IMG/VR virus record: IMGVR_UViG_3300023296_000874
Span: 31,594 to 95,593 of that record
Length of the DNA stretch: 64,000 nt
Source of the DNA: a virus
Strand: one strand, 5' to 3'
Part shown: positions 1 to 64,000 of the stretch, one piece after another
Layout of the letters: the number at the start of each line of letters is the position of its first letter
Position numbering within the stretch: the stretch's first letter is position 1
The notes under the pieces: model-generated
What the model was told of the DNA's origin: nothing
What the model saw: only the letters and a program-made list of their open reading frames with translations
Databases searched by the model: none
Made by a program: the position numbers and the translations under genes

Positions 1-215
1 CGGCCACGTCTTTCGCGTCCTTCATGCCCATCCCCAGGTCCCGCATGGTCCGGATGACTTCCATCCGGTCACCGCCTGTGATGGTGACCGTTCCACGGTC
101 GTCAGGGACCATCTTCTGAACCCAGCCACGCTGGAGCACCTCGTTGCAGAGGTCGGTCATCTCCTCGAAATCGAGGGTGGCAAGGTAGTCTGCTACTTCT
201 TCACGGGTCGGCATG
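1..215 (-). CDS. Partial (N-terminal part only; C-terminus beyond window start). L7/L12 C-terminal-domain-like protein, paralog of 218..655
   Basis: ATG at 213-215 on the minus strand. Translation MPTREEVADYLATLDFEEMTDLCNEVLQRGW...TVTITGGDRMEVIRTMRDLGMGMKDAKDVA carries the bL12 CTD signature K/R-[IM]-x-V-I-[KR]-x-x-R-x-x-[TG]-G-x-G-[LM]-K-[ED]-A-K-D. Confidence 0.6.
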
Positions 216-217
216 GT

Positions 218-655
218 TCAGCCCTCGTCGAATAGAAGAGTGGTTCGGTTCAGCGGTCCGGGCTCAACGTACTCAGCCTCGGCCTCGGGGATTTGTCCCT
301 GTTCACCACCCGGCGTCAGGTCGTAGCGCGCACCGATCCTGTCGAGGATCCCAACAATCTCCGGCTCACGGTCTACACCGTCTCGGTCCGTAGGGATCGG
401 GAAAGTCCAGGGGTTGCGGGCAAGGTCCTCGGAGCGTACCTTGGATTCCTTGAGGCCCTCTCCAGTCACGGATCGGATCAGCTTGATGAGCTGGATCTTG
501 TTGTCACCGAAGGTGTGTACCGTGAGGGTGGTCGGACCGAACTTCTTCACCTTGATCTGCTGCCACCCCGCGCGGATAGCCTCGTTGCAGATGTCCTCGA
601 TGTCGAGGATCTCACACTGAGCGAGGTAGCTGACCACTTCTTCACGGGTTGTCAT
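218..655 (-). CDS. L7/L12 C-terminal-domain-like protein (novel N-terminal region); tandem paralog of 1..215
   Basis: TLTVHTFGDNKIQLIKLIRSVTGEGLKESKV matches the bL12 CTD ([23 protein letters not shown]). N-terminus MTTREEVVSYLAQCE...CNEAIRAGW is shared with the neighbouring paralog. Confidence 0.65.
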   Translation of the reverse strand: MTTREEVVSYLAQCEILDIEDICNEAIRAGWQQIKVKKFGPTTLTVHTFGDNKIQLIKLIRSVTGEGLKESKVRSEDLARNPWTFPIPTDRDGVDREPEIVGILDRIGARYDLTPGGEQGQIPEAEAEYVEPGPLNRTTLLFDEG

Positions 656-904
656 CTACATAGTCCAGAGGAAGAAGGAGCCGGACGCCAGGATGGTGAA
701 CACCAGACGCCAGCCCCAACCCAACGTGACGAGGGCCTGCGTGCGCTGGTAGAAGGTCACGTTGCGGAAGGATGCGGGCTGGTTGGAGTGCAGCCATGCG
801 TAGGCGAAGAAGCTGAACAGGTAGGAGGCGAGGATCACCGCGAAGATTTGAGCATCCGAGGCTCCAGCAGTGATTTGGGTGGCGGTGTCTAAGTCCATGT
901 CCAT
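656..904 (-). CDS. Small membrane protein (2 predicted TM helices). Start revised to MDMDLD; the ORF-track N-terminal extension is unlikely
   Basis: Hydrophobic segments IFAVILASYLFSFFAYAWL and LVFTILASGSFFLW. The upstream gene stops at 907. Confidence 0.5.
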   Translation of the reverse strand: MDMDLDTATQITAGASDAQIFAVILASYLFSFFAYAWLHSNQPASFRNVTFYQRTQALVTLGWGWRLVFTILASGSFFLWTM

Positions 905-906
905 GT

Positions 907-1152
907 CTACCTCATCAGAGCTGATGCGCTCATTCGGGTGCGGATGCGGCCCCAACGGGCCTTCTGGAATTTGTAGGAGGCAGCGATGTAGTCGGTACAG
1001 AGCTCGCGCACCACGTCGTATCCGAGGTCGAACGCCGCTGCCCCCTGCCATGCCTCGTCGGCCTTGCGCATTGCTGCGTGGAGATCGAGGAGGGTCTGGT
1101 CGCCACCGAAGTAGGCGAGGTCTCGAGGTGCGATGGCGGTGTACTTATACAA
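907..1152 (-). CDS. Hypothetical protein
   Basis: 81-aa ORF. A promoter-motif copy lies 23 nt upstream. Tightly coupled to the downstream gene. Confidence 0.5.
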   Translation of the reverse strand: MYKYTAIAPRDLAYFGGDQTLLDLHAAMRKADEAWQGAAAFDLGYDVVRELCTDYIAASYKFQKARWGRIRTRMSASALMR

Positions 1153-1174
1153 TTCGTGCTCCGTGCTACTCCTT

Positions 1175-1205
1175 CAACGCCTTTCGTAGCGTGAAAGTCA
1201 GAGCC
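1175..1205 (-). promoter_or_regulatory. Phage promoter-like motif (plus strand CAACG-N17-GTCAGAGCC; minus strand CTCTGAC-N17-CGTTG), 23 nt upstream of the gene starting at 1152
   Basis: Member of a motif family with at least 19 copies. Confidence 0.45.
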
Positions 1206-1704
1206 TTTCGGAATAGATTGCGACACTGGCTCGAACAGCGTCTTCTTCGTCCGCCCGTCGGAGGGTGAGCAGTAGGCGGACGTGACCATCTACATGCCCT
1301 TTGAATCCACTTGCCTGATCGGCTTCTTTCCGGGCACTGATGAGCGCGTTAGCCATCCCACGGGAGGTCTCGCCACGCAAGGAGCGTATAGAGATCATGA
1401 GGACTGAGTGGGCTCCACGCACCCGTTCGAACTTACCGATACTGAATCCCTTCAGGTTACTTGAGTCCCACCCGTCGATGAGTAGCTCCCTTCGGTCCAC
1501 GGATATCAGGGAGATAGCCCATGAGGTGTGAGTGTACGCTTCGAGCTTCGCCCACACCTCAACCTGACGCAGCAACCCGCTGAGCTTCAGGGCAGTCAAG
1601 GGCGGCGTGAACACAAGGTCTGGGAACTCTGGAGGCGGGACGGGCTCGCCGTCTTCCCCCATCAGCTCTTCGAGCCTCGCATGTTGCTCTGATTCTTCAG
1701 GCAT
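1198..1704 (-). CDS. Hypothetical protein, paralog A of 1712..2191. Start revised to MPEESEQHARLEELMGEDG
   Basis: N-terminal and core similarity to the adjacent ORF (ARLEELMGED...P.PP.FPDL vs SRLDELMGDT.DPHPFPDL, ...GWD). Confidence 0.55.
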   Translation of the reverse strand: MPEESEQHARLEELMGEDGEPVPPPEFPDLVFTPPLTALKLSGLLRQVEVWAKLEAYTHTSWAISLISVDRRELLIDGWDSSNLKGFSIGKFERVRGAHSVLMISIRSLRGETSRGMANALISARKEADQASGFKGHVDGHVRLLLTLRRADEEDAVRASVAIYSERL

Positions 1705-1711
1705 GTGGTCC

Positions 1712-2191
1712 TCAATAGAGTGGCTTGGATCCGAAGCCCACGAAAGCGGGGCGCACTTCTTCCTCGTCCCTTGCCACGTAGAGCAGGAGTCGGGGGTGTG
1801 GATACTTCTCAAGGTCTGGGGGCTTGTCTCTCTTGGACTTAGCCGTCAGGGCTCGCACGGCGGCTTTCGCCTTGGGGTCCTTGTAGAGGCTGGTGCGAAC
1901 GGCAAGATAGAACCGGTTGGCTGCCGATGACCATGCCAGCTCACCAAGGCCGGGGAGGGTCAGTAGGCGTTCCTCATCCCATCCCGCCACTACCAACTCA
2001 CGGCGAATCGCGTTGGGCATTCCCACCTTGAAGTTCAAGCTACGTCCAGTCCAGAGCTCCACCTCGTAAAGGATCGCAAGGAGCTGCTCGATGGTCATGG
2101 GAGACGTGTAGCGAAGATCGGGGAACGGATGGGGATCCGGGGTGTCGCCCATCAACTCGTCGAGTCGACTATGCTGTTCGGTCTCTTCCAT
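1712..2191 (-). CDS. Hypothetical protein, paralog B. Possibly leaderless (CGTTG -10-like element ends 7 nt before the ATG)
   Basis: 159-aa ORF. MEETEQHSRLDELMGD N-terminal motif. A promoter-like motif sits immediately upstream. Confidence 0.6.
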   Translation of the reverse strand: MEETEQHSRLDELMGDTPDPHPFPDLRYTSPMTIEQLLAILYEVELWTGRSLNFKVGMPNAIRRELVVAGWDEERLLTLPGLGELAWSSAANRFYLAVRTSLYKDPKAKAAVRALTAKSKRDKPPDLEKYPHPRLLLYVARDEEEVRPAFVGFGSKPLY

Positions 2192-2198
2192 GTGAGCT

Positions 2199-2229
2199 CA
2201 ACGTGCCTACTTGCACGGAACTCAGGCAG
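2199..2229 (-). promoter_or_regulatory. Promoter-like motif, weaker upstream half (CAACG-N17-CTCAGGCAG); -10-like element ends 7 nt before ATG 2191 (leaderless configuration?)
   Basis: Motif family. Confidence 0.3.
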
Positions 2230-2647
2230 CCATTTCATCTCTTGCTTCGGCGTAGTGGAGCGGGCACTCAACCACGCCATACACGGGGTCGCACCGGACG
2301 TAGCCCATGTCGGAGGTCGGGTTGATGGTCAGCGACACGCCGAACAGGGTGCTTGCCGCCGCGTCCGTGAACTCTACGAACCGGTTCTCGTCAGAGTTGA
2401 CGAGATCGCGATACATGCGGGAGCTGAGCTCCACGGAGTCCACACGGAGGTCCCACCGCTCAATCTGAGCGAATGCGGTAGCCATCACCTCAACGGTCAG
2501 AACATCAAAGACCATCGGGTCAGGACGGCGCTCCAACTCCCGAATCAGGGCGCGGCGGGTGTCGCTCATTGGAGGCTGGTTCAGGTATACGGCAGGGGAA
2601 GGGACCGTCTGCCGTACTTGAACATCTATGCTGACTACAGAGTACAT
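2222..2647 (-). CDS. Hypothetical protein (true start may be the internal MSDTRRAL near 2569)
   Basis: ORF track; no recognisable domain. Confidence 0.45.
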   Translation of the reverse strand: MYSVVSIDVQVRQTVPSPAVYLNQPPMSDTRRALIRELERRPDPMVFDVLTVEVMATAFAQIERWDLRVDSVELSSRMYRDLVNSDENRFVEFTDAAASTLFGVSLTINPTSDMGYVRCDPVYGVVECPLHYAEARDEMAA

Positions 2648-2686
2648 GAGCCCTCGAACAGCCCATGCACCCCGCAGCCCGCAAAT

Positions 2687-3874
2687 CTACACGGAGAGTT
2701 CTGGGCGCTCACCCTCGGGGATCGCCCTCCAGTGCCTCTTGATGGTAGCTACCAGCGCCGAGTCGTCGAAGTTGGTGTACTTCTCAGGGTAGTCGGCGGC
2801 GAGCTTGTGGAGCCTACCGAGGTACTCAACGGTCTGGTCGTAGAGCTTCCGCGCGGGCGGGCGCTCCCACAGCACGGAGATCTTGCGACGCTCTGCCTCA
2901 GAGGTGTCACCCTCGTCCACCATATCCTCGAGCCGGTCGTACTCCTCGTCGGTGATGATGCGGTTGCCGTCCGCGTCCTCAAGGTCGTGGTCGTAGGCCG
3001 TCTCGACATCCACCTCATCGCTCAGGCGGATGAGGCGTGTGGCACCCACAAGGAAGGATGCGTCGTCCTCCTGCCACCCGTGACACTCCTCGTGCTCACC
3101 GCTGTTGCCGATGGGCATGGGTGGCATGGTCATGTCGGTCCAGTCGTAGAACTGCACGAAGTAGGGTCCGCCCCAATGGCATCCTTCAGCCGCAATCATG
3201 GTGCCGTCCTTGTTGGGCGTAGCGTTCACCCAGCAGAAGCCGCCACCGAAGTAGGCTTCGGAAGGGCTGAAGCTGTACTTCTCGTGCGTTGCGAGGTTGA
3301 TGGACGTCTGTCCCATGTAGCTCTCGCCGCTGAGCAGCCAGTTCCCATCCTCGCGGTACACCCACTCATGCCACAGGCTCGAGTAGTTCCGGCGCACCTC
3401 GTTGACGTAGAGCCACGTCCCGAGTGCCATCTTGAACACGGTGCCCTTGGTGTAGGCCCAGCATCCGGGCGTGGTCTTGTGGCTGGTGATGACAATCTTG
3501 TAGGCACCGTCCGGGCTCAGTACCTCCTTGGGGTCATCCGAGGCGTTGGCATCGCTGAAGTAGAAGTCGTTCCACGCGGCGTCGTACTTCTCCTTCTCGT
3601 CCTTGCTGACGATCAGGGTCCAGAGCTCCTTCAGGCTGTCACGCCAAGGGCTTCCGCTACGTGCGGCAGATGCAGCCTCGTACTCCACCCGGCGAGGGTC
3701 GTCCTCGGGGAGGCTGCTGCTGTTGGTGATGCCATTGTCGAAGATGGCAGAGCGAGCGGTGTTGAAGCGCTCGTACTTGGCTTGCGCGTCTGCTCGGCTC
3801 TCGAGCTTGTGCTTGTGGTACTGAGCCAGTGGAAGGCTCATCTTGAAGTCAAAGTGCGGGGTCAGGTTGTCCAT
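2687..3874 (-). CDS. Hypothetical protein, 395 aa
   Basis: Long ORF with an acidic C-terminal region; no family recognised. Confidence 0.6.
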   Translation of the reverse strand: MDNLTPHFDFKMSLPLAQYHKHKLESRADAQAKYERFNTARSAIFDNGITNSSSLPEDDPRRVEYEAASAARSGSPWRDSLKELWTLIVSKDEKEKYDAAWNDFYFSDANASDDPKEVLSPDGAYKIVITSHKTTPGCWAYTKGTVFKMALGTWLYVNEVRRNYSSLWHEWVYREDGNWLLSGESYMGQTSINLATHEKYSFSPSEAYFGGGFCWVNATPNKDGTMIAAEGCHWGGPYFVQFYDWTDMTMPPMPIGNSGEHEECHGWQEDDASFLVGATRLIRLSDEVDVETAYDHDLEDADGNRIITDEEYDRLEDMVDEGDTSEAERRKISVLWERPPARKLYDQTVEYLGRLHKLAADYPEKYTNFDDSALVATIKRHWRAIPEGERPELSV

Positions 3875-3957
3875 TAGGATCTCCGTAGTTGGTTGAGTGT
3901 TCTCAGCGTTTTTCGGGTGGAGATCCTCGGGAGGGTCTCGAGCTTAGGTGTGGGGCA

Positions 3958-4254
3958 TCAGTCATCCTCAAACAGCACGAAGGGCTGCCAGTCAGCGGCG
4001 TGGAACTTGGAGTGAAGGGTCTGTTCGTAGCAGGGAGGGCTACAGCGCCCACACCTGCCGCTCGTCACCCACACCTTGTAGACACCAGGCTTGGTGAACT
4101 CAAAGTCGGTGAAGTCTGCGTAGTGGTCAATGCTGCGGAAATCAGCCTTGGAGCTGAAGCGGTAGAGCCGGTGCTCGCCTGTCTGCAAGCTGTCGTTCTC
4201 CCAATCTTCCTCGTCTTCGTTGGTTTCCCACGAGCTGTCGTACAAGGGCTTCAC
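3958..4254 (-). CDS. Hypothetical protein, acidic termini (C-terminus ...FVLFEDD)
   Basis: ORF track. Confidence 0.45.
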   Translation of the reverse strand: MKPLYDSSWETNEDEEDWENDSLQTGEHRLYRFSSKADFRSIDHYADFTDFEFTKPGVYKVWVTSGRCGRCSPPCYEQTLHSKFHAADWQPFVLFEDD

Positions 4255-4612
4255 GATGTGCTCCCGTACTTGCGCTGAAGGGTGGCGAGCTGGCTACGCT
4301 CACGGCGCTCCTCGGCTTTCTTCTGGTCAGCCGCACGCTGCTCCCTCTCCTCTTGTGCCTTGCGCTCACGGGCCTCTCTCGCGACGTGAGCACGCTGCAT
4401 GTCGTGGTCGAGCAGGTCAGCGATGCTGATGTACTCGGTACGGGTCTCGGGTCCACAACAGGAGCACTGGTACTCCTGAGTGGTCAGCGTGGCTCCACCC
4501 TCGTCAATCTCGTCGATGTCCCAATAGGCAGGGAACTCACTGTCGACGTCGTGGCGTGTGCGGGTGTAGCTCTGGATGAGAGTGTCGAGATCGGAGGCGG
4601 CTTGGAACATCG
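4251..4612 (-). CDS. Hypothetical protein with a CSCCG motif and a Lys/Glu/Arg-rich C-terminal tail. Start revised to MFQAASD
   Basis: The ORF-track N-terminus overlaps the upstream gene (ends 4640). An internal ATG at 4610-4612 is preceded by that gene's stop. Confidence 0.5.
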
Positions 4613-4639
4613 CCTCGAGCTGGGCTTCGGTGTGGATGC

Positions 4640-5278
4640 TCACTTCGCACCTCCACTCAGAGCCTGCCGAATGGCCTGGCTGTCGAGATCCTCTTCGAGG
4701 AGCATCTCGAGGCGCTGCATGTTGCCGGGGTTGCCGAGGATCGCGTTGGCGGCTGCTGCCGCTCCAGTACCACAAGCCTCGTTCAACCGGCCACGGAGGG
4801 CGTACTCATCGTCGCACCCGTCGAGCAACTCCTCGAGCTTGGCGCTCTTCATGGAGGCACGGGCAAGCTGAGCTGCGGTACGTCCGAAGGCTTGGCGCAC
4901 TTGCTCACGGATGAGCTCGCGCATCTCGGTCTTGATCCACTGTTCGTTCGCGATCGTGCTCAAGGAACCCCACCGGCTACCGATCTCTCGGGTCAGCTTG
5001 TCCTTGGCAGCCTTTTCGGCATCCTTCGTGGCTTGGGAGATCGCGTCGGTGGTGGCGGTGTTGATCCGCTTGGTGGCTTCGGCAACGGCCTCCGTGCGGA
5101 GGGTGCGAAGCTCGGAGCGCGCCTCGGAGCTCTCAGCGAGGGTTTCGTTGCGGTAGTCCGCACCGATGTCCTTCTTGAGTTCGTCCCAGAACTGGCGGCT
5201 CTTACAGAGGTTGGCAGAGATGTCGGCGGCAGCGAGAGTTTCGATCTTGTCGCTGTCGAGGGTGAAGTTGGCGTCCAT
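4640..5278 (-). CDS. Hypothetical coiled-coil protein
   Basis: 212-aa ORF. Promoter-motif copy 5409-5438 lies ~130 nt upstream. Confidence 0.6.
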   Translation of the reverse strand: MDANFTLDSDKIETLAAADISANLCKSRQFWDELKKDIGADYRNETLAESSEARSELRTLRTEAVAEATKRINTATTDAISQATKDAEKAAKDKLTREIGSRWGSLSTIANEQWIKTEMRELIREQVRQAFGRTAAQLARASMKSAKLEELLDGCDDEYALRGRLNEACGTGAAAAANAILGNPGNMQRLEMLLEEDLDSQAIRQALSGGAK

Positions 5279-5408
5279 TTTGAAGTATCCGTAGTAGTGA
5301 GTGAAGGTGTAGCTTGTGAAAACTGCACGATCCTCTACGGAGGCTTCTTGTGGGGTCCTTACGTCTCTGCGATCCGGGTCATTGGTCTGCCTCTTGTTGT
5401 GTCCCCTC

Positions 5409-5438
5409 TAACGGGGAGCGGCACTCAGAAGTTAGAGG
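5409..5438 (-). promoter_or_regulatory. Promoter-like motif TAACG-N17-GTTAGAGG (palindromic variant CCTCTAACG...GTTAGAGG)
   Basis: Motif family. Confidence 0.45.
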
Positions 5439-5461
5439 CCGTTCACGAAGTTCGAACTCTT

Positions 5462-5716
5462 TCAGGGTAGCGCGGCGATCTCTTCATCGTTCAGGAAGAG
5501 GCTGCACCCGTCAGAGTCCCACCCGAGCTTCCGAAGCGCCTCTTCGGTCTCAAGGTGGATGGTCACACGGTCCTCAAGAGAGCCACCCGCTATGAAGGCG
5601 TGGATCCTGTCGGAGTGTTGGCCCGCGTCGGAAGGGTCGTCGGGGTCGCGCTGAACGCACTCCGCTCCAATGCCTTCCTTGCACCGTGGGCAAGCAATGT
5701 GGTCTGAAATCGGCAT
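5462..5716 (-). CDS. Small Cys-containing protein (CPRC...C), putative zinc ribbon
   Basis: MPISDHIACPRCKEG...AECV. Confidence 0.45.
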   Translation of the reverse strand: MPISDHIACPRCKEGIGAECVQRDPDDPSDAGQHSDRIHAFIAGGSLEDRVTIHLETEEALRKLGWDSDGCSLFLNDEEIAALP

Positions 5717-5938
5717 CTATCCCTCAGCCACCGCGCCACTGATGAGCACGATGGGACACAGGTTGCACTGCTTGATGTTCACTATGTCACCTTCAGGCCC
5801 GAAGTTGATCTCCCAGCGAGTGCCCGTGGGCTCCGCTACGACACGACGTTGGCTGATGGCGCTGAAGTGGTGTACGCCGGTCCGCTTGAGTTCTTCGGCG
5901 GTCCAGTGATGGCCGCATCCTTGGCATGTAGTGGTCAT
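5717..5938 (-). CDS. Small zinc-ribbon-like protein (CQGCGHHW ... CNLCP)
   Basis: Two CxxC pairs. Confidence 0.5.
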   Translation of the reverse strand: MTTTCQGCGHHWTAEELKRTGVHHFSAISQRRVVAEPTGTRWEINFGPEGDIVNIKQCNLCPIVLISGAVAEG

Positions 5939-5956
5939 GGTCTCTCAAACAAGCTG

Positions 5957-6229
5957 TCAGGCTGAAGGTTGCGTGCCGCCCGGCTTTTCTTGCTCCACCA
6001 GCTTGTAGTGCTTCATGTTCGTCATGAAGTTGTTGTAGAGAGCCCAGTTGTCCTGCTTGGACTTGATAAGGGTTCGCTCTTTCATCCGCTTGATCAAACC
6101 GGCAATCTCGGGCCTTGTGAGTGGCCGGTCGAAGTGCGTCTGCGCCGCCATGACGTTTCCGAAGATGATGGCGTTGATTGAGCGTGCTGATTTGAACGGC
6201 GACGGGCCGCTGATCCAGAAGGTTTTCAT
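5957..6229 (-). CDS. Hypothetical protein
   Basis: ORF track. Confidence 0.45.
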   Translation of the reverse strand: MKTFWISGPSPFKSARSINAIIFGNVMAAQTHFDRPLTRPEIAGLIKRMKERTLIKSKQDNWALYNNFMTNMKHYKLVEQEKPGGTQPSA

Positions 6230-6307
6230 CGTTTTCTACTCCCTGTTGGTCGTAGAACGTGTGAACCTCCATGAGATCGGCGAACCCGGTTCGCGGTCAT
6301 ACTGGTT

Positions 6308-8059
6308 TCAGGCTGCAGCCGCCGCCACACACTGCTCGGGGTACCACTTGCGGAGCGTGTTGAGGAACTGGTAGCTGAGTTGGTCAGCGGGGCGTCGGCT
6401 CTTCGCCATGCCGGAGGCAACCACCGCAGCGGCAATCCGCTCCACGTCGGCTTCCGTCCACGCGCCTTGGGTCACGAGGGTCACCCAGATGCTGTGGTTG
6501 ATGCCGCGCCTGTAGGGGTTCTCACCCTTCAGGAGGTAGGAGGCAGAGGCCGGGTCAACAGCCGCAACGGGCGGGGCAGCAACCGGCTTGTCGCCGTCCA
6601 CTTCCTTGTAGAGGCCCGCGTAGTCCTTGAGGTTGTTGTAGAACTGGTACCCGATCTGGTCAGCGGGTCGCCGGGTCTTGATCGTGCCCGCGTCAATCAA
6701 CTGCTGAGTCACCGCGTCCACGTCGTCCCGTGTCCACGTACCCAGCGCAACCAACGCAGCCCAGATGCTGAAGTTGATGCCCCGTCGGTACGGGCTCGCT
6801 CCACAGAAGGCGTAGCGCACGGGCGTCGGCACGTTCACCGCGAGGCCTGTGATCACGGTCGCACGGGTCACCGCTGCTGCAACCACGTCACCCGGCATCA
6901 CCGGGTTCTCTTCGGCACGCTCGATGGCCTTGTAGCCACGGGCGGTCTCGATGAACCCCCAGGCAATGCCGTCAGCCGGGCGTCGGGATTTGATCGCGCC
7001 GCTGTCGAGCAGTGCGTCCACCGTGGTCAGGAGGTCGTTGAAGTCGAAGGTGCCACGGGTCACGAGGGCGTCGTAGATGGGGTGGCTACCTGCCCAATGC
7101 TTGTACGGGTTCGGGATGCCTACGAAGCGGTAGCGTGTGCGCGCAGCGTGCTGAACTGCGCGGCCCCCTCGGGTATTACCGTTGGGGGCCGCTGTCTCTC
7201 CGATTGCTTCCTTCTCAAGTGCCACTGCCACGAAGGTTCCAGCTACCTCTTCGGGGCTGCGGCGGGAGGCGAACTTGCCTTGATCCATCAGTCGCCCGGT
7301 GATCACCACAATCTCCCGCATCGTCACTGGGTTCCCGATGGCGTTCAGGGTGTCCCACAACACGTAGCACGAGCCTCGCTGGAAGGGGTTGTCGCCCTTC
7401 ACGAGGTACACCGGGCCGACGGAGGTGCTTGTGCGCTTCCGCTTGCTCGGCTTGGCTCCGTCCCTGGTCACCGCGAGGTACTCGGTGATGAGGGCGTGGA
7501 GGCTCTTCACGCGGTAGTGGATGGTCTCCTTGCGCTTGCCGATGATCCGGCTGATGTCTGCCGGGCGGTAGCCCATGGTCCGCAGGATGAAGGTGGGGAG
7601 GAACGCGGGCTTGCGCTCCGCGATGTACCGAATGAGATCCGATTCCACCACCTCTGCCGGAATGCTGAGCTCCGAGAGGTTGCTGGTCTGCTGCAACCGG
7701 TCGAGGTCCACCGTGCCGCGAGCGGGCTCGGAGTCGTCCGAGGGCACCGAGAGGCTCATGGCGTTGGTGTTGGCGTCCCGGTTGTCCTTCTTCCAGCCGT
7801 TCACGAGGCAGTTCCGGATGGTCGTACCGAGGTACGAACGGAACTGACGCGGAGTCATCAGCCCCGCATCTACCTTCTCCTTCACACGGGGGAAGAAGTT
7901 GGACGCCATGCAGTGAATGATGATGTCCTGGAACTTGTCGTCGATGTCCTCTTCGGGAACCTTCTGTCCACGCAGTCCACCGATGATGTACTTGCGGAAT
8001 GCCATGAGCTGGTTGACGTCCGTCGGGACGAAGTCCGTCTCGGTGTGTGTGCGTGCCAT
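6308..8059 (-). CDS. ECF-type sigma factor domain (regions 2 and 4) fused to a ~370-aa C-terminal extension of four tandem ~65-aa repeats
   Basis: Region 2.x-like FRSYLGTTIRNCLVNGWKKDNRD (cf. FxxWLxxIARNxxIDxxRK). Region 4-like LPTFILRTMGYRPADISRIIGKRKETIHYRVKSLHAL. Four repeats NP[YF][RQ]RG[IS]...W..LV..G.WT..DV......L..SG..K[ST]RRPADQ..YQF. Own promoter-motif copy 36 nt upstream. Confidence 0.7.
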   Translation of the reverse strand: MARTHTETDFVPTDVNQLMAFRKYIIGGLRGQKVPEEDIDDKFQDIIIHCMASNFFPRVKEKVDAGLMTPRQFRSYLGTTIRNCLVNGWKKDNRDANTNAMSLSVPSDDSEPARGTVDLDRLQQTSNLSELSIPAEVVESDLIRYIAERKPAFLPTFILRTMGYRPADISRIIGKRKETIHYRVKSLHALITEYLAVTRDGAKPSKRKRTSTSVGPVYLVKGDNPFQRGSCYVLWDTLNAIGNPVTMREIVVITGRLMDQGKFASRRSPEEVAGTFVAVALEKEAIGETAAPNGNTRGGRAVQHAARTRYRFVGIPNPYKHWAGSHPIYDALVTRGTFDFNDLLTTVDALLDSGAIKSRRPADGIAWGFIETARGYKAIERAEENPVMPGDVVAAAVTRATVITGLAVNVPTPVRYAFCGASPYRRGINFSIWAALVALGTWTRDDVDAVTQQLIDAGTIKTRRPADQIGYQFYNNLKDYAGLYKEVDGDKPVAAPPVAAVDPASASYLLKGENPYRRGINHSIWVTLVTQGAWTEADVERIAAAVVASGMAKSRRPADQLSYQFLNTLRKWYPEQCVAAAAA

Positions 8060-8094
8060 TGAATCTGTACCCCTTTTTCGGTCTTGTCACAGCG

Positions 8095-8126
8095 TAACGA
8101 ACTGAGCCTACGAGAAACTCAGAGCC
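8095..8126 (-). promoter_or_regulatory. Promoter-like motif TAACG-N18-CTCAGAGCC, 36 nt upstream of the sigma-factor gene
   Basis: Motif family. Confidence 0.45.
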
Positions 8127-8222
8127 TTTATTGCCCAACCACAGGCATCGTCACACAGGTTTGTCGGGTGGCGCAGTATTGTAACGGCATGACCCGTTTC
8201 ACAAAAGCGCATTCTATGAAGT

Positions 8223-8462
8223 CTACTGAAGTTTCACCCCTTGTGCAACCCAAAAACCGGCACGCCAGTTCTCGATGGACAGGGCCTTGATCTCTCTGCC
8301 TGTCTCGAGTGGGAAGTCCAAGCCGTCCGCAAGCAATGTGGGCACGAATACCCGGTAGAGCTTGGTGAAGGATTGAAGGTTCAGGAACACACCATCGTCG
8401 GCGGAATCTACCTTGACGATGTTGCCCTTGATTTCGATCGGGTTCGAGTGCTTGGTTGGCAT
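8223..8462 (-). CDS. Hypothetical protein
   Basis: ORF track. Confidence 0.4.
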   Translation of the reverse strand: MPTKHSNPIEIKGNIVKVDSADDGVFLNLQSFTKLYRVFVPTLLADGLDFPLETGREIKALSIENWRAGFWVAQGVKLQ

Positions 8463-9344
8463 TCAGTCGTTCTCCACTACGTTGAGCCTGCCCAGCGCAG
8501 CCTTCTTCTTACCCTCTTCGAGGATCCGCGCCTTTTCGATGTTGGCGGGAGCTGCGTAGCAGTAGGTGCAGGCGTGTGGGCAGGCAAGTGATGTCTGGGT
8601 AGCTACCTCAATGGCGGCTGAGCAACGGCAGTCGTCAACCTTGGGGTGCATCAGCCCCAGGTTGTCTATACCATAGATCTGGTCGATCCAGTAGGCGTTG
8701 ACACACGTAGCCGGTCCAAAGTTGTCCGCAACTCCCCTGAAGGAGTCGTCGTCCCAGCACCCGAGGAGCATCATGTCGTGCTTGTCGAGGATGGCGCACA
8801 TCTGCCGCAAGATCTCCCGGCGCTCGTTTTCGTCACGGGTCTCGGGGATCGCGGTCTCGCTGTGGAGGAAGCTGAAGTAGCACTCCCGCACGCCCAGGTC
8901 GGCCATGAATTGAGCCACCCGCTCGAACTCGCTCCAGTCAGCAGGCACGGGGGAGTAGCGCCACTGCATCTTCTCGACGCCGTACTCTGCCACCATGTCA
9001 GCGAAGCACTGGAGCTGAATGTCCAGCGCAGGCACCTTGAGCTCGGTGGAGGGGTCGCCGCAGATGGTCATCGCAAAGAACTGTCGGTAGTTCGCGTCCA
9101 GCTCGGCGCGTCGTGGGTTCTTGAGGAAGCGTCGGTAGTCCTTGGAGTACCAGAACAGGGAGTGCATGTCCTCGGGAGCGAGGCTCCACCGTGCGGGCAT
9201 CCCAGTCTGAGGGTGTGGCGCGTCGATGTACCCACGGTCCAACCACCGGAAGAATCGCTTCATCCAGAAGGCGGGGATGTCGGTGTTGCGGCTCAAAGTG
9301 ATGGGGAATCCCCACTCGAGCGGCTTCAGGATTTCGGTTGACAT
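8463..9344 (-). CDS. Hypothetical protein with N-terminal TDIPAFW motif and C-terminal CxxxCxxC cluster (putative Fe-S protein; DUF1848-like?, tentative)
   Basis: LSRNTDIPAFWMKRFF near the N-terminus. ACPHACTYCYA near the C-terminus. Confidence 0.55.
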   Translation of the reverse strand: MSTEILKPLEWGFPITLSRNTDIPAFWMKRFFRWLDRGYIDAPHPQTGMPARWSLAPEDMHSLFWYSKDYRRFLKNPRRAELDANYRQFFAMTICGDPSTELKVPALDIQLQCFADMVAEYGVEKMQWRYSPVPADWSEFERVAQFMADLGVRECYFSFLHSETAIPETRDENERREILRQMCAILDKHDMMLLGCWDDDSFRGVADNFGPATCVNAYWIDQIYGIDNLGLMHPKVDDCRCSAAIEVATQTSLACPHACTYCYAAPANIEKARILEEGKKKAALGRLNVVEND

Positions 9345-9365
9345 GGCACCTCCGTTACCTCATGA

Positions 9366-9395
9366 TAACGTACCCAAGGGGGAGGTACTCAGAGG
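9366..9395 (-). promoter_or_regulatory. Promoter-like motif TAACG-N17-CTCAGAGG, 22 nt upstream of ATG 9344, followed by RBS GGAGGTG
   Basis: Motif family. Confidence 0.5.
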
Positions 9396-9604
9396 CTTTT
9401 CACGATTTCAAGTAGAAGAAGCACGGTGGCTCCTACACCTATTACCACGAACACGGCGGCGAACAGGAACCTGCCCCGTTTCTCCTTGGCGATCTCCTCA
9501 TGGAACATCGCGTCGGTGATGTAGCCGTTGGCGGTGTTACCGAGCTCATCGAGCTGTCGCTTAACGGCCCGGTCCCAGCACCCTTGGTAGCCTCGGGCTT
9601 CCAT
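9389..9604 (-). CDS. Small membrane protein (C-terminal TM helix)
   Basis: FLFAAVFVVIGVGATVLLLLEIV. Confidence 0.5.
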   Translation of the reverse strand: MEARGYQGCWDRAVKRQLDELGNTANGYITDAMFHEEIAKEKRGRFLFAAVFVVIGVGATVLLLLEIVKSL

Positions 9605-10182
9605 TATACCGTCATCATCGCGAGGATTGCCATGCCGTCACGCACGATGTCCCCGTGGTCGAAGCCGAAGATGATCTTGCCGGAGCGGATGTCCTCCTCA
9701 TGGATCCAGGCGGTCCAGAAGGCGTCGTCGTCTCCCCGAGCCTTGCGGGCCTCAGCGGGCGTCACACGGCAGCAGTAGGCGAGGCTGACAACGTGGCGGC
9801 GGGGGTCACGGTCGGTGGCTCCGTACACGTCGATGAGCGTCATGAAGTCCCGCTCGAGGCCGGTCTCTTCCTTGAGCTCGCGCGGGGCACAGTCCTTGGG
9901 GTCCTCGCCGTAGTCCACGAACCCGCCCGGAGTGCAGACGAAGCCGTCGGTGTGGCAGTAGGGAGGGTTCGCACGCCCGATGAGCAGGAAGTGTCGTCCC
10001 GCGCGGGTGGGAGCGGGGCCACGACGGTCCACCATCGTGTCGCCCAGCAGAGCGCGTCCCTCTTCCTGCCAGCCCTCCCAGTTGGGCAGGTCGTCCTCGG
10101 GGATGTCGGTAGCGACGAGGATGTCGGTGCAGAGGCTGGAGGTGCGGTAGGTCGGAGCTTCGAGCTGTTCAACGGTTGGCAT
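9604..10182 (-). CDS. NUDIX hydrolase (candidate ADP-ribose/NDP-sugar pyrophosphatase)
   Basis: Canonical Nudix box GGFVDYGEDPKDCAPRELKEETGL (GX5EX7REUXEEXGU). Confidence 0.8.
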   Translation of the reverse strand: MPTVEQLEAPTYRTSSLCTDILVATDIPEDDLPNWEGWQEEGRALLGDTMVDRRGPAPTRAGRHFLLIGRANPPYCHTDGFVCTPGGFVDYGEDPKDCAPRELKEETGLERDFMTLIDVYGATDRDPRRHVVSLAYCCRVTPAEARKARGDDDAFWTAWIHEEDIRSGKIIFGFDHGDIVRDGMAILAMMTV

Positions 10183-10723
10183 TGTAGTCCTTGATGTTCA
10201 GGTTCTTCTGGTCGAAGATGTGTGCGTAGGGGCTGTCAGGCGGTAGGGCTTGAGCCTTGATTGATGCTGCCTTGAAGGCTCTCTCCATGTGGGAGCTCTC
10301 GTCGAGCGCATCGGAGCAGAGTACAAGGATGAAGCGGTCCGTCAGGGGGATACCAGGGCGTGCGGGGATCGCGGCCCACATCTGGAGGAAGGTGCGAGCA
10401 CTGAGCGTCCGGAAGAGGGTCTCCTGATGGTAGTACCCCATGTCCATTTCCATGTAGTCGCTCTTGCGGAGGCTCGGGGCCGCATCAATACCCTTGGTCT
10501 TGAAGTCCTTCAGGGTGAAGTCGGCCGTCGGAATGTAGTGGGCTTGAGTCCGGTACTGATGCCAACTACGAGAGCTTGAAACCTCCATGCTCTCGGTGTC
10601 GAGGCTGTGCGAGGTGGTTGTCCACCGCATTTCACCCCACACCATCTCTTCACGGCTGATCCAGATGTTGAGCCACCGTCCGTCAAGGGACGCACTCCTA
10701 CCTCGATACACACTCGAACCCAT
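10169..10723 (-). CDS. Hypothetical protein
   Basis: 184-aa ORF. Confidence 0.5.
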   Translation of the reverse strand: MGSSVYRGRSASLDGRWLNIWISREEMVWGEMRWTTTSHSLDTESMEVSSSRSWHQYRTQAHYIPTADFTLKDFKTKGIDAAPSLRKSDYMEMDMGYYHQETLFRTLSARTFLQMWAAIPARPGIPLTDRFILVLCSDALDESSHMERAFKAASIKAQALPPDSPYAHIFDQKNLNIKDYNANR

Positions 10724-10735
10724 GTTCCTGGCCTC

Positions 10736-11635
10736 CTATGACCCACTAACGAGGCTGATGCCGAATTCCTCAACTGCAATCTCAGAGTTTGCCGGGGTGC
10801 CAGGTCCGCCACCGCCGATGCGGAACACTGCCTGCCCCATCACACGGGAGCCGAGCATCACCCTGACGCCCCAGTTGCCGGGCTCCGAGGATGGGAAGTG
10901 GTCTTCCACCATCACCTTGTAGCCAGCAAGGCGAGCAAGCGGTCCGGTCTCGGTGTAGTAGATCCCGCCCGAACCGGGTCGGTGAATCTCCATTGAGAAC
11001 TCGATGCCGTCCGTGTCGAAGTCATCAGGGATGTCAGGCCACAGCACCGCAATGCAGAAGTCCTCCACATCGGGGCCGTACATCGGCTCCTCATTCGGAG
11101 GTCCGGGCTGGATGGCGATGCACCCCAGCCGGTCCAGCACTCCATCAGCTTCTGCAAACCGGATGTCCACCCGTCCGAGGGATTCGGCCAACCACTCCAC
11201 GCTGAGCTCAAGCTCGAAGTCGGAGGTGTGGAGCAGGCTCATGTCCGTGGCGTCCAACAGCGTCGCCGTCCACGTCCCGTGCTTCTGAGTGATGTCGGTC
11301 ACCGGAATGACCACGTTCCGCTCGGCCACCTTCGCGCCATACACACCATCACTGTCGGAGTGGGTGAGGAACACGATGTAGGTGGTGTCCGTGTTGTTGA
11401 GGATCTCCACATGCACGCCATCGGGCGTGGGAGTGGTAGTCACGCGCAAGGACTCGTGCCGTGTCTGCGCTGGCTTGGGAGCCGGGGCCGGTGTCCGCCC
11501 GTCAGCAACAGGGGCGACAGGCGCGGGTTCTGGGGCCGCTGTGGGCACGTCCACGTCAAGGTCAATCTCTACCTTGACCTTGCGGGGGCGGACTGCGCCA
11601 GGGCGGACGGGAGTGCGGGAATTCCACTTGGGCAT
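10736..11635 (-). CDS. Hypothetical protein with a Pro/Ala-rich N-terminal region (start likely MPKWNS)
   Basis: ORF track; low-complexity linker PTAAPEPAPVAPVADGRTPAPAPKPA. Confidence 0.5.
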   Translation of the reverse strand: MPKWNSRTPVRPGAVRPRKVKVEIDLDVDVPTAAPEPAPVAPVADGRTPAPAPKPAQTRHESLRVTTTPTPDGVHVEILNNTDTTYIVFLTHSDSDGVYGAKVAERNVVIPVTDITQKHGTWTATLLDATDMSLLHTSDFELELSVEWLAESLGRVDIRFAEADGVLDRLGCIAIQPGPPNEEPMYGPDVEDFCIAVLWPDIPDDFDTDGIEFSMEIHRPGSGGIYYTETGPLARLAGYKVMVEDHFPSSEPGNWGVRVMLGSRVMGQAVFRIGGGGPGTPANSEIAVEEFGISLVSGS

Positions 11636-11702
11636 TGTTGGTCCTCTTTCAGTCAAAAGACAAAGCTGGACCAAGAAAGGGCGAGGAGTTCGAAACCCTC
11701 AC

Positions 11703-12098
11703 CTACGCTTCAAGAAGCAGCTCGATCCGGTCCACGTCAGTTTCGTTCCACGGGTTGATGTCCACGTCTTGAATCAGACGCCACCTACGCGGAGGCCAGT
11801 TGGTGGCGACACGTCCATAGTCGCAGCCACCTTCATCGTTGCGCTCAAACGTGTAGATGTTCCGGGCGGTTACGCACGCTCCAGTCCGATAGGACCCAGA
11901 GGGAGCCACGTGAGTCACAATGCCGTAGCCTTCACCGTATCCGGTCCCCATGAACCACATCTGTCCGGGGCGGGGTAGGTCGGTGAACTCAGGAGCGCGG
12001 GAGCAGAGCTCGAACCTCTCTTGAGGCATGGCGTCCCGGTGCTTGTTGCAGAACACACAGGTCCAATCTGTCGATCGGATGTGGTGGGGTCCTCTCAT
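11703..12098 (-). CDS. Hypothetical protein; C-terminus ...VDRIELLLEA (recurrent terminal motif)
   Basis: ORF track. Confidence 0.5.
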   Translation of the reverse strand: MRGPHHIRSTDWTCVFCNKHRDAMPQERFELCSRAPEFTDLPRPGQMWFMGTGYGEGYGIVTHVAPSGSYRTGACVTARNIYTFERNDEGGCDYGRVATNWPPRRWRLIQDVDINPWNETDVDRIELLLEA

Positions 12099-12418
12099 TC
12101 AGGGTCCTCCGAGCGTTTCGGCCACTTGAGCCAGTAGATGACTTGAACAAAGGCAACGACAAGCAGCGGTAGGCTGAACACCATCCGATTCTCTTCCATG
12201 ATGGTCGCTCGGTCGTTCCCGCGCAAGTCGTCCAGACGCAGCATCACCACCAAATAGAACACCGTCAGAAGGGCTATGGGCACTGCGAGTCCCGCTACTA
12301 CCTGCCAGGGCAAAAGCTCTACGACATACACGAAGCCGAAGAGAGACAGGACGAGCATCCCGATGCACCAAACGGTCCGGCACGCGATGATCAGCGTTTT
12401 GGCCAGGAACTCGGTCAT
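12095..12418 (-). CDS. Integral membrane protein (3 TM helices)
   Basis: Strongly hydrophobic; preferred over the overlapping frame 12099..12473. Confidence 0.55.
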   Translation of the reverse strand: MTEFLAKTLIIACRTVWCIGMLVLSLFGFVYVVELLPWQVVAGLAVPIALLTVFYLVVMLRLDDLRGNDRATIMEENRMVFSLPLLVVAFVQVIYWLKWPKRSEDPE

Positions 12419-12894
12419 GCCGAGGCTTCTCCGTAGGCAGTGCAGAAGTGCTGGATGAGGCTGGTGATCGCAACCTGCTGGATGTCGGGGCAGCTACCCC
12501 ACACGGGACACCACTGGTGACACGGGTGTCCGACCTTGCCGTAGTCGGGGGCGTAGAAGGAGGCGATCTTCACGAGTGCCTCTGCCACGTCAGCGACGGT
12601 GTTCACGTCCGATACCTGACGCCTGAACCTCCGGATGTTGAACTTGCGCCCGACACCCTTCTGCTGGCCGTCAACCACCCGGATGGAAGTCACCTCGACG
12701 CCTTGAAGGTCGGGCTCGTAGTCGGTCACCATTCCGAGCAGCGTGGCGCGTACCACGTCACGGGTCATGGGAGCCGCAACCTCAAACTCCTCGGGGAGGT
12801 CCAGGTTCTGTTCACGTCCCGCGAGTAGCCGGTCAATCTCCTTGGGGAGCTCACCGTGCCAAAATGCGGGTCCTGTCATGCCGTTGATGCGCAT
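12415..12894 (-). CDS. Hypothetical protein with C-terminal Cys cluster (CHQWCPVWGSC); possible nuclease-like fold (speculative)
   Basis: ORF track. Confidence 0.45.
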   Translation of the reverse strand: MRINGMTGPAFWHGELPKEIDRLLAGREQNLDLPEEFEVAAPMTRDVVRATLLGMVTDYEPDLQGVEVTSIRVVDGQQKGVGRKFNIRRFRRQVSDVNTVADVAEALVKIASFYAPDYGKVGHPCHQWCPVWGSCPDIQQVAITSLIQHFCTAYGEASA

Positions 12895-12897
12895 AGC

Positions 12898-13269
12898 TCA
12901 TCCTTCCATCAGTAGTGTCATCCTATCAGGATGAGACGCTTCTTGAGCGCGGTTCGCGGCTACGAGATAGTGAGCGTAGTCGCCGCCAGCCCTCTCGATG
13001 ATTCCAACCCAATCGCCGTGATAGATCACAGCCGCCCTTCGGTACGCCTCATCCTTCTTCATGAGCCGGGTGACTGTACCGGGAACGGTGCGCCACTCGC
13101 AGCTCTCGGGTCCGGTGTCCCACCTACACTCAATCCGAAGGTTGAGCAGGTCCTCGTGACCCATGTGAGCGTAGCGGTTGCGGATGATCACCCGGACGAT
13201 GTTGTTCGCCCCCCGGATGTGCCAACGCTTCTCGGTGATGTCAGGATTCTCAGGTAAGTCCAAGGGCAT
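12898..13269 (-). CDS. Hypothetical protein; C-terminus ...PDRMTLLMEG (recurrent terminal motif). Start uncertain (13269 or 13296)
   Basis: ORF track; upstream gene ends 13250. Confidence 0.45.
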   Translation of the reverse strand: MPLDLPENPDITEKRWHIRGANNIVRVIIRNRYAHMGHEDLLNLRIECRWDTGPESCEWRTVPGTVTRLMKKDEAYRRAAVIYHGDWVGIIERAGGDYAHYLVAANRAQEASHPDRMTLLMEG

Positions 13270-13498
13270 CAACTCTCTCCTGTTCGGCTTCGTCATCCCA
13301 GTGCATGTGCAGAAGGCGGCGGGAAGGGCTTGACTCATCGAGCCCTTTGGCGTCCATCTCCTCCACCATTGCCCAGGTGAAGCTGCATGTGCCGTGTCCT
13401 TCTGCATACACGGTCACACCCTCGGGAATCTCCTCGATGATCTCTGCCATCACGAAGTCGTTGATGGGGTTCCAGAACACCCGTACCATTCGTGCCAC
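13250..13498 (-). CDS. Hypothetical acidic protein
   Basis: ORF track. Confidence 0.45.
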   Translation of the reverse strand: MARMVRVFWNPINDFVMAEIIEEIPEGVTVYAEGHGTCSFTWAMVEEMDAKGLDESSPSRRLLHMHWDDEAEQERVDALGLT

Positions 13499-13729
13499 TC
13501 AAACCTCCATCAACAGTTCAAGACGGTCGACGGGGTCAGCCCACCCTATGAACTCCCAGCCGTGCTCATAGTTCCCCATGGGCAGGTCACCTACGCACCA
13601 GTAGTCACCGTTCGCATCCCTAATCCGAGCACCGAAGTTCTCGGGATAGGTCAACACGACTGTTCCGGTAAGGTCGTGCCATGGTCCCACGAAGTGAATG
13701 ATCATGCCCACCTCAGGTCCACGCTCCAT
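13499..13729 (-). CDS. Hypothetical protein; C-terminus ...VDRLELLMEV (recurrent terminal motif)
   Basis: ORF track. Confidence 0.5.
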   Translation of the reverse strand: MERGPEVGMIIHFVGPWHDLTGTVVLTYPENFGARIRDANGDYWCVGDLPMGNYEHGWEFIGWADPVDRLELLMEV

Positions 13730-14167
13730 TCAGTCCTCCTCGTCGTCAGCGAACAGCATCTTCAGCCTGAAGGCGTTGCCGTCCCGACATGCGGTACAGA
13801 GGCCTTCACCATCGTCCATGAAGGTCGTGCCGCACTTGCACTCGTTGATCTCGAGTCTTGTGGATCGGGCAGCACGTAGACGTGGCTCGAAGGGGTGCTT
13901 GTTGTACGGGCCTGGCTTCCACTCAGAGTCTCCGCACTCGTGCTTGTCAGAGTTGAAGATGGTCTCGTTGCAGAGCTCACACTCCCTGACGTTGATGCCT
14001 ACCGCCGTGCGGATCTGATAGAACTTCTGGCACTTGCCGCAGTACCCGTTCTCCACGTCGCCGGGTGACCATGAAGTCATCTTGCAGACGCCACAAAGGA
14101 TAGCCTGCCCATCCTCAACGATTGTCATCCAATCGTCGTAGGGCTGCCGTCCCAGAGATTGCACCAT
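13730..14167 (-). CDS. Cys-rich protein with multiple zinc-ribbon-like CxxC pairs. Start revised to MVQSLGRQ
   Basis: CGVC..CGKC..CELC..HEC..CKC..CTAC. The ORF-track N-terminus overlaps the upstream gene. Confidence 0.5.
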   Translation of the reverse strand: MVQSLGRQPYDDWMTIVEDGQAILCGVCKMTSWSPGDVENGYCGKCQKFYQIRTAVGINVRECELCNETIFNSDKHECGDSEWKPGPYNKHPFEPRLRAARSTRLEINECKCGTTFMDDGEGLCTACRDGNAFRLKMLFADDEED

Positions 14168-14207
14168 GAAGGGTCTTCGCCTTCGGTGTGGTGGGTCGTT
14201 GGGCATC

Positions 14208-14501
14208 TCAGAACTCGTTCCCGAATCGGCTCCGTCGGTTGCGTTGAGCCTCTTCGTGGTCACGGGCGCGCTCTGCCTTCTCTTCAGCGGCTTCGGCTGC
14301 AGCCGCTTCGACGGCCTCAAGGCCGGGCCAGTTGAGGATCTGCCCGGTAGCAGCGTTGATCTCCAGCTCGAGGTAGTCACCGCCACCGATGCCAATGCCA
14401 GAGGGCACGTAGCCGTCATGGTCACTGCCATCGGGCCAGGTGATGCCGCACATGTCGCTCACCTTGCCGTTCACATGAATGGTCTTGATCTCGTCGCTCA
14501 T
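14208..14501 (-). CDS. Hypothetical protein
   Basis: ORF track. Confidence 0.45.
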   Translation of the reverse strand: MSDEIKTIHVNGKVSDMCGITWPDGSDHDGYVPSGIGIGGGDYLELEINAATGQILNWPGLEAVEAAAAEAAEEKAERARDHEEAQRNRRSRFGNEF

Positions 14502-15229
14502 CCTCTCACCTCAGCGGGCAGTCCTGCGGGGATGCCCAGAAGGTCGCAGAGCTCACTCTCGGAGCTCACGACGTTGACGCCCCATGCTGGAAACACGTTG
14601 CGAAGGAAGTTGTTGTGGTGGATGCGCTTGAAGTCACCCACCAGGAAGCTGGGCACCACAACCTGATAGCCCATGGCGGTCGCCCGCTGCACGATGGAGC
14701 TCACCACGATGTGCGTCACGAAGCCGCCCACAACCACGCACACCTGGAGCGGGTGAAGGCCTTCATGCAAGCCCTCGAGCTGCTCCTTCAGGTCGGTCTC
14801 GAAGAAGCTGTCGAAGGTGGTCTTGGCGATTCGGTAGTCGATGTAGGGCGCAACGGCGTCCACCACTTCGGCCTCGAAGGAGTTCTCGTCAGCGTGCTCG
14901 CCGTACACGGCAAGCTCCTTCATCTGGAGCGGGTCGTTCCAGTTGTGGCTGTCGATGGTGGCGAGCTGGGGAATGTCCGCACGCTTCAACGTCTGCGCCC
15001 ACACCCCGAGGTGGTCACCCATCAGAGCGAGGTTGCGCTCACCGATGTGGAGCGCCGGGTAGCCGTCACCGCGCATCTTGCTCTTCTCAGAGTCAGGGAT
15101 CTCAGCAGCGGTGCAAGCGAACGCCTTGGTGGCATCTGCCCAAACCATGATGGTCATCTGCGGGCTCACCGGCCCACCCATGGAGGGGATGTTGAGGTCG
15201 GGGAAGTACTCAGCGTTGGGCGTGGGCAT
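14498..15229 (-). CDS. Isochorismatase-fold-like protein (tentative; catalytic Cys not evident at the expected position)
   Basis: LQVCVVVGGFVTHIVVSSIVQRATAMGYQVVV resembles the isochorismatase/cysteine-hydrolase core strand-helix. Confidence 0.35.
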   Translation of the reverse strand: MPTPNAEYFPDLNIPSMGGPVSPQMTIMVWADATKAFACTAAEIPDSEKSKMRGDGYPALHIGERNLALMGDHLGVWAQTLKRADIPQLATIDSHNWNDPLQMKELAVYGEHADENSFEAEVVDAVAPYIDYRIAKTTFDSFFETDLKEQLEGLHEGLHPLQVCVVVGGFVTHIVVSSIVQRATAMGYQVVVPSFLVGDFKRIHHNNFLRNVFPAWGVNVVSSESELCDLLGIPAGLPAEVRG

Positions 15230-15237
15230 TGTTGCTC

Positions 15238-15495
15238 CTACAGCAGTTCGGTGAGGAACCGTGGATCTTCGTTGTCGGTTTTGGGTGAAGGGAACTCCAC
15301 CTCTACATCCAGGGACACCTGGATGATGGAGATTCGGGAGGGGTCAACCTCTTCGAAAGCTTCAGAATCGAAGTGACGCCCGTTCTGCTCCTCGAGGTAG
15401 TGCTCCAAAGGAGTGCGAGTGCCATGCACCACACGCCCCTTCACACGGATGAGGTCTCGGGTCTTCAGGTCGATGAGTGCGTAGCCGTCAGTCAT
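15238..15495 (-). CDS. Hypothetical protein
   Basis: ORF track. Confidence 0.45.
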   Translation of the reverse strand: MTDGYALIDLKTRDLIRVKGRVVHGTRTPLEHYLEEQNGRHFDSEAFEEVDPSRISIIQVSLDVEVEFPSPKTDNEDPRFLTELL

Positions 15496-15767
15496 TCGAA
15501 TTCCACCTCGTTGTCGGCATTCTCAGCCCACAACTCTGCAATCTCAGCACGGTCTTCAGCAGACAGGCCGAGGGTTTCCCACAAAGACTCCGGTACAGAG
15601 TCCAGCTCTTCGCCCTCACCGCTGTCGTAGATGTTGTCAAGCAACGACCACTCCGAAACTTGTAGGTGATTGGGGTCTTCATCAACACACCACCCCTGAC
15701 GGAGGTAAGCCCTTCCGGCATCTGATAGTGCATCCAGCCCGAATACGAGCTTCTTGCTACGTGACAT
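15492..15767 (-). CDS. Hypothetical acidic protein (start revised to MSRSKK)
   Basis: The ORF-track N-terminus overlaps the upstream vWA gene. Confidence 0.4.
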   Translation of the reverse strand: MSRSKKLVFGLDALSDAGRAYLRQGWCVDEDPNHLQVSEWSLLDNIYDSGEGEELDSVPESLWETLGLSAEDRAEIAELWAENADNEVEFE

Positions 15768-15774
15768 GCTTCCC

Positions 15775-16521
15775 TCAGTCGTGGCAGGTTGCTCCGAGAT
15801 CAACGAGGATCTCTTCCATCTCAGCATCCGCGCCGCCCTCGCGGAGCTCATCAGCGTACTCGTCCAGTCCGCCACCGGCAGCCTTGGCTACGGCGATCAT
15901 CGTGGTCGCGAGGTTGTTGATGTTGCGGATGTCGATCATCACGCCACCGGAGTCGGTAGCCATCGTGGTCCACGTCGCCCGAGCCGCTGGGTCAGGACCA
16001 CACAGCGCCATGTAGAAGGTCGCATCGTCCTTGACGGCGGCGAGCTCTGTCTGCCAGTTGAGGCCGTGGGGGTTGTTCCCGTAGGGTCCATTGCTCAGCG
16101 CGTGCGGAGGTGCGTCGCCTACCCACATGACGATCAGCTCGTCGCCCGCAGCCTTGGCGTGGGGCACATGGTAGGAGCGGAGGTAGCGGAGCACGTACTC
16201 CACGCACTCAGGGTGGTCACCGCCGCTGGTCGAGCGGTTGGCGGCGAGCCAGCGCTCGATGGAGCTCGAGTCGTAGAAGAAGCTCAGGTCTGCGGTCTCT
16301 GCCTCGCCCGGTACCTGTCCCGTGTAGGAGAAGGATGGGTTGGTGGAGTCCTGGATCATGTTGGTCCGGTCGCAGTAGTCACCGTAGGCCAGGAAGCCTA
16401 CCTCTGCATCTTCATCCTCGTCGAGGACACGGCCAGCGATCAGTGCGACGTTGTTGCGCACCTCTCGGATCCAGGAGTTCATGGAACCCGTGGTGTCGAA
16501 CACAAACAGAAAGCGTCTCAT
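15775..16521 (-). CDS. von Willebrand factor type A (vWA) domain protein
   Basis: MIDAS motif FVFDTTGSM (DxTGS) at the N-terminus; vWA-like length and secondary-structure pattern. Confidence 0.65.
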   Translation of the reverse strand: MRRFLFVFDTTGSMNSWIREVRNNVALIAGRVLDEDEDAEVGFLAYGDYCDRTNMIQDSTNPSFSYTGQVPGEAETADLSFFYDSSSIERWLAANRSTSGGDHPECVEYVLRYLRSYHVPHAKAAGDELIVMWVGDAPPHALSNGPYGNNPHGLNWQTELAAVKDDATFYMALCGPDPAARATWTTMATDSGGVMIDIRNINNLATTMIAVAKAAGGGLDEYADELREGGADAEMEEILVDLGATCHD

Positions 16522-16844
16522 GAAACTACCTCGTCGCGGGTCGCCAGCACATGGGTAGCCGCCTTGATCTTGAACAGGGAGATGTCACGCAGCTCATCGG
16601 GGAGCTGCTCGGCCTTGGTGCAGAAGTAAGCCGACACGGTGTCAAGGTCCTTGCCCGTGATCGCGCGGCTGTTCTCCAGCAGTGTGAGCTCGTCGCGGAG
16701 TGCGTCCACCACAATCTCACCAAAGGTCTTCTGAGGGTCGCCAATGGAAGGCTTCCCTTCCAGGCTACCGGTCACTTGTCCGAAGATCAGGCTGTGATAG
16801 CAGTTGGCGGGCGTCATTTCCCGCACGGTCTTGTAGTCGAGCAC
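16518..16844 (-). CDS. Hypothetical protein
   Basis: ORF track. Confidence 0.45.
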   Translation of the reverse strand: MLDYKTVREMTPANCYHSLIFGQVTGSLEGKPSIGDPQKTFGEIVVDALRDELTLLENSRAITGKDLDTVSAYFCTKAEQLPDELRDISLFKIKAATHVLATRDEVVS

Positions 16845-16884
16845 ATGGCCTCCATTTGGTCACAGGACGTGCCTGACTTGCGTT

Positions 16885-17571
16885 TCAGGCCTCGAATTCT
16901 GCGTTGTGATCGTACTCGGGGCTACCCGGAGGGTGGCTGGCCTCGATGATCTGCTGCAAAGCGTTCGGCTCGATCTCATAGACGGGGTCGTGGATGATCA
17001 CGGTCACCACACGCCGTCCACCGAACCAGCGCGCCTTCTTCTGAGTGGGCTCACCGTCCTTGCGGCTCCAATGCGAGCCCCACAACCCTGAGATCGTCAC
17101 CGGGAGCACTGGGGCCACGTATCCGCCGTCGTGCATGGTGGGTCTCATGTAGTTGTAGCCCTGTCGCATCTGCTGGATGCCCGTAGCCTCCTCTCGGAGC
17201 CCGCCTTCGGGGAACACCACGATGCACTCACCGTCCATCAGGCGCTCTTGGGCAGTCTGGATGGTCTGGTTGCAGAGGAACCGGTCCACGCTTCGGGGCA
17301 CAGCGGGTAGACAGCCAGCCAAGGAGAACAGCCACTTGGCTCGGTCGTAGTGGACGTGCCACAAGAGCGAGGTGACGGGTACCTTGAAAGCTGCCATCAC
17401 GAACAAGAAGTCCGCGTAGGTGACGTGGTTCGGCGCAATGACGAACGGACGCCCCTTGGGAACCTTGTCCCGCCCCTTGACGTCCACCTTGTAGAAGGGG
17501 ATCATGAGCAGTCGAAGTACGGGCCACACCATCCAGAAGAAGGCGAGACGTGCAAAGCGGCGTCGGTCCAT
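16885..17571 (-). CDS. Lysophospholipid/1-acyl-glycerol-3-phosphate acyltransferase (PlsC/AGPAT family)
   Basis: Motif I NHVTYADF (NHxxxxD), FPEGG motif, hydrophobic N-terminus. Confidence 0.7.
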   Translation of the reverse strand: MDRRRFARLAFFWMVWPVLRLLMIPFYKVDVKGRDKVPKGRPFVIAPNHVTYADFLFVMAAFKVPVTSLLWHVHYDRAKWLFSLAGCLPAVPRSVDRFLCNQTIQTAQERLMDGECIVVFPEGGLREEATGIQQMRQGYNYMRPTMHDGGYVAPVLPVTISGLWGSHWSRKDGEPTQKKARWFGGRRVVTVIIHDPVYEIEPNALQQIIEASHPPGSPEYDHNAEFEA

Positions 17572-17758
17572 GATCTCTCAGTCTCCTTGAACAATCAACA
17601 GCAGAGCAGCAAGCGAAGAGAAGGGGATGTGGCCCTCCTCACAGTCCTTGACTGAGTTCCGTATGAGGAGGGCAACGCCACCCCCATGAACCACAGCCCG
17701 CTTCTCAAGGAGCGACAAGATGGCCTCGTTGGATACCACCACAAGTTCGGTGCCGGTC

Positions 17759-18730
17759 TCAATCACCGAAGAAGTCCTTCGCCCACTCGAACTGGAAGCC
17801 CGCCCGTGCCGCAAAGGTCTGGTCGCTCTTCATGTCGCCCACGTAGATGCAGGCGTCCGGGTTGAGCTTGTACTTCTCGATGAACACGACGCCCATGCCT
17901 GCCATCGGCTTGCGCCAGTAGGAGCTCGGGGGTCCACCACGGTCAGGGGCGAACAGGTACTCGATGTCATGTCCGAGCTGCCGGTTGGTCTCATCGAAGC
18001 AGTCGCGGCAGGTGACGTCGCTGACGTACTTGGGGCTGTCCGAGGCTTGGCTCACACCGCTCTGGTTGCTGATGCCCAGGATCCGGTAGCCCTTGTCGAT
18101 GTACTCCTGGATGATGGCGGTACGTCCCTCCAGAGCGCGCACGTCCCCGATCTCCTTGGGGTAGTGGTCACCACTGTTGGTCAGGCGCAACGTGCCGTCG
18201 TAGTCGAGCAGCAGAGCCTTCCCCGTGTACTCGGAGCCGAAGTCGGTCACCACGTCCACTTCTTCGATGCTGTCGAAGCCCTCGGCCATGGTCGGGTCTT
18301 CGAACTGCTTCCAGTACGCAAACTGAGCCATGGGCGGGAACATGTTCGGGTTCTTGCGGTGCTTCTTGTACTCGGCCTTGCCGAAGAGCACACCGAACTT
18401 CTGGATCTGACGCCGGGCCGCAAAGAGCTGAGCCTGCTCACGGGTGGTCTGTAGCCACAGCACGCGGACAGGTAGGTTGAGCTGCCTTGCGTTCACCATC
18501 AGGCCCCGGCGTGCGGCGACGTTCCGGTAGGTGTTGTCAAGCACGAAGCGGCGCTTCCCGCGCTTGTACTGCTCCTGCATCACCTTGTAGATCTTGCTGT
18601 CGGGACTGTTCAGCTTCCCGCCGATCTCGTCACGGTTGATGCGGGTGTAGCCCTGCTTCACGAGGGATTGGACGTGCGTGGTCTTCCCGCCGCCCGGAGG
18701 TCCCATGACAATGACGATTTCGTGTTCCAT
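17759..18730 (-). CDS. Polynucleotide 5'-kinase/3'-phosphatase (Pnkp-like)
   Basis: N-terminal P-loop GPPGGGKTT. C-terminal HAD motifs LLLDYDGTL (DxDGT) and YVGDMKSD. Confidence 0.85.
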   Translation of the reverse strand: MEHEIVIVMGPPGGGKTTHVQSLVKQGYTRINRDEIGGKLNSPDSKIYKVMQEQYKRGKRRFVLDNTYRNVAARRGLMVNARQLNLPVRVLWLQTTREQAQLFAARRQIQKFGVLFGKAEYKKHRKNPNMFPPMAQFAYWKQFEDPTMAEGFDSIEEVDVVTDFGSEYTGKALLLDYDGTLRLTNSGDHYPKEIGDVRALEGRTAIIQEYIDKGYRILGISNQSGVSQASDSPKYVSDVTCRDCFDETNRQLGHDIEYLFAPDRGGPPSSYWRKPMAGMGVVFIEKYKLNPDACIYVGDMKSDQTFAARAGFQFEWAKDFFGD

Positions 18731-18988
18731 TCAATCCTCGAGTAGTAGCGCGAGCCTGTCCACTTCTTGTACAGGTGGTTCAACAACCTCAGGAGCCAGT
18801 TCGCGCGGTTCGTAATAGCCCGTCGTCCCGTCGTCATGACGGACGGTGAACACCGCGCCGTGCCCGTTCTTCAATCGGGTGATAATTCCGTACACGCCCC
18901 ACTTCCTCGAGAGGAGTGCTTCGGGCATCCAGTCATTCGATATGGACTCAGGGCGCACGGTGAGCACGCGGTCGTTCACGGCAATCAT
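18731..18988 (-). CDS. Hypothetical protein; C-terminus ...VDRLALLLED (recurrent terminal motif)
   Basis: ORF track. Confidence 0.5.
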   Translation of the reverse strand: MIAVNDRVLTVRPESISNDWMPEALLSRKWGVYGIITRLKNGHGAVFTVRHDDGTTGYYEPRELAPEVVEPPVQEVDRLALLLED

Positions 18989-19407
18989 ACTCCAATCTCC
19001 AGGTATGGGTTCTGAGGATCATTCGTGTTGGTGATGGCGATGATGCCGTCCAAATCTCTGAAAATGGTAGCCATCACTTCGTCGTAGGTGTTCCGGTTGA
19101 TGATCTGGTCCCTGTGCTTGAGGCACTGACCCTCCGCGAGGAGGATGTCAGGGGTGTACCGCTCCATGGTGGAGGGCCTCCTGTCCAAGACGAGGAGCAG
19201 CCTCTTGTCCTCGTTGTTCGCCAGTTCGCGCCACCGAAGCAGGTACGCTGACCGGACCTGGTACATGGACAGCAACGAGGTCATTTCGACGTTGAGGTCT
19301 GCCCTTGCAGCCTCGGTAGCTGCAAGGGTTTGCATGGCTCCTTCTGACACCCCCTCTTCCGGAGGGGGGTCAATCTCAAGTAGGAGGTGAAGCCTATCGA
19401 GAGCCAC
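18985..19407 (-). CDS. Hypothetical protein. Probable GTG start giving N-terminus VALDRLHLLLEIDPPPEEG (motif shared with 1198/1712 paralogs); alternative ATG at 19335
   Basis: The ORF-track N-terminus overlaps prs. GTG at 19405-19407 immediately precedes the DRLHLLLE motif. Confidence 0.4.
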   Translation of the reverse strand: MALDRLHLLLEIDPPPEEGVSEGAMQTLAATEAARADLNVEMTSLLSMYQVRSAYLLRWRELANNEDKRLLLVLDRRPSTMERYTPDILLAEGQCLKHRDQIINRNTYDEVMATIFRDLDGIIAITNTNDPQNPYLEIGV

Positions 19408-20380
19408 CCCAGCCTCGCGGGAGGTGGTGAAGCACGGAGTCCACCAACACCGGAGCGCATCGCATGATGCGGAAGATGCCGGAGGTGCCTGGCTTGTCAA
19501 GGGTGTTCACCATCTTCACGGCGCGCGGGTGGCTGTCAAAGGAGTACACCGCGTCGAGTACGCCGTCGAACATGGCGTGCGTGTCGGCGGGGCTCTTGGT
19601 GTAGACGCCGTGGCTCAGGATCGCGCTGACGCCAATGGCACCCGCGTCCATGTAGCTCTTCGCTCCACCCACGAGGCTGCTACCGCTCCGGGTCATGTCG
19701 TCCACGAGGATCACGTACTTGCCCTTGACGTCGGCGCTGACGTTGGTCACCTCGGTGGTCCCGCCGTCGATGCGTCGCTTGCCGATGAAGGCCGGGAGCC
19801 AGCCACCCATCTCGGAGGCGATGTACTCCACACGCTTCGCACCACCGGCATCAGCGGAGCCAATCACGGCATCAGCGACGCCCTGCTCAGCCACGATCTC
19901 GCGGATCGCGTCGAGGATGATCGGCTGTCCACGAGAGTGGATCTGGTGGGCTCGGTCTCCGAAGTAGTGGGGGATGCCCTCTGCATGGAGATCGAGGAAC
20001 ACGATCCGGTTGCCGTTGTAGGCCTCGGGGATGGCGCTGAGCAGCCGGGCGCGCGTCTTGGCAGTCACCACCTCACGCGTCTTGGGCTTGGCGCGCTCCA
20101 TGGTGCTGTACCCGAAGTAGGGGATCACGATGGTCAGAGAGCGAGCTCCGTAGGCCACAATCGCGCAGCAAGCGTCGAACATCTCCATCGTGTCGTTGTC
20201 GTTGATGGTGCCGCCGAGGTACACCACGTCACGGTCACGCACTGAGGTTTCGATGCGCTGGTACCGCTCCCCGTCAGGGAAGGTCTTGATCAGCACCTCG
20301 CCCCGGTCGAAGCAGGGGTCTACGTCAACAAACGTAGGGGCGAGGTACTCGTAGCTTCGGGTAGCAAAGAGAAGAGGCAC
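19394..20380 (-). CDS. prs: Ribose-phosphate pyrophosphokinase (PRPP synthetase) family; could alternatively be an ADP-ribose pyrophosphokinase (Adps)-type homolog
   Basis: IPYFGYSTMERAKP (Prs N-domain), GSADAGGAKRV, PRPP-binding loop VILVDDMTRSGSSL. Confidence 0.8.
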   Translation of the reverse strand: MPLLFATRSYEYLAPTFVDVDPCFDRGEVLIKTFPDGERYQRIETSVRDRDVVYLGGTINDNDTMEMFDACCAIVAYGARSLTIVIPYFGYSTMERAKPKTREVVTAKTRARLLSAIPEAYNGNRIVFLDLHAEGIPHYFGDRAHQIHSRGQPIILDAIREIVAEQGVADAVIGSADAGGAKRVEYIASEMGGWLPAFIGKRRIDGGTTEVTNVSADVKGKYVILVDDMTRSGSSLVGGAKSYMDAGAIGVSAILSHGVYTKSPADTHAMFDGVLDAVYSFDSHPRAVKMVNTLDKPGTSGIFRIMRCAPVLVDSVLHHLPRGWGGSR

Positions 20381-20393
20381 GTTGGTTCTCCTT

Positions 20394-21581
20394 TTAGAGG
20401 ACGCTCTCTACGATACGAACGTAGAGGTCATCCAGCTTGTCCATGTCGGGGCTGTAAGGTAGCACGGGAGTGAGCTCGGGAAGGGGCTCGAGGCCCTTCT
20501 TCACCCGCGCAGTCACACGCTGCTTCTCGGTACCGTAGTACGATGTGTAGATGTCACCGAGAGCGGCGTTCTCGCGATCAGCCCAGTCCACCAACTCGTC
20601 GTAGGTCCAGGCACCCTTGCGGATAGCGAGGAGCTCTTCACGGTCGATCCCGCCGCGCCACACATGCACCTTGCCCGTCGTCAAGATCTCCCGTCCCATG
20701 CGGAGCAGGCGAACGAGGTGGGCACCGTGCTTGGTGTCGTAGCCGGAGGCAGCTTCCAGCGCAGCCCGCTTGGGGTTCCGCTGACGCTTCCAGGTCTCGA
20801 AGCTCTTCCAGTTCTTTTGGGCGTCCTTGTACCGCTTCTCACCCTTGAGGGCCTCGAGCAGTCCTTCGTCGATCCCGATGGAGCGTGCGGCAGCAATCCA
20901 CAGTTCATCGTCGGTGGTCACGCCGATGGTGGCGAGGGTCTCAGCGATGTTGTCCTTGGCGCGGATCTTCTCGCTGTCGGCCATTTCGCCGAAGTCCCAC
21001 TTCCACTCGTCAAGCTGCTTGTCGATGGCGGCGAGGAGCACGTTGCGCTGATGCTGCGTCACCACTTCCTCACCGAGGCCAAACTCCTCGCGGGTCGGCT
21101 TGTGGGTCGGAGGGTTGAGCAACCAGGCCCGGTGTCCCTTGATGCGCTTGAGCTGCTGGAAGGCGTAGCCGGTGAAGCGGTGCTTGGCGGCTCCACTCAG
21201 GAAGAGGTCCCGGTGTTCGCGGAGCAACTGCCCGGCCCAGTTGTGCATGAGCAGCTCTTCGTCGCGGCAGAAGAGCACGTCGAGCATTCCGGGGTTGCAG
21301 TCGGCGGTCAGCTTCATGAACTTGCCGAGGCCGTACACGACGCCCTCGAGCTTCTCGCGTTCGGCGGCGTCCATCTGCTCGGCGTCGAGGTACTTGCGGA
21401 AGGGTTCCATCTGCCCAGGCTTGTCGCACTGGTCGAAACGCTTGCGGAAGGTCAAGTGGTACGGACGTGGAGGTAGGCAGACGCCCTTGAGGTCTACGTC
21501 CGAAGTGTCGGTGTGGAGCCCGTAAGCTCGGGAACCAGCCACTCCAACGAGGATCGCAGAGTCATGTAGGTCGAAATCCAT
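20394..21581 (-). CDS. Pol-beta-superfamily nucleotidyltransferase with a large helical C-terminal domain
   Basis: GVAGSRAYGLHTDTSDVDLKGV ([GS]-x9-13-DxD). 13-nt spacing to prs implies co-transcription. Confidence 0.7.
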   Translation of the reverse strand: MDFDLHDSAILVGVAGSRAYGLHTDTSDVDLKGVCLPPRPYHLTFRKRFDQCDKPGQMEPFRKYLDAEQMDAAEREKLEGVVYGLGKFMKLTADCNPGMLDVLFCRDEELLMHNWAGQLLREHRDLFLSGAAKHRFTGYAFQQLKRIKGHRAWLLNPPTHKPTREEFGLGEEVVTQHQRNVLLAAIDKQLDEWKWDFGEMADSEKIRAKDNIAETLATIGVTTDDELWIAAARSIGIDEGLLEALKGEKRYKDAQKNWKSFETWKRQRNPKRAALEAASGYDTKHGAHLVRLLRMGREILTTGKVHVWRGGIDREELLAIRKGAWTYDELVDWADRENAALGDIYTSYYGTEKQRVTARVKKGLEPLPELTPVLPYSPDMDKLDDLYVRIVESVL

Positions 21582-21604
21582 TGTGGCCTCCTTGCACAGC
21601 TATA

Positions 21605-21635
21605 CAACGCCACGAAGGCCCTGAAAGTCAGATAC
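21605..21635 (-). promoter_or_regulatory. Promoter-like motif, weaker (CAACG-N17-GTCAGATAC), upstream of the NTase-prs operon
   Basis: Motif family. Confidence 0.35.
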
Positions 21636-21645
21636 GTTCTTCTAT

Positions 21646-22155
21646 TCAGATGTGTCGCATGGTGTCAGTGTTGCGGCGCTTGGCTTCCGCCTCGTTGAAA
21701 TCCCGGTTGCGCCAACTGAACTCGTAGATGCTGAGGCGGCGCTTCTTCTCGTTCTGTCCATCAGGCTGGATGGTCACCGTCTTGTTGGTGATGCCCGTGA
21801 TGGTGCCGATGTAGCTGAGGTTGTAGCTGTGGTACTCGGCTCGGTCACCCACATGGAAGGTGCGGCGGTACTCAGCGGCCCCGTCTACGCGGTTGGAGTT
21901 GATGCCGTGTAGGCGGATGAAGGTGTACTCGTCCACGTAGGCGTGATGGCCTTCAGCCACTTCACCCACGATCATCACCCCACCGCTGCGCCGATTCTTG
22001 GCCCGCACGTTGTAGATCTGGTACAGGCCGAGCTTGCGGCTGACGGTCAACATGCGGTGAGCGGGGTCGGCGCACTCTGCTGCTTCGGTGCGTCCGGCAA
22101 CCTCGTTGTCGCGGTCGTCGTCATCATCCATCAGCAGTGCAAGTCGGTCGATCAT
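21646..22155 (-). CDS. Hypothetical protein; N-terminus MIDRLALLMDDDDD (recurrent terminal motif)
   Basis: ORF track; promoter-motif copy 20 nt upstream. Confidence 0.55.
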   Translation of the reverse strand: MIDRLALLMDDDDDRDNEVAGRTEAAECADPAHRMLTVSRKLGLYQIYNVRAKNRRSGGVMIVGEVAEGHHAYVDEYTFIRLHGINSNRVDGAAEYRRTFHVGDRAEYHSYNLSYIGTITGITNKTVTIQPDGQNEKKRRLSIYEFSWRNRDFNEAEAKRRNTDTMRHI

Positions 22156-22174
22156 TGAGCGCTCCTATACTCGG

Positions 22175-22206
22175 ACAACGTAGCGACAGGGGGAGATCTC
22201 AGAGAG
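22175..22206 (-). promoter_or_regulatory. Promoter-like motif CAACG-N17-CTCAGAGAGG
   Basis: Motif family. Confidence 0.5.
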
Positions 22207-22329
22207 GAACTCGCCCATTTTCACGCCTTGTCGCGGGTCACCTTCTTGTAGATGAGGCGGGCCATGGCTCCTCCGACACCTACGTCCTTGATTGGAGGGG
22301 CCTTGAGCGGCTTGGTGTTGGCGGGGATC

Positions 22330-22773
22330 TTAGCTGGCATCTGGGCTCCAAACTGGAAGGAAGCGTGCTTCCTCAAAGGTGTAGTCCCCTTCGACGGGGA
22401 TGTTGTAGTTGTGGCTGAAGTGCATGACGTTGATACGTCCACGCTCATCAGCACGTCGGTCGATGTTGGCCTGAGCAGCCTCAGGGTCGTTGGCGAAGTA
22501 CACCCACTCCCACTGGAAGCTCGTCCCTCGCGGGAGCCACTTCATGATGGAGCCGAGTGCCCGGCCACGGTGGAGCGGTCCGATGAGATGTGGGTCGGTG
22601 ATCACCACTCCGACACCTTCAGCGTAGGCGGTCAGAACCTCGGCGCGGACAACTGAGATGGTGCGGGGGTCGTCAATGAGGGTGTAGCCCTGCGTGACGT
22701 ACTCGCGCCTTGCCAGTTCTGTCTTGCCGGAGCCCGGTAGGCCCACGATGAAGGTGACGTTCACTCGATCCAC
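22330..22773 (-). CDS. Small P-loop NTPase/kinase-like protein
   Basis: Walker A GLPGSGKT. 147 aa. Confidence 0.6.
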   Translation of the reverse strand: MDRVNVTFIVGLPGSGKTELARREYVTQGYTLIDDPRTISVVRAEVLTAYAEGVGVVITDPHLIGPLHRGRALGSIMKWLPRGTSFQWEWVYFANDPEAAQANIDRRADERGRINVMHFSHNYNIPVEGDYTFEEARFLPVWSPDAS

Positions 22774-23414
22774 CCCTTGTTCCGGAAGTAGGAGAACAGG
22801 TCCTCCACCTTGCAGAGCTTGTAGGCGTAGTTGGTGCAGTTGCCGTAGTACTCGTTCTCTTCACGCGTCCCCGTCTTCACTACGGAGTGGAGCAGGCTCT
22901 TGTACTGCAAGAAGCTGAGATCAGGCTTGATCTCCTCAAGCACCTTGTCCAGAGCTACCAACTCTTCGGGCTGGTTGCCGGTGGAGTAGCCGGTCGATTC
23001 TGCATCATCCCAGCACGAGCCCCCACTCATGCCTCCGGTCTCCCATTCACAGAACAGGTACGCATCCTTCGTGGTCTTGGTCGCCTTGCGTCCATAGCCG
23101 TAGGATGCCCGGAAGGTGGGGTCCTGCTCACGGAAGCCGTTGCCCCAGTTGCCGACACTGATGTCAGCCTCCTCGCAGATCCGCTTCACACGGGTCACGA
23201 ACACAGCGAGTGGGGACATGCTCCGGGTACTGACGTCCAGCCAGCCTTCGGAGACGCAGTAGTCCCTACCCTGTTCGGTCAGGACGCCGTCGTCGGTGAT
23301 GAGGCACTTGCGAACGAGCGCGTCCTTGGTCGCCTTGGGAGCGTCGAAAACGTCTCCCTCACACAACCGTCGCAGGATGCGGTCTTGTGCGTCTGTGGTC
23401 TTGATTCGCGGCAT
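22761..23414 (-). CDS. Hypothetical protein
   Basis: 217-aa ORF; promoter-motif copy upstream. Confidence 0.5.
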   Translation of the reverse strand: MPRIKTTDAQDRILRRLCEGDVFDAPKATKDALVRKCLITDDGVLTEQGRDYCVSEGWLDVSTRSMSPLAVFVTRVKRICEEADISVGNWGNGFREQDPTFRASYGYGRKATKTTKDAYLFCEWETGGMSGGSCWDDAESTGYSTGNQPEELVALDKVLEEIKPDLSFLQYKSLLHSVVKTGTREENEYYGNCTNYAYKLCKVEDLFSYFRNKGWIE

Positions 23415-23434
23415 AGTGTCCTCCAGAGTCCTTC

Positions 23435-23464
23435 CAACACTTTTCGTCCTTGGAAGTTAGAGGG
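23435..23464 (-). promoter_or_regulatory. Promoter-like motif, variant (CAACA-N16-GTTAGAGGG)
   Basis: Motif family. Confidence 0.3.
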
Positions 23465-23471
23465 CTTCCAA

Positions 23472-23849
23472 TCAGATGAGTCCGGCCTTCACGGTCGCTA
23501 CGGGAAACTTGTACTTGCCGCCGCGCGGCCCAGTAGCACTCACCGGGTACTTGTAGCGGGTGAGCTTGAAGCCGGTCACCGTGTAGGTGGTCGGCCCCGA
23601 TTTGAACGTCCGGCCCATGAGGTCCTCGGGGAGGCCAAAGCCACGGCACGCGCTCAGGAAGGCTGCGCTAACGGCGGGCTTCCCATCATCACCGTTCACG
23701 GCGATGGTTTCGATGCGGAACTTGGCAGTGAGGCTGTCGAGGCCCAAGCTGCCACCGTCCGAAGTGATCGTCACCCCATGCTTGCGAGCAACCTCGGCGC
23801 AGGCGGCTTCCATATCTGCGGTGATCATGCGGGCGATTGCTCTGTTCAT
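23472..23849 (-). CDS. Hypothetical protein
   Basis: ORF track; promoter-motif copy 35 nt upstream. Confidence 0.5.
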   Translation of the reverse strand: MNRAIARMITADMEAACAEVARKHGVTITSDGGSLGLDSLTAKFRIETIAVNGDDGKPAVSAAFLSACRGFGLPEDLMGRTFKSGPTTYTVTGFKLTRYKYPVSATGPRGGKYKFPVATVKAGLI

Positions 23850-23883
23850 GTGGTGCTCCGTGCGTGGTTGCTTGCTACATACC

Positions 23884-23915
23884 TAACGCCCGCTGCCCCC
23901 ACGAACTCAGAGAGG
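23884..23915 (-). promoter_or_regulatory. Promoter-like motif TAACG-N17-CTCAGAGAGG
   Basis: Motif family. Confidence 0.5.
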
Positions 23916-23918
23916 ACT

Positions 23919-24131
23919 CTAAGCCGAGCCGTACTTGTACGACTTGAACATCTGGTACTCGGTGTCCTCAATGAAGCCAAGCGCCCCGAGGGCCTTCTTG
24001 TCCTCGTCACTCACCGAGTCGTACTCCACGCCCACCTGCATCACGTCGTGTTCACAGTGAGTGGGCCACTTCGTGTCGGTGTACTTCCCAAAGATGGTGA
24101 AGGCAGCGATCAGTTCTTCGCATCCGGTCAT
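23919..24131 (-). CDS. Hypothetical small protein
   Basis: ORF track. Confidence 0.4.
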   Translation of the reverse strand: MTGCEELIAAFTIFGKYTDTKWPTHCEHDVMQVGVEYDSVSDEDKKALGALGFIEDTEYQMFKSYKYGSA

Positions 24132-24949
24132 GGCGAGATCTCCTCAGTCACTCGGTTCACCTCTGCTACGAGCAGGTCAGTGTCACAGGCGTAGAGGCCT
24201 GCGGAGCTGAAGCTGCCCACTTCGAGGATGTGGTAGTTGCCCGCCTTGGTCTGACACATGTCGAGCACCCAAACGTGGTCAGGCTCGTACTTCTGCTCCA
24301 AGCAGTAGTCCACGAACTCCTGGCCACGTCGTAGGGCGTCAGCCGTGGCAAGCTCGCGGGGGTGGTTGTACCCGCGTCGATACAGAGAGCCGGTGACAAC
24401 GCGCCCCTGGGCCACGAAGAAACGCCACTCCACCTCTACGTTGATGGGTCGAGCGACAACCACCATCGTTTCGGGCTTCACCACGTCGTCGTAGAAGCCC
24501 ATCAGCTCGATGTCCCTGTCCCACGTCTCCCTCTTCAACAACTGTCCGCTGAAGAGCTTCCGGTTGCTGTCAGGGCGCACGAACAGGCACCCGTCCTCGC
24601 CCAACGCGGCGAAGAGCATCTCCTTGTGTGCAGTCAGGAGGCCGAACGGCATGAAGATGTGGTCGCGGTTGAGCAGACGGTCCCTGATGCGCGGGTAGTA
24701 GAAGGAGCACATGAGCTGGTCGGCGTTCTCGTAGACCGTCCATCCTTGCTCCCGCGCCATTTCCACTGCCTGAAGAGAGCCGTGGAACACCATCGGGTAG
24801 ACGCCGTTCGTGGCGGCGAGCATCTCGAACCCTCCGTCCATCGGCATGAACTTGGGAGCGTAAACACTCCACCCCAATGCCTCAGCGGAGGCAGCGAGCT
24901 TGCTCTCGTACTCAGGCTCGATGCCCGTTTCGATCACCCAACCGGGCAT
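24128..24949 (-). CDS. ATP-grasp fold protein
   Basis: VVARPINVEVEWRFFV...GRVV and VWVLDMCQTKAGNYHILEVGSFSSAGLY resemble the ATP-grasp central/C-terminal motifs. Confidence 0.5.
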   Translation of the reverse strand: MPGWVIETGIEPEYESKLAASAEALGWSVYAPKFMPMDGGFEMLAATNGVYPMVFHGSLQAVEMAREQGWTVYENADQLMCSFYYPRIRDRLLNRDHIFMPFGLLTAHKEMLFAALGEDGCLFVRPDSNRKLFSGQLLKRETWDRDIELMGFYDDVVKPETMVVVARPINVEVEWRFFVAQGRVVTGSLYRRGYNHPRELATADALRRGQEFVDYCLEQKYEPDHVWVLDMCQTKAGNYHILEVGSFSSAGLYACDTDLLVAEVNRVTEEISP

Positions 24950-25006
24950 GTAAGACTCCGTAGTAGTTTCTCGCCCTCAAACGGCGGCAGAGGGCGAGAA
25001 GTGCAA

Positions 25007-27220
25007 TCAGCTCTTGAACATGTCGTAGCTCATGTTCTTATCTACATCGCTCAGGAAGTGAGTGATGGCCGTCTCCACGGAGTCCCACTCAAGCGCTGCA
25101 CCTTGACGCCCTTCGAGGTTCGCCTGAATGTACTCAGCCGCCTCCTTGAAGGAGCTCGCCTCGATGAGGGCCAGTGCCTCCCTGAAGGCGCTCACTGTGA
25201 TGAACTCCAGCCGTCCGGCTTGCATCAGGATGTCGCTGATGCCGATGTGGCGGTACTCCTGACCCCGCTTCTTGGAGTACTCGGGGAGCAGGTTCGGGTC
25301 GGCGAAGTACCACTCAAAAGAGCCTGGGTTCTCGTACAGCAGCACCTCGTCGGGTCGGGAGGGGTCGTCGAGCTGGTAGTTCAGCACCCAAGTCATCCAG
25401 CACCCGCCGTTCATCCACCGGTCGAAGGCCACGTCCATCACGGGGACGTCAGGGTTGCGCTCGCGGAGCCTCAGGTACGTCACGGCTGCCAGGAACATCC
25501 GCTTGCGCACGGGAGCTACCCAGCGTGCCGTGGGCTTGACACCCTCGTCGTTCTTGTCCCACTCGTAGCCCTCGCTCTCACGGGGGGTGACGCCGTAGCT
25601 CAGAATCGATTGGAGCACGTTGTAGCTGAGGCGGATCCAGTCCGGGTGGAGCTTGTCGCCCGCTGTGCCGAACCTCATCGAAGTCCTGAGTCCGGCAGCG
25701 ATTGTGGGCATACAGAAGCCCGCACTGTCGCAGGTGCTCCAATGGCTCTGCTGGAAGAGGAACTGAGGGATCTCGTACTCGGGGAGGTCGAACTCGGGTG
25801 CTTCGTACCGAGGCTGTCCGGTCTCGTGCCAATCGTCCTCGCGGGAGTTGAGGATGCGGTCCGCCGAGTAGGCAAGGCTCTGAGCCTTGGCGTCGTCGTC
25901 CATGGCATTCCACTTCGCCAGGATCTCCTCGCGGGGCTTGTCGCGGAAGCTGTACCCGTTGAAGAACGCGGCCACAAGCACCTTCTCGGGCGGTGCCTCG
26001 AGTCCTGCTTCGCGGGTCACATAGTCGGTCAACTCGTCCGGGGCACGCACCCACTCGAAGGTCGCGTACTCGGTGGTGTCGTCGTCACGGGCGTTGTTGT
26101 GAACGAACTTGTAGACGCCTGGCTTCACGTCCACGACGCTCACGGTCCACCCGTCGAGCTCTTCCTTCACACGCCTCGCTGAATCCTCGCCAAACACGAA
26201 CGCGCTGCGCCGGATGTACTCGTCGTAGTCCACGATGCTGTACCACCACAGGTCCGTACAGATGGAAGCCACATCCTCGCCCATGGCCTCTACGGCAGCT
26301 TCGTACTCGCCTTCAGCCCACTCCACGTTCTCGTACTTGTACTCGTCACCTTCTTTGCCGAGGTACGTGCTGCTCTTGTACTCCTCGGGCACGCCTCCGG
26401 AGATGGTGTAGTGCTCTGCGTCCCTGCGGTACACGCTGGGGCAGGAGTTGCCGACGCTTGCGTGGCTCATGCCTACACGGCTGTAGGCCAGGGCGGTCTC
26501 GTGCTGTCCGAGGATCATGTTCACGGAGCTGACGGACTCGCTCATGGGGAACACGTCCCGCAGGTCGTTGGCGACAACGAGCTTGCCGCTTGGGACGTTG
26601 AGTTCCCAGGTGGTCGTGGGCAGTCCCTCGGGGTACTTGCAGGGAGCGCCCACTACCTTCCAGGTGCCGTCGAAGGACACCTTGTAGCCTTTGCCGCAGT
26701 AGGTGCATTCGCTCGACATGCCGATGCGGATGATCTCAGGCTCGAGGGTCCACTCTCCGGTGTCGATGAAGTGCTGGTAGGCTACTGCCTGCTCCTTGGT
26801 GATCACCCGGAACCGGAAGTCCTCCTTGAGGCCACGGTCCAGCCAGAACTCCTTGCTGTAGGAGGAGATTGGCAGAGCCGTTCCGGAACCCCAGTGACCA
26901 TTCCAGTCCTTGCACTCCAGCAGGGATGGCATCTTCTCCATCAGTGCTGCGCTCAGCGTCAAAGCCTCCGCGAAGTCGAGGAGCGGGCTGTCACCGCGCG
27001 CCTCCTTCTCCGCTTCACGCTTGGCTGCTCGAGCGATGCCGTCAGGGCTTTCCTTCTCTTTCTCAAGCCACGAACGTCGGTCGGTGGCAAGGGCGGGACG
27101 CACGAAACGGTCGTGGGGGAAACTCTCCCCATTGACTACAATCATGCCATCGACCACCGCCTCAACGAGCACGTCGCACTTGAGGAGTAGGTCGTAGGCG
27201 GTTTCACCGGATCTAAGCAA
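25007..27220 (-). CDS. Large hypothetical protein, 737 aa
   Basis: Long uninterrupted ORF; no family recognised. Confidence 0.65.
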   Translation of the reverse strand: MLRSGETAYDLLLKCDVLVEAVVDGMIVVNGESFPHDRFVRPALATDRRSWLEKEKESPDGIARAAKREAEKEARGDSPLLDFAEALTLSAALMEKMPSLLECKDWNGHWGSGTALPISSYSKEFWLDRGLKEDFRFRVITKEQAVAYQHFIDTGEWTLEPEIIRIGMSSECTYCGKGYKVSFDGTWKVVGAPCKYPEGLPTTTWELNVPSGKLVVANDLRDVFPMSESVSSVNMILGQHETALAYSRVGMSHASVGNSCPSVYRRDAEHYTISGGVPEEYKSSTYLGKEGDEYKYENVEWAEGEYEAAVEAMGEDVASICTDLWWYSIVDYDEYIRRSAFVFGEDSARRVKEELDGWTVSVVDVKPGVYKFVHNNARDDDTTEYATFEWVRAPDELTDYVTREAGLEAPPEKVLVAAFFNGYSFRDKPREEILAKWNAMDDDAKAQSLAYSADRILNSREDDWHETGQPRYEAPEFDLPEYEIPQFLFQQSHWSTCDSAGFCMPTIAAGLRTSMRFGTAGDKLHPDWIRLSYNVLQSILSYGVTPRESEGYEWDKNDEGVKPTARWVAPVRKRMFLAAVTYLRLRERNPDVPVMDVAFDRWMNGGCWMTWVLNYQLDDPSRPDEVLLYENPGSFEWYFADPNLLPEYSKKRGQEYRHIGISDILMQAGRLEFITVSAFREALALIEASSFKEAAEYIQANLEGRQGAALEWDSVETAITHFLSDVDKNMSYDMFKS

Positions 27221-27223
27221 TGG

Positions 27224-28717
27224 TCACCTCATTGTCGGGAACAGAATCACGTCCCGAATTGATTGTGTGTCTGTCAACAGCATCACGAGCCGGTCGATGC
27301 CAATCCCCTCACCGGAGGTGGGAGGCATACCGAAGCTCAACGCGTCGATGTAGTCCTGGTCGAAGTACATGGCTTCATCGTCCCCGCGTGCCTTGGCAGC
27401 AGCCTGGGCCTGGAAACGAGCAGCCTGCTCAACGGGGTCGTTCAGCTCTTGGAAGCCGTTGGCGATTTCCATACCGGCGATGTAGAGCTCGAAGCGGTCT
27501 GCTACCTCTGGGTCATCAGCAGATGCTCGAGAGAGTGGGCTGATGTCCAAGGGGAATCCGGTCACGAAGGTCGGCTGGATCAGCTTGTCCTCAACGTACT
27601 CGTCGAAGTAGAGCTGGAACCACCGCCCGATGGTCCGGGGGAGCTTGGTAGCGTCCGGGTGGTCCTGTACCCACCTCGAGCGCATCTCGGGCATGGAGAA
27701 GGGGTCGTTGATGCCCGCGTGCTCCATGATCAGGTCGGCCATGCTCACGCGCCTGAAGGTGGTCAGGTCAAGCTCGTGCCCGTCGTAGGTGCAGACGTCC
27801 ATCGGAAGGAACTCGCCAACCCGGCAGGCTTCCTCGTAGATGACGCGGTTGTTGGCACCACGGATGATGGCTTCGGTGGTGTCCATCAGGTCAGCCGGTG
27901 TGGCGTGGGCCTGATAGAACTCCAGCATGGTGAACTCGGGGTTGTGCGTCCCGTCCACTCCCTCGTTCCGGAAGTTGCGGTTCAGCTCGAACACTCGCTC
28001 GTAGCCACCCACGATGAGCCTCTTGAGGTAGAGCTCAGGGGCGATGCGTAGGTAGAGGTCCTTGTCGAGAGCGTTGTGGTGCGTCACGAATGGTCGTGCG
28101 TTCGCACCGCCTGGGAGCGTCTGCATCATCGGCGTCTCCACCTCCATGAACCGATGGTCTTCAAAGTACCTCCGGATGTAGGATACGATGGTGCTGCGCG
28201 CACGGAACCGGTCGCGAGTGTCTTGGCTCACGATGAGGTCGAGGTACCGCTGACGGCGCTGCTGCTCCACGTCGGTGAACCCCGCGTGCTTGTCCGGCAG
28301 GCTCTTGATGCACTTGGAGTAGAGCGCAAGGCTGTCCACCTTGAGGCTCAGGTCACCGCGTCGGGTACGGATGAGCTGCGCTTCTGCGTACACCCAGTCG
28401 CCGATGTCCAACTTCTTCCACACGTCGGCGTACATGACGGGGCCGATGCCCGCACGGCGCACGAACAACTGCATCCGGCTTTCGCCATCCTCGATGAAGG
28501 CGAAGCCAATCTTGCCCATCTCGTTCTTCTGGACGATGCGTCCGGCCACACGGTAGACGGTGGTCTGCGCCTCCAACTCCTCCGCGCTCAGATCAGCACC
28601 GATGCGCAAGATCTCGAGCAGCCGGTGGCTGAGGTCCTTGGAGACGGGATAGGGATCTACGCCTTCAGCGCGTAGTGCGTCCAACTTTTCCAGCCGTGCT
28701 GGTTCAAATTCGCTCAC
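27224..28717 (-). CDS. lysS: Lysyl-tRNA synthetase (class II, LysS-type)
   Basis: N-terminal OB/anticodon-binding region. Motif 2 FRNEGVDGTHNPEFTMLEFY. Motif 3 GEGIGIDRLVMLLT. Confidence 0.85.
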   Translation of the reverse strand: MSEFEPARLEKLDALRAEGVDPYPVSKDLSHRLLEILRIGADLSAEELEAQTTVYRVAGRIVQKNEMGKIGFAFIEDGESRMQLFVRRAGIGPVMYADVWKKLDIGDWVYAEAQLIRTRRGDLSLKVDSLALYSKCIKSLPDKHAGFTDVEQQRRQRYLDLIVSQDTRDRFRARSTIVSYIRRYFEDHRFMEVETPMMQTLPGGANARPFVTHHNALDKDLYLRIAPELYLKRLIVGGYERVFELNRNFRNEGVDGTHNPEFTMLEFYQAHATPADLMDTTEAIIRGANNRVIYEEACRVGEFLPMDVCTYDGHELDLTTFRRVSMADLIMEHAGINDPFSMPEMRSRWVQDHPDATKLPRTIGRWFQLYFDEYVEDKLIQPTFVTGFPLDISPLSRASADDPEVADRFELYIAGMEIANGFQELNDPVEQAARFQAQAAAKARGDDEAMYFDQDYIDALSFGMPPTSGEGIGIDRLVMLLTDTQSIRDVILFPTMR

Positions 28718-28843
28718 GGAGCCCTCCGTAGGTCTGCATTACCCCTGGGACGGGGACAGAGTGTTATTCGTGCGAACCCTATCTCAGTCGAGCAGTAGAC
28801 TGATCACAGTAGTCTCTTCGCCATTCGAGTGTGATGTGTGGCA

Positions 28844-30415
28844 TTAGGCTGCCGCAGCCACCGCTTCCGCGCGGGCTCGGGTACACGTCTCGATCAAGCT
28901 CAGGGTGATGCCGTCCACGGCGGGTCGGTGTTCGAAGCCGTCACGTCGCGCCGAGTCACCGGGTCCGTACACACGCCAGCCCTTCGGGAGGTTGCCGTAC
29001 TGACACACCATCGTAGCGGGTCCGTGTGAGGGGTGAGCAGCGTTCTCGCGCACGGCGAGTACCGGGATGCCGGGGAGGCTCTGCTTCCCGCTCCAACCCT
29101 CTTCCAGCTCATCGCCGAACTTCATGGTCGGTCCGTACTTGGACGTCCAGGCGAGCTTGTAAACCATGCTCACCAAGCCACGTCGGTAGCCGGTGGGCTC
29201 CGGGCGGTCGATGAAGTAGCCGCCCGCGCCAAACAGCGTCACCTCTTCGGGGTAGTCAACCTCGATGCGGAGCGCCTCGTACCGTGCAACGTCCTTGTCG
29301 TCGATGCCGTCTTCAAATACCCACGGGCGGGGTCGGATGCCGCGTGCCTTGATCTCGCTCACGATGTAGCGGAACTGCTCCTCAAGGGAGCCGCTGTCGG
29401 GTCGCATCCCGTCGTTCCGGTCCGGAAACTCTTCCATGAGCTTCAGGGCGGTCGGGATGCCCACCTTCATCGTGTCGTTGGTGTCGAGCAGCATGATCAC
29501 GAGGGGCATTGCGGCGATGTGTGCGCGGAAGGCGCGTTCGTCGTTGCCACCGTGGCGCATGATGCCCTCATGGCCCAGCGTGCCAACTGCCTTGATGTCC
29601 AGCACGTAGGCACCGTAGGCGTTGGAGGTCAGCGTGAAGCCGAGGTCCTTCAGAGCCTTGAGCGCGATGAGGTGCTGCTCCATGCAGGTTGCGGCGCGGA
29701 GGCCAACCTCGAAGATGCGGTTCGGGCTCACGCCGGAGGCCAGCATCTTGATGCCCTGCAACTGCACCGCGTTGTAGTAGCTGAGCTCGTCCACGGTGAT
29801 GCCGTTTTCGATGTCCCGCAGCTCCTGTCGGAAGTCGGCATCGCCGAAGTCCCTGCCCTTGTGGGCACCGAGGATCGCCTCCATGGTGAGCTCCTTCTGG
29901 CGCTCACAGGTCACGGTGCGGATGGTCTCGAGGAAGGCGGGCATCGTGTCGCCCTCGCGGGCCTTGATGTAGGCGGTCGCTACCTGCATCTGGTAGCTGA
30001 AGCGTCCCGAAACCAACGGCTCGAGCCAGCTTGCGATGGCCTGAGGAGCTCGCACGGTAGCCACGGGCTCACGGGGAGCAGCGTACTCGCCAAAGGGTGT
30101 CGCGTAGAGCACCTCAAGGCTGGAGCCGTCCACGGAGTCCCACAGCATCTTCTCGGTCACGTTGAAGCCGAAGTGCTGCAGTAGCGCGCACTCTTCCTTC
30201 ACGGTCGCTGAGGTGGGGTTGGGGATCATCTCGCGGATCGCCGTCTCGGGATCCACAGGCATGAACATGAGCCCGCCGCGTCGGAAGCTCAGATAGAACA
30301 CTTCCTTCTCTTCGGGGCGTCCGCCAGCCATCATGGGCCACTTGTAGCCGTCCGATCCGAGGGTGCTTTCGCGCCAGGATCGCTTGCCTGCAAGTAGTTG
30401 TCGTAGAATGCTCAT
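28844..30415 (-). CDS. NAMPT-family (type II) phosphoribosyltransferase: nicotinamide phosphoribosyltransferase or related (Namat-like not excluded)
   Basis: SDGYKWPM (cf. TDSYKVTH), MRPDSGS (RPDSG), FGAGGYF (FGSGGG). Own promoter-motif copy 28 nt upstream. Confidence 0.7.
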   Translation of the reverse strand: MSILRQLLAGKRSWRESTLGSDGYKWPMMAGGRPEEKEVFYLSFRRGGLMFMPVDPETAIREMIPNPTSATVKEECALLQHFGFNVTEKMLWDSVDGSSLEVLYATPFGEYAAPREPVATVRAPQAIASWLEPLVSGRFSYQMQVATAYIKAREGDTMPAFLETIRTVTCERQKELTMEAILGAHKGRDFGDADFRQELRDIENGITVDELSYYNAVQLQGIKMLASGVSPNRIFEVGLRAATCMEQHLIALKALKDLGFTLTSNAYGAYVLDIKAVGTLGHEGIMRHGGNDERAFRAHIAAMPLVIMLLDTNDTMKVGIPTALKLMEEFPDRNDGMRPDSGSLEEQFRYIVSEIKARGIRPRPWVFEDGIDDKDVARYEALRIEVDYPEEVTLFGAGGYFIDRPEPTGYRRGLVSMVYKLAWTSKYGPTMKFGDELEEGWSGKQSLPGIPVLAVRENAAHPSHGPATMVCQYGNLPKGWRVYGPGDSARRDGFEHRPAVDGITLSLIETCTRARAEAVAAAA

Positions 30416-30442
30416 AATTCCTCGGGTGTCCAGTTACTCCAT

Positions 30443-30473
30443 CAACGACGGATACCCCGAGGAAGTTAGAGAG
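30443..30473 (-). promoter_or_regulatory. Promoter-like motif CAACG-N17-GTTAGAGAG, 28 nt upstream of the NAMPT-family gene
   Basis: Motif family. Confidence 0.5.
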
Positions 30474-30491
30474 AACTTGTAGGTTTCGAAC

Positions 30492-31412
30492 TCAGCGGCG
30501 GGTACCAGTACGCACCATCAGGTTGAGGGTCTTCCCGCTCACTTTGAAGGTGGCTGTCTGTCCCCATGCGAACTCCAGCCGGTCAGATTCGATGCCGTCC
30601 CCGAAGATGACTCCACCTTCCTGCATACGCGACGTCACCTTGAGAGGAGCATCCGGCTCCACATACCCTTGCTGGATTGAAACGCCTGAGAAGGGGCTGT
30701 CCCAAGCCTCTCTCACCTGAAAGATCAGCACTCCCTCTTCGGGATCTGGGAAGGGCAGAGGGTTCCGGCGCTGTGATGCGACGGAGCTTGCCCAACCCGT
30801 ACAACCCGTACCGGAGCTGATGATCATACCAGAGGAGCTCTGGTACTCGGTGTGCTGCTCGTAGGCGATGTCGTACTTGGCGCTCTGATGGGAGTGGTGT
30901 CCGCAGAACAGCTCGTTGAGGGCGATGATCTTCCGTCCCTCCTCTTGCGTTTCGTCGTCCTTGATCTCCACCTCCACCATTGAGCGGCGCTGAAGCTTGG
31001 CGGTGTTGTTCTTGAGGTAGCCGTAGAGCAAGGGGATCTCCCGCTCACGCCACACCATCATCTTCGCCTTGTAGGAGGTGTCGGGGTTGATCCCGGCGAC
31101 AGTCTGCCCGTCCAGGTACTTGGCTACGTTCGGGACCAAGCCGTCCTGCCCCACAGCAACGATGATGTCACCGGGCTGAAAGACAAACCTGTCCAGATCG
31201 CTCCGGAGGCAGCTCGTCTTTCGCCAGGTGTGTGGTACATCGCGGAGGGCACGGGCAGCAACTTTCAAGGTGACGGCGTGCATCCGTTCCACCTTGTCCA
31301 TCGACTGCCCCATCAGCTCAAGCCTGAACCTCGCCATCTGAACGGTCCCGTGCTCTACGAGCAGAGATTCGTACTCGGTGGTTCTGCGAACCACTACTAC
31401 TCGAGGTTCCAC
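30492..31412 (-). CDS. NAD kinase-like (ATP-NAD kinase/DAGK catalytic fold) protein
   Basis: DIIVAVGQDGLV (GGDGT-like), TVAGINPD, SSSGMIISSGTGCTGWASS (cf. DGLIVSTPTGSTAYSLS). Confidence 0.6.
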   Translation of the reverse strand: MEPRVVVVRRTTEYESLLVEHGTVQMARFRLELMGQSMDKVERMHAVTLKVAARALRDVPHTWRKTSCLRSDLDRFVFQPGDIIVAVGQDGLVPNVAKYLDGQTVAGINPDTSYKAKMMVWREREIPLLYGYLKNNTAKLQRRSMVEVEIKDDETQEEGRKIIALNELFCGHHSHQSAKYDIAYEQHTEYQSSSGMIISSGTGCTGWASSVASQRRNPLPFPDPEEGVLIFQVREAWDSPFSGVSIQQGYVEPDAPLKVTSRMQEGGVIFGDGIESDRLEFAWGQTATFKVSGKTLNLMVRTGTRR

Positions 31413-31421
31413 GGCTGCCTC

Positions 31422-32540
31422 CTACTTGCTGAGCTGCTGCACAGCTTCCAGCAGTCCGCCACCAATGGTCACGGAGCTGAGGTTGCTGAGGCCTGCGGGG
31501 ATGCCCTGGATGGCCAGTGCGAGTGCGGCTTCACCCTTCTCCTCGAAGGCTGCGAGCTGAGCCTCAACCTCGGCCACGCGGGCTTCACCGAGCGCCTCTT
31601 CCTGAGCGACGGTCTGAGCGTCCACGGAGATCCGAATGGCGAGTGCCTGCTCGTCGGAAGCAGCCTTGTTCTCGAGGCGCTGGGCCTCGGCGTTGGCGGC
31701 GTCCTCGAGCTGACGTGCGGAGGTGAGCTCCTGAGCCCTGAGGTTGGCCTCAGTCTTCTTGCGCCCCTGCTCCAACTCGGCGTCCGTGCGGATGCTCACA
31801 ACAGCAGCGGAGCTGGCTTCCGAGGCCTCACTGTTCACGCGGTCCTGAGCGATCAGGGCCTCGCGCTGCTTGGCGAGCAGAAGCTTGTTGTTCAGTGCCG
31901 CTTCCTCGATGGCACGCTCCTTCTCAGTAGCGTTGGCACGCCGGTCGAAGGTGGCCTCGTCAGCTTCCTGCTTGAGGCGCTCGTTGGTCTTGGTCTGGAG
32001 GGCCTGAGCAACGTCCCGGTTGGGCTTGATGCTGGTCACGCTTGCGGCGAACACCTCGATGCCGATGTCCAGCGCCTGGAGGGCGGCAAGCACAACGTCG
32101 GAGATGGCCTTGGGGTCATCCACAAGCAGCGGCTCGAGCTCCTGCTGGGAGATGTAGCTCCACGCCGCCTGCTGCGCCGTGTTGGTCAGCACCGTGGCGA
32201 TGTCCGTGGAAGGGTCGCCCAGCGGAGTGCCGGTGTCGGTGTCCACAGCGAAGTTGAAGCGGGAGGCGATGTTGAGCGCCGCTTCAACTCCTACGCGCCA
32301 CTGGCCCGTCGCGCTGACGGTGACGTCCTGGAAGTCCTTGGTGCGGCAGTTGAAGGTCAGCGGGACGGTCTGGTCCACGACTGGTACCTCAGAGAGGCTC
32401 GTGCCCTTGGTCCAGAACCACAGCCAGAAGCTGAGGCCGGTGCCGCTCTTGGTGACCTTGCCACCTGCAGATGCGATCAGAAAAGTGTGAGCCTCGCCAC
32501 GCACGTTGCGTAGAGGCCCGAAGGTTGAGATGGTTGCCAT
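31422..32540 (-). CDS. SPFH/Band-7 (flotillin/HflK-like) domain protein with a long C-terminal coiled coil
   Basis: N-terminal SPFH-like region followed by Ala/Glu/Gln-rich coiled coil (EAEQLAAF..., heptad-like). Confidence 0.6.
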   Translation of the reverse strand: MATISTFGPLRNVRGEAHTFLIASAGGKVTKSGTGLSFWLWFWTKGTSLSEVPVVDQTVPLTFNCRTKDFQDVTVSATGQWRVGVEAALNIASRFNFAVDTDTGTPLGDPSTDIATVLTNTAQQAAWSYISQQELEPLLVDDPKAISDVVLAALQALDIGIEVFAASVTSIKPNRDVAQALQTKTNERLKQEADEATFDRRANATEKERAIEEAALNNKLLLAKQREALIAQDRVNSEASEASSAAVVSIRTDAELEQGRKKTEANLRAQELTSARQLEDAANAEAQRLENKAASDEQALAIRISVDAQTVAQEEALGEARVAEVEAQLAAFEEKGEAALALAIQGIPAGLSNLSSVTIGGGLLEAVQQLSK

Positions 32541-32637
32541 CTTGTGTCTCCGTGATTGGGCTTGTCGCCCTTGGGTTCATACCCTCCTACTGTTCACGGT
32601 TGAAGGCGGGATAGGTTCCCGCCGACGCACATACTTT

Positions 32638-32856
32638 TCAAACGCCCTTGATGTCCCGTAGTCGCTTGAGCTCAAACGGGCTCGCGTGTTCGGTCCAATG
32701 GGTCCACGGGTCCACACCCAGTTCCTTGCCGACGTACTCGATGTTCTCGAGCTCCTTGCCCAGATCCGTTTCCCCGACGCCATGTGGGTCGTCGGAGAAG
32801 AGGTCGAGGTAGAGCTCGAACAGCTCGGCAACGAATTCCTGGGTGCGTGGTGTCAC
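32638..32856 (-). CDS. Hypothetical small protein
   Basis: ORF track. Confidence 0.4.
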   Translation of the reverse strand: MTPRTQEFVAELFELYLDLFSDDPHGVGETDLGKELENIEYVGKELGVDPWTHWTEHASPFELKRLRDIKGV

Positions 32857-33497
32857 TCGGCAGTCTCCCGCGCGGCGAGCATTCCCTTGCCGTTCCAGAA
32901 GGTCACGGCAGCACGCAGGGCAGCTTCAAACTGCACGGCGTCCATGTTGGTGCTCGAGCCGCCGTCGAGGCCGAAGTGGTTCGCCATGAGCGTACCCGGC
33001 GTCATCGGCTGGTCGCCTTCGGTCAGCTTGCCGAGAAGTGTCACCACCTCCCACTCGCTGCCGTTCAGCTCGTCCAGACGCTCCGTGTCCTCTTCGAGAA
33101 CCGAGCGGTTGTAGAGCACCACATCCACCCACATCGCCGCAGAAGGGATGCGCGGGCTTCCCAGCTTGTTGATGCGAGCCACCTTGGAGCTCTTGCGGGG
33201 CTTCTCACCCTCGCGCCGAGCCTTGTACTCCACCACGAAGCGGTCGTCCGGGGTGATGTCCACCACGGGGCAGGTGAAGAAGGTCTCGTCGAACAGCGCG
33301 AACACGTTCAGCGGTACGATGATCACACCGTCCCGGTAGCCCTCACGCTGAGCCGCCCATTCGAGCTGCACTGCCTCCACAAGGATGTCCCACCGCTGGG
33401 TGCCCGCGTCGTCCAAGCACAGGAACTCCGTGAAAGAGGTTCCGGTGCGGTGGTGGTTCTTGCAGAAGCCACTGACGGTGATATCTTGTTTCGGCAT
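32853..33497 (-). CDS. Hypothetical protein (start revised to MPKQDIT); possible PD-(D/E)xK-like motif VDITPDDRFVVEYK
   Basis: Promoter-motif copy 33527-33556 lies inside the ORF-track N-terminal extension. Confidence 0.45.
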   Translation of the reverse strand: MPKQDITVSGFCKNHHRTGTSFTEFLCLDDAGTQRWDILVEAVQLEWAAQREGYRDGVIIVPLNVFALFDETFFTCPVVDITPDDRFVVEYKARREGEKPRKSSKVARINKLGSPRIPSAAMWVDVVLYNRSVLEEDTERLDELNGSEWEVVTLLGKLTEGDQPMTPGTLMANHFGLDGGSSTNMDAVQFEAALRAAVTFWNGKGMLAARETAE

Positions 33498-33526
33498 TTG
33501 GGTCCGTTCCTTGGGTCGTTGTCCGT

Positions 33527-33556
33527 AGTGCTCCCCCAACGCATCACGCGGGGGAG
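33527..33556 (-). promoter_or_regulatory. Promoter-like motif CAACG-N17-CTCAGAGG
   Basis: Motif family. Confidence 0.45.
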
Positions 33557-33572
33557 CACTCAGAGGTTTTCT

Positions 33573-34283
33573 CTACTCGTCGGCCTCGGCTGCAGCGGCA
33601 GCAGCTTCCCGCGCGGTCTTGTTGGCGCGGTCGCAGCCTTCGATCTTGTCGATGAGCCCGTACTCCAGAGCCTCCTCGGCGGTCATCCAGTTGTCGAGCT
33701 GCATGTCGGCTTCGAGCTTCTCGAAGCTCTGGCCGCAGTTCTCGGCCAGCAGCCGGGTCAGCTTCTGGTGGAGGCGGTCTGTGTGCGCCATCGCCGCCTT
33801 CATGTCCTTGTACTTGCCCTGGTTGCCCGAGCTCAGCTCGTGGATCATGATCTCGCTGTTGGGGAGCGCCGAGCGGTTGCCCGCCGAGCCCGCACTGAGC
33901 AGGAAGCTACCCATGGAAGCCGCCATACCCACGACGGTCGTGTGGACGGGGCTGTCGATGAGCTGCATGGTGTCGTAGAGCGCGAGGCCGTCGATCACCG
34001 AGCCACCGGGGCTGTTGATGTACATCATGATGGGCTTGCCGGGAGCGTCCGCCTCGAGGAAGAGGAGCTGCCCAATGGCGATGCGCATCGAAACGCTGTC
34101 CACCTGGGTGCCGACGTAGATGATGCGGTCCCGCATGAGCCGGGAGAACAGGTCGAAACTCCGCTCCATTCGGCCATCGGATTCCACCACGACGGGGATG
34201 TTGTAGTTGGCAGGCAGTCCGCCGAGGGAGGCGAGTACTTCGAGCTGTTCACGAGTGGGCATTTGGTGCTCCGTTGAGGTCAT
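33573..34283 (-). CDS. clpP: ClpP-family serine protease
   Basis: YINSPGGSV (catalytic Ser region), GMAASMGS, MIHELSSG (His region). Start revised (the ORF-track start lies upstream of the promoter motif); alternative start 34262. Confidence 0.8.
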   Translation of the reverse strand: MTSTEHQMPTREQLEVLASLGGLPANYNIPVVVESDGRMERSFDLFSRLMRDRIIYVGTQVDSVSMRIAIGQLLFLEADAPGKPIMMYINSPGGSVIDGLALYDTMQLIDSPVHTTVVGMAASMGSFLLSAGSAGNRSALPNSEIMIHELSSGNQGKYKDMKAAMAHTDRLHQKLTRLLAENCGQSFEKLEADMQLDNWMTAEEALEYGLIDKIEGCDRANKTAREAAAAAAEADE

Positions 34284-34316
34284 TTTCACAGGACGGTGAT
34301 CGGGTTTCAATAGTGC

Positions 34317-34348
34317 AACGAGTTCAACCGGCGTCGAACTCAGAGCGT
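34317..34348 (-). promoter_or_regulatory. Promoter-like motif CAACG-N18-CTCAGAGCG upstream of clpP
   Basis: Motif family. Confidence 0.45.
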
Positions 34349-34355
34349 TTCTGGA

Positions 34356-35081
34356 TCAGCCCGTCGCCCGAGCCTTGTCGCCCAACACGCTGTCGGCCGT
34401 CACGAAGGTTGCGCCCGCATCACCGAGGGTGCGGAGGCTGAAGTTCATGCCACCCTCGTCACCGCTCACGGGAGGCACATCGAGCGCCACACAGGCGTCG
34501 GTCACCACTTCCACGGTGTAGCCACGCTCGAGCAGTCCGGTCACGAAGCCGTCAACGCAGAAGCCGCCGAGGCAGTAGCCAAACACGCGGAAGATCACGT
34601 TGTCCTTGCCGCCCATCTCTTCCACGAGGTGTGCGATGTACGCCTCAGCGATGGGGTTGCTGAAGGCGCTGTACACCTCCTTCTCGAAGTAGAGGCCGAC
34701 GCCCGCAAGAGCCTCGGTCGTGAACTCCGTGGAGCCGTACACGCGGGGGCCGTTCCCAGCCTTGTCCTCGCCGATGCAGCCGTCGCCACCCCAGCTCATG
34801 GGGAGGAAGCGGAAGCGGGGAGGCAGCGTGCCGTCGAGCTTCAGCCAGTCCCAGGTGCCCTTGACGGCGTGGGTGGGGAAGATGCCACCGTTGTCGATGA
34901 ACTCCCAAGCGTCGTAGCTGTGGCTGTCCACGCAGCCAATGAGGGGCTCGTTGGTGGCAAGGGCGCGAGCCACAAGGCCACGAATGCGGTCGTTGACGGT
35001 GTCGTCAGCGACGGAGAGGTTGCCGTCCTTGTGTGCGAAGGCGTTGGCGGTGTCGACGTCGACGTTGATGTAGCGGGCCAT
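34356..35081 (-). CDS. Nicotinamidase/isochorismatase-family cysteine hydrolase (PncA-like)
   Basis: Alignable by eye to M. tuberculosis PncA: VDVDTANAF (cf. VDVQNDF), YFEKEVYSAFS (Lys region), GYCLGGFCV (Cys region). Confidence 0.6.
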   Translation of the reverse strand: MARYINVDVDTANAFAHKDGNLSVADDTVNDRIRGLVARALATNEPLIGCVDSHSYDAWEFIDNGGIFPTHAVKGTWDWLKLDGTLPPRFRFLPMSWGGDGCIGEDKAGNGPRVYGSTEFTTEALAGVGLYFEKEVYSAFSNPIAEAYIAHLVEEMGGKDNVIFRVFGYCLGGFCVDGFVTGLLERGYTVEVVTDACVALDVPPVSGDEGGMNFSLRTLGDAGATFVTADSVLGDKARATG

Positions 35082-35083
35082 GA

Positions 35084-35743
35084 TCAGGTCTCCTTGGAGA
35101 AGCGGTAGGTTGTTCGTCGGCCTTTGCTCTGCTCAGTCACCGGTTCGATGACGCCCAGCGCAGTAGCCTTCTTTCTCAAGTTCGAGCTGTCTTCCGCCTT
35201 GCCCGTGATGTGTCCCATCAGGTCGCGGTAGTCGCTCATGTTGAAGTTCATGTAGAGGAAGCCCGCAACCACGTCCGGGTCGTAGCGGTGCTTCTTGAGG
35301 AATTCCTGAGCGAACTCAAGGATGCCCCGATGGTCGAATGCAAGGTCCATGTTCAGCGCAGCGGCGAGTGGCGTCCACCCGTCGTGTCCCCTGAATACGT
35401 GGGAGATCGGGCAGATGTGCGCCACGCTGAGCACCTTGTCGCGGGTGTCCCGGTCGAAGCCGTCAAAGACGTGCATCTGTACCGGTTGAACCTGCGCGTG
35501 TGCCTCGGGCACGTAGCGTCGTAGGGAGCGGCGTACCGCATCAAAGAGGAGTTCGTTGGGCTTCACAAACGCGCCGGGGAGCGCCAACTGGCCCATCGCC
35601 GGAGGGTTGCGCCGCCTGATGAGCTTCACGCGGAGCTCAGGGTCTACCACTACAACGTCCACCGCCAGAGGCGGGTTCTTGTACTGCGAACGGTCGTAGT
35701 CCGCAAAGTACTCTTCGTCGGTGATGTGGGTTTCGTCGGGCAC
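35084..35743 (-). CDS. NrtR-like regulator: degenerate Nudix domain plus C-terminal winged HTH
   Basis: Degenerate Nudix box LPGAFVKPNELLFDAVRRSLRRYVPEA. C-terminal wHTH-like DYRDLMGHITG...NLRKKATALGVIEPV...GRRTTYRF. 3 nt upstream of the pncA-like gene. Confidence 0.5.
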   Translation of the reverse strand: MPDETHITDEEYFADYDRSQYKNPPLAVDVVVVDPELRVKLIRRRNPPAMGQLALPGAFVKPNELLFDAVRRSLRRYVPEAHAQVQPVQMHVFDGFDRDTRDKVLSVAHICPISHVFRGHDGWTPLAAALNMDLAFDHRGILEFAQEFLKKHRYDPDVVAGFLYMNFNMSDYRDLMGHITGKAEDSSNLRKKATALGVIEPVTEQSKGRRTTYRFSKET

Positions 35744-35792
35744 GCTGGTTATTCCTACTTGTTACTTGGTACGTTTTACCTTGTTGTCAGTA

Positions 35793-35821
35793 TAACGCCA
35801 GCGATGTGCAGAAAGTTAGAC
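35793..35821 (-). promoter_or_regulatory. Promoter-like motif TAACG-N17-GTTAGAC upstream of the nrtR-like/pncA-like pair
   Basis: Motif family. Confidence 0.45.
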
Positions 35822-35833
35822 TTTCATTTCGAA

Positions 35834-36169
35834 CTATTCGCCATCCAATTCGCTCTTGAGGTAGGAGATGGTGCGGTCGATGTCCGGGTCGGCCAGGTAG
35901 AACCGAGCCGTGTGGTAGGGAGTGGCGTCATGGTGGCGATACATCACCACGAACCAGCCTTGTGCCTCGAAATACGTCCGGAAGCCCTCATGGTCAGGGG
36001 GCCGCAGCGACACGTCTCGGTCGCTGTACCCTCGCTCTCGGAGTCGGGCCACCCAACTGGGGTAGCGAGAGAATCCCTGGATAGTGCTCTGCGCGGCTTG
36101 GTGAGCCTCTACGGTCAGTCCCACGATCTCCGGAATGAACGGGATCGGTACCTCACAGGTGTCAAGCAT
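35834..36169 (-). CDS. Hypothetical protein (start uncertain)
   Basis: ORF track; the Gly-rich N-terminal extension is unlikely. Confidence 0.4.
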   Translation of the reverse strand: MLDTCEVPIPFIPEIVGLTVEAHQAAQSTIQGFSRYPSWVARLRERGYSDRDVSLRPPDHEGFRTYFEAQGWFVVMYRHHDATPYHTARFYLADPDIDRTISYLKSELDGE

Positions 36170-36212
36170 GTACTCCCCTTCTAAGCACTCAACGTGGTCA
36201 GGTACGGAATAC

Positions 36213-36527
36213 TCAGAGGTATTTCGGGTCCTGCCACCAGTCCTGGCTTTCCAAATCAAGCATCTCGTAGAGGCGGTCTGGAAGTTCCGACAGCCCTTCC
36301 TCCCTGAACCACTCCCCACGCCACCGAATGCGGTAGCTGCGAAGTCGCCCATGGATGTAGAACTCGGTGGGTCCCTCTTTGGGGACGAGCAGGATGACCT
36401 TCAGCGTGTAGGGGTTCCCGGTCTGAAGCTCGTTGAGGCGGCGCTCAATGTCCTTGGTGCGTCCGATCTTCACCACCCCGGTCACCGCCGCTTGGATGAT
36501 GTACAGGTCCTCCCCAAACGATTTCAC
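36213..36527 (-). CDS. T5orf172/GIY-YIG-like domain protein
   Basis: LYIIQAAVTGVVKIGRTKDIERRLNELQTGNPY matches the T5orf172 (MUG113) signature. Confidence 0.6.
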   Translation of the reverse strand: MKSFGEDLYIIQAAVTGVVKIGRTKDIERRLNELQTGNPYTLKVILLVPKEGPTEFYIHGRLRSYRIRWRGEWFREEGLSELPDRLYEMLDLESQDWWQDPKYL

Positions 36528-37480
36528 AGGAAGAACGGGCTCTCCTCTACTACCGGCTGAGCAGGCAGGAGGAAAGAGACGTAGCGGGGTGAGGGGTCGA
36601 ACGGATTGAACTTGCGCTTGTAGGTCGCGTTGAAGCCATGCTTGCCACCTTCACCGATGGCTACTCCATCAGCTACGTGGGTCACACCCTGTCGCGCCAT
36701 GTCGGCAAAGCAGTCGTGTTGAGCCCATGCACTCAGGTTCGGTATGCCTCTGTCACATGCCATGCCTGTCGTGTGGCCCCAGCACGTTTCTGTCATGGGT
36801 TGGTTGAGGTGGATCACGAGCGGCTCTCCGTCAATGCGGTAGAGCCGGTTGATGCCGTCCTCGTAGTGCCGGTCGAGAATGTACTCGTATTTCCGGTAGT
36901 TGATGTTCATGCCGCCGCGCTCCTTGGACTCCTTGACCCAACGCTTCATCACCGCGCGGGCCTCCTCCAGGTTTCCGGAGTCGATGGGCTCAGCCGTGTA
37001 GCCGGTGGTGGTCCGCTTGAAGGCGTTGATGTCAGCTCGGAGGCGACGCCACTTCTTTCCAGAGAGTGTGTCGATCCCTGCAATGTCGTAGGTGTACTCG
37101 CCGTACTCACTGAATTTCCCAGGAGTGAGCTTGACGCCCTCTGCCATGAAGGCCGCAGCGATATCAGCGGCCCAGGAGGCTGGGACGTTCTCAATCTTGA
37201 GGTTCTTGTCCGTGCTTCCCTTGTACGCCTGCCACCACGCAACCAACTCGGGAATGACTGCGTCCTTGTCACCGTAGGCTCGGTAGACACGGTAGTATTT
37301 CCCGTACTTCACACTGAAGAGGAGAAGCGTGTCCTCGCTGACGACCTTGTTGCCCTTGAACACTCCGTGGTTGATGAACCCGTAAGTGTAGGGGAGGCAG
37401 TCGGTCATTGTAGCTACACCGTCCATACGTGAACGGATGAAGGGGATGTCTGCCGTGGTCAGCGGGGTAGTTTCACTCAT
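36524..37480 (-). CDS. FemABX/MprF C-terminal (DUF2156)-like tandem-GNAT protein, paralog B (tentative aminoacyl-tRNA-dependent transferase)
   Basis: GKKWRRLRADINAFKR (cf. GKKYKxLRxxxNRFxR of DUF2156/Fem), YYRVYR, TCWGHT, RQGVTHVADG. Paralog of 38198..39166. Confidence 0.45.
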   Translation of the reverse strand: MSETTPLTTADIPFIRSRMDGVATMTDCLPYTYGFINHGVFKGNKVVSEDTLLLFSVKYGKYYRVYRAYGDKDAVIPELVAWWQAYKGSTDKNLKIENVPASWAADIAAAFMAEGVKLTPGKFSEYGEYTYDIAGIDTLSGKKWRRLRADINAFKRTTTGYTAEPIDSGNLEEARAVMKRWVKESKERGGMNINYRKYEYILDRHYEDGINRLYRIDGEPLVIHLNQPMTETCWGHTTGMACDRGIPNLSAWAQHDCFADMARQGVTHVADGVAIGEGGKHGFNATYKRKFNPFDPSPRYVSFLLPAQPVVEESPFFL

Positions 37481-38216
37481 CGAAGAGGCTCATGTATTCG
37501 TGGTCATCACCACCCAAGATGTCCGGGTGGATCAGGCGCTCGGGAACGTCGGGAGCTTCTGCGCCGCCTGAGGTCTCCCGGTGAAGGTAGAAGGGCCGGT
37601 TGTACTTGAGAACCGTCGTAGGGAGGAAGTCCCTCGGGCCTGTGTAGTAGAAACCGTCCACGCCGGTAGATGCAGCGATGGCTGCTTCCATGCGCGGGTC
37701 AAGAGTGGCAACCGGAATGCCCTGGCTCTTGAACTTGAGCGTGATGACTGCGTAGCCCTTCTCGGCCTTGGCGTTCAAGAGGTCGAACAGCATCCCAACG
37801 TCTTCGGGTCCGGTGGTGGTGAACAGCACGCCGCAAGAGAGGACGAAGTCCCACGTCGGGGCCTTGTTCAGCTCTTCCCAGTAGTTCCCGATGCGGAAGT
37901 CGTACTCCGGCACTCGGGTTCGGGCGTCCAGCACGTTGGCAGGGACGATGTCGAACCCTTGGTACTTCAGCTCGGGCCTCTGGTCGCGTAGCATCTCAGC
38001 CAGCGTGCCCGTGCCGCACCCACACTCGAGAATGGAGGTGGCGTTGGCTGGGATCAGGTCGATGAGGCCCTGCCAATGAGCAACCATGTCCTCGGGAGAG
38101 TACTTGTACCACTTGAAGCGGGTGGTGTCGTCAGGGTCCTCGTACTTCCCGGCTGACCGAGTGTAGGAGTCCCGCCAACGGAGGATCGTTTCATCTGCTA
38201 CTGGAATGGAAGACAT
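37473..38216 (-). CDS. Class I SAM-dependent methyltransferase
   Basis: Motif I ILECGCGTGTLAEML. Sits between the two paralogs. Confidence 0.75.
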   Translation of the reverse strand: MSSIPVADETILRWRDSYTRSAGKYEDPDDTTRFKWYKYSPEDMVAHWQGLIDLIPANATSILECGCGTGTLAEMLRDQRPELKYQGFDIVPANVLDARTRVPEYDFRIGNYWEELNKAPTWDFVLSCGVLFTTTGPEDVGMLFDLLNAKAEKGYAVITLKFKSQGIPVATLDPRMEAAIAASTGVDGFYYTGPRDFLPTTVLKYNRPFYLHRETSGGAEAPDVPERLIHPDILGGDDHEYMSLFDE

Positions 38217-39166
38217 TCATCATCCTCATACTTGCCGTCAATGGCCAGCCTGACACCGGACACGGCACCCTCGATAGGGCGGAATTTGTCCTTGTTCTTG
38301 AAGTTGGCGACACGCTGTCCATCTGCGATGTGCGTGACGCCGCGTTGCTGAAGAAGGCAGAACGCCTCCCAGCTTGACCACTCCCACAGGCCTCGGGGCC
38401 TGAACAGCGTGCCGTCTTCCTGCTCGGTGCCCAAAGCAATCCCAAGAGTGTGAGCCCAGCACGTGTCGGTGATCTTGTGCATGATCTGAAGGGCTACGGG
38501 CTCTCCCGCCACCTTGTAGAGCAGATGCATACAATCGTCGGTCCTGAAGTTGTCGAAGGCGTAGGTGTACTGCTTGAAGTTGAGGTTGAAGACGTTCCTC
38601 ACCTTCCTTGCCTGACGTGCCCACTCCTTGATGACGTACCATGCCTCCGTGTGCGTGACGTCCTCTACAACCTGGATCACTTCCCGTTCGGGGTTGTCCC
38701 TCTTGAACTTATTGAGGTCCCGGCGAAGCCTGACGTACTTCTTGCCCGGCATCTCGGTGATGCAGTCGATGGGAATCACGTCCTCGGGCCACACGTTGCG
38801 CTCCACGGAGCCAGCGATGGTGTCGAGGTACGGGAAGAGTGCCTGTCCGGTCTCCTCCGCGAGGTACATGAAGATCAGCTTGTCAGCCTCGTCGCGATAG
38901 CGGGCAATCCACGCCTTGAGCAGCTCAAGCTGGTCAGGCAGTGGTCCCCAAGAGCGGTAGACGCGGTAGTAGGTCTTCCCCTTGCCACGTTTGATGTGAA
39001 ACAGCAATGCCGCCGTGTCACTCTCGTAGAGATGCGCCTTGAAGGAGCTGTTCGCTCCCAGTGCGTAGGGAGGGCAGTCGTAGTAGCTCAGACTGTCCTC
39101 AGGTACGAGCGAGGCTACACGCGCCGCTGACGCTGGGGTCATGTCTGTCGTCTGAATGTCAGTCAT
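38198..39166 (-). CDS. FemABX/MprF C-terminal (DUF2156)-like tandem-GNAT protein, paralog A
   Basis: GKKYVRLRRDLNKFKR, YYRVYRSWG, TCWAHT, QQRGVTHIADG. Confidence 0.45.
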   Translation of the reverse strand: MTDIQTTDMTPASAARVASLVPEDSLSYYDCPPYALGANSSFKAHLYESDTAALLFHIKRGKGKTYYRVYRSWGPLPDQLELLKAWIARYRDEADKLIFMYLAEETGQALFPYLDTIAGSVERNVWPEDVIPIDCITEMPGKKYVRLRRDLNKFKRDNPEREVIQVVEDVTHTEAWYVIKEWARQARKVRNVFNLNFKQYTYAFDNFRTDDCMHLLYKVAGEPVALQIMHKITDTCWAHTLGIALGTEQEDGTLFRPRGLWEWSSWEAFCLLQQRGVTHIADGQRVANFKNKDKFRPIEGAVSGVRLAIDGKYEDDECLPFQ

Positions 39167-40010
39167 TCATCTTGTCCGGCTGCATGAAGGTTTGCCTCAC
39201 TCCGATTACCCAGAACAAGTCACCTGGCTCGATAAAGGGAATCGATTTCGCTTCATAGATCGGGTCAAGAGCGATACCACGCCAATACGGGTCCTTGTAG
39301 GGCTGATGGTAGTCGAGAGGAGAGCGAACGAGCGTGACCATGTCCTTCCAATGGGTGTCACGGATGTTGACCATGACGTCGCTGTCAGCTTCTTCCCACA
39401 TGGAGGAGTAGTCGTTGGTGATGGGAGCGTACTTTCCAAGCCTGTCGTTGGGGTCTGCGCCCACTACAACGCCGAGCACGGGTACGTCCCACCCAATGTC
39501 GAGCAGTCCGTGGAGAAGGCCGGACAGGCTCATAGCTGAACCCACAGGAATGACGATGCGCTTCGCTTCTCGTGGAAGGTTCGCTGCCTGCCCACGGGTC
39601 TGCTGCACGGCTTCCCAGCAATCCATTCCGAAGGGGATGTCTGCCCACCCGAGCCTCTTGGCGTCTTCCCGAGCTCGAGAGATGATGACGCTGTTGTAGC
39701 CCGCGCGGTGTTGAACCACCTCAGCTCCAGCGGCCTTGGCAGCGAGTACCTCGGGCGACAATTCACCTTCGGGAGTGTGAACCCTACACGGAATGCCGAG
39801 CTTCTGGGCGATGTGGGCGACGATGTTCACCTGCGGGCTGGATCGGCTACCCGCCGTCACCAAACCCTTCGCTCCTTGAGCGAGGTGCCAACAGGTGCGA
39901 ACTTTCCCACCCGGTACTCCTCCTACAATGAACTTGTCGTCGCGCTTGACCCACACATCCCCGTGTTTCTCAACAGGGGTGAGGGCCTTGGGGTCCGTTA
40001 CATGATCCAC
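39159..40010 (-). CDS. PLP-dependent enzyme, fold type II (ACC deaminase/D-cysteine desulfhydrase family-like)
   Basis: VKRDDKFIVGGVPGGKVR (cf. KRDDL..GGNKxRK). Confidence 0.6.
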   Translation of the reverse strand: MDHVTDPKALTPVEKHGDVWVKRDDKFIVGGVPGGKVRTCWHLAQGAKGLVTAGSRSSPQVNIVAHIAQKLGIPCRVHTPEGELSPEVLAAKAAGAEVVQHRAGYNSVIISRAREDAKRLGWADIPFGMDCWEAVQQTRGQAANLPREAKRIVIPVGSAMSLSGLLHGLLDIGWDVPVLGVVVGADPNDRLGKYAPITNDYSSMWEEADSDVMVNIRDTHWKDMVTLVRSPLDYHQPYKDPYWRGIALDPIYEAKSIPFIEPGDLFWVIGVRQTFMQPDKMND

Positions 40011-40071
40011 GTACTGTCCTCCGAGTGGTGCTCAGAGTCCAGTAACGGTCGAAAACGGTCCAAGTAGGCAA

Positions 40072-40401
40072 TCAGACCCGCTTCGTCACCTTGACTACTG
40101 CTTGGTAGAGGTCCGGCAGGCTCTCTTTGCCGCCCTTGGACTCTACGTTGTCCCAGTGAATGAGTGCCACAACCTGCGCGGTGTGGTCTCCATCAGCCAT
40201 CCGCCTGGCAAGCTGTCCACCATCTCGAGCAGCGCCCTTCCGATCCGCGTCGGGAGAGGTGTACTCGTACTTGCCGGAGTCGGTCAAGCCTCGTGGTCGT
40301 CGGTCAGCGGCCCGGAGGATGTCCTTCCAGTTCGGATGGGGGAGGTCAGCCAGCAGTTCAGCGTGCTTCAAGGTGTCAATTCGGATGACGTGGTCTTGCA
40401 T
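40072..40401 (-). CDS. Hypothetical protein
   Basis: ORF track. Confidence 0.45.
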   Translation of the reverse strand: MQDHVIRIDTLKHAELLADLPHPNWKDILRAADRRPRGLTDSGKYEYTSPDADRKGAARDGGQLARRMADGDHTAQVVALIHWDNVESKGGKESLPDLYQAVVKVTKRV

Positions 40402-41126
40402 CAGATCTCCCTCAGGGTGTCACGGATGTACGCGCCAGCTCTGAACAGTGATTCAAACGTTCCAGCGTCCGTCCACCACCCGTCACATACCCTGAAGCTG
40501 AGCTCGCCGCTTCGGAGGTAGTAGAGATGGAGGTCGGTCACTTCGAGCTCGCCCCGTTCGGAGGGCTCAAGTCGGTCAATCACGTCCCACACACGCCGGT
40601 CAAAGCAGTAGAGGCCCGTGATTGCGAGTGGGGAGATGTACTCTTTCGGCTTCTCGATGATGTGGGTCACCTTGGGGCCGCGCACCACAGCTACGCCGAA
40701 GCGGTGAGGGTCGTCCACCTCTTTGAGGAGGATGCGCCCACCACTGTCGAAGGAGCGGATGAAGTCCTCGGTCACACCAGGCTCGAACACGTTGTCGCCC
40801 AAGATGACACACACGTCATCCCCGTCAACGAAGTCCTTGGCGTAATGCAGAGCAGCGGGGATACCGCCAGCTCCATCCTGGTAGGTGTAGTGGATGTTCA
40901 CCTCGGGGCCGAAGGTCTTCTTCCCGTTGCCCAAGAGCTGAAGGAAGTCACCTGCCCAGTTGCCCCCGGTCACGATCATGATCTCTGTCACCCCTGCGCC
41001 CACGAGTGTCGCGATTGGGTAGTGAATCATGGGCTTGTCGTAGATCGGAAGCAGGTGCTTGTTGGTGACGGCGGTCAGCGGTAGTAGTCGCGAGCCGTAC
41101 CCGCCTGCCAAGATGACTCCTTTCAT
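40401..41126 (-). CDS. Sugar-phosphate nucleotidyltransferase (RmlA/GlmU-like NDP-sugar pyrophosphorylase)
   Basis: MKGVILAGGYGSRLLPLT (GGxGxRLxPLT). Confidence 0.8.
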   Translation of the reverse strand: MKGVILAGGYGSRLLPLTAVTNKHLLPIYDKPMIHYPIATLVGAGVTEIMIVTGGNWAGDFLQLLGNGKKTFGPEVNIHYTYQDGAGGIPAALHYAKDFVDGDDVCVILGDNVFEPGVTEDFIRSFDSGGRILLKEVDDPHRFGVAVVRGPKVTHIIEKPKEYISPLAITGLYCFDRRVWDVIDRLEPSERGELEVTDLHLYYLRSGELSFRVCDGWWTDAGTFESLFRAGAYIRDTLREI

Positions 41127-41152
41127 GTGTATCTCCTTCTGGAGAGCCAGAC

Positions 41153-41180
41153 CTACAAATGGATCATGATCCTTTTGTAG
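41153..41180. promoter_or_regulatory. Near-perfect 28-bp palindrome CTACAAATGGATCATGATCCTTTTGTAG (26/28) in the divergent intergenic region; candidate operator; contains two GATC sites
   Basis: Reverse-complement identity at 26/28 positions; central GGATCATGATCC is itself a perfect palindrome. Confidence 0.5.
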
Positions 41181-41216
41181 ACGCCGGATGCAAGACCAGT
41201 CGTCTCCGGAGGCATC

Positions 41217-41783
41217 ATGGACCGCATTGCATTTGCTCAGAAGATCAGCCTACTCGCCGACAAGGTGGCGCTGGGCAGCAAGGAGCCTCTCGAGCTCGTA
41301 CCGGAGGGAGGCAAGACCCCTTCGAAGAAGGAGATCTCGAAGGCGTGGCCGAACCTCACCTACAAGGGCGACACCATCCACCCTATGAAGAGTGGAAACC
41401 TCTACGAGAAGTGGCAGGACAAGGCTGAGGACAAGCTCCGAGACGATGAGGGCATCGACAGCTTCCAAGAGGTGTATCTCGGGTACGACCCCAAGAAGGA
41501 CCTCTTCGTCATGGGTTGGGACCTGTGGCCCGGTGAGGAAGAGTACGACGAGGATGACGAGTACGGAGAAGACGAGGATGGCTACGGACGCTACTCCTCA
41601 GAGGGACCTCGGAAGGCTGCCGTCAAGAAGCAGGCGAACGACATGGGCTACGCACTCGCCACCATCAAGGATGGCAGGGTGAAGAGCGTTGAGGACTACT
41701 GGCCCGGAGGTGGCTTCTACCGCCACGGGCTCAAGATTGTTCACTCCCACTACAACGGAATCCTCGACCTCAGGCTCGACTGA
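41217..41783 (+). CDS. Hypothetical acidic protein (plus-strand island)
   Basis: ORF track; first gene after the divergent region. Confidence 0.55.
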   Translation: MDRIAFAQKISLLADKVALGSKEPLELVPEGGKTPSKKEISKAWPNLTYKGDTIHPMKSGNLYEKWQDKAEDKLRDDEGIDSFQEVYLGYDPKKDLFVMGWDLWPGEEEYDEDDEYGEDEDGYGRYSSEGPRKAAVKKQANDMGYALATIKDGRVKSVEDYWPGGGFYRHGLKIVHSHYNGILDLRLD

Positions 41784-42682
41784 TGCACCCAACCCTGAAC
41801 AGACTTGCACTCCTTGAGGTCCGGCTCCGCACGGCTGAGATCAGGGAGGCGGTCCGCCATGTGGTAGCCAAGAGCTTCTACCGTAGGCGGGAGGCATCTG
41901 TTCGACACCTCACTCCGGAGGTGCTGACTGCCTTTGCAGAGGGATTCTGTGAGCAGCCACACAACGTCCGTGAGGCAGGCATTGGCGACATCGTCAAGAA
42001 GCTCTCCAAGCTGGTGAAGCTGTTCCGTCGCGCGCCCAAGCTGCTCGAGCGGATGAAAGAGTTCCTGGGAGATCTTGACCCTCGCACGATCCTGAAGTGG
42101 GCGAAGGACGGTGTACGTGCTGCCGGGCGGAAGATTCAGAAGGCCGTCAAGTCATGGCCGCTGGCCATGTTCTTCTTCCCCAAGAGCAAGCTTCCGTCAC
42201 TGAGCGACATGATCGCCAACATCGTCAACGGCACCCGGATTGGAGACCTGCTCAAGAAGGTACAGAGCAAGGCGGTGTCGGTAGATGTATGGCTTGAAAA
42301 GCACCCTATCATCAAGGGGATGTCGAAGCCGGTGCTTGCGGCAGCATTCATCTTCATCTGGATCAACGTCTCTGAGATCTCGTGGGACATGGAGAGCATC
42401 TTCCGTGGCTTCACGGGGCAGATGCCCTTCAGCGAGGTACTGACCTCACTGCCTGAGAGTGCAATCGGCCTGGTGTTTGCCAGCATGGGGATTGGATACG
42501 GCTTCATGGGACCGGTTCTCATGGCGCGCATCATTTGGCTTGTGGCCTCGAACTACGTCGAGTACGTCCCCGGACGTGGCTTCAAGGTGTTCTGGGACGT
42601 CATGGGCAAGTACACACCGGAGAGCGGTACGTTCCTCGACCGGACGCCTGACGTACAGTTCTTCAAGTGGAGCCCCTCATGA
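41783..42682 (+). CDS. Membrane-associated hypothetical protein
   Basis: C-terminal hydrophobic helices AAAFIFIWINV, IGLVFASMGIGYGFMGPVLMARIIWLV. Confidence 0.55.
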   Translation: MHPTLNRLALLEVRLRTAEIREAVRHVVAKSFYRRREASVRHLTPEVLTAFAEGFCEQPHNVREAGIGDIVKKLSKLVKLFRRAPKLLERMKEFLGDLDPRTILKWAKDGVRAAGRKIQKAVKSWPLAMFFFPKSKLPSLSDMIANIVNGTRIGDLLKKVQSKAVSVDVWLEKHPIIKGMSKPVLAAAFIFIWINVSEISWDMESIFRGFTGQMPFSEVLTSLPESAIGLVFASMGIGYGFMGPVLMARIIWLVASNYVEYVPGRGFKVFWDVMGKYTPESGTFLDRTPDVQFFKWSPS

Positions 42683-43092
42683 GCGACAAGACCGCCGCCC
42701 GCACCCTACGTGAGTTCCTCCTGGCCGGGCAGACTGGACAGGACGATACTCGTGAGCTGCTCCCCTACTCAGGTGTGAACGGACCCAAGGTTCGGACCCT
42801 CCCAGAGGCCATCGCACACTCCAAGACCACGTCAGAGGACAGTGAGGAGTGGTTCAAGGCGAACACCCCGTACCACGGGCGTGATGTGATCGAGCACTTC
42901 GACGAGCTTGTGGGGCAGTTCACCGGGGCAGAGGTACGACCTCGTCCCGGTAGGGACGTTGACCTCATCTCAGGGAAGAGCGGACTCCAAACAAAGGGCT
43001 ACAGCGAGGACCACTACACCGCTGTGCCTCAGACCTTCGAGGAGCTTTGCCTCGCGGCAATGGACCAAGAAGGCAAGACACCAAGGGAGTAG
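42679..43092 (+). CDS. Hypothetical protein (start MSDKTAART)
   Basis: ORF track; 4-nt overlap coupling. Confidence 0.5.
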   Translation: MSDKTAARTLREFLLAGQTGQDDTRELLPYSGVNGPKVRTLPEAIAHSKTTSEDSEEWFKANTPYHGRDVIEHFDELVGQFTGAEVRPRPGRDVDLISGKSGLQTKGYSEDHYTAVPQTFEELCLAAMDQEGKTPRE

Positions 43093-43093
43093 C

Positions 43094-43906
43094 GTGAAGC
43101 TTTCAACTGAAATCGCAGGACTCACCCGTCGCGCGAACGTCGAGAGTGTGACCAAGCACATCCAGACGTGGGGTGACAACGAACTTCGTCACCCGACCCG
43201 GTGGCAGAACGTCATCTACCTCTGCTATGAGCTCGCCAAGAGCACTCAGACCATCGCGGTTGGCGGACCTACATGGGACGGGCCGATGCGAGAGTGGGTC
43301 TACGTCATGCCTGATGGCATTGGTGTAGAGATGAAGGGCCTTGTGTTCAATCTTGAGCCTGAGGCCTGGTACTACGAGGTTGGGATGGCACCCTGGCCCG
43401 ACGCCCGGTCGCTTGAGTTCATCGGCCACAGAGACCACTGGACCCGTGTGTGGTACTGGGTGCTTGCGACGTTGGCTGTCCACGCCGCGAACGGAAAGCC
43501 CTATGCCGGTGTGGAGCGAGTAGTCAAAGGCCGACTCGCGGGCGTGACGTACTTGCAGGGCATGGTTGACCGCATCCTCCCCAAAGCTATTGAGGCGTAC
43601 CGCAAGGTTCGCGGCTTTGACCCCAGCCTTGGTGAGTTGAGCGTGTCCTTTTCGGAGATCGTTCCGCCCGATGGGAAGATCGCCGTCTACCAACGGTTCG
43701 ACTGCAAAGCCAAGCAGTGCGAGGGTGCCATCAGCATTCACCCGAAGGCTCTACGTGACGAGGGTGGTGAACAGTATCTCGAAACGGTACTCACCCATGA
43801 ACTTGTCCACTATCTACTCAACTCGACCAACGCGGCTGACGCCCACGGAGGAGAATTCCAAGCAGTTTCAACACTGCTCGGAATCCCCCGTGAATTCCAG
43901 GACTAA
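43094..43906 (+). CDS. SprT-like zinc metalloprotease domain protein (probable GTG start)
   Basis: C-terminal THELVHYLLN...HGGEF (HExxH plus downstream H). The ORF-track N-terminus overlaps the previous gene. Confidence 0.55.
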   Translation: MKLSTEIAGLTRRANVESVTKHIQTWGDNELRHPTRWQNVIYLCYELAKSTQTIAVGGPTWDGPMREWVYVMPDGIGVEMKGLVFNLEPEAWYYEVGMAPWPDARSLEFIGHRDHWTRVWYWVLATLAVHAANGKPYAGVERVVKGRLAGVTYLQGMVDRILPKAIEAYRKVRGFDPSLGELSVSFSEIVPPDGKIAVYQRFDCKAKQCEGAISIHPKALRDEGGEQYLETVLTHELVHYLLNSTNAADAHGGEFQAVSTLLGIPREFQD

Positions 43907-43909
43907 CCA

Positions 43910-44431
43910 ATGACAACATCAGCGAACATCAAGAACCTCTCCGGCACCGTTAGTGCTCGCAAGCCACGCGCCCCGAAGCCTGGCGAGGTGTACCAGGACC
44001 CTGAGTCGAAAGAGTGGCTTCTGCTCCCCAAGAAGTACAACTCCAAGCCTGTGCGGATTGACGCACTGCTCCAGGTAGGCGGACTACCTCGACGTCAGGG
44101 CGACAAGGTGACACTCTGGTTCTTCAGGGACCCACCCGAGGGACACAGGTACTGGACCGACATGCACGATCCCGGCGTGGAGATTGACTACAGCAACTAC
44201 CACATCGCTCTGGACTACGGACGGTACTTCTTCAGGAAGCAGGACGCTCTCAAGAACGCGAGCACCTGGGACACAGGCAAGGTGGTTGGCCTCATGTCGC
44301 TGGACCTTGACCGCCTGATGCAGAATGGACAGTTCAAGCGCAACGTCGCCCTCAAGACGAAGGGGCGCGGTGCCTCCGGAGGTACGGACGTCACCTCCGG
44401 ACCGTACCTCTACGTGAAGGGCAAGTTCTAA
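43910..44431 (+). CDS. Hypothetical basic protein
   Basis: ORF track. Confidence 0.5.
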   Translation: MTTSANIKNLSGTVSARKPRAPKPGEVYQDPESKEWLLLPKKYNSKPVRIDALLQVGGLPRRQGDKVTLWFFRDPPEGHRYWTDMHDPGVEIDYSNYHIALDYGRYFFRKQDALKNASTWDTGKVVGLMSLDLDRLMQNGQFKRNVALKTKGRGASGGTDVTSGPYLYVKGKF

Positions 44432-44709
44432 GCCTGAAGGTTCGTGACGCCGATGAGCTCCCCGAGCAGCGTGCGGCTGAGAGGTTTGCCAGGCTTGTCC
44501 TCGTACACCTCCCGAACCACGATGCGCTGTGGCGTGCTCTTGGGCACGGACCCCCAGCCCTTGGTGTTGGGAGTGACGTCTGCTGCTGCTTCGTCCCGCA
44601 TCTTGCAGTAGACGGCTTGCAGGGTGAGGTCACTGGCATGTCGCATGGTGCCGAAGACGGGCGTCTTGGACGTCAGCCGGTACAGCACATAGATGTATCC
44701 GTTCATCGC
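44428..44709 (-). CDS. Hypothetical protein (start MNGYIYVLY; weak GIY-YIG-like N-terminus)
   Basis: Convergent with the plus-strand island. The ORF-track N-terminal extension is unlikely. Confidence 0.4.
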   Translation of the reverse strand, partial: AMNGYIYVLYRLTSKTPVFGTMRHASDLTLQAVYCKMRDEAAADVTPNTKGWGSVPKSTPQRIVVREVYEDKPGKPLSRTLLGELIGVTNLQA

Positions 44710-44894
44710 ACAACCTCGAGCGTGTAAGCGGTGAGGCCGAAGCCGCAACCGACGTGATCCTCGGCCCAGGCAATCGCCTGCTCGATGCGGGTGAAGGTCT
44801 TGCGGCGCTTGGGGTCGTCGGTGCGCTGCACACATTGGTGCTCTTCACTGAAGCCCGCGATGTCTTTGCCGCTTTGGTCTTTGAGGTAGTGCAT
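44703..44894 (-). CDS. Hypothetical small protein (start revised to MHYLKD; the ORF-track start overlaps the promoter motif)
   Basis: Promoter-motif copy 44913-44943 immediately upstream. Confidence 0.4.
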   Translation of the reverse strand: MHYLKDQSGKDIAGFSEEHQCVQRTDDPKRRKTFTRIEQAIAWAEDHVGCGFGLTAYTLEVVR

Positions 44895-44912
44895 GGTGTC
44901 TCCGTACCCACT

Positions 44913-44943
44913 CAACGAGAGCAGGTACGGAGGACTCAGAGAC
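44913..44943 (-). promoter_or_regulatory. Promoter-like motif CAACG-N17-CTCAGAGAC
   Basis: Motif family. Confidence 0.45.
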
Positions 44944-45110
44944 TATGACACGTCCTTCACGTAGCTACCCGGACAGGCGAGGTTCCCGTCCTTGTCTTGA
45001 ATGGACGTGTTGGTACACCTCTTCCGGAGGGGGAGTCTGGTCCACCTCACTCTGAACCCGCAGGTGTCGCAGATGTACATCGACTTCAGCAGTGGCATTC
45101 GGAACCGCAT
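44943..45110 (-). CDS. Unlisted 56-aa zinc-ribbon ORF (MRFRMPLLKSMYICDTCGF...ACPGSY)
   Basis: Hand translation of the minus strand. ATG 45108-45110, stop 44943-44945. CxxC...C...C. Below the ORF-track length cut-off. Confidence 0.35.
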   Translation of the reverse strand: MRFRMPLLKSMYICDTCGFRVRWTRLPLRKRCTNTSIQDKDGNLACPGSYVKDVS

Positions 45111-45114
45111 CGGA

Positions 45115-45336
45115 TCACCTCTTCTTGAGAGCGATGCCGTAGCAGATCATCCGGGTGCCACAGGGCTCAACGACCTGCCTCCCGTTTCTTCCTGCGTACT
45201 CGACGGGGTTGGGGCATGAGGGGCGCAGGATGAGCCCGCGCTTGATGAAGGTGTGCCCACATGAGGGGCAGCGGTATTCCTTGGGGACGATCATCGGAGT
45301 CTTTCCAGCCGCGAACGGGCTGTCCAGCCTACACAT
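45115..45336 (-). CDS. Small zinc-ribbon protein (CPSCGH...CPNP...CGTRMIC)
   Basis: ORF track. Confidence 0.5.
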   Translation of the reverse strand: MCRLDSPFAAGKTPMIVPKEYRCPSCGHTFIKRGLILRPSCPNPVEYAGRNGRQVVEPCGTRMICYGIALKKR

Positions 45337-45647
45337 TCCGTGCGGCTGTAATCAAGGGTCTCTGACCGACGAAGGCACCCCGCTCACGTCCAACCCCATT
45401 CTTTGCACGGAGGAGGGAAGGTGTGAGCGGGGTGCCCAGTCGAAAGATCGCCAGTCCACTCGCTCCCTTGCCTTGGGAGTCCGCTTCGCATACAGGGGGC
45501 TGGCATGGCTCCCATCTAACCGCCCATGGTGCTCAGGCCCCTCTCGAGGCGCTGATCCATAGAGTGCATAACACTTGCCGGGTTCGAACCGGCCACTCAC
45601 AGGCGCTGGCAAAAGTCTTCGGGGCTTCTCAGCCCCTTACATCTCTA
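45337..45647 (-). ncRNA. Candidate structured leader or small RNA: T-arm-like hairpin (minus strand GCCGG-TTCGAAC-CCGGC), GGGGCT-GAGA-AGCCCC hairpin, and a perfect 12-bp inverted repeat with 35-nt loop
   Basis: 340-nt non-coding gap in a dense genome. Promoter-motif copy at 45648-45678 points into it. No complete tRNA cloverleaf could be folded. Confidence 0.3.
45376..45434. repeat. Perfect 12-bp inverted repeat CACCCCGCTCAC ... GTGAGCGGGGTG with a 35-nt spacer
   Basis: Arms 45376-45387 and 45423-45434 are exact reverse complements. Confidence 0.7.
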
Positions 45648-45678
45648 CAACGAGGCGAGAGCGGCAGCACTCAGAGAC
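45648..45678 (-). promoter_or_regulatory. Promoter-like motif CAACG-N17-CTCAGAGAC reading into the 340-nt non-coding region
   Basis: Motif family; shares extended CACTCAGAGACTAT with the 44913 copy. Confidence 0.45.
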
Positions 45679-46049
45679 TATTCCGCCCTTTCTTTGGCAT
45701 CCGCCTCGTGATCGTCGATTGCCCTCTTGAGCTCAACCAGTTCGTCGTTGGCGCGGTCAAGAGCAGCTTCCAGAGAGCGTCCCGCACGTTGAAGGTCCTC
45801 TGCCACCTCTTCAGCGGCGAGTACCTTCTCCGAGGCAGCGTCGAGCAGCTCCCTCAAACTCTCAATCGAGCCGAGGTGTGGGCGGTAAAACTTGAGCTGT
45901 CCCTGCACGTACTCAATCGAGTTGCTGGGGTCAGTGTGGTTGATCCTGTTCGCAAGATCCCAAACCATTCGGACGGCCGCAGCCAGGTCGGACTTTGAGT
46001 ACCTGCTCGCCTGTCGGGAGAGATGGCTGATGCGGTCTGAAACGTTCAT
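45678..46049 (-). CDS. Hypothetical coiled-coil protein
   Basis: ORF track. Confidence 0.5.
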   Translation of the reverse strand: MNVSDRISHLSRQASRYSKSDLAAAVRMVWDLANRINHTDPSNSIEYVQGQLKFYRPHLGSIESLRELLDAASEKVLAAEEVAEDLQRAGRSLEAALDRANDELVELKRAIDDHEADAKERAE

Positions 46050-46084
46050 GAGGCCTCCGTTGATGAGGCGGGTCTACAAACGGA

Positions 46085-48370
46085 TTATGTCGCAGGCGTC
46101 TCGGGAAGAGGGTTGTAGTCCCCTATGGCGTTGCACACGAAGTCGCAGTGCTCGCTCCACTTCTTGCAAGCGTAGAAGGCCTTCTTCTTTTTCTTGCTGT
46201 ACCGCTCCACCACGAAGTCTTCACACTTCGGGCAGATGCCACATGGAACCGGGTGCGTACCACGGCAGCCTTCGCCAGTACACTTCAGGTACTCGCCGTA
46301 GCGTCCCGTCGTCTTGACCATCGGATCTTCACACTTGTCACACACGATGCCTGGATAGATCTCGTCAGGCACAACCTCGACGTTCGGGTCAACCCATGAG
46401 GCCTTCCCCTTGCACTTCGTCTCCTTGTACTTGGTGCATCCCCACCAGTTGCCCCACTTACCCGCCTTGAGCTCCATTGGAGCCTCGCACTTCGGGCACT
46501 CAGGGATCTCAACTCCCTCGCCAACCTCAGGAGGTGGCTCAGGGACGTGGATCTGAGGGAGGCCGTTGGCGTCACGGAGCAGAACTCCGGCGTCATCAGT
46601 CAGGCAGGTAGTCTTGCAGTCCGGGTACTGGTCGCATGTGTACCAGAAGCTTTCACCACCGGTCTCAGGCTTCTTGAGGATGTACCCGACGCCGCACGCT
46701 GGGCACTTGTCCTCAGTGCGGAAGAGGAACTTGGCGTCACCCTCGCGGGCTCCCTTGAGGTCCGCCTTGAAGGGTGTGTACCACTCCTCGAGCACGCTGA
46801 CGTAGGTGGCGCTTCCGGCAGCCACTTCATCGAGCTTGTCTTCCATCTCAGCGGTGAAGGTGGGGTCAACCAGCTTCGGGAAGAAGGTCACCATGTAGTC
46901 GAACACCATCTTGCCGAGGTCTGTCGCCTGGAAAGAGCGTCCGGCCTTGACGGCGAACTTGCGGGTCAGGAGCGTCTTGAGGGTGGACGCGTAGGTAGCG
47001 GGTCGCCCAACTCCGTCGCTCTCCATCTTCTTCACCAGCGAGGCGTCGCTGTATCGGCCCGGAGGCTGGGTGAACTTCTGCTCCAGCTCGATGTCGGTGA
47101 AGGGAATCTCGTCGCCTTCGTTGATGTCAGGGAGGATCACGTCCGCCGTACCGGAGCCGTACACCTTCAGGAAGCCGTCGAACAGCATCTTGGAGCCGTT
47201 GAGCTTGAAGTTGACGGGCAGCTTGGTGTCGATGCTCACAAGCTCAACCCGGAGCTGCTCGAAGACGGCGTCTGCCATCTGAGATGCCCAGTAGCGGTTG
47301 CGGATGAGCTCGAACAGTCTGAACTGGTCACCGGTCAATGCGCCGGGGTCTTCACCCGTGGGGCGAATGGCCTCGTGAGCCTCCTGGCTGGCCTTCTTGT
47401 TCTTGTACTTGTTCTCCGAGTCGGAGATGTGGTCCTTGCCTTGAGCCTTCTCAAGCTCGTCCCTCATGGCAGCCATCTTCTCCTTGTCGATGGAGGTGCT
47501 GTCTGTACGGTGGTAGGTGATGACGCCCGCTTCGAAGATCTTCTGCGCGGTGATCATCGTCTTGTCGACGCTCCAGCCGAGCATGTTGTTCCCGGCCTGC
47601 TGAAGGGTCGCGGTGGTGAAGGGAGCGGCGGGCTTGCGCCTACGCTCTGAACGCTTCACGCTCGACACACGGAGCTTCTTGCAGCTCTCGTTCATGAGCT
47701 GCCGGATGCCTTGAGAGGTCTTCGCCGTGCGAATGGTCTTCGCCTTGTTGTTGACGCCGTACAGCCGAGGCTTGTAGCCGTCGCACACTGCGTCAATCAG
47801 CCAGTACTCCTCAGGGATGAAGGCTTCGATCTCCCTCTCCCTATCGACAACGTACTTGAGCGCCACGCTCTGCACACGTCCGGCTGAGGCACCGGCAATG
47901 CCCTTACGCCACATGATAGGGCTGACACGGTAGCCGACAAGGCGGTCAATCACGCGCCTGCCCTGCTGAGCCTCGAACAGGTTGTTGTCGATCTCACCCG
48001 GATCAGCGATGGCTGCGAGTACGGCAGGCTTCGTGATGGAGTGGAACAGGACGCGGTGGACGGTCTTCCCGCGCTTGGGAAGCTTGGAGGCGATGTGTAC
48101 GGCAATAGCCTCGCCTTCACGGTCGGGGTCAAGAGCGAGATAGATGATCTCGTGCTTCTTGGCCTCATCGACAATCGCCTTGATCGTACCACCTTTGCCA
48201 CTGATGACTTCGTAGGTGGGATCGTAGGTCTTGCTACGGGTGTTGACTCCGACCTTCTTGGGCGGAAGATCAATCACATGGCCCTTGGTTGCCATGATCT
48301 TGAAACTCCCGCCCAAGATGGAACTGAGCTTGCGGATTTTGTTCGGGCTTTCGATGATTACGAGCGGCAC
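46085..48370 (-). CDS. topA: DNA topoisomerase I (type IA) with C-terminal zinc-ribbon repeats
   Basis: TOPRIM N-terminus VIIESPNK, VIDRLVGYRVSPIMWRK...SAGRVQSV, TYHRTDST (active-site Tyr region), multiple CxxC...CxxC ribbons. Confidence 0.9.
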   Translation of the reverse strand: MPLVIIESPNKIRKLSSILGGSFKIMATKGHVIDLPPKKVGVNTRSKTYDPTYEVISGKGGTIKAIVDEAKKHEIIYLALDPDREGEAIAVHIASKLPKRGKTVHRVLFHSITKPAVLAAIADPGEIDNNLFEAQQGRRVIDRLVGYRVSPIMWRKGIAGASAGRVQSVALKYVVDREREIEAFIPEEYWLIDAVCDGYKPRLYGVNNKAKTIRTAKTSQGIRQLMNESCKKLRVSSVKRSERRRKPAAPFTTATLQQAGNNMLGWSVDKTMITAQKIFEAGVITYHRTDSTSIDKEKMAAMRDELEKAQGKDHISDSENKYKNKKASQEAHEAIRPTGEDPGALTGDQFRLFELIRNRYWASQMADAVFEQLRVELVSIDTKLPVNFKLNGSKMLFDGFLKVYGSGTADVILPDINEGDEIPFTDIELEQKFTQPPGRYSDASLVKKMESDGVGRPATYASTLKTLLTRKFAVKAGRSFQATDLGKMVFDYMVTFFPKLVDPTFTAEMEDKLDEVAAGSATYVSVLEEWYTPFKADLKGAREGDAKFLFRTEDKCPACGVGYILKKPETGGESFWYTCDQYPDCKTTCLTDDAGVLLRDANGLPQIHVPEPPPEVGEGVEIPECPKCEAPMELKAGKWGNWWGCTKYKETKCKGKASWVDPNVEVVPDEIYPGIVCDKCEDPMVKTTGRYGEYLKCTGEGCRGTHPVPCGICPKCEDFVVERYSKKKKKAFYACKKWSEHCDFVCNAIGDYNPLPETPAT

Positions 48371-48432
48371 AGGTATTCCTCCATCGCTCCATCAAATGCC
48401 AAAATCAAGCCCGCAGTAGCGAACTCAACTTC

Positions 48433-48723
48433 TCAGCGACGGCCGTTCACCTTGTCGGCCATGAGGTTCGAGCTCTTGTAGGTGACCTTCAGGTAGGGCT
48501 CGACGTAGCTCTTCTCACCCGTGCGCGGGTTGCGGGCCTGGCGGTCGCCCTTCTTGACGGAGCGGAAGGTACCGAGGCCGGTGACGGTCACAGCGCCTCC
48601 CTCTTCGTTGAGCTCACCCTGCAGGGAGCCGACGAAGCCCTTCAGGGCTTCACGCACCTGGGCGTCGTTGAGGTTGGTGGAGCCGACGATGTCAGCGACG
48701 AGGGTATTCATGGTAAGTGCCAT
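48433..48723 (-). CDS. hup: HU/IHF-family DNA-binding protein
   Basis: GLGTFRSVKKGDRQARNPRTGE (cf. GFGxFxxxxRxxRxGRNPxTGE). Confidence 0.8.
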   Translation of the reverse strand: MALTMNTLVADIVGSTNLNDAQVREALKGFVGSLQGELNEEGGAVTVTGLGTFRSVKKGDRQARNPRTGEKSYVEPYLKVTYKSSNLMADKVNGRR

Positions 48724-48833
48724 GTTGGAATCTCCAGATTCGTTGTCTGTTAAGTACTCAGGCCCGTACCTTGGACCACATCACTCAGACACCGGAATCA
48801 TGCAGAAACCTAAAATCTACACCTCGAACTCGC

Positions 48834-49658
48834 TTAGAAAGCCACGGCGGTCACCCCATCAAGGATGAAAGCGTAGCGGAAGGTCAACCCTACCACTGCT
48901 GGGTCCCCAGGCCGCTCAGGGTCCTGGCTTTGTACGCTCGGTCCGTCCATGCAAAGCCACCCCAATCCATCCACTATAGTCACAGGACACCCTACCAGCG
49001 AGACAGTGCGAATGCCTCGATACATATCGAGACCCGTACCAAGGTTCGATAGGTCTTGCACCTCACGAACCATCAGGGCGTTGAGCAGTCCGGGGTCGCC
49101 TACGACGCGTGCTCGGTCGTGGTCGCGAATGTTCATCCAGGCCTCGTTGAAGGTGCCGGGGACGGAGATTGCGGTGAGCTGCTCGTAGTATGCCTCCTCA
49201 AGCTCCCTGTCCATCATAGAGCGCGCCAGGCTGAGTGCTCTGTCGATCGCCTCCATGCTTCGGTCACGTCGCACTTCATCGGTGATCTCTACTGGGATGG
49301 TGCGGGTGATGACCGGGGTCACTACGCGCTCACTGCTTTCGTCAGTGAGGACGCGGTGGGTGATGAACTCCTGCTCCAGAGGGGAGATGTTCCGGACCAT
49401 GATGTTGGTCAGGACGGGAGACCGTGACTGTTCGGTGTTGCCCGACCACACGCTCTGGTCTTCGTGGAGGTAGTCTGCTACCTCAGCCGTGAAGCTACCG
49501 CTGGTCCCGCCGCTGAAGTCAGCCGCGTCGTCGTAGTAGGCTACGAGGTTGGACTGCCCTCGAAGCCGTGAGCTTGGCTCCGGTGGTGTTGGAGCTTTGG
49601 GTGGTTGTGGCGGTGGTTGCCACACTCCCAGCAGTAGTTCAAGCTTCGGATGTGCCAT
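48834..49658 (-). CDS. Hypothetical protein (Pro-rich N-terminus; start uncertain)
   Basis: ORF track. Confidence 0.45.
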   Translation of the reverse strand: MAHPKLELLLGVWQPPPQPPKAPTPPEPSSRLRGQSNLVAYYDDAADFSGGTSGSFTAEVADYLHEDQSVWSGNTEQSRSPVLTNIMVRNISPLEQEFITHRVLTDESSERVVTPVITRTIPVEITDEVRRDRSMEAIDRALSLARSMMDRELEEAYYEQLTAISVPGTFNEAWMNIRDHDRARVVGDPGLLNALMVREVQDLSNLGTGLDMYRGIRTVSLVGCPVTIVDGLGWLCMDGPSVQSQDPERPGDPAVVGLTFRYAFILDGVTAVAF

Positions 49659-49737
49659 GCTCCGTCAGACAAGCGACAGCCCCCAAAGTCGTGAAACTCA
49701 AGGGGCTGCCGGGGAGGCCTCAAAGGCTTATGGAGGG

Positions 49738-51324
49738 CTATTCCACCTCGAAGCTGTCTCCCGAATCAACCGCGTGGGCAAACCGGGCGCGGACGCCGTC
49801 TCCGGTCTCCTCGTCCTTACCCACCCACTCGATGATTCCTTCGAGCTGCTCGCGCATGGTCACCAGGAGGCTGGGCTTGGCACGCACAGCGTTCACAAGG
49901 TCCTCCGTGCTGAGTCCGCGCTTCCCGTCGGAGTACGCCGTGAAGAGCGCGGAGCCAACCGCACCTTCGATCTCGGAGCCGGAGCGTGTGGGCGAGGCCT
50001 GCACGAGGGCGTCGAGGTCGAAGTCAGCCGGGTCGCGGCCCTTCGCACGGATCTGAATCTCCCAAATCTGCTTCCGCTGGGCTTCCTCGGGGAGGCCCAC
50101 AAAGAAGATCTCGTCGAAGCGCCGGAGCAGTTCGGGCGGGAGCTCCGTGATGTTGTTGGCCGTTGCCATCAGGATCACGTCGTCCTCGCACTCCTGCATC
50201 CAGTTGAGGAAGGTACCGATCACGCGGGCGGTGGTGCCGGAGTCGCTGAAGGAGCTGCTCTGCATACCCGCGAGGCCCTTCTCAATCTCGTCGATCCACA
50301 CGATGCACGGAGCCATGCTCTCCATCGTGTTGAGCGCGCGCCGCATGTTGCTCTCGCTCTGTCCAACCTGCCCGCCGAAGAGGCGTGCGGGGTCGAACTT
50401 GATGAGCGGCAGTCCGTAGCGGGAGGCGATGGCCTTGCAGATGAGGCTCTTGCCGTTGCCGGGGAGGCCAACCTGCATGACGCCCTTGAAGCGCGGCAGT
50501 CCGTAGTCCTTGGCTTCCTGGAGCCAGGAGCCGTTGCGCTCGTCGAGGTACTTCTTGAGGGCACCCATGCCGCCCACGTCCTCGAAGGTGAGGTTGGGGT
50601 TCACCAGTTCGAGCAGCGGGTTCTTCTTGATCACCTCGCGCTTGGCGAGGCGAACGTGGGCTGCGGTCAGCATCTTGAACTGAGCCAGCGAAGCGAGGGC
50701 GCACTGCTCGGCCTCGTAGTGGGTCATGCCCGCCATGGCCTCAGCCACATCCTGCGTGTTCACAGGCCCCTTCAGCCGTCGGCTGAGGTGGTCGGAGCTG
50801 AGGATGCCGTCGAGCATCGCCTTGTGGTCGGCCACCGTCGGGAGGTCGAAGTACACAACACGGAACATGCGCTCCATGCCAGCGGGGATCTGGAGGGTGT
50901 GCCCCACGAAGATCAGGCTCTTGAAGGCCTGCCGGTTCATCTGGCACTGTTCGGCGAGGTCCTCGAGGCGGCGGCTCAGCATCGGGTCACGCCCGCTGAG
51001 GATCGTCTTCTCGGCCCCGAGCATCACCGTGTAGAGGCGTCCGTCGGGGGTCGGCTCGGTCAGGAGCCCGGCGAGGAAGGTGTTGGGGTCGCTGGTCGCG
51101 GTGTCCAGTCGGGCACCCGCCACGTTGTCCCAGAAGCCGATGTACTCGGCCAGCGTCTTGCGGCCCAGGCTCTGCTTCCAAACGCGGAAGTCGTGGCGCT
51201 TCTTGCTGGAGTACTCGGTGTGGAGCCACTTCAGGAAGCGTCCGGGCTCGTCAGTCACCACGTAGATGAAAGGAGCCAGGGTGGAAACTACCTGGCGAAC
51301 TTCGGGATTGTCTGTCTTCGGCAT
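49738..51324 (-). CDS. Classic-clade AAA ATPase (FtsH/Cdc48-like AAA module) with a unique ~250-aa N-terminal domain; no protease domain
   Basis: Walker A GLPGNGKS, Walker B CIVWIDEIE, second region of homology TANNITELPPELLRRFD. Confidence 0.8.
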   Translation of the reverse strand: MPKTDNPEVRQVVSTLAPFIYVVTDEPGRFLKWLHTEYSSKKRHDFRVWKQSLGRKTLAEYIGFWDNVAGARLDTATSDPNTFLAGLLTEPTPDGRLYTVMLGAEKTILSGRDPMLSRRLEDLAEQCQMNRQAFKSLIFVGHTLQIPAGMERMFRVVYFDLPTVADHKAMLDGILSSDHLSRRLKGPVNTQDVAEAMAGMTHYEAEQCALASLAQFKMLTAAHVRLAKREVIKKNPLLELVNPNLTFEDVGGMGALKKYLDERNGSWLQEAKDYGLPRFKGVMQVGLPGNGKSLICKAIASRYGLPLIKFDPARLFGGQVGQSESNMRRALNTMESMAPCIVWIDEIEKGLAGMQSSSFSDSGTTARVIGTFLNWMQECEDDVILMATANNITELPPELLRRFDEIFFVGLPEEAQRKQIWEIQIRAKGRDPADFDLDALVQASPTRSGSEIEGAVGSALFTAYSDGKRGLSTEDLVNAVRAKPSLLVTMREQLEGIIEWVGKDEETGDGVRARFAHAVDSGDSFEVE

Positions 51325-51492
51325 TTTGGAGGCCCTCCTGTCGGGGGAGAAACCCGACGTGCCGTGTTGATTGTATGTGTTGTCTGCACTGGCCCAACCC
51401 CGTCCCGCTTGGCTTGCGCCTTGCGGGTACGGGGGAGGGGGTCCTGGTACCGGTCTCCGTCCGCCGCCCGAAGGCGGCTTCAGGAGGCAGCA

Positions 51493-51834
51493 TCAGCCAA
51501 CGGCAACCTGCAGCACGATCTCGCCGCGCTCGGTCACCTCGGAGAGAACCGTGTGGCCCTGCATCGCGAGGTTGTAGCGGACGTGGCGGGCCATGGAGTT
51601 GCGGTACCACTCGCCCACAACGTAGGCGATGTCCGAGTCCATGGAGGACGCCGAGGGGTTGTCGAGGTTCAGCTTGAGGGCGTTGCCGTAGCGGTTGAAC
51701 TTCCGGTCGGAGAAGGTCAGGACGGTGTCGCCACCCTCCTTGCTCTCGCTGAACGCGATGCCGCGATCGTTGAGCTCGTCCTTGAGGGAGTCTGCGCTGC
51801 CGAAGTGGCCCTGAACGGTGATCTTGTGGCTCAT
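51493..51834 (-). CDS. Hypothetical protein
   Basis: ORF track; promoter-motif copy 60 nt upstream. Confidence 0.5.
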   Translation of the reverse strand: MSHKITVQGHFGSADSLKDELNDRGIAFSESKEGGDTVLTFSDRKFNRYGNALKLNLDNPSASSMDSDIAYVVGEWYRNSMARHVRYNLAMQGHTVLSEVTERGEIVLQVAVG

Positions 51835-51893
51835 GGTGTTGTCCTTGCTCGAGTTAGGGGCTCTTGAAGTCCCCTTGGGTTACGCACTTGTTG

Positions 51894-51922
51894 TCCACTC
51901 CTCTAACGCTCGTAAACGCGGA
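51894..51922 (-). promoter_or_regulatory. Promoter-like motif TAACG-N17-GTTAGAA (palindromic variant)
   Basis: Motif family. Confidence 0.45.
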
Positions 51923-51943
51923 GAAGTTAGAATCGAAGTCGGA

Positions 51944-52150
51944 TCAGTTGACGCCGGGGATGCTGAGGCCGACGTTCACGGGCTGCGGGGTTCCCTGCAG
52001 CTCATCGTGGCCGGTCACCTGGCCCAACGAACGGGTGAGGGTGAGGATCTTGGCGCAGGCCTGGGTCTGCTGGGTGCCCTCGGTCTTGAGGTCGGTCGTA
52101 ACCGTGCCCTTGTCGCCAATGCGGATCTCGTAGATGCTTCGCTCGCTCAT
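51944..52150 (-). CDS. Hypothetical small protein
   Basis: ORF track; promoter-motif copy 62 nt upstream. Confidence 0.45.
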   Translation of the reverse strand: MSERSIYEIRIGDKGTVTTDLKTEGTQQTQACAKILTLTRSLGQVTGHDELQGTPQPVNVGLSIPGVN

Positions 52151-52211
52151 GTCGTTGTCCTTCTGAAGTCGGTCCGGCTTGCTTGCCGGGCCAGGTTGCT
52201 TGCTTCCCCTC

Positions 52212-52242
52212 TAACGCGCTCACCTCGTGGAGAGTTAGAGAG
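52212..52242 (-). promoter_or_regulatory. Promoter-like motif TAACG-N17-GTTAGAGAG (palindromic variant)
   Basis: Motif family. Confidence 0.45.
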
Positions 52243-52630
52243 TTTCTTTTCGCTTTCTAATTCGAACCAGAGTCTGCTCTGCTACCGGACAAGATGGTGT
52301 TGTGCTTCTCGGCGTACCGTCTGCGGATTCCTCAGGAGCTTCGTAGTCGATCGTCAACCCTTCCCCATCAGTCTGGCTTGCTTCTGCTTCAAGAGCCACT
52401 CCCTCGGCGTGGATTTGTTCCACGAGGGCAGTAGGATCGCTGACAGACACGGCGCAGACGCGGAACGAGCACTTGCCGCCCGGCTCAATGTCGAGGCCCC
52501 GGATCACGGATGACTCAGGGAACACACCCGCGCGGCGCAGTTCATCAGCTCCAAAGCGGTCCAGTAGGAAACGGAGCAGCTCCGTCTCATCGATGGGCAC
52601 GGTCAGCTCTACTTTCTGAACATCAGACAT
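52235..52630 (-). CDS. Hypothetical protein
   Basis: ORF track. Confidence 0.5.
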   Translation of the reverse strand: MSDVQKVELTVPIDETELLRFLLDRFGADELRRAGVFPESSVIRGLDIEPGGKCSFRVCAVSVSDPTALVEQIHAEGVALEAEASQTDGEGLTIDYEAPEESADGTPRSTTPSCPVAEQTLVRIRKRKETL

Positions 52631-52934
52631 CTGCGAACACCACTCTGAGTCGGGATTTGATGATGGCTTCCACTTCCCACTTGCCCAGCGTGTACATCAG
52701 GCGGGGATCGGAACCCAGCCGGTCTTGAACGTACTGAAGCACTTCCACACGGAGGAGCTCGTACTGGTCTGTCGTCAAGACAACGTCGTGGGTCTGATAC
52801 CGGATTCGAACTCCAGCACCCTTCCGGTTGCCCGGTGTGGGATGCCCTACCTCGCAGAGGTCTCTGATCAGGGGAATGACGAGGGGTGTCAGCAACGTCT
52901 CAATCTGTAGTAGGTCGAGTGTGGCTGTCATCAC
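52623..52934 (-). CDS. Hypothetical protein
   Basis: ORF track. Confidence 0.45.
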   Translation of the reverse strand: MMTATLDLLQIETLLTPLVIPLIRDLCEVGHPTPGNRKGAGVRIRYQTHDVVLTTDQYELLRVEVLQYVQDRLGSDPRLMYTLGKWEVEAIIKSRLRVVFADV

Positions 52935-53425
52935 TTCCTCTTCTTGCCGGGGATGCGGATGGTGGCATTCTTGCCCACCTTCGCGTCAATAGCACCCGAA
53001 AAGTCCACACTCCATGGGTCCTGCTCAGGCGTCTCCCATTCCTTGTGCATGGTCGCAGCGGTAGGCGCTGACCAAGGGTCCTTCGGGCGCTGTGCGGCTT
53101 TCTGGGCCTTGTCGAGGTCATCAACCGCCGCGTCTACCTTTACGGAGGGCTCTACCACTGTGTCGGGGTCTGCGCGGTGTACGATCTCGTCCGGGTAGTT
53201 CGACAGCGGACTGAGTGGTTGTTCAGCCTCGGGATCTACGAACTCAAGGAGGTGCTCGTGTCGCTTGATCTTCGCCTGTGTGGCGTTGTCGGTGTAGCCC
53301 GAGCGGAAACATCGGTTGTTGACGCACCCTTGGGTACAGACGACAGCCACAAACTCGTCGATGTTGACCTTGCTTCCGGGGTTGCATTCCCCCATCAAGT
53401 CAACCTGGCCTCTTAGAGTCCCCAT
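52931..53425 (-). CDS. Hypothetical protein (Cys motifs GECNPGS...CTQGC)
   Basis: ORF track. Confidence 0.5.
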   Translation of the reverse strand: MGTLRGQVDLMGECNPGSKVNIDEFVAVVCTQGCVNNRCFRSGYTDNATQAKIKRHEHLLEFVDPEAEQPLSPLSNYPDEIVHRADPDTVVEPSVKVDAAVDDLDKAQKAAQRPKDPWSAPTAATMHKEWETPEQDPWSVDFSGAIDAKVGKNATIRIPGKKRK

Positions 53426-56001
53426 TCAACCGCCTTGTACTGGAAGTACTGTGAGTCCACCCTGATTTCACGGGTGGCGTTCAGCACGGCTCCCGTCTCA
53501 CTCTTGAGTACGAGCTTCGTGGTGCCTGAACCGGTCAGGATGAACAGAGCCTCGAGCTTCCGGAGCTTGTTCTTCGTGTACGGTCCGCACACTACGTATT
53601 CAAGCACCTCATCACCGGATGCAACAGTGGGAACCTCCTGAACCGGCTCCGGCTCCGCTTCCGGTGCGCTTCCGGAAGCTTCCGGTGCGGGCGCTGACGT
53701 CTCCACGTTCTCTGGAGTAGGTGGAGGAGTGGAAGCTTCCGGTGCGCTTCCGGATACTTCCGGAGCAGCAGGCGTCGGTGGTGCCTCACCTGCGGGCGTC
53801 GGGTCCTGGTCAGGTCCGTTGTAGGTGCGTCCGTCAAAGTAGAGGTCTCCGGGGTGCAGGGGCTTCACACCTTCTCGCAGACACTTCAGTACGGGAGCGG
53901 GCGGCTTCCATGCGTTGTTCGCTTCGCCCCAGTTCGATCCCCACTCGATGTCCACGGTCAGCGGGATCTTCCACCCCTTCGGTCCGCAGCGGCTCATTAC
54001 CAGGCCCAGCTCAGGCATGATGATGAACTTCATGCTGTCCCGCACCTCGAACACGATTTCATCGTGTACGGTGAGGAGGATGCGGCAGTCCTCGCGCCAG
54101 CCATTCCTCTCGATCAGCTTGTCGCACATCACCATCGCGATCTTCGTGATGTCTGCCGACGTACCCTGAACCACCGTGTTCACGGAGGTGCGCTCACCGA
54201 ACGAGCGGAGGCGCTTGTCGTCCTCCAACATCTCGGGGATCAGCCGGATGCGCCCGAACGAGGTCTTCACCATCTGGGTCTTGGCGGCTTGCGAGTGCTG
54301 CTTCTTGATCCACCGCTTGATGCCCGGCAGGTTGTCGAGGAAGCTCTTCTGGATGCGGTAGCCCTCATCCTCGGGGACGCCAATGTTGCGCGCCAGCGTC
54401 TTGCCACCGGCTCCGTAGAGGATGCCGAAGTTGACGCCCTTGCTCTTGCCACGGTACGGCTCTTCAGAGGTGCCGAACACCGCCACACTGGTCTGGGAGT
54501 GAATGTCCCCTACCTTCTCGTGACAGTAGGGGCAGTGATGCCATAGCGGGCTGTTGCCGATGATCTCGTAGTCGTCGCCGTACTTCTTCTTGCACTCGTT
54601 GTGGTTGAACTCGGTCACCCATTTCGACTCACCGCTCTGGTTGCCCGCAATGCGGAGCTCAACACCAGCGAAGTCGATCGCGGCAATGACGAAGCCGTCT
54701 CGAGCAATGAACCCCTTGCGGATATTCGGCTTGCCCTTCTTGACTTTCGGTACCGCCTGTGCGTTGACGCCCGTGTACCCCTGGTCGGAGCGTCCACCGG
54801 GAGCAGCAAACCGCCCAGTAGGAGCGCCACAAGCCATGATGCCGAAGCGGCCGTCGTTGAACTGGTCGACGTTGTTGATGAGGTTGTTGAGGTAGGTGCC
54901 GCGCAGCTTGAGGAGCTGTCGGTACTTCACCACCATCGTCAGAGCGGGATACTTGCCCTTGTACTTGGAGTCCAACTCCTCGAGCGTGCCCGCGTCTGTC
55001 TTCCACTGCGCGCCGCTGGGTGTCTTGCCCGCGTTGGGGACGCTGAGCTTGTCGAACAGGGCCTCACCGAGTGCCTTGGCACTCCCGATGTTGAGCTCGC
55101 TGTCGCCTACGAGCTTCCGGATGTCGGTCTCCATCTGCTCCGCTTCGAGCTTCAGTCCGTCATCCAAGCCCTGAAGGTAGTCAACGTCAATGCGGAACCT
55201 GTTGCGGCTCATGCGGCGCAAGACTCCAATCAACATCTTCTCGATCTTGTAGATCGTGCCCTGAGCCTTCAGGTTGAGGTTGTCCTTGTAGAGGTTCCAG
55301 AGGTGCCAGGTGCAGATGCCGTCACCGGAGGCATACACGTAGGCTTCCTCGGGGTGCAGCTCCTCGAACTGAGGGATCTTGGTCCCCTTGGGGAACAGGC
55401 TCTTGAACTCGATCATCTGCCAACCGAGAATGTCCTTGCTCTGCGACTTGAGGCCGATCCGCTTCCTGTTGCTGTCTACCAGCCAACCCATGACCTGCGT
55501 GTCGTCGAACTTGTCGGGCTGCTCCGGTACGTTGAAGCCCTCGCCCCACATCATCTCCGTGTCGAAGGTGGCGTTGTGGTAGATGCAGATGCAGTTGTCG
55601 AGTAGACGCTGGATCTGCTCAGCCACCGGCTTCCACGGGAGGTTTCCGTTGTCCGGGTTGGAGATGCTGTCGTGAGCGGAAACGTGCCTGACGGGCGCGT
55701 AGAAGCCGACCTCACCGTCGTAGCAGAGAGCGAACCCTACGATGTGGTGGACGGGTCTACCGCCTTCCAAGGGGTGTCCTCCGTAGACACGGGTATCCAG
55801 CCCCTGGGTCTCGAGGTCGATGACCACCGCGCCGGATGCAATAGCAGCATCCACCACTTCGGTCAGCACCGCGAGATCGTCGATCAGTACGAAGGCCTTC
55901 TCCTGCATCCATGGCTGGATGGCCTCTTCACTGAGCCCGCCTACGGCATTACCAAAGGGGTCGAATTGGACTTCAATGCCCTTCTTCCATTCACGAGCCA
56001 T
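53413..56001 (-). CDS. polA: Family-A DNA polymerase (Pol I-like) with 3'-5' exonuclease domain and an unusual ~155-aa C-terminal extension (Pro/Ala/Glu-rich linker plus small domain)
   Basis: Exo I VVIDLETQGLD. Motif B RGKSKGVNFGILYG. Motif C LTVHDEIVFE. C-terminal PTPAGEAPPTPAAPEVSGSAPEAS... followed by a ~65-aa globular tail. Confidence 0.9.
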   Translation of the reverse strand: MAREWKKGIEVQFDPFGNAVGGLSEEAIQPWMQEKAFVLIDDLAVLTEVVDAAIASGAVVIDLETQGLDTRVYGGHPLEGGRPVHHIVGFALCYDGEVGFYAPVRHVSAHDSISNPDNGNLPWKPVAEQIQRLLDNCICIYHNATFDTEMMWGEGFNVPEQPDKFDDTQVMGWLVDSNRKRIGLKSQSKDILGWQMIEFKSLFPKGTKIPQFEELHPEEAYVYASGDGICTWHLWNLYKDNLNLKAQGTIYKIEKMLIGVLRRMSRNRFRIDVDYLQGLDDGLKLEAEQMETDIRKLVGDSELNIGSAKALGEALFDKLSVPNAGKTPSGAQWKTDAGTLEELDSKYKGKYPALTMVVKYRQLLKLRGTYLNNLINNVDQFNDGRFGIMACGAPTGRFAAPGGRSDQGYTGVNAQAVPKVKKGKPNIRKGFIARDGFVIAAIDFAGVELRIAGNQSGESKWVTEFNHNECKKKYGDDYEIIGNSPLWHHCPYCHEKVGDIHSQTSVAVFGTSEEPYRGKSKGVNFGILYGAGGKTLARNIGVPEDEGYRIQKSFLDNLPGIKRWIKKQHSQAAKTQMVKTSFGRIRLIPEMLEDDKRLRSFGERTSVNTVVQGTSADITKIAMVMCDKLIERNGWREDCRILLTVHDEIVFEVRDSMKFIIMPELGLVMSRCGPKGWKIPLTVDIEWGSNWGEANNAWKPPAPVLKCLREGVKPLHPGDLYFDGRTYNGPDQDPTPAGEAPPTPAAPEVSGSAPEASTPPPTPENVETSAPAPEASGSAPEAEPEPVQEVPTVASGDEVLEYVVCGPYTKNKLRKLEALFILTGSGTTKLVLKSETGAVLNATREIRVDSQYFQYKAVEWGL
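53658..53754. repeat. 19-nt perfect direct repeat CTTCCGGTGCGCTTCCGGA (53658-53676 and 53736-53754) within the low-complexity linker-coding part of polA
   Basis: Exact match by eye; encodes the repeated SGSAPEAS peptide on the minus strand. Confidence 0.7.
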
Positions 56002-56049
56002 GGGGCGTCCTTGCTTGTAGGTTCATCATGTGCCCTCAAACGGCGAGGT

Positions 56050-56469
56050 TCACTCGCTTCCACCGTTCTTGTTTGCCACGCGGACCGCAATATATCCATC
56101 CCGCCACAGGTTGATGAGTTCCGTCAGCTCCGGGGAGTGCTCGTCGTTGGCGTCCACTATGCGGAGGAGGTCGCAGGCGTTGTTCCGCAGGTCCTGACAC
56201 TTCTTCTCGTGCCAGCCAAAGCAGCCCGGCCCCCAGAGATGACATCGCCTGTTCGGGACTCGGTCCAGACACTGCTTCGGGTAGTAGCGCACCTGAAGCA
56301 GCAGTGGAACCGCGTACCTGTCAAGGGCGAGGCGTATGTCATTGACGAGGACCAAACTGACGAGACTATCGACCCACTCAGGAGCGTCGGTGTACGCTAC
56401 CTGTGCTATCTTGTGTACCTTCTCGAACTCGTCGTAGACCGAGAAGCGTTGCGTGATGCTGAACTTCAT
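56050..56469 (-). CDS. Hypothetical protein
   Basis: ORF track. Confidence 0.5.
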   Translation of the reverse strand: MKFSITQRFSVYDEFEKVHKIAQVAYTDAPEWVDSLVSLVLVNDIRLALDRYAVPLLLQVRYYPKQCLDRVPNRRCHLWGPGCFGWHEKKCQDLRNNACDLLRIVDANDEHSPELTELINLWRDGYIAVRVANKNGGSE

Positions 56470-56548
56470 GCTCCATTTTACACTGGGATTAGGGCTCGAG
56501 CCGTGAAACAGAGGTCACATCAGTTCCATGACCCACGGAGGTCAATGA

Positions 56549-57442
56549 ATGTCTGAAGCCAATTCCACTGCGTTCCACCACAGCCCTGACGGCCACTGGG
56601 AATTCCACGACGGACGTGCGGTCTTTGAGAAGCTGCCCGCCAACCTGTACTCCCTGTCTACGGGGCGGTTCGGAGCTATTCATCTCGTACCCGCCACCAT
56701 GGAGGTAGACGAGGTGGTGCCCTTGCCGAACCCTCAGGCGCTCCGCGCCAAGACTCTCGCATCTCGCTTCCTTTCAGGGGAGTTCGATGAGAGCCTCAAG
56801 AGCATGGGCCTTCTGAAGAAGATGGCGATGTTGCTGTGGGGTGTGCCGGGGACAAGCAAGTCGGTGACGATCTTCGAGATCACCGGAGACGCCATCAGGA
56901 AGGGATGGATCGTCATCCGTGCCACCACGAACGTCGACCTACTGGTGGACGCCTTGCGCGCCATCCGTGCGGTTGAGCCGGATCGTGGCATCATGGTGAT
57001 CTGGGAAGAGTTCGAGGACGTAGTGACGCACCGGGAGGCTTCCTTGTTGGAGCTGCTCGACGGTGGGAACCAGATCCCCGGCGTCTTCTACATCATGACC
57101 ACCAACTACATCAAGATGATCCCGCCCCGGATCTTCCTCCGCATGAGGCGCATCCCCTTCCAGGTGGAGTTCATGTACCCCGGCGACGATGAGCGTCGTG
57201 CCTTCTTCAATGCGAAGATCCCCACCGCTCGCGCGGCAGAGATCGACGTAGAGGATTGGGTGATCAAGACGAAGGGCTTCAGCCTGGATCAATGCGCCCA
57301 GGTGATCCTCGCGGTGTTTGCTTTCCAGAGCACCATCGAGGCCGTCATTGAGGATCTCGCCTTGCGCTTGGCTGCCGTCGGTGCGGAAGATCCCGAAGCT
57401 GACGATGCCGAGGATGATGAGTACTACGAAGAGGATGAATGA
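56549..57442 (+). CDS. AAA+ ATPase with atypical Walker A (GVPGTSKS), acidic C-terminal tail
   Basis: Walker A LWGVPGTSKS, Walker B IMVIWEEFED, sensor-1-like MTTNY. Lone plus-strand gene, divergent from 56050..56469. Confidence 0.65.
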   Translation: MSEANSTAFHHSPDGHWEFHDGRAVFEKLPANLYSLSTGRFGAIHLVPATMEVDEVVPLPNPQALRAKTLASRFLSGEFDESLKSMGLLKKMAMLLWGVPGTSKSVTIFEITGDAIRKGWIVIRATTNVDLLVDALRAIRAVEPDRGIMVIWEEFEDVVTHREASLLELLDGGNQIPGVFYIMTTNYIKMIPPRIFLRMRRIPFQVEFMYPGDDERRAFFNAKIPTARAAEIDVEDWVIKTKGFSLDQCAQVILAVFAFQSTIEAVIEDLALRLAAVGAEDPEADDAEDDEYYEEDE

Positions 57443-57449
57443 GGGCCGG

Positions 57450-58187
57450 TTAGGAGTCCTTACGCTCCACCGGGAGTGTACTCCTGATGCCCCATGTGTT
57501 CTTCGCCCAGAAGGTCTCGAGTGCGAAGTAGCCGCCGAGCATGGTGATCTGGTACGTGAGAACGGGCACCCAAGGCACCGAGCCGAGTAGGGCGGTAAAC
57601 ACTCCCAGCATCACCACCGCGCTTGTTGTCCGGTACGTCAGGGCCTTGGCGGCGCTGCGCTTGGTCTCTACCTGATCGTCCTCGGTGATGCCGAAGTTGC
57701 TGTCGTGCCACAGGCGCTCATGCACCAGGCTGAAGAAGGTCATCATCACCGAGTAGCCGGTGAGCAGCCACAGGCTCAGTCCGAGCTTCCAAAGCACAAG
57801 GGAAAATACTCCGAGTGCGAGGGTGCGGTAGAGCAGCATCTTGGCTGCCGTCCGGTAGCCGGTGCTCATGGCGCTGCGGTCCGGTTCCCAAGGCACACGT
57901 CCACGGCACCGGTCGTAGGTGCGGAAGCCGAAGATGGCGATGGGGTACACGATGGGCTCACCGTGTAGGAGCAGCACGATGGGGATGAGCTCGGGGAGGC
58001 CGACGTTCCAGAGGATGATGGGGATCACCACGTCCTCGAACAGTTCCCACACCACGGCGAAGACGAAGAAGCGGGGGCCTTGGCTCTTGAGCAGCTTCTT
58101 GAGCTCGCGCCAAGTTTCGAAGATGTTGACCTTCTCCCAGATCTCTCCGGCAGCCCAGCACCATGCACGTCGTAGATGTTTCAGCAC
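57450..58187 (-). CDS. Polytopic membrane protein with two DUF2061-like repeats (KxLxYRT...LG). Start revised to a GTG with RBS GGAGG; the ORF-track TTG start lies upstream of the promoter motif
   Basis: AAKMLLYRTLALGVFSLVLWKLG and AAKALTYRTTSAVVMLGVFTALLG. Multiple TM helices. Confidence 0.55.
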   Translation of the reverse strand: MLKHLRRAWCWAAGEIWEKVNIFETWRELKKLLKSQGPRFFVFAVVWELFEDVVIPIILWNVGLPELIPIVLLLHGEPIVYPIAIFGFRTYDRCRGRVPWEPDRSAMSTGYRTAAKMLLYRTLALGVFSLVLWKLGLSLWLLTGYSVMMTFFSLVHERLWHDSNFGITEDDQVETKRSAAKALTYRTTSAVVMLGVFTALLGSVPWVPVLTYQITMLGGYFALETFWAKNTWGIRSTLPVERKDS

Positions 58188-58210
58188 TTCTGAACCTCCG
58201 TGTTGTACTG

Positions 58211-58240
58211 GAAACGCATCCAGTGTCCGGAAACTCAGAG
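58211..58240 (-). promoter_or_regulatory. Promoter-like motif AAACG-N17-CTCAGAGG upstream of the DUF2061-like membrane protein gene
   Basis: Motif family. Confidence 0.45.
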
Positions 58241-58246
58241 GTGTGG

Positions 58247-58513
58247 TCAATCGTCCTTGAAGAGCAGGTCGATGCGGTTGGAGGGCTGTACTTCCTCGAC
58301 ACCCTTGGCGGTGTCCTCAAAGGCCACTGAGAGGGTCACGTCGTAGGTGTTGACGTTGATGAGGTCTACGTCGTCCATCCGTGCAATCTTGGCTTCCATC
58401 CGTGCTACCGCAAGGGTGAGAGCCTGCTTGAGTGTGGTGCAACCCTCTTCAATCAGATTGCCGACGACCTCGTGGTCGATGTCGATGTGTAGCGTGATTT
58501 TACCGTGCGGCAT
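58247..58513 (-). CDS. Hypothetical protein; C-terminus ...NRIDLLFKDD (recurrent terminal motif)
   Basis: ORF track. Confidence 0.5.
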   Translation of the reverse strand: MPHGKITLHIDIDHEVVGNLIEEGCTTLKQALTLAVARMEAKIARMDDVDLINVNTYDVTLSVAFEDTAKGVEEVQPSNRIDLLFKDD

Positions 58514-59129
58514 CGAAGTCCTCTTCGGGGGGTAGCATGTCCCGAACCTTGCCTATCCACTGTAGGAGGCGCTTGTTGGTGGGGCCTGGCTTCTCGTCGT
58601 CGTACATGAAATAGATCTTGTCAAGTACATAGGACACACGAACGAACCTCTTCAGGCCAATCGATGTCCGATTGGTGCGGAGCATTGCCTCGCAGACGGC
58701 GAACTGTCTCTTGGGGTCCACCGCAACAACGCGGTTTGATATGCCCTTGAGCTCGTCAGCTACATCAGCCGCGAGTTCGATATCATCGTACCTGATTCGG
58801 TACTGTTGCTCGAGGTACCGGAGGGACTCAACGAAGCTGGCTTCACGCGCACGCTGGATGAAGCCGATCACGTCCAAGGGGCGTTCAGTACAGACCCAGC
58901 AGTAGTAGGTCTCGTAGTCGTCCCTCTCGCCTGCCGGGTAGTACCGAGCAGACGGCTTGAGGTCTTTGCCTGACTTGGCGTGGCTGGTGCTGAAGCAGCA
59001 GCGCATCTGAGCAGAGCGGTCCTCGAACCTGGGCTCAGCACCGTACTCAATCATCGCTGAGTGGAGCGATGCGGTCTCCTTCACCCGGTCAATGCGGTGC
59101 CGGAAGAAGTCCTCGCGGGACAGAAGCAT
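58500..59129 (-). CDS. Primase-type CHC2 zinc-finger domain protein (no TOPRIM domain in this ORF)
   Basis: RCCFSTSHAKSGKDLKPSARYY...YYCWVC resembles the DnaG zinc-binding motif CPFHxEKTPSF...YHCFGC. Confidence 0.55.
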   Translation of the reverse strand: MLLSREDFFRHRIDRVKETASLHSAMIEYGAEPRFEDRSAQMRCCFSTSHAKSGKDLKPSARYYPAGERDDYETYYCWVCTERPLDVIGFIQRAREASFVESLRYLEQQYRIRYDDIELAADVADELKGISNRVVAVDPKRQFAVCEAMLRTNRTSIGLKRFVRVSYVLDKIYFMYDDEKPGPTNKRLLQWIGKVRDMLPPEEDFDAAR

Positions 59130-59444
59130 TCAAGCAACCGCGCGAAGGAGGATCGGTACTACCTGCTCTTGTACCTCGACGGAGGGGATGGAGAACACGC
59201 GACTCATGCAGTGCTTGCACTTCATGATGTGGTTCAAGTGGCCGAGCGATGCGCTATCCCAATGGTAGCTCGCGTCTTGCACCGAGCTGTCGTCGGTATA
59301 GAGGCTGAGCCAGCCGAGAAGAGCTTCGTGACCCATGTAGGTGCAGGGGTCGGAGTAATCCGTCCCCACTACGAGCCTTTTGCCGTGGATGATGAGTCTG
59401 TCGTAGACTCTCAACATTCTCAGATGTGCTGTTACGGGTGCCAT
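59130..59444 (-). CDS. Hypothetical protein
   Basis: ORF track. Confidence 0.4.
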   Translation of the reverse strand: MAPVTAHLRMLRVYDRLIIHGKRLVVGTDYSDPCTYMGHEALLGWLSLYTDDSSVQDASYHWDSASLGHLNHIMKCKHCMSRVFSIPSVEVQEQVVPILLRAVA

Positions 59445-59451
59445 GTGGGTC

Positions 59452-60927
59452 CTACTCGTTTACCAGTGAGTCCCCGATGCCGAGCTCGTCGAGGATGTTG
59501 CCATCATCATCTTCTGAGTCCACGGGGTTCCGGATTCGGCGCGATTGGAAGTGAACTGAAGCGGTGAATGGCTTGAAGTGGTTGCCGTCTCTGTTCTTTA
59601 GACAACCAATCTTCACTTCGTTGTTATCTCGAAGTTCAGTCGTGTCCCCGAGGAAGGTGTAGGTGATCAGGCTGGCGCTACGTTCTGCCTCGTTTGCCCA
59701 CGAGAGAGCGTCGAGCTTGTAGTGCCCCTGGTTCTTGCAGGCTTCCTTCCAACCGTTACGGTTGGCCTGGAAGGGAGTACACACCGGGATACCCTCGCCG
59801 TCGTTGAAGTTCAGCGCCAGCAGGCTGAGGTCCTTCATCACGTAGTTCATAGCCATGGCGAAGTTGTTCACCGAGCGGCCCGTCGAGTTCTCAATGAGTC
59901 CGGCGTGATCTGCGATGATCAATCCGAGTTCAGCCTTGCGGTGCTCCACTTCAGCCTTCAGCTTCATTTCGGGCACGGTGATCTCGCCAGCGGGGCGCTC
60001 AACGATGATGCGTCCGTAGTCCTGCGACATCCGGTCCTCAAAGTCAGCCGCCACGTCGCGTAGCAGAGCCTCTTCCTCTCCAGTCAGCTCACCATCACGG
60101 AGCCGTCCGTAGTCGATGTAGCGGGCGTTGCCGGAGCGTGTCCGGAACTTGTCGTGGGTGGAGTGGATGCAGTAGAGGATGCGCCGTACCTGCTCGTACT
60201 TCATCTCGAGGCTGAAGTACATGCAGTTCCATCCGTAGTGGATGGCGGTGTTGTAGGCGTAGTTGAGGGCCAGCGTGGTCTTGAGCTCTCCAACGAACCC
60301 CAGCATCAACATCAGCTCGCCAGGACGTAGTCCCTTGGTGATGTGGTCGATGTTGCTGAGGCCCATGAGCCGTCCGATCTTCGGGTTGGTCTTCTGGAGC
60401 TCGTACTCCTGAAGTACCTCGTCGCCGTCCTCAACGATGTTGCCCTTGAGCTTGCCGTTGCTCTCTACGGTGAGTAGCTCGTCGGCCCCAGCAATGAAGT
60501 GCTCAACCGCGTCACGCACGCCCTTCTTCAAGGGGCCGCGTTTCTCGAACCTCATGCCGCTGCTCTTGATGACGGCGGTCTCACGGAGCAGGCTGTCGAG
60601 CTTGCGCTGCTTCTGCTCTGCGTAGAGCGTCTTGCACAACCGTCTGAAGTTGGAGCGGATGTAGCCTGAGCCCTCCCGAATCTCCGCAAGACGCTCCGAC
60701 ACATCGGGTCTCCCCTCAGCCTCGAAGTAGTCAATCACGGATTGGTTGGAGGGCAGCTCGCTCTCACGGCTCTCGCCGAAAAAGTCTTGCACGTACCGGT
60801 AGATGTCTTCGTCCTGCTCCCGTAGGAACTCGATCCCGCTCTCAACGAACTGAAAGTAGTTCGAACGCAGGTTCTCTTGGGACGTACCATCGGCATAGTC
60901 AATGAGGGAGTGGAGGATGCGCTTCAT
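59452..60927 (-). CDS. DnaB-family replicative helicase-like protein with atypical Walker A (GFVGELKTT)
   Basis: Linker/N-terminal helix GLSNIDHITKGLRPGELMLMLG (cf. DnaB GxxxLDxxTGGLxxGxLxxxAxRP). Walker B-like LIIADHAGLI. RecA-like core length. Confidence 0.7.
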   Translation of the reverse strand: MKRILHSLIDYADGTSQENLRSNYFQFVESGIEFLREQDEDIYRYVQDFFGESRESELPSNQSVIDYFEAEGRPDVSERLAEIREGSGYIRSNFRRLCKTLYAEQKQRKLDSLLRETAVIKSSGMRFEKRGPLKKGVRDAVEHFIAGADELLTVESNGKLKGNIVEDGDEVLQEYELQKTNPKIGRLMGLSNIDHITKGLRPGELMLMLGFVGELKTTLALNYAYNTAIHYGWNCMYFSLEMKYEQVRRILYCIHSTHDKFRTRSGNARYIDYGRLRDGELTGEEEALLRDVAADFEDRMSQDYGRIIVERPAGEITVPEMKLKAEVEHRKAELGLIIADHAGLIENSTGRSVNNFAMAMNYVMKDLSLLALNFNDGEGIPVCTPFQANRNGWKEACKNQGHYKLDALSWANEAERSASLITYTFLGDTTELRDNNEVKIGCLKNRDGNHFKPFTASVHFQSRRIRNPVDSEDDDGNILDELGIGDSLVNE

Positions 60928-60933
60928 GTGGGC

Positions 60934-61746
60934 CTACAGCTTGAAATCTTTGATGATGTTGTTGGTGCGCGAGTTGTGGCTACGGTCACCGCCGCCACCC
61001 TTCCCGTCTTCACCGTTCCGGGTACGCTTGGAGGTGAACTCCGCAAGGTCCTTCTCAGGCTCGTAGTCCGGGTCGTCGTCGGGGTCATACGTGTCTTCCC
61101 AATCAGGCTCGGCCTGCACCTTCTCCCTGATCACTTCCGCGCGGATAGCAGCAACCCGTGCCTCGGGCCTGTGGGCCTCATCCTTCTTGCGCTTCCACCC
61201 GTTGCTCTCGAAATTCCGGCGCAACAGGTTGTCCAGTTCATCGCTCCACTCAAGGCACTGCTCAGTGAGTGGGCGTGGGCTAACGATCCAGGTGGTGCGG
61301 AAGCTGATTAGCCGGAGCATGAGCAGCTCGCAGATCACTCCGGAGAGGGCGATGTTCTTGTAGCCCTGCACTCCGAGGCGTAGCACCAAGAAGGGGTACT
61401 CAGCGATCTCGGCAACGTTCTGGGCGCTGATGGAGTTGGGGTTGCCCAGGAAGGCTTGCAACACGTCGGTGTCAGTGACGTAGGCCCAGCGGGCGTTCAG
61501 GCCGAGCTTGATGAACGCTGACTTGAGGTGGGGGTTGATATCGTCATCGTCCACCACGAGGAACGTGTTGGTCTTGAGCTTCTTGAGCAGGGAGCTGTTC
61601 TTCGCGGGAGGCACACGGTACAGATGCATTCCGAGCTTGCGGGCATAGAGGCTCCGCTGCAGGCAGATGCATCTCTTCGCGTTCAGGCTGTCCACGAAGA
61701 TGTGCCCCGTGCCGCCACAGCGTTTGCAGTTGGCATCTGCGGGCAT
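60934..61746 (-). CDS. Hypothetical protein with N-terminal zinc ribbon (CKRCGGTGH...CIC) and acidic C-terminus
   Basis: ORF track; start revised to MPADANC. Confidence 0.45.
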   Translation of the reverse strand: MPADANCKRCGGTGHIFVDSLNAKRCICLQRSLYARKLGMHLYRVPPAKNSSLLKKLKTNTFLVVDDDDINPHLKSAFIKLGLNARWAYVTDTDVLQAFLGNPNSISAQNVAEIAEYPFLVLRLGVQGYKNIALSGVICELLMLRLISFRTTWIVSPRPLTEQCLEWSDELDNLLRRNFESNGWKRKKDEAHRPEARVAAIRAEVIREKVQAEPDWEDTYDPDDDPDYEPEKDLAEFTSKRTRNGEDGKGGGGDRSHNSRTNNIIKDFKL

Positions 61747-61828
61747 TATTCCTCCGGTTGGGTGGGGTTGGTCACAGGCCATTCAACCGTTCGACCACCC
61801 GTGACACGGCGAACTTGGATAGTGTTCA

Positions 61829-63562
61829 TCAAGTCGTACTCGCCTTGAACTTCTTCTTGCCGCCCGCACGGAGCCTTTCAGCGTCCGCTCGAATGCTGTT
61901 CATGAGGTCCTTGAGGTTTGACGAGGTGTCAAACTGGAGCGCGCCCTTGGTCTGCTCTCCAAGCACTTGCTTGATCACCTTGCTCTTCTTCTTCACGGCG
62001 GCGAGCACGTAGTCGTCAATGGTGCCCTTGCACATGAGGTGGAAGGCTACGACGGTCTCATGCACCGAGCCAATGCGGATCATCCGTCCGAGTAGCTGGT
62101 CGTAGTCACCGGGGCTCCACGGGATGTCGTAGAACACAAAGGCGGACGCAGCTTGAAGGTTGAGAGCCTCGGTTCCAGCCGGTGTCAGCAGAATGACGTT
62201 CGGCCACTGCTTGTCACGTATGCCTCGAAGCTGAGAGCGGCACGTCCGCATTACTTCGCGCTTGGTACGCTCATCGGCCCCTGGTCCAACCGTCTTGGTG
62301 AGGAAACGCTTGAGAGCGGCGTGGTCTTCCGTGAACATGAGCTTGTTCAGTGTGCGCTGATGCTCGTTCTCGTCTCCGGTGATCCGGGCGGTGTTGTAGT
62401 CTTGGTGCTGCAACTCGCGCTGTAGGATGTTGATCATCTTCTTGTAGCGGCTGAAGATGATCACCTTCTCGCCCTTGAGCTCGTCGTTGAGCAGTCGGTA
62501 GAGCTCCTTCTCCTTCTCGGAGGTGCCCGGCATACCGATACATTCAGGGTGGTTGACGATCTGCTGGAAGTACCCGATGCGGGTCAGCGGCGTCATCTCC
62601 TTCTCAACCTCTTCCCCGGTGTCCGCAGCTACGACGGTCAGTACGTCGCCCAGAGCCTGGGTGTAGAGGTCCCACTGGCCTGGGCTCATGCCGCACGGGA
62701 TTTCCTTGGTCACCAGGTCAGGCAACTCGGTCGACACGTCGTACTTGTTGCGCCCAAGGAAGAAGGGGTCGATCATGTCGCGGAAATGGTCGACGTTCTT
62801 GTAGCCCACGACCATCGGGATCTTGCGTCCGCCGATGTCCCGCTTCTTCTCAATGCAATAGTGGAGCTTGAACTTCGTGATGCCCTGGAAGAGGGGCGGG
62901 TAGACCACCTTGAAGATGCCGTAGCCCTCGAGCAGGCTGTTCTTGAGCAGGGTGGCGGTCAGCCCGTACACGCGCCGGGCCTTGTCCGATACCATCCGAG
63001 CTACCTTGTGGGTCTTGCTCGTGTAGGTCTTGCACGCCGTCACCTCGTCCATGACGAGCATGAAGTTGCCGTTGGCGTTGATGTGGTGCTCGTAGAGCCG
63101 GTAGTCTTCCCTGTAGAAGTGGTAGTGCATCACAAGGACGTTGGCGGTGGGGTCGTTCCAGAAGTCCTCGTACTGCTTGACCCGGCTGGCCTTGCCGAAG
63201 TTCTCAAGGCGGCGGCAGTCGATGCCATCCGTGAACTTCTCAAACTCATCCACCCACTGCGCCGTAGCGGACTTGGGTGCGATCACGATCATCTTGAGCG
63301 TCGGGTCCTTCTCCAGAAGGTACGAGTACGCGCCGATCACCTCAATGGTCTTGCCGAGACCGGTTCCATCCCCCAGTACCATGCGGCTCATCTTGAGCAT
63401 GTGCATGATGCCGATGACTTGGTAGTACCTGAAGTCTACCCAGTCCTTGATGAATCGATTCCCCTTCAGCTTGACGCCCGTTTGGCCCCGAAGCTTCAGA
63501 AGCGACGGGTATGCCTTCGGGCGCGGCGGTTGGGGTAGAACTACTTTCGGTGGTGGAGCCAT
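61829..63562 (-). CDS. SNF2-family (Swi2/Snf2) helicase/ATPase
   Basis: Motif I LGDGTGLGKT, motif II LVMDEVT, motif VI QLLGRMIRIGS. Confidence 0.85.
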   Translation of the reverse strand: MAPPPKVVLPQPPRPKAYPSLLKLRGQTGVKLKGNRFIKDWVDFRYYQVIGIMHMLKMSRMVLGDGTGLGKTIEVIGAYSYLLEKDPTLKMIVIAPKSATAQWVDEFEKFTDGIDCRRLENFGKASRVKQYEDFWNDPTANVLVMHYHFYREDYRLYEHHINANGNFMLVMDEVTACKTYTSKTHKVARMVSDKARRVYGLTATLLKNSLLEGYGIFKVVYPPLFQGITKFKLHYCIEKKRDIGGRKIPMVVGYKNVDHFRDMIDPFFLGRNKYDVSTELPDLVTKEIPCGMSPGQWDLYTQALGDVLTVVAADTGEEVEKEMTPLTRIGYFQQIVNHPECIGMPGTSEKEKELYRLLNDELKGEKVIIFSRYKKMINILQRELQHQDYNTARITGDENEHQRTLNKLMFTEDHAALKRFLTKTVGPGADERTKREVMRTCRSQLRGIRDKQWPNVILLTPAGTEALNLQAASAFVFYDIPWSPGDYDQLLGRMIRIGSVHETVVAFHLMCKGTIDDYVLAAVKKKSKVIKQVLGEQTKGALQFDTSSNLKDLMNSIRADAERLRAGGKKKFKASTT

Positions 63563-63615
63563 GCTCCCCTGAACGGGAGCATTTTGGCCTCAGTCGCGAT
63601 TCTGCAGGGGGAATC

Positions 63616-64000
63616 TCAATCCTCGTAACCGCCGCCATCCTCCCAGGGAAGTCGCCGCAAGCTCCGAAGGATTGTCATGTGCTCCGGTGAAACTCGATCC
63701 TGTACCTGCTGCACAAACGCGTCGTAGCCGGGCATGAGGATGTCGGAGTAGTTTCCCGCCAGGCGATCGTACACGGAGCGAAGCTCTGCGGCCTCTGGAG
63801 ATCCCATCCCCAGCACGGTCGATTCCAGGACAATGGCTTCAATCTCGCGCAGCAGAGCCAACCGAGGCCCTCGATTGAAGGGTACCCGGTCAGCACCCGC
63901 TGGAAGGAGGAGGTTCGGGTGTGCCCGTTCCTCCTCCGTCGCTACGAGCCAGTGACAGATCTCGTGCCGGACGCCAGGCGCGTCATCGCAGAAGATGCTG
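63616..64000 (-). CDS. Partial ORF (N-terminus beyond window end) with HExxH motif (HEICH); putative ImmA/IrrE- or other zinc-metallopeptidase-like protein
   Basis: The frame is open to the window edge; hand translation gives ...DAPGVRHEICHWLVATEEERAHPNLL... Confidence 0.4.
   Translation of the reverse strand, partial: SIFCDDAPGVRHEICHWLVATEEERAHPNLLLPAGADRVPFNRGPRLALLREIEAIVLESTVLGMGSPEAAELRSVYDRLAGNYSDILMPGYDAFVQQVQDRVSPEHMTILRSLRRLPWEDGGGYED

Follow-up and report, generated by a model that had tools for sequence, protein, structure and literature searches.

The window, meaning the whole 64,000-nucleotide stretch of the IMG/VR record analysed here, carries on its minus strand an nrtR-like gene (35084..35743, 219 aa) and, translationally coupled to it, a pncA-like nicotinamidase gene (34356..35081, 241 aa), both at the coordinates first given. 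The two open reading frames and every peptide string quoted for them in the initial annotation were located where it had placed them. These include LPGAFVKPNELLFDAVRRSLRRYVPEA from residue 55, NLRKKATALGVIEPV from residue 188 and GRRTTYRF from residue 208 of the NrtR-like protein, as well as VDVDTANAF from residue 7, YFEKEVYSAFS from residue 131 and GYCLGGFCV from residue 168 of the PncA-like protein. Two nucleotides (35082-35083) separate the nrtR-like stop codon (TGA) from the pncA-like ATG, and the AAGGAG ribosome-binding site for the latter sits within the 3' end of the nrtR-like gene.

The nrtR-like gene 35084..35743 encodes a genuine, though divergent, member of the NrtR family, whose degenerate Nudix domain (about residues 25-150) is followed by a C-terminal winged helix (about 155-215). 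This architecture, proposed at first reading, is backed by profiles, by sequence matches to solved NrtRs and by the predicted fold. Residues 25-99 scored 24.5 bits with Pfam NUDIX (cutoff 21.1), NrtR_WHD gave 19.8 bits, under its gathering cutoff of 27, and the NCBIfam model NF050029 aligned full length (residues 6-210, E 2e-17). The curated equivalog cutoff of NF050029 (400 bits) was reached neither by this protein (63.5) nor by a bacterial-like neighbour, the metagenomic L009 (159), and on its sequence the window protein is to be placed outside the equivalogs of the curated NrtR. Shewanella NrtR, whose solved structures are 3GZ5, 3GZ6 and 3GZ8, was matched through 3gz5 over residues 5-193 (E 2.9e-15), and AraR over residues 34-204 (E 5e-12). 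The AF2 model (pLDDT 93.9) had AraR, NrtR and the NrtR-DNA complex as its top Foldseek matches, all full length with TM 0.68-0.75; it overlays along its full length on 5bs6, 3gz5 and 3gz6, with TM 0.70-0.74 for NrtR and AraR, and 3gz8, the Shewanella NrtR Nudix domain with ADP-ribose, is also among the matches.

Identity to characterised NrtRs is only 25-30%, and the catalytic glutamates are lost, the Nudix RE-x2-EE being replaced by RRSLRRY; in the alignment comparison the Nudix box was dead in the phage clade only. The family signatures LPGxF, RDxR, AFDH and the N-F/L-R-K-K recognition helix (SNLRKK, residues 187-192) are kept. In alignments of 15 and 58 sequences, L55, P56, G57, F59, R98, D99, R101, F136, D137 and H138 vary little or not at all; R98, D99 and H138 are invariant.

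In Shewanella NrtR, ADP-ribose is contacted by Y10, F15, R41, N43, K76 and R98 (Chang et al. 2015, PMC4666351), and five of these six contacts are kept in the window protein as Y16, Y21, R44, N46 and R101. As ADP-ribose frees NrtR from DNA in bacteria, where nrtR-pncA layouts are classical (PMC2330246, PMC6800001), we infer from the retained contact residues that the phage protein may sense the same ligand. Effectors vary within the family, arabinose being bound by AraR and NdnR being responsive to NAD (PMC4666351), and the protein could also be an NrtR-family repressor of the nrtR-pncA operon that answers to NAD+ (as Corynebacterium NdnR does), to NaAD, to ATP or to an immune signal derived from ADP-ribose. 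The counterpart of K76 is not conserved in the window protein, N46 is variable among the phage homologues, and the phage clade is merely 28-35% identical to characterised NrtRs, all of which would suit such an effector. However, the adenine and phosphate contacts Y16, Y21, R44 and R101 are kept, exactly those that are replaced in AraR (PMC4666351), and the genomic setting is one of NAD salvage, so a different effector is considered rather unlikely.

Upstream of the nrtR-like gene there is a copy of a general promoter-like motif (CTAACTTTC-N13-GGCGTTATACT, 35789..35819, minus strand), which had been reported at 35793. Copies of the motif, CTCT[GA]A[GC]TT[CT]-N13/14-CGTT[GA], stand ahead of no fewer than 14 transcription units in the window, among them pncB, RlaP-prs and clpP; by position alone we infer a promoter-like element, and it is uninformative on the NAD genes specifically. 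It was dropped as an NAD-specific NrtR operator because it is non-palindromic and is shared by so many unrelated units (at least 14, clpP among them).

The candidate NrtR operator is the 21-bp imperfect palindrome ACAAGGTAAAACGTACCAAGT (35764..35784, minus strand), downstream of the promoter motif and ahead of the ribosome-binding site of the nrtR-like gene. Its core, GGTA-N5-TACC, corresponds to GT-N7-AC, the published core of the NrtR box (PMC2330246), and the window copy has 2 mismatches. The 64 kb contain two instances of GGTA-N5/6-TACC, where 0.37 would be expected; this pattern was partly defined from the sequences in which it was then tested. The same palindrome element is found in the nrtR leaders of two independent phages, L017 (a perfect 8-N6-8) and L019, with degenerate copies in the leaders of L007 and L018, and an unbiased shared-7-mer test on the nrtR leaders gave p of about 0.017, a modest level of support for an operator. 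The palindrome could also form an RNA hairpin instead of an operator.

This site is the sole good one in the 64-kb window; with 3 mismatches allowed, there were no copies upstream of pncB, prs, clpP or lysS. Of the NrtR-operator-like palindromes envisaged upstream of prs, of the so-called NAMPT-family gene and of the pncA-like unit, only the last was found, and in the nrtR leader only. Having a single good site favours autoregulation of nrtR-pncA over a wider regulon, and from sequence the regulon visible in the window appears to be the nrtR-pncA unit alone. The initial annotation had also imagined an ADP-ribose sensor commanding the phage salvage genes; this is plausible as far as the five of six contacts and the nrtR-leader palindrome go, but it does not extend to prs or the phosphoribosyltransferase gene, before which no site was found.

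A single weak operator candidate in 64 kb, together with a Nudix pocket that is catalytically dead yet conserved, might also suggest a protein that regulates no phage genes at all, acting as a sponge for ADP-ribose-type molecules or reprogramming the NAD metabolism of the host by binding its NrtR operators. Sponges against nucleotide signals are a well-established phage strategy. A protein of this kind is nonetheless improbable here: conservation extends to the DNA-reading motifs (D-x-S-N-L-R-K-K and the R-x-x-Y-R-F wing), the predicted fold superimposes on the NrtR-DNA complex 3GZ6, independent phages have the palindrome with the family core in the leader of this same gene, and autoregulated repressors typically come first in a tightly coupled operon, as here.

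The product of 34356..35081 is predicted, from its sequence and its structural model, to be a PncA-type nicotinamidase. It scored 33.7 bits with Pfam Isochorismatase (PF00857; cutoff 27). The PncA-like hydrolase proposed at first reading was borne out by the invariant active-site residues and the nicotinamidase fold: in a 52-sequence family alignment both the catalytic triad (D10/K134/C175) and the metal site (D52/H54/H71) are invariant, the metal-site segment aligns to the matching motif of a solved nicotinamidase, and the AF2 model (pLDDT 94.3) had nicotinamidases as its 21 best Foldseek PDB matches (best E 7e-10, 3o91; the top 14 at E 1e-8 or better). A D-x-H...H metal site is characteristic of nicotinamidases within the isochorismatase-like superfamily.

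The protein also belongs to a divergent subfamily. It has about 45 extra residues, inserted at roughly 80-125, and carries the motifs DAWEF and FEKEVY, which are invariant in this PncA subfamily and specific to it. Its score against the curated NCBIfam PncA model (PRK11609) is far from the cutoff (19.5 against 174 bits), and the query-normalised TM to nicotinamidases is only about 0.6. These features would allow an amidase of the isochorismatase family whose substrate is NMN, nicotinamide riboside or another amide, in which case the cassette would not carry out classical nicotinamide deamidation. The invariance of both the D-x-H...H metal site and the D/K/C triad, the exclusively nicotinamidase nature of the 21 best structural matches, and the linkage of the gene to a nicotinate phosphoribosyltransferase (NaPRTase) gene in 74 of 80 bacterial (Myxococcota) loci make another substrate quite unlikely. 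The same pncA-pncB linkage renders unnecessary the idea that PncA merely strips nicotinamide as a signal or inhibitor, for which no support was found. A second isochorismatase-family gene (14498..15229, minus strand; Pfam Isochorismatase 56.6 bits) indeed lacks the catalytic cysteine, as had been suspected, with valine in its place in the alignment (GGFVT against GGFCV); in L019 a homologue of this gene comes after pncB-nadE-VWA4.

Further genes of NAD metabolism are present in the window. The gene at 28844..30415 (minus strand, 523 aa), with a promoter-motif copy at 30439..30469, encodes a divergent PncB-type nicotinate phosphoribosyltransferase. All ten of its NCBIfam matches are nicotinate phosphoribosyltransferases (best TIGR01513, E 1e-24), its PDB matches are only the NaPRTases 2f7f and 4yub, and the phage NAMPT PHROG is matched just weakly (E 9e-5), so the "NAMPT-family" label first given to it is not retained; it is nevertheless very divergent from canonical NaPRTases (87 against 297 bits). 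As this enzyme matches only NaPRTases, PncA would feed the Preiss-Handler route and not compete with a nicotinamide route. Immediately upstream of pncB, a 306-aa gene (30492..31412, minus strand) has weak likeness to NAD kinases (NCBIfam NAD kinase models, E about 1e-4; PDB NADK2, E 1e-5, residues 147-211), and its assignment as an NAD kinase is weak.

Ribose-phosphate diphosphokinase, Prs, is encoded at 19394..20380 (minus strand), 8.5 kb from the pncB-type gene; it scored 146.9 bits with TIGR01251 (cutoff 113), matched PDB PRPP synthetases (E 1e-26), has cellular Prs, not the phage Prs PHROG, as its closer match, and is the likely supplier of PRPP for PncB. The Preiss-Handler salvage set of the window is thus scattered, comprising pncA, the pncB-type gene, prs and the weakly NAD-kinase-like gene. 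Of the four Preiss-Handler enzymes (PncA, PncB, NadD and NadE), PncA and PncB are encoded in the 64-kb window of a genome of at least 257 kb, and tblastn with the relatives' proteins found no nadE, nadD or ADP-ribosylglycohydrolase gene in the window.

Indirect evidence makes it likely that the window is phage DNA. Its gene content is typical of huge phages, its sequence recurs within a contig of up to 257 kb, and syntenic relatives are carried by contigs of up to 478 kb. The same phage is represented by ERZ27316044 k141_124603 and JGI 3300023235 Ga0222634_1000055. A megablast search of the region against INPHARED and a single-sequence search of IMG/VR with the NrtR-like protein gave no match. 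Matches labelled "Acinetobacter phage MD-2021a" were rejected as phage evidence; they are bacterial contigs with prs, an annotated nicotinate phosphoribosyltransferase gene and an nrtR-like gene. No capsid, portal or terminase genes lie within the 64 kb and metabolic genes are numerous, as would be expected if this stretch came from a bacterial chromosome, or from some mobile element other than a phage, and bore an ordinary cellular NrtR regulon, but this is very improbable given the dense, single-strand genes, most of them without known families, the 528-aa ATPase matching the phage-only family phrog_8638 (E 4e-97), the PolA whose nearest match is a 485-kb uncultured phage, the T5orf172, RlaP and phage-type replication module, the private promoter motif found genome-wide, and the distant relatives of the hydrolase on contigs classed as viral by IMG/VR.

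The nrtR-pncA pair is kept in five divergent huge-phage lineages, namely that of the window, L007, L017, L018 and L019. In L007 and L019, pncB, nadE and prs lie near nrtR-pncA; the L007 cluster reads nrtR-pncA-x-pncB-nadE-prs, with prs directly after pncB-nadE and without NadD. NadE is found in L007 and L019, NadD and the full pathway set in L013, and a NadD-like gene on one IMG/VR-classified contig. Orthologues of pncB adjoin pncA and nrtR in L007, L009, L011, L013 and L019, and L009 carries a canonical GT-N7-AC box.

Similar arrangements are common in Myxococcota, where a pncB orthologue stands next to pncA and nrtR in the same 74 of 80 loci and the layout pncB-pncA-nrtR occurs in 38 of the 80 (Nannocystaceae, Polyangiaceae and Sorangium). 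The phage genes share with this operon the PncA subfamily with DAWEF and YFEKEVYS (36-53% identity to the genome loci, 57% to L009), the divergent NaPRTase (34-35% identity) and the adjacent NrtR. They differ in order and in the Nudix box, the Myxococcota operon having pncB-pncA-nrtR with RE-x2-EE intact and the phage having nrtR-pncA with a dead box; unlike in that operon, the phage pncB lies 4.7 kb from nrtR-pncA under its own promoter. Furthermore, phage and bacterial NrtR are only about 29% identical, although PncA reaches about 57%. The Myxococcota operon is the probable source of the phage cassette.

An analogous cluster is present in the jumbo phage G of Bacillus (gp273-gp281, NC_023719), which likewise has an NrtR-architecture protein followed by an isochorismatase, a NaPRTase and NadD. 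Its gp273, annotated just as a MutT/NUDIX hydrolase, matches NUDIX at 61 bits and NrtR_WHD at 37 bits. Phage G is a different lineage, with gp273 25% identical to the window NrtR, and both its short PncA and its NaPRTase are canonical; no convincing palindrome was found upstream of gp273-gp277. The cassette is not as exotic as first suggested: it mirrors the Myxococcota operon and has an analogue in phage G.

It is proposed here, with a probability of about 0.6, that the nrtR-pncA pair of huge phages is a rearranged Myxococcota-type pncB-pncA-nrtR operon, in which the NrtR-like protein is an autorepressor that is released by ADP-ribose and controls entry into PncA/PncB salvage. As a dimer, this protein would occupy the 21-bp palindrome of its leader (35764..35784) and keep nrtR-pncA repressed. 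When host NADase defences or other NAD consumers cleave NAD+, ADP-ribose would arise as the co-product of nicotinamide and, by entering the dead Nudix pocket, would release the repressor. PncA would then convert nicotinamide to nicotinate, from which the phage PncB, with PRPP from the phage Prs, would form NaMN, and NadD and NadE, supplied by the host or encoded elsewhere in the phage genome, would complete NAD+.

Depleting NAD+ is one of the main ways in which bacteria resist phages. A more tentative extension, possible though doubtful, is that the phage NrtR serves as a sensor of immune activation, with ADP-ribose or a related signal derived from it, arising when a host NADase (Sir2, TIR or similar) cleaves NAD+, entering the dead Nudix pocket and switching on the genes that rebuild NAD+. 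If true, a virus would here encode its own inducible counter-defence circuit, of which no description was found in the literature searched.

Should the proposed autorepressor be real, some huge phages would have taken control logic besides enzymes, possibly tuned to ADP-ribose, a product of NADase defences. As phage G is in culture, the idea of a phage NrtR is directly testable. For annotation, "MutT/NUDIX hydrolases" like gp273 of phage G show a regulator architecture and should be corrected, and the kinship of the PncA and PncB genes with those of Myxococcota offers a clue to which host this uncultured phage group infects.

Reconstitution of NAD+ by phages (NARP1 to NARP3 and the NAD-jumbo phages) is an active topic, in which the accounts consulted treat enzyme sets only and contain no metabolite-sensing regulator encoded by a phage. 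NAD-jumbo phages carry Preiss-Handler or salvage gene clusters (Microbiome 2024, PMC11662467); NARP1 consists of Adps, a Prs homologue (PMC13586617), and the NAMPT-like Namat, NARP2 of NAMPT and NMNAT (NARP1 and NARP2 in bioRxiv 10.1101/2024.02.11.579819), and NARP3 of PnuC and NadR (PMC13464706). A phage-encoded NrtR or dedicated regulator is not reported in PMC11662467, bioRxiv 10.1101/2024.02.11.579819 or PMC13464706; the component parts are well known, and no earlier description of an NrtR-type regulator in a phage was found in the literature searched. The window resembles these systems in coming from a large phage with its own NAD+ synthesis genes, which in that group include pncB, nadD, nadE and pncA and have been proposed to offset NAD+ depletion, and it differs from NARP1, NARP2 and NARP3 in its deamidated PncA/PncB route. 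The Adps/Namat pair of NARP1 is not supported for the window by family or PDB matches, where the phosphoribosyltransferase matches nicotinate enzymes only and Prs passes the cellular Prs cutoff; from sequence, Adps-like chemistry (PMC13586617) is improbable. No NAMPT-type or NMNAT-type gene, as in NARP2, was found in the 64 kb.

A deamidated form of NARP1, in which the Prs-like enzyme would pyrophosphorylate ADP-ribose, the phosphoribosyltransferase would join nicotinate and ADPR-PP to NaAD, and NadE would yield NAD+, would explain why the clusters of the window's clade, such as that of L007, have no NadD, and it would agree with the distance of the phosphoribosyltransferase from canonical NaPRTases and with the homology of Adps to Prs. 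It is highly unlikely, given a Prs above its curated cutoff and closer to the cellular enzyme, the occurrence of the same phosphoribosyltransferase in Myxococcota operons without prs, the universal availability of NadD from the host, and the inclusion of NadD in L013 and phage G.

The preferred reading, an autorepressed salvage unit, has its closest parallels in the bacterial NrtR regulons, including nrtR-pncA in Roseiflexus, pncB-nrtR-pncA in Blastopirellula and nrtR-pncA-pncB-nadD-nadE in Clostridium acetobutylicum (Rodionov et al. 2008, PMC2330246). Shared with these are the Nudix and winged-helix repressor, the direct linkage to pncA and pncB, and the palindromic site with a GT-N7-AC core, a candidate in the phage, between promoter and start codon; the degenerate Nudix box is likewise seen in the Shewanella, mycobacterial and streptococcal NrtRs. 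In contrast to the bacterial NrtRs, the phage protein is encoded by a huge phage, is shorter, has a truncated wing and scores far below the equivalog cutoff, and its regulon, unlike theirs, is apparently its own two-gene unit.

The nrtR-like gene (35084..35743, minus strand; 219 aa, GTG start) and the pncA-like gene (34356..35081, minus strand; 241 aa, ATG start) have exactly the coordinates given in the initial annotation, and all the peptide strings quoted there were found in the two ORFs. The nrtR-like stop codon and the pncA-like ATG are 2 nt apart, and an AAGGAG ribosome-binding site lies within the 3' end of the nrtR-like gene; because of this layout, the two genes are almost certainly co-transcribed. 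The G+C content of the 64-kb window is ~60%, nearly all genes share one strand, and the inventory includes PolA, a DnaB-like helicase, a SNF2 helicase, a topoisomerase, ClpP, a T5orf172 protein, RlaP, a polynucleotide kinase/phosphatase, lysyl-tRNA synthetase (LysRS) and many ORFs without a known family. Virion genes are absent from the window, yet several lines point to huge-phage DNA. The closest PolA is that of a 485-kb uncultured phage, a 528-aa ATPase matches the phage-only family phrog_8638 (E 4e-97), a contig that may reach 257 kb also carries the identical hydrolase, and the contigs with syntenic relatives are as long as 478 kb.

The regulator belongs to the NrtR family by its fold and signature residues. 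The Nudix plus winged-helix architecture proposed for it is upheld by the NCBIfam NrtR model NF050029, aligned over residues 6-210 (E 1.9e-17; 63.5 bits, far under the 400-bit equivalog cutoff), by Shewanella oneidensis NrtR (3GZ5) as top sequence match among solved structures (E 2.9e-15, residues 5-193), and by the predicted fold; in Pfam, NUDIX scores 24.5 bits (cutoff 21.1) and NrtR_WHD 19.8 bits, under its cutoff of 27. The second solved-structure match is Bacteroides AraR, an NrtR-family regulator (E 5e-12). The AlphaFold2 model (58 homologues as input, mean pLDDT 93.9) has AraR among its best PDB matches, all full-length, with TM up to 0.75, and gives TM 0.68-0.70 with NrtR alone (3GZ5) and the NrtR-DNA complex (3GZ6). 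The Nudix box is indeed degenerate, with RRSLRRY in place of the RE-x2-EE of hydrolases, and its glutamates are lost in every phage-clade member; RELxEETG is kept in the homologues of two bacterial-like contigs (L009 and L011) and of L013, a contig classified as viral by IMG/VR. The family signatures LPGxF, R98-D99-x-R101 and A-F-D-H138 are retained, as is the recognition-helix motif S-N-L-R-K-K. Shewanella NrtR contacts ADP-ribose (ADPR) through Y10, F15, R41, N43, K76 and R98 (Chang et al., PMC4666351); five of the six match in the regulator (Y16, Y21, R44, N46 and R101), K76 being the sole one without a counterpart. These are the positions filled in by the arabinose-binding AraR, and because they are retained, the pocket looks nucleotide-competent. 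Another phage-clade NrtR-like protein, P0128 (345 aa), is extended N-terminally by ~110 residues, among which is an HNH-like Cys/His motif (CEVCG...HHHDY...CRDCHRKVH).

The hydrolase matches Pfam Isochorismatase with 33.7 bits over its C-terminal half only, and the NCBIfam PncA model weakly (E 6.5e-4). Its family has more than 120 proteins; in a 52-member alignment, the triad D10, K134 and C175 and the metal site D52, H54 and H71 are invariant, as are the family-specific motifs DAWEF and FEKEVY. The best 21 PDB matches of its AlphaFold2 model (pLDDT 94.3) are nicotinamidases, from S. pneumoniae, S. mutans, B. subtilis, Leishmania, Pyrococcus and Acinetobacter; the query-normalised TM-score is just ~0.6 because the hydrolase carries an insertion of ~45 residues. 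Active-site residues and fold agree with the earlier PncA-like label, and the protein is accepted as a predicted PncA-type enzyme of a divergent subfamily. The second isochorismatase-family gene (14498-15229, minus strand), suspected of lacking the catalytic Cys, has Val at that position (GGFVT), so its product is probably not a cysteine hydrolase; in the phage locus L019 its homologue comes after pncB-nadE-VWA4. A stand-alone canonical Nudix hydrolase (9604-10182, minus strand; Pfam 61 bits), distinct from the nrtR-like gene, could act on ADPR or other nucleotide derivatives.

The gene at 28844..30415 (minus strand) had been labelled NAMPT-family; this label does not hold, as nicotinate phosphoribosyltransferases are its sole matches in NCBIfam (10/10, best E 1e-24) and PDB. 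A PncB-like product is predicted, and such an enzyme pairs naturally with PncA. Orthologues of this gene, 53% identical in the phage locus L007 and 34-35% in the bacterial-like contigs, adjoin pncA and nrtR. The ORF directly upstream weakly resembles NAD kinase, Prs (19394..20380, minus strand) scores above its curated cutoff, and NadE and NadD are absent from the 64-kb window. In L007 (478-kb contig) the order is nrtR, pncA, a 69-aa ORF, pncB, nadE and prs, and in the uncultured phage contig L019 it is nrtR, pncA ... pncB, nadE. The 497-kb L013 (IMG/VR UViG 3300017971_000185) has a compact cluster (5219-13274) of pncB-like, nadE, pncA-like, nadD-like, deaminase-like, nrtR (Nudix box intact) and ADP-ribosylglycohydrolase genes, including also a deoxyribosyltransferase-like/Nudix fusion. 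Five phage lineages keep the nrtR-then-pncA order, although identity between their NrtR proteins is just 40-50%; the pair comes mostly after the T5orf172 gene and before clpP. On either side of prs are RNA-repair-type genes for a polynucleotide kinase/phosphatase (17759-18730, minus strand) and an RlaP-family nucleotidyltransferase (20394-21581, minus strand); RlaP and prs appear to share a single promoter.

The PncA subfamily is almost confined, among one-per-species bacterial genomes, to Myxococcota (Nannocystaceae, Polyangiaceae, Sorangium, Chondromyces and Minicystis). The pncB-like gene is directly upstream of pncA in 74/80 bacterial loci and an NrtR gene directly downstream in at least 40/80 (median gap 36 nt). 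Given these loci, the phage cassette is interpreted as derived by rearrangement from a cellular pncB-pncA-nrtR operon; other bacteria too have classical NrtR-pncA layouts (PMC2330246).

The nrtR leader contains a 21-bp imperfect palindrome, ACAAGGTAAAACGTACCAAGT (35764..35784), between a promoter-like motif and the ribosome-binding site. Its core, GGTA-N5-TACC, shows the GT-N7-AC arrangement of published NrtR boxes (PMC2330246), and GGTA-N5/6-TACC occurs twice in the window, with 0.37 expected. The nrtR leader of the phage locus L017 has the same element as a perfect palindrome (ACTTGGTA-N6-TACCAAGT), that of L019 also contains GGTA-N5/6-TACC, and those of L007 and L018, left out when the pattern was defined, have degenerate copies. 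In a pattern-free test against random segments from the same loci, TACCAAG and GTACCAA were the only 7-mers common to at least three of five leaders (p ~0.017). In the bacterial-like L009, a canonical box (TTAGGGT-N7-ACCCTTA) precedes the pncB-like gene. The palindrome might act instead as an RNA hairpin; its support as a candidate NrtR operator is moderate. A search for operators ahead of prs and the pncB-like gene had also been proposed; no comparable palindrome precedes these or any other window gene. The promoter-like motif, CTCT[GA]A[GC]TT[CT]-N13/14-CGTT[GA], does occur near nrtR (35789..35819) as annotated, and it is a general intergenic element before at least 14 minus-strand transcription units (for example 35789-35819, 30439-30469, 21600-21631, 34313-34345 and 1174-1198, all minus strand), so it carries no NAD-specific information. 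L007 has similar elements, and because the motif is unlike the sigma-70 consensus, it could serve as a promoter particular to the phage or to its host. A different palindrome, CTCTACG-TTCGTAT-CGTAGAG (21 bp, perfect 7-bp arms; 20406-20426, minus strand), ~25 nt before the start of prs and within the 3'-terminal part of RlaP, might form a hairpin or bind a protein. At 41153-41180 (plus strand), where the transcribed strand changes within the divergent intergenic interval 41127-41216, a near-perfect 28-bp palindrome, CTACAAATGGATCATGATCCTTTTGTAG, might serve as an operator or origin-like element.

The LysRS gene (27224-28717; full-length, TIGR00499 568 bits) is close to a pair of genes similar to the lysyl-phosphatidylglycerol synthase C-terminal domain (LPG_synthase_C; 36524-37480 and 38198-39166), found with methyltransferase (37473-38216), PALP (39159-40010) and NTP_transferase (40401-41126) genes. 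This neighbourhood may be an aminoacyl-tRNA-dependent transferase module, and L007 and L018 are syntenic with the window from the LPG_synthase_C-like genes through the T5orf172 gene.

Family membership, loss of the catalytic Nudix residues, conservation of the nicotinamidase active site, the conserved operon, its pathway partners and its cellular prototype are the established parts of the mechanism proposed here. An NrtR-like dimer would repress nrtR-pncA through the leader palindrome, and ADPR, made alongside nicotinamide at NAD+ cleavage, would lift this repression. PncA, PncB and Prs would convert nicotinamide back to NaMN, from which NadD and NadE would finish NAD+. By analogy, the circuit would transfer established NrtR logic, in which ADPR relieves repression (PMC2330246, PMC6800001), into a phage. 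The earlier suggestion that PncA just removes nicotinamide as a signal found no support, and it is superfluous because a PncB partner is present.

Preiss-Handler clusters in jumbo phages (PMC11662467) and the phage NAD+ reconstitution pathways NARP1 and NARP2 (bioRxiv 10.1101/2024.02.11.579819) and NARP3 (PMC13464706) have been described; none of these three works mentions a phage NrtR. In a 2022 survey of viral NAD/ADPr systems, the NudE and NadM clades took in most phage Nudix domains and Nudix-HTH factors were treated for host systems only, and the PHROGs family nearest to the regulator is labelled 'MutT/NUDIX hydrolase'. The parts and logic of the cassette are familiar, and its phage setting is so far unreported. 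NrtR is also encoded by a 636-kb uncultured phage. A record named 'Acinetobacter phage MD-2021a' (CAKLQF020000015.1), in which prs, a gene annotated as nicotinate phosphoribosyltransferase and an nrtR-like gene are clustered, was rejected as phage; its ABC transporters, AraC regulator and efflux pumps suggest a contig from a bacterial chromosome in a phage collection. The significance of the cassette would grow if ADPR-dependent induction in NADase-mediated defence were demonstrated, an experiment that Bacillus phage G puts within reach. Like the window, this cultured phage has an analogous NrtR-isochorismatase-NaPRTase cluster, in which gp273 (NC_023719; 4854-5609 of locus L020), annotated as 'MutT/NUDIX hydrolase', matches NUDIX (61 bits) and NrtR_WHD (37 bits), both above cutoff, and is followed by the isochorismatase gp275, the NaPRTase gp277 and NadD gp281; gp273 is probably a misannotated regulator.

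Follow-up and report, generated by a model that had tools for sequence, protein, structure and literature searches.

A conserved gene core, comprising a fold-type II PLP enzyme (PALP), one DUF2156 protein and a class I methyltransferase (MTase), plus a T5orf172 gene wherever the 3′ end is visible, lies in the 64-kb stretch of viral DNA analysed here (the window) and is found again in three other metagenomic contigs, two of which are syntenic huge-phage contigs. We put the probability at about 0.4 that this core is an accessory module in a lineage of huge phages and serves for post-replicative DNA hypermodification. The observations are of protein folds, family memberships, conserved gene linkage and a PLP enzyme homologous to decarboxylases that act on DNA; we infer DNA as the target and the order of the steps. 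If this reading is right, such phages would possess a rare way of using charged tRNA to make peptide-like decorations, with viral DNA as the likeliest carrier.

Gene layout and conservation

The locus at 36,213–41,126 contains seven minus-strand genes that are co-directional and mostly overlapping, as an earlier note on this DNA had described; all coordinates and strands were confirmed (Table 1). Gene junctions overlap by 1, 8, 19, 8 and 4 nt, and the sole gap, of 61 nt, separates the 109-aa ORF from the PLP gene. GC3 exceeds GC2 across the ORFs (0.68–0.79 versus 0.37–0.44), which argues that they are coding, and GGAG/GAGG Shine–Dalgarno-like motifs lie upstream of most starts. The RmlA-like gene is the first of this leftward transcription unit; its stop is overlapped by one base (TGATG) by the start of the 109-aa ORF, which is coding-like (GC3 0.70) and matches nothing in Pfam, PHROGs, NCBIfam or PADLOC. 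The 4-nt overlap joins the T5orf172 gene to the stop of paralogue B.

Table 1 The seven operon genes, listed in the direction of transcription
Gene	Coordinates	Strand	Length (aa)	Domain match
RmlA-like sugar-1-phosphate nucleotidyltransferase	41126-40401	minus	241	PF00483, 2.3e-43
109-aa ORF	40401-40072	minus	109	no domain match
Fold-type II PLP enzyme (PALP)	40010-39159	minus	283	PF00291, 1.3e-13
DUF2156 paralogue A	39166-38198	minus	322	PF09924, 1.7e-9, 37.6 bits
Class I SAM-dependent MTase	38216-37473	minus	247	Methyltransf_25, 3.5e-8; Methyltransf_12, 5.6e-8
DUF2156 paralogue B	37480-36524	minus	318	PF09924, 2.8e-10, 40.2 bits
T5orf172/MUG113 protein (GIY-YIG superfamily)	36527-36213	minus	104	PF13455, 1.8e-10; PF10544, 3.4e-10

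The seven genes had been taken together as one pathway, but they are not conserved as a unit: the RmlA-like gene, the 109-aa ORF and paralogue A are missing from all three related loci, with no tblastn match to the 109-aa ORF at these loci and no RmlA homologue in L006 or L018. PALP, DUF2156 and MTase are neighbours in four independent loci with three gene orders: PALP–A–MT–B in the window, PALP–57aa–DUF2156–MT in L005, DUF2156–PALP–MT–T5orf172 in L006/L007 and PALP–DUF2156–MT–T5orf172 in L018. The PLP enzyme is the syntenic anchor, with orthologues at 56–72% identity in L005, L006, L013, L015 and L018. MTase orthologues (43–51%) lie 3′ of the DUF2156/PALP genes in L005, L006 and L018, T5orf172 orthologues (51–59%) immediately 3′ of the MTase in L006 and L018, and the DUF2156 proteins of the four loci share 29–55% identity. 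A stepwise elaboration, a point in favour of the DNA-hypermodification reading, fits these loci, running from PALP without DUF2156, MTase or an adjacent T5orf172 gene in the same-lineage relatives L013 and L015, through the addition of DUF2156 and MTase in L005, L006 and L018, to a second DUF2156 in this phage only.

The module sits in a replication and nucleotide-metabolism region (TopoI, HU, PolA, SNF2, DnaB), a location that, together with the solubility of the encoded proteins, favours DNA hypermodification; against it counts that a NAD-salvage cluster, not known modification genes, comes after the module. A hot spot of variable content lies between TopoI/SprT and the NAD genes. That variability, and the occurrence of PALP without DUF2156 or MTase in L013, L015 and 80 of 80 IMG/VR loci, would also suit two unrelated functions, in which the PLP enzyme keeps an ancestral job and DUF2156 and MTase (with or without T5orf172) form a separately inserted cassette with another target. 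We regard this as distinctly unlikely. PALP and MTase are adjacent to, or within about 200 nt of, the phage-type DUF2156 gene in all four known loci, L006 has PALP between DUF2156 and MTase, the linkage persists down to 29–37% DUF2156 identity, and start and stop codons overlap at all PALP/A/MT/B/T5orf172 junctions. Conservation of the linkage despite such divergence supports a joint role in DNA hypermodification.

A PLP enzyme related to DNA-acting decarboxylases

The PLP enzyme scores 51.4 bits against PF00291 (cut-off 35) and has 849 homologues at E < 1e-5; cellular ACC deaminase and D-Cys desulfhydrase, at 35–38 bits, stand further away. Its best PHROG is phrog_3650 (2.2e-34), of which Salmonella phage ViI gp226 is a member (2.5e-241), and it also matches phrog_7093 (9.5e-8), which includes M6 gp52 (2.2e-159). 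Both proteins have been shown to act on DNA, where they decarboxylate O-serinyl- or C-alpha-glycinyl-thymidine (PMC8989533). Aligned with hhalign, the family profile matched gp226 (97.8%, E = 1.1e-12), pairing gp226 K92 with K36, and matched gp52, which shares both the length and K36, over 225 columns (E = 1.1e-4). With gp226 as direct query, phmmer matched orthologues of the PLP enzyme with E down to 5e-6. K36, the predicted PLP lysine (KRDD...GGK36VR), is unchanged across 20 homologues.

On these sequence comparisons the PLP enzyme is a homologue of phage decarboxylases acting on amino acid–nucleobase conjugates in DNA, and this relationship to proven DNA-acting enzymes argues for DNA hypermodification; counted against it, the likeness to gp226 amounts to 26% identity over the N-terminal 156 columns only, and the reaction could be an elimination or replacement instead of a decarboxylation. 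A further argument comes from PALP-like domains 47–63% identical to the enzyme, which in 70 of 80 IMG/VR loci lie inside, or at most 6 kb from, a ParB plus N6_N4 DNA-methylase-like protein; phages Pam4 and Vincenzo carry a PALP homologue in the same company. Among the acceptors the earlier note had listed (a lipid, a peptidoglycan precursor, a nucleotide or a DNA base), the DNA base thus gains real support from homology to gp226 and gp52. The operon proteins have no membrane segments and are all soluble (paralogue B, with a maximum KD19 of 0.85, has no hydrophobic segment).

Scattered genes of the same phage had been proposed as parts of a hypermodification kit, but other roles suit them better: the supposed kit kinase, a P-loop protein, belongs to the Pnkp-type polynucleotide kinase-phosphatases and adjoins an RlaP RNA-repair protein, and the ATP-grasp protein is an R2K enzyme, a group for which protein modification is predicted in the jumbo-phage literature. 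In the window and about 100 kb of related loci, no homologue of aGPT-Pplase/AADT, 5-hmdU kinase, dUMP hydroxymethylase or ParB–MTase was found, nor any enzyme that could attach a first amino acid to DNA; the lack of the last counts against the DNA reading.

DUF2156 paralogues and possible acceptors

Both paralogues exceed the PF09924 gathering cut-off (27.5 bits), bearing out their description as MprF-C/DUF2156-like, and their 29% identity over 314 residues (E = 3e-34) is far beyond chance. The motifs quoted for them are present (GKKYVRLRRDLNKFKR / GKKWRRLRADINAFKR; YYRVYR in both; TCWAHT / TCWGHT), except that the first residue of RGVTH[IV]ADG is not conserved, because A has RGVTHIADG and B has QGVTHVADG. 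The predicted tandem GNAT architecture was recovered in an AF2 model of paralogue A (pLDDT 87.2, pTM 0.85), for which the best Foldseek match is the standalone DUF2156 protein 2HQY (TM 0.75/0.81); it also matches the MprF synthase domains 4V36, 5VRV, 4V35 and 7DUW, FemX (1NE9; TM 0.66) and the aminoacyl-tRNA-dependent peptide synthases Sba18 (9WQY)/Sbb17. Paralogue A has a basic helix at 142–157 and a lysine, K292, invariant in 20 sequences. The paralogues' basic ‘GKKxxxLRxxxNxF’ helix and C-terminal ‘K.K(F/Y).P’ lysine motif align with motifs of Bacillus licheniformis Lys-PGS, and resemble the tRNA-binding helix and catalytic lysine of FemX and DhpH-C.

By this homology, both paralogues are predicted to be aminoacyl-tRNA-dependent transferases, a resemblance that favours the DNA-hypermodification reading; set against it are the lack of a recognisable DNA-binding domain in either paralogue and the fact that, to our knowledge, all characterised PF09924 enzymes acylate a lipid or sterol hydroxyl and none acylates DNA. 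Paralogue B is the orthologue of the one DUF2156 gene that L005, L006 and L018 each carry (33–37% identity; E 1e-51 to 1e-63 by tblastn). Paralogue A (about 30%), with a 12-residue insertion at about residues 246–257 relative to the other copies, is a divergent duplicate confined to this phage. The subfamily is rare: a search of 1.84 billion proteins gave about six close matches, and the paralogues of the window account for two of these.

The MprF and FemX matches also invite a role in envelope remodelling, with host phosphatidylglycerol, diacylglycerol or a peptidoglycan precursor aminoacylated from Lys-tRNA made by the phage LysRS and lipids reshaped by the PlsC-type acyltransferase. The paralogues' family, PF09924, is that of the MprF synthase domain, LysX sets a precedent for dedicated aaRS partners, and the two genes that the earlier note had connected with the operon are real: the LysRS is complete (614 bits for NF001756, cut-off 468) and the acyltransferase belongs to PF01553 (3e-14). 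They are not kept with the module in related phages, however; they lie 8 kb and 19 kb from it, neither is syntenic with it in L006, and no LysRS occurs across the syntenic stretch of L006. The operon encodes neither a flippase nor any protein with a membrane segment, envelope remodelling would leave the PLP enzyme and MTase unexplained, and the homology of the PLP enzyme points to DNA; we consider this reading very unlikely.

Highly improbable, too, is a protein target, with residues added at N-termini or on side chains in the manner of L/F- and R-transferases, for example to feed the phage ClpP protease, or an action on tRNA itself. The Fem-like GNAT architecture is common to aminoacyl-tRNA–protein transferases, and genes for ClpP and an AAA ATPase lie near the module; yet ClpP does not adjoin it in L006, a Pfam scan gave no similarity to the L/F-transferase or ATE1 families, and the PLP enzyme and MTase would again lack a role.

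A proposed pathway and its parallels

The MTase (motif I, ILECGCGTGT) lacks a (D/N/S)PPY motif and is of small-molecule type, which counts against the DNA reading. A word-seeded search of 5.8 billion protein clusters found only three relatives, and its poor AF2 model (pLDDT 57.6) matched generic class I MTases in Foldseek. The RmlA-like protein falls below the equivalog cut-offs of TIGR01208 and TIGR01207 (208 and 198 bits versus 320 and 361); its best phage match (52% identity) comes from an uncultured phage of 595 kb, LR756511, where the gene context is unrelated.

MTase type, the leading RmlA-like gene and the solubility of all operon proteins would suit a small-molecule pathway, in which an unusual amino acid, amino sugar or nucleotide receives one or two tRNA-donated residues and is methylated to give a soluble toxin, signal or anti-defence molecule. 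The enzyme set parallels that of dehydrophos, with its PLP domain (DhpH-N), two tRNA-dependent GNAT transferases (DhpH-C, DhpK) and O-methyltransferase, DhpI; glycylthricin/BD-12 and the action of Orf11/Sba18 on streptothrisamine offer similar likenesses. We nevertheless think this unlikely, as the nearest characterised relatives of the PLP enzyme work on the DNA polymer, not on free metabolites, close PALP homologues are fused to or beside a DNA-methylase-like protein in most viral loci, RmlA is missing from the other three module instances, and the window encodes no 4,6-dehydratase, sugar aminotransferase, glycosyltransferase or exporter.

Under the DNA-hypermodification reading, a base in replicated phage DNA would first gain an amino-acid-like group, and the PLP enzyme would decarboxylate the tethered amino acid to leave a primary amine on a short linker. 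DUF2156-B would then acylate that amine with an amino acid from aminoacyl-tRNA; paralogue A, here only, might add a second residue or serve a second acceptor. The MTase would methylate the new amino or carboxyl group, yielding an aminoacyl- or dipeptidyl-aminoalkyl base that would block host nucleases, and the GIY-YIG-type T5orf172 protein could cut unmodified DNA. We infer these roles for the MTase and T5orf172 protein, as we would any for the RmlA-like protein and 109-aa ORF.

Precedents favour such chemistry. Gly-tRNA supplies the glycine that the GNAT Mom attaches to adenine in dsDNA (PMC13219725), and the PaMx11 acetyltransferase acylates the amine of 5-NmdU (PMC8989533). The acylation proposed for DUF2156-B is carried out on other amines by Fem/PacB/Orf11-type enzymes, and on DNA by PaMx11 gp48 with acetyl-CoA as the donor.

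Organization of the operon and its genomic setting

Seven minus-strand ORFs with codon-position GC of the coding type occupy the region 36213-41126, preceded by a divergent intergenic region (41127-41216); their extent, shared direction and overlaps agree with the earlier note. The junctions from the PLP enzyme gene to the last gene all overlap (by 8, 19, 8 and 4 nt), the region has a single gap, of 61 nt, and a terminator scan found no terminator-like site interrupting its minus strand; promoter and terminator scans were at or below chance. The first gene product, which is RmlA-like, scored below the NCBIfam equivalog cut-offs (TIGR01208, 208 bits against 320; TIGR01207, 198 bits against 361) and is missing ~50 residues found at the C-terminus of RmlA. 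It is classed here at the level of PF00483, as a sugar-1-phosphate nucleotidyltransferase, and a homologue in the 595-kb phage LR756511 has a context unrelated to the module. The AlphaFold2 model of the methyltransferase was poor (pLDDT 57.6, from three sequences only), with generic fold matches to Bud23, DesVI/TylM1 and CysG. PADLOC matches were weak and generic (the methyltransferase to mad2 at 1.9e-7, T5orf172 to PDC-S57).

Features of the operon and of the surrounding window
Feature	Coordinates	Strand	Size, match or remark
Gene 1, nucleotidyltransferase	41126-40401	-	241 aa; PF00483, 2.3e-43
Gene 2, ORF	40401-40072	-	109 aa; no Pfam match
Gene 3, PLP enzyme	40010-39159	-	283 aa; PF00291, 51 bits
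Gene 4, paralogue A	39166-38198	-	322 aa; PF09924, 37.6 bits
Gene 5, class I methyltransferase	38216-37473	-	247 aa
Gene 6, paralogue B	37480-36524	-	318 aa; PF09924, 40.2 bits
Gene 7, T5orf172/MUG113	36527-36213	-	104 aa
Ribosomal protein L7/L12 C-terminal domain	218-655		145-aa ORF; short match, PF00542, 27.7 bits (cut-off 25.9)
DUF1848 protein	8463-9344		PF08902, 4.8e-32
Nudix protein	9604-10182		NAD-related set
Isochorismatase/nicotinamidase-like	14498-15229		NAD-related set
Pnkp-type polynucleotide kinase-phosphatase	17759-18730		AAA_33 + PNK3P/HAD
PRPP synthetase	19394-20380		NAD-related set
RlaP nucleotidyltransferase	20394-21581		‘RNA repair pathway’
Small P-loop protein	22330-22773		
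R2K-clade ATP-grasp protein	24128-24949		PF18299/PF14243
Lysyl-tRNA synthetase (LysRS), class II	27224-28717		complete; NF001756, 614 bits (cut-off 468)
NAPRTase-like, weak	28844-30415		NAD-related set; 523 aa
Band_7/SPFH protein	31422-32540		
DUF3228 protein	32853-33539		
ClpP	33573-34310		
Isochorismatase/nicotinamidase-like	34356-35081		NAD-related set
NrtR-like Nudix/wHTH	35084-35743		NAD-related set
SprT-like, zinc-metallopeptidase motif	42908-43906	+	PF10263 at cut-off
AAA ATPase	49738-51324		528 aa

The window encodes DNA polymerase A, SNF2 and DnaB-type helicases, topoisomerase I, HU, ClpP, LysRS, an NAD-salvage set, Pnkp and RlaP, and no tRNA genes were found in its 64 kb. A 114.6-kb ENA contig and JGI contigs encode identical proteins, a 257.5-kb contig also carries the methyltransferase, and the syntenic relatives include a 478-kb scaffold; megablast of the region against a 50,697-record phage collection returned no DNA-level relative. 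The window belongs to a huge phage for which metagenomes are the sole source. The best-conserved anchor of synteny among the relatives is the AAA–HU–TopoI block (49738-46085). The SprT-like gene is kept upstream of the module in divergent orientation in two of them (L006 and L018), and the plus-strand genes between it and the RmlA-like gene (41217-42682) are confined to the window phage. The right flank contains PhoH/PIN and proteins without known function, and nothing else. An NAD-related set, syntenic in relatives and joined by an NAD synthase in L006, lies directly 3′ of the module and probably counters NAD-depleting defences.

Several distant genes had been cited in the earlier note as fitting an aminoacylation or DNA-hypermodification role. 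The LysRS gene is genuine, but it lies 8 kb off, and the syntenic part of L006 lacks it; the PlsC gene lies 19 kb off and is likewise not syntenic with the module in L006, so neither stands as a dedicated partner. Stray synthetases are frequent in huge phages, according to the jumbo-phage literature. The supposed hypermodification kinase is a Pnkp beside RlaP, a pair that looks like an RNA/tRNA repair kit, and the ATP-grasp protein is an R2K enzyme, a family predicted in the same literature to comprise peptide ligases that modify host proteins. The ‘Fe-S’ ORF, a DUF1848 protein, carries a C-terminal CX3CX2C motif (CPHACTYC), as in radical-SAM clusters, and has no similarity to the radical-SAM (rSAM) isomerase gp53 of phage M6.

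Two DUF2156 paralogues within a rare conserved unit

The paralogues A and B share 29% identity (E = 3e-34) and the motifs first read from the sequence. Both match PF09924 above its curated Pfam gathering cut-off of 27.5 bits, as had been anticipated, and the family is also listed in the precomputed Pfam annotation of an identical protein. An AlphaFold2 model, made for paralogue A only from a 20-sequence alignment, comprises the expected two GNAT domains (pLDDT 87.2, pTM 0.85); paralogue B probably has the same fold, given its identity to A. Foldseek comparison of the model with the PDB placed 2HQY, a standalone Bacteroides DUF2156 protein, first (TM 0.75/0.81), followed by MprF synthase domains from five species and then by FemX (TM 0.63-0.66) and the aminoacyl-tRNA-dependent peptide synthases Sba18/Sbb17. 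The suggested FemAB membership did not survive a Pfam scan, which gave no PF02388 or PF13480 match at E ≤ 0.1; the likeness to FemX is structural only.

According to reviews, aminoacyl-tRNA transferases bind the acceptor stem through a basic helix of their second GNAT domain and depend on one essential lysine. Both features have counterparts in the paralogues. A positively charged helix predicted in GNAT domain 2 at 142-157, GKKYVRLRRDLNKFKR, matches SGKKRAGLRAIYNRFER in the alignment with 4V36 (B. licheniformis Lys-PGS), and the C-terminal K292 column (‘...K.K(F/Y).P’), invariant in 20 sequences, aligns with GLRSFKEKYKP. Judged by position, K292 is the putative counterpart of FemX K305 and DhpH-C K329. 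Given the PF09924 match, the tandem GNAT fold, the basic helix and the invariant lysine, we infer from homology, on good grounds, that the paralogues use aminoacyl-tRNA as their acyl donor. A 12-residue insertion, GTEQEDGTLFRP (residues ~246-257), also sets paralogue A apart. It follows the TCWAHT strand, ahead of the next helix, is present neither in B nor in any single-copy orthologue, and could reflect an altered pocket for acceptor or donor.

DUF2156/MprF-C members known so far aminoacylate membrane lipids and sterols, and the characterised PF09924 enzymes form, to our knowledge, esters on lipids or sterols. We rejected MprF proper because both proteins (318-322 aa) consist of the tandem GNAT only, with no N-terminal flippase and no membrane segment (maximum 19-residue Kyte–Doolittle mean, 0.72-0.85), and we regard an envelope target as very unlikely.

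These proteins are rare. A profile of A and B, run with HMMER against 1.84 billion representative proteins, gave 30 matches at E ≤ 1e-3, of which the only close ones besides the queries were P0003 (E = 1e-54), P0004 (1e-51) and two fragments. The next group (P0007-P0010, E ~1e-9) consists of standalone proteins in archaeal-looking contexts with TFIIS, TrmB and AsnC neighbours, and was dropped as a clue to function because it has no conserved partner gene. For A, no match came from tblastn against 50,697 phage records, and a word-seeded search of 5.8 billion clusters returned the query itself only. The DUF2156 profile had no relatives in IMG/VR or in 185,579 GTDB genomes, and it added one locus, L018, from JGI metagenomes.

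In every phage-type DUF2156 locus, a PLP enzyme (PALP) and a methyltransferase (MT) lie within ~200 nt. The gene order is PALP–A–MT–B–T5orf172 in the window, PALP–57aa–DUF2156–MT in L005 (where the contig then ends), DUF2156–PALP–MT–T5orf172 on the 478-kb scaffold (L006/L007) and PALP–DUF2156–MT–T5orf172 in L018. Because three gene orders occur among DUF2156 proteins of 29-55% identity, these loci argue for functional coupling of PALP, DUF2156 and MT, not for recent shared descent of one block. That two unrelated functions simply lie side by side is hence improbable. The single-copy DUF2156 proteins are closer to B (33-37%) than to A (~30%), and the RmlA-like gene, the 109-aa ORF and A have no counterpart in L005, L006/L007 or L018; these three are additions in the window phage. 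In further loci of the same lineage (L013/L014, L015) the PLP gene stands alone at the same place, adjoining topoisomerase I or NAD genes. The apparent history is that PALP came first, then DUF2156, MT and T5orf172, and finally the second DUF2156 and the RmlA-like gene.

DNA-acting relatives of the PLP enzyme

Cellular families match the fold-type II PLP enzyme weakly (TIGR01275, 35 bits; D-cysteine desulfhydrase and 1J0A, 29-38 bits by profile). Its best family is PHROG 3650 (2.2e-34), followed by PHROG 7093 (9.5e-8), and ViI gp226 (2.5e-241) and M6 gp52 (2.2e-159) form the cores of these two families, respectively. Purified ViI gp226 converts O-serinyl-thymidine to 5-NeOmdU, and purified M6 gp52 converts Cα-glycinyl-thymidine to 5-NedU, both in DNA (Lee et al., PMC8989533); the same study modelled gp226 on 1J0A and named K92 (gp226) and K36 (gp52) as the PLP lysines. 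In hhalign, a 20-sequence profile of the PLP family aligned with gp226 at 97.8% probability (E = 1.1e-12); this alignment, confined to the N-terminal 156 columns, pairs K92 with the invariant K36. With M6 gp52, a protein of the same length, the alignment covered 225 of 278 residues (E = 1.1e-4), sharing K36 and a C-terminal ‘P.Y..K’ motif. Moreover, phmmer with gp226 matched the orthologues in L006, L015 and L018 (E = 5e-6 to 2e-4). On the strength of PHROG membership, hhalign and phmmer, the enzyme is assigned by homology, with its predicted PLP lysine conserved, to a phage clade whose two characterised members act on base-tethered amino acids in DNA, and it may likewise be a decarboxylase. 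A protein or RNA target is judged very unlikely, much as the envelope is. Searches by phmmer and blastp for the 5-hmdU kinase and aGPT-Pplase partners of the characterised enzymes, with M6 gp51, gp54 and gp58 and ViI gp243 and gp247, yielded no match across the window, L001, L005, L006, L013-L015, L018 and L103.

The PLP family is far larger than the DUF2156 unit, with 849 proteins at E ≤ 1e-5, mostly at 55-60% identity. Extensions on some members proved to be halves of a ParB and N6_N4 DNA-methylase-like protein. Among 80 IMG/VR loci retrieved with the PLP profile, the PLP domain is embedded in such a protein in 53, where it separates the half with motifs X/I-III from the half with ‘W..GDS..CPPY’ (motif IV being ‘CPPY’). 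A separate copy lies within 6 kb in 17, nearly always on the same strand, and 10 have none. No other conserved neighbour was found in the 80 loci, and DUF2156, class I MTase, T5orf172 and RmlA occur in none of them. Isolated phages follow suit: Pam4 gp70 (4786-7275 of its locus) reads ParB, methylase N-half, PALP, methylase C-half, and in Mycobacterium phage Vincenzo (1-2275) the ParB-methylase gp1 is followed by the PALP gp2. Given this fusion or adjacency, and that gp226 of the same PHROG acts on DNA-tethered amino acids, PALP and ParB-methylase could form a widespread, as yet undescribed two-enzyme DNA-modification system, in which SAM would be the source of an aminopropyl- or aminocarboxypropyl-type base. 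A search for a ParB-methylase in the window and its relatives came back empty. Literature searches found no papers on ParB-methylase–PLP fusions, on DUF2156 in phages or on ACC-deaminase-like phage enzymes.

A candidate DNA-hypermodification pathway and known systems

Taken together, the paralogue features, the conserved unit, the PLP homology, the ParB link and the precedents of phage Mu Mom and phage PaMx11 suggest a model in which the module hypermodifies DNA. The PLP enzyme would expose a primary amine on an amino acid tethered to a base, DUF2156-B would aminoacylate that amine from aminoacyl-tRNA, DUF2156-A would add a second residue or act at a second site, and the methyltransferase would methylate the product. 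The GIY-YIG-type T5orf172 may tell modified from unmodified DNA, a role with T4 endonuclease II as its analogue. We infer all these steps, with homology behind those of PALP and DUF2156-B. PALP is favoured as acting before DUF2156 because it stands alone in relatives and because a carboxyl-linked aminoacyl group has no α-carboxylate left for a decarboxylase.

We put the probability of the DNA model at about 0.4, because no enzyme for attaching the first amino-acid-like group was found in the 64 kb plus ~20 kb covered, out of at least 257 kb in the whole genome, characterised PF09924 enzymes are not known to act beyond lipids and sterols, the methyltransferase looks like those that act on small molecules, the gp226 alignment is N-terminal and the module borders NAD genes. 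Its most specific form is doubtful: that a virion DNA base bears an aminoalkyl arm with one tRNA-derived residue (two in the window phage), then methylated, built by MprF-C-type tandem GNATs. If true, this would give DNA a peptide side chain built from tRNA without the ribosome, and the DUF2156 family its first nucleic-acid substrate; a soluble phage subfamily tied to a PLP enzyme of the DNA-hypermodification type would give the family a new acceptor class. Such modifications set restriction-enzyme and CRISPR sensitivity, influence sequencing and yield enzymes for DNA functionalisation. If the target is not DNA, the module is still an uncharacterised tRNA-dependent pathway of huge phages. The kinds of gene are already known; their combination is without description in the literature searched and extremely rare in sequence space, and we group the module with the phage clusters for amino-acid-based hypermodification, here with predicted GNAT chemistry that depends on tRNA.

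The paralogues resemble MprF-C and standalone DUF2156 proteins (4V36, 4V35, 5VRV, 2HQY) in Pfam family, tandem GNAT fold (TM 0.6-0.8), the basic helix GKKxxxLRxxxNxF that opens the second GNAT domain and the C-terminal K.K(F/Y).P. They differ in being soluble, phage-encoded, without a flippase domain, only ~15% identical and set beside a PLP enzyme and a methyltransferase, and the ordinary C-terminal ‘INREEDxGxxGLR’ block is replaced by ‘THxADG...’. With Fem-type enzymes (FemX; DhpH-C/DhpK; Orf11/Sba18/Sbb17; PacB) they share the double GNAT, the tRNA-binding helix and a single catalytic lysine, and for them too an acceptor amine is plausible; unlike FemABX, their sequence family is DUF2156. 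As in dehydrophos biosynthesis, two paralogous transferases accompany a PLP enzyme and a methyltransferase, so that a soluble peptidyl metabolite might be the product; we consider this unlikely. The context here is viral rather than actinomycete or cell-wall, and the PLP partner is of fold-type II and DNA-associated.

The thymidine clusters of ViI, M6 and PaMx11 comprise 5-HMUDK, aGPT-Pplase/AADT, PLP decarboxylase, rSAM isomerase and acetyltransferase (PMC8989533). The DNA model shares their PLP homologue and their logic, in which a base-appended amino acid is then sculpted, including GNAT acylation of the resulting amine, as when PaMx11 gp48 acetylates the 5-NmdU amine (PMC8989533). Unlike them, the window and related loci have no 5-HMUDK, AADT, dUMP hydroxymethylase or rSAM isomerase homologue, and the acyl donor would be aminoacyl-tRNA, not acetyl-CoA as in PaMx11. 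The sole precedent for the proposed chemistry is Mom, a GNAT-superfamily phage enzyme that uses Gly-tRNA to transfer glycyl to N6 of adenine in dsDNA (PMC13219725); established in 2026, it is the only known case of tRNA-dependent DNA modification, and we compare it by description. Mom acts alone and has one GNAT domain, into which an HTH-like segment is inserted, whereas here tandem-GNAT DUF2156 proteins come with PLP and methyltransferase partners. If the DNA model is true, theirs would be a second such modification, reached in several steps on an unrelated scaffold, and would show that phages repeatedly tap charged tRNA for DNA decoration.
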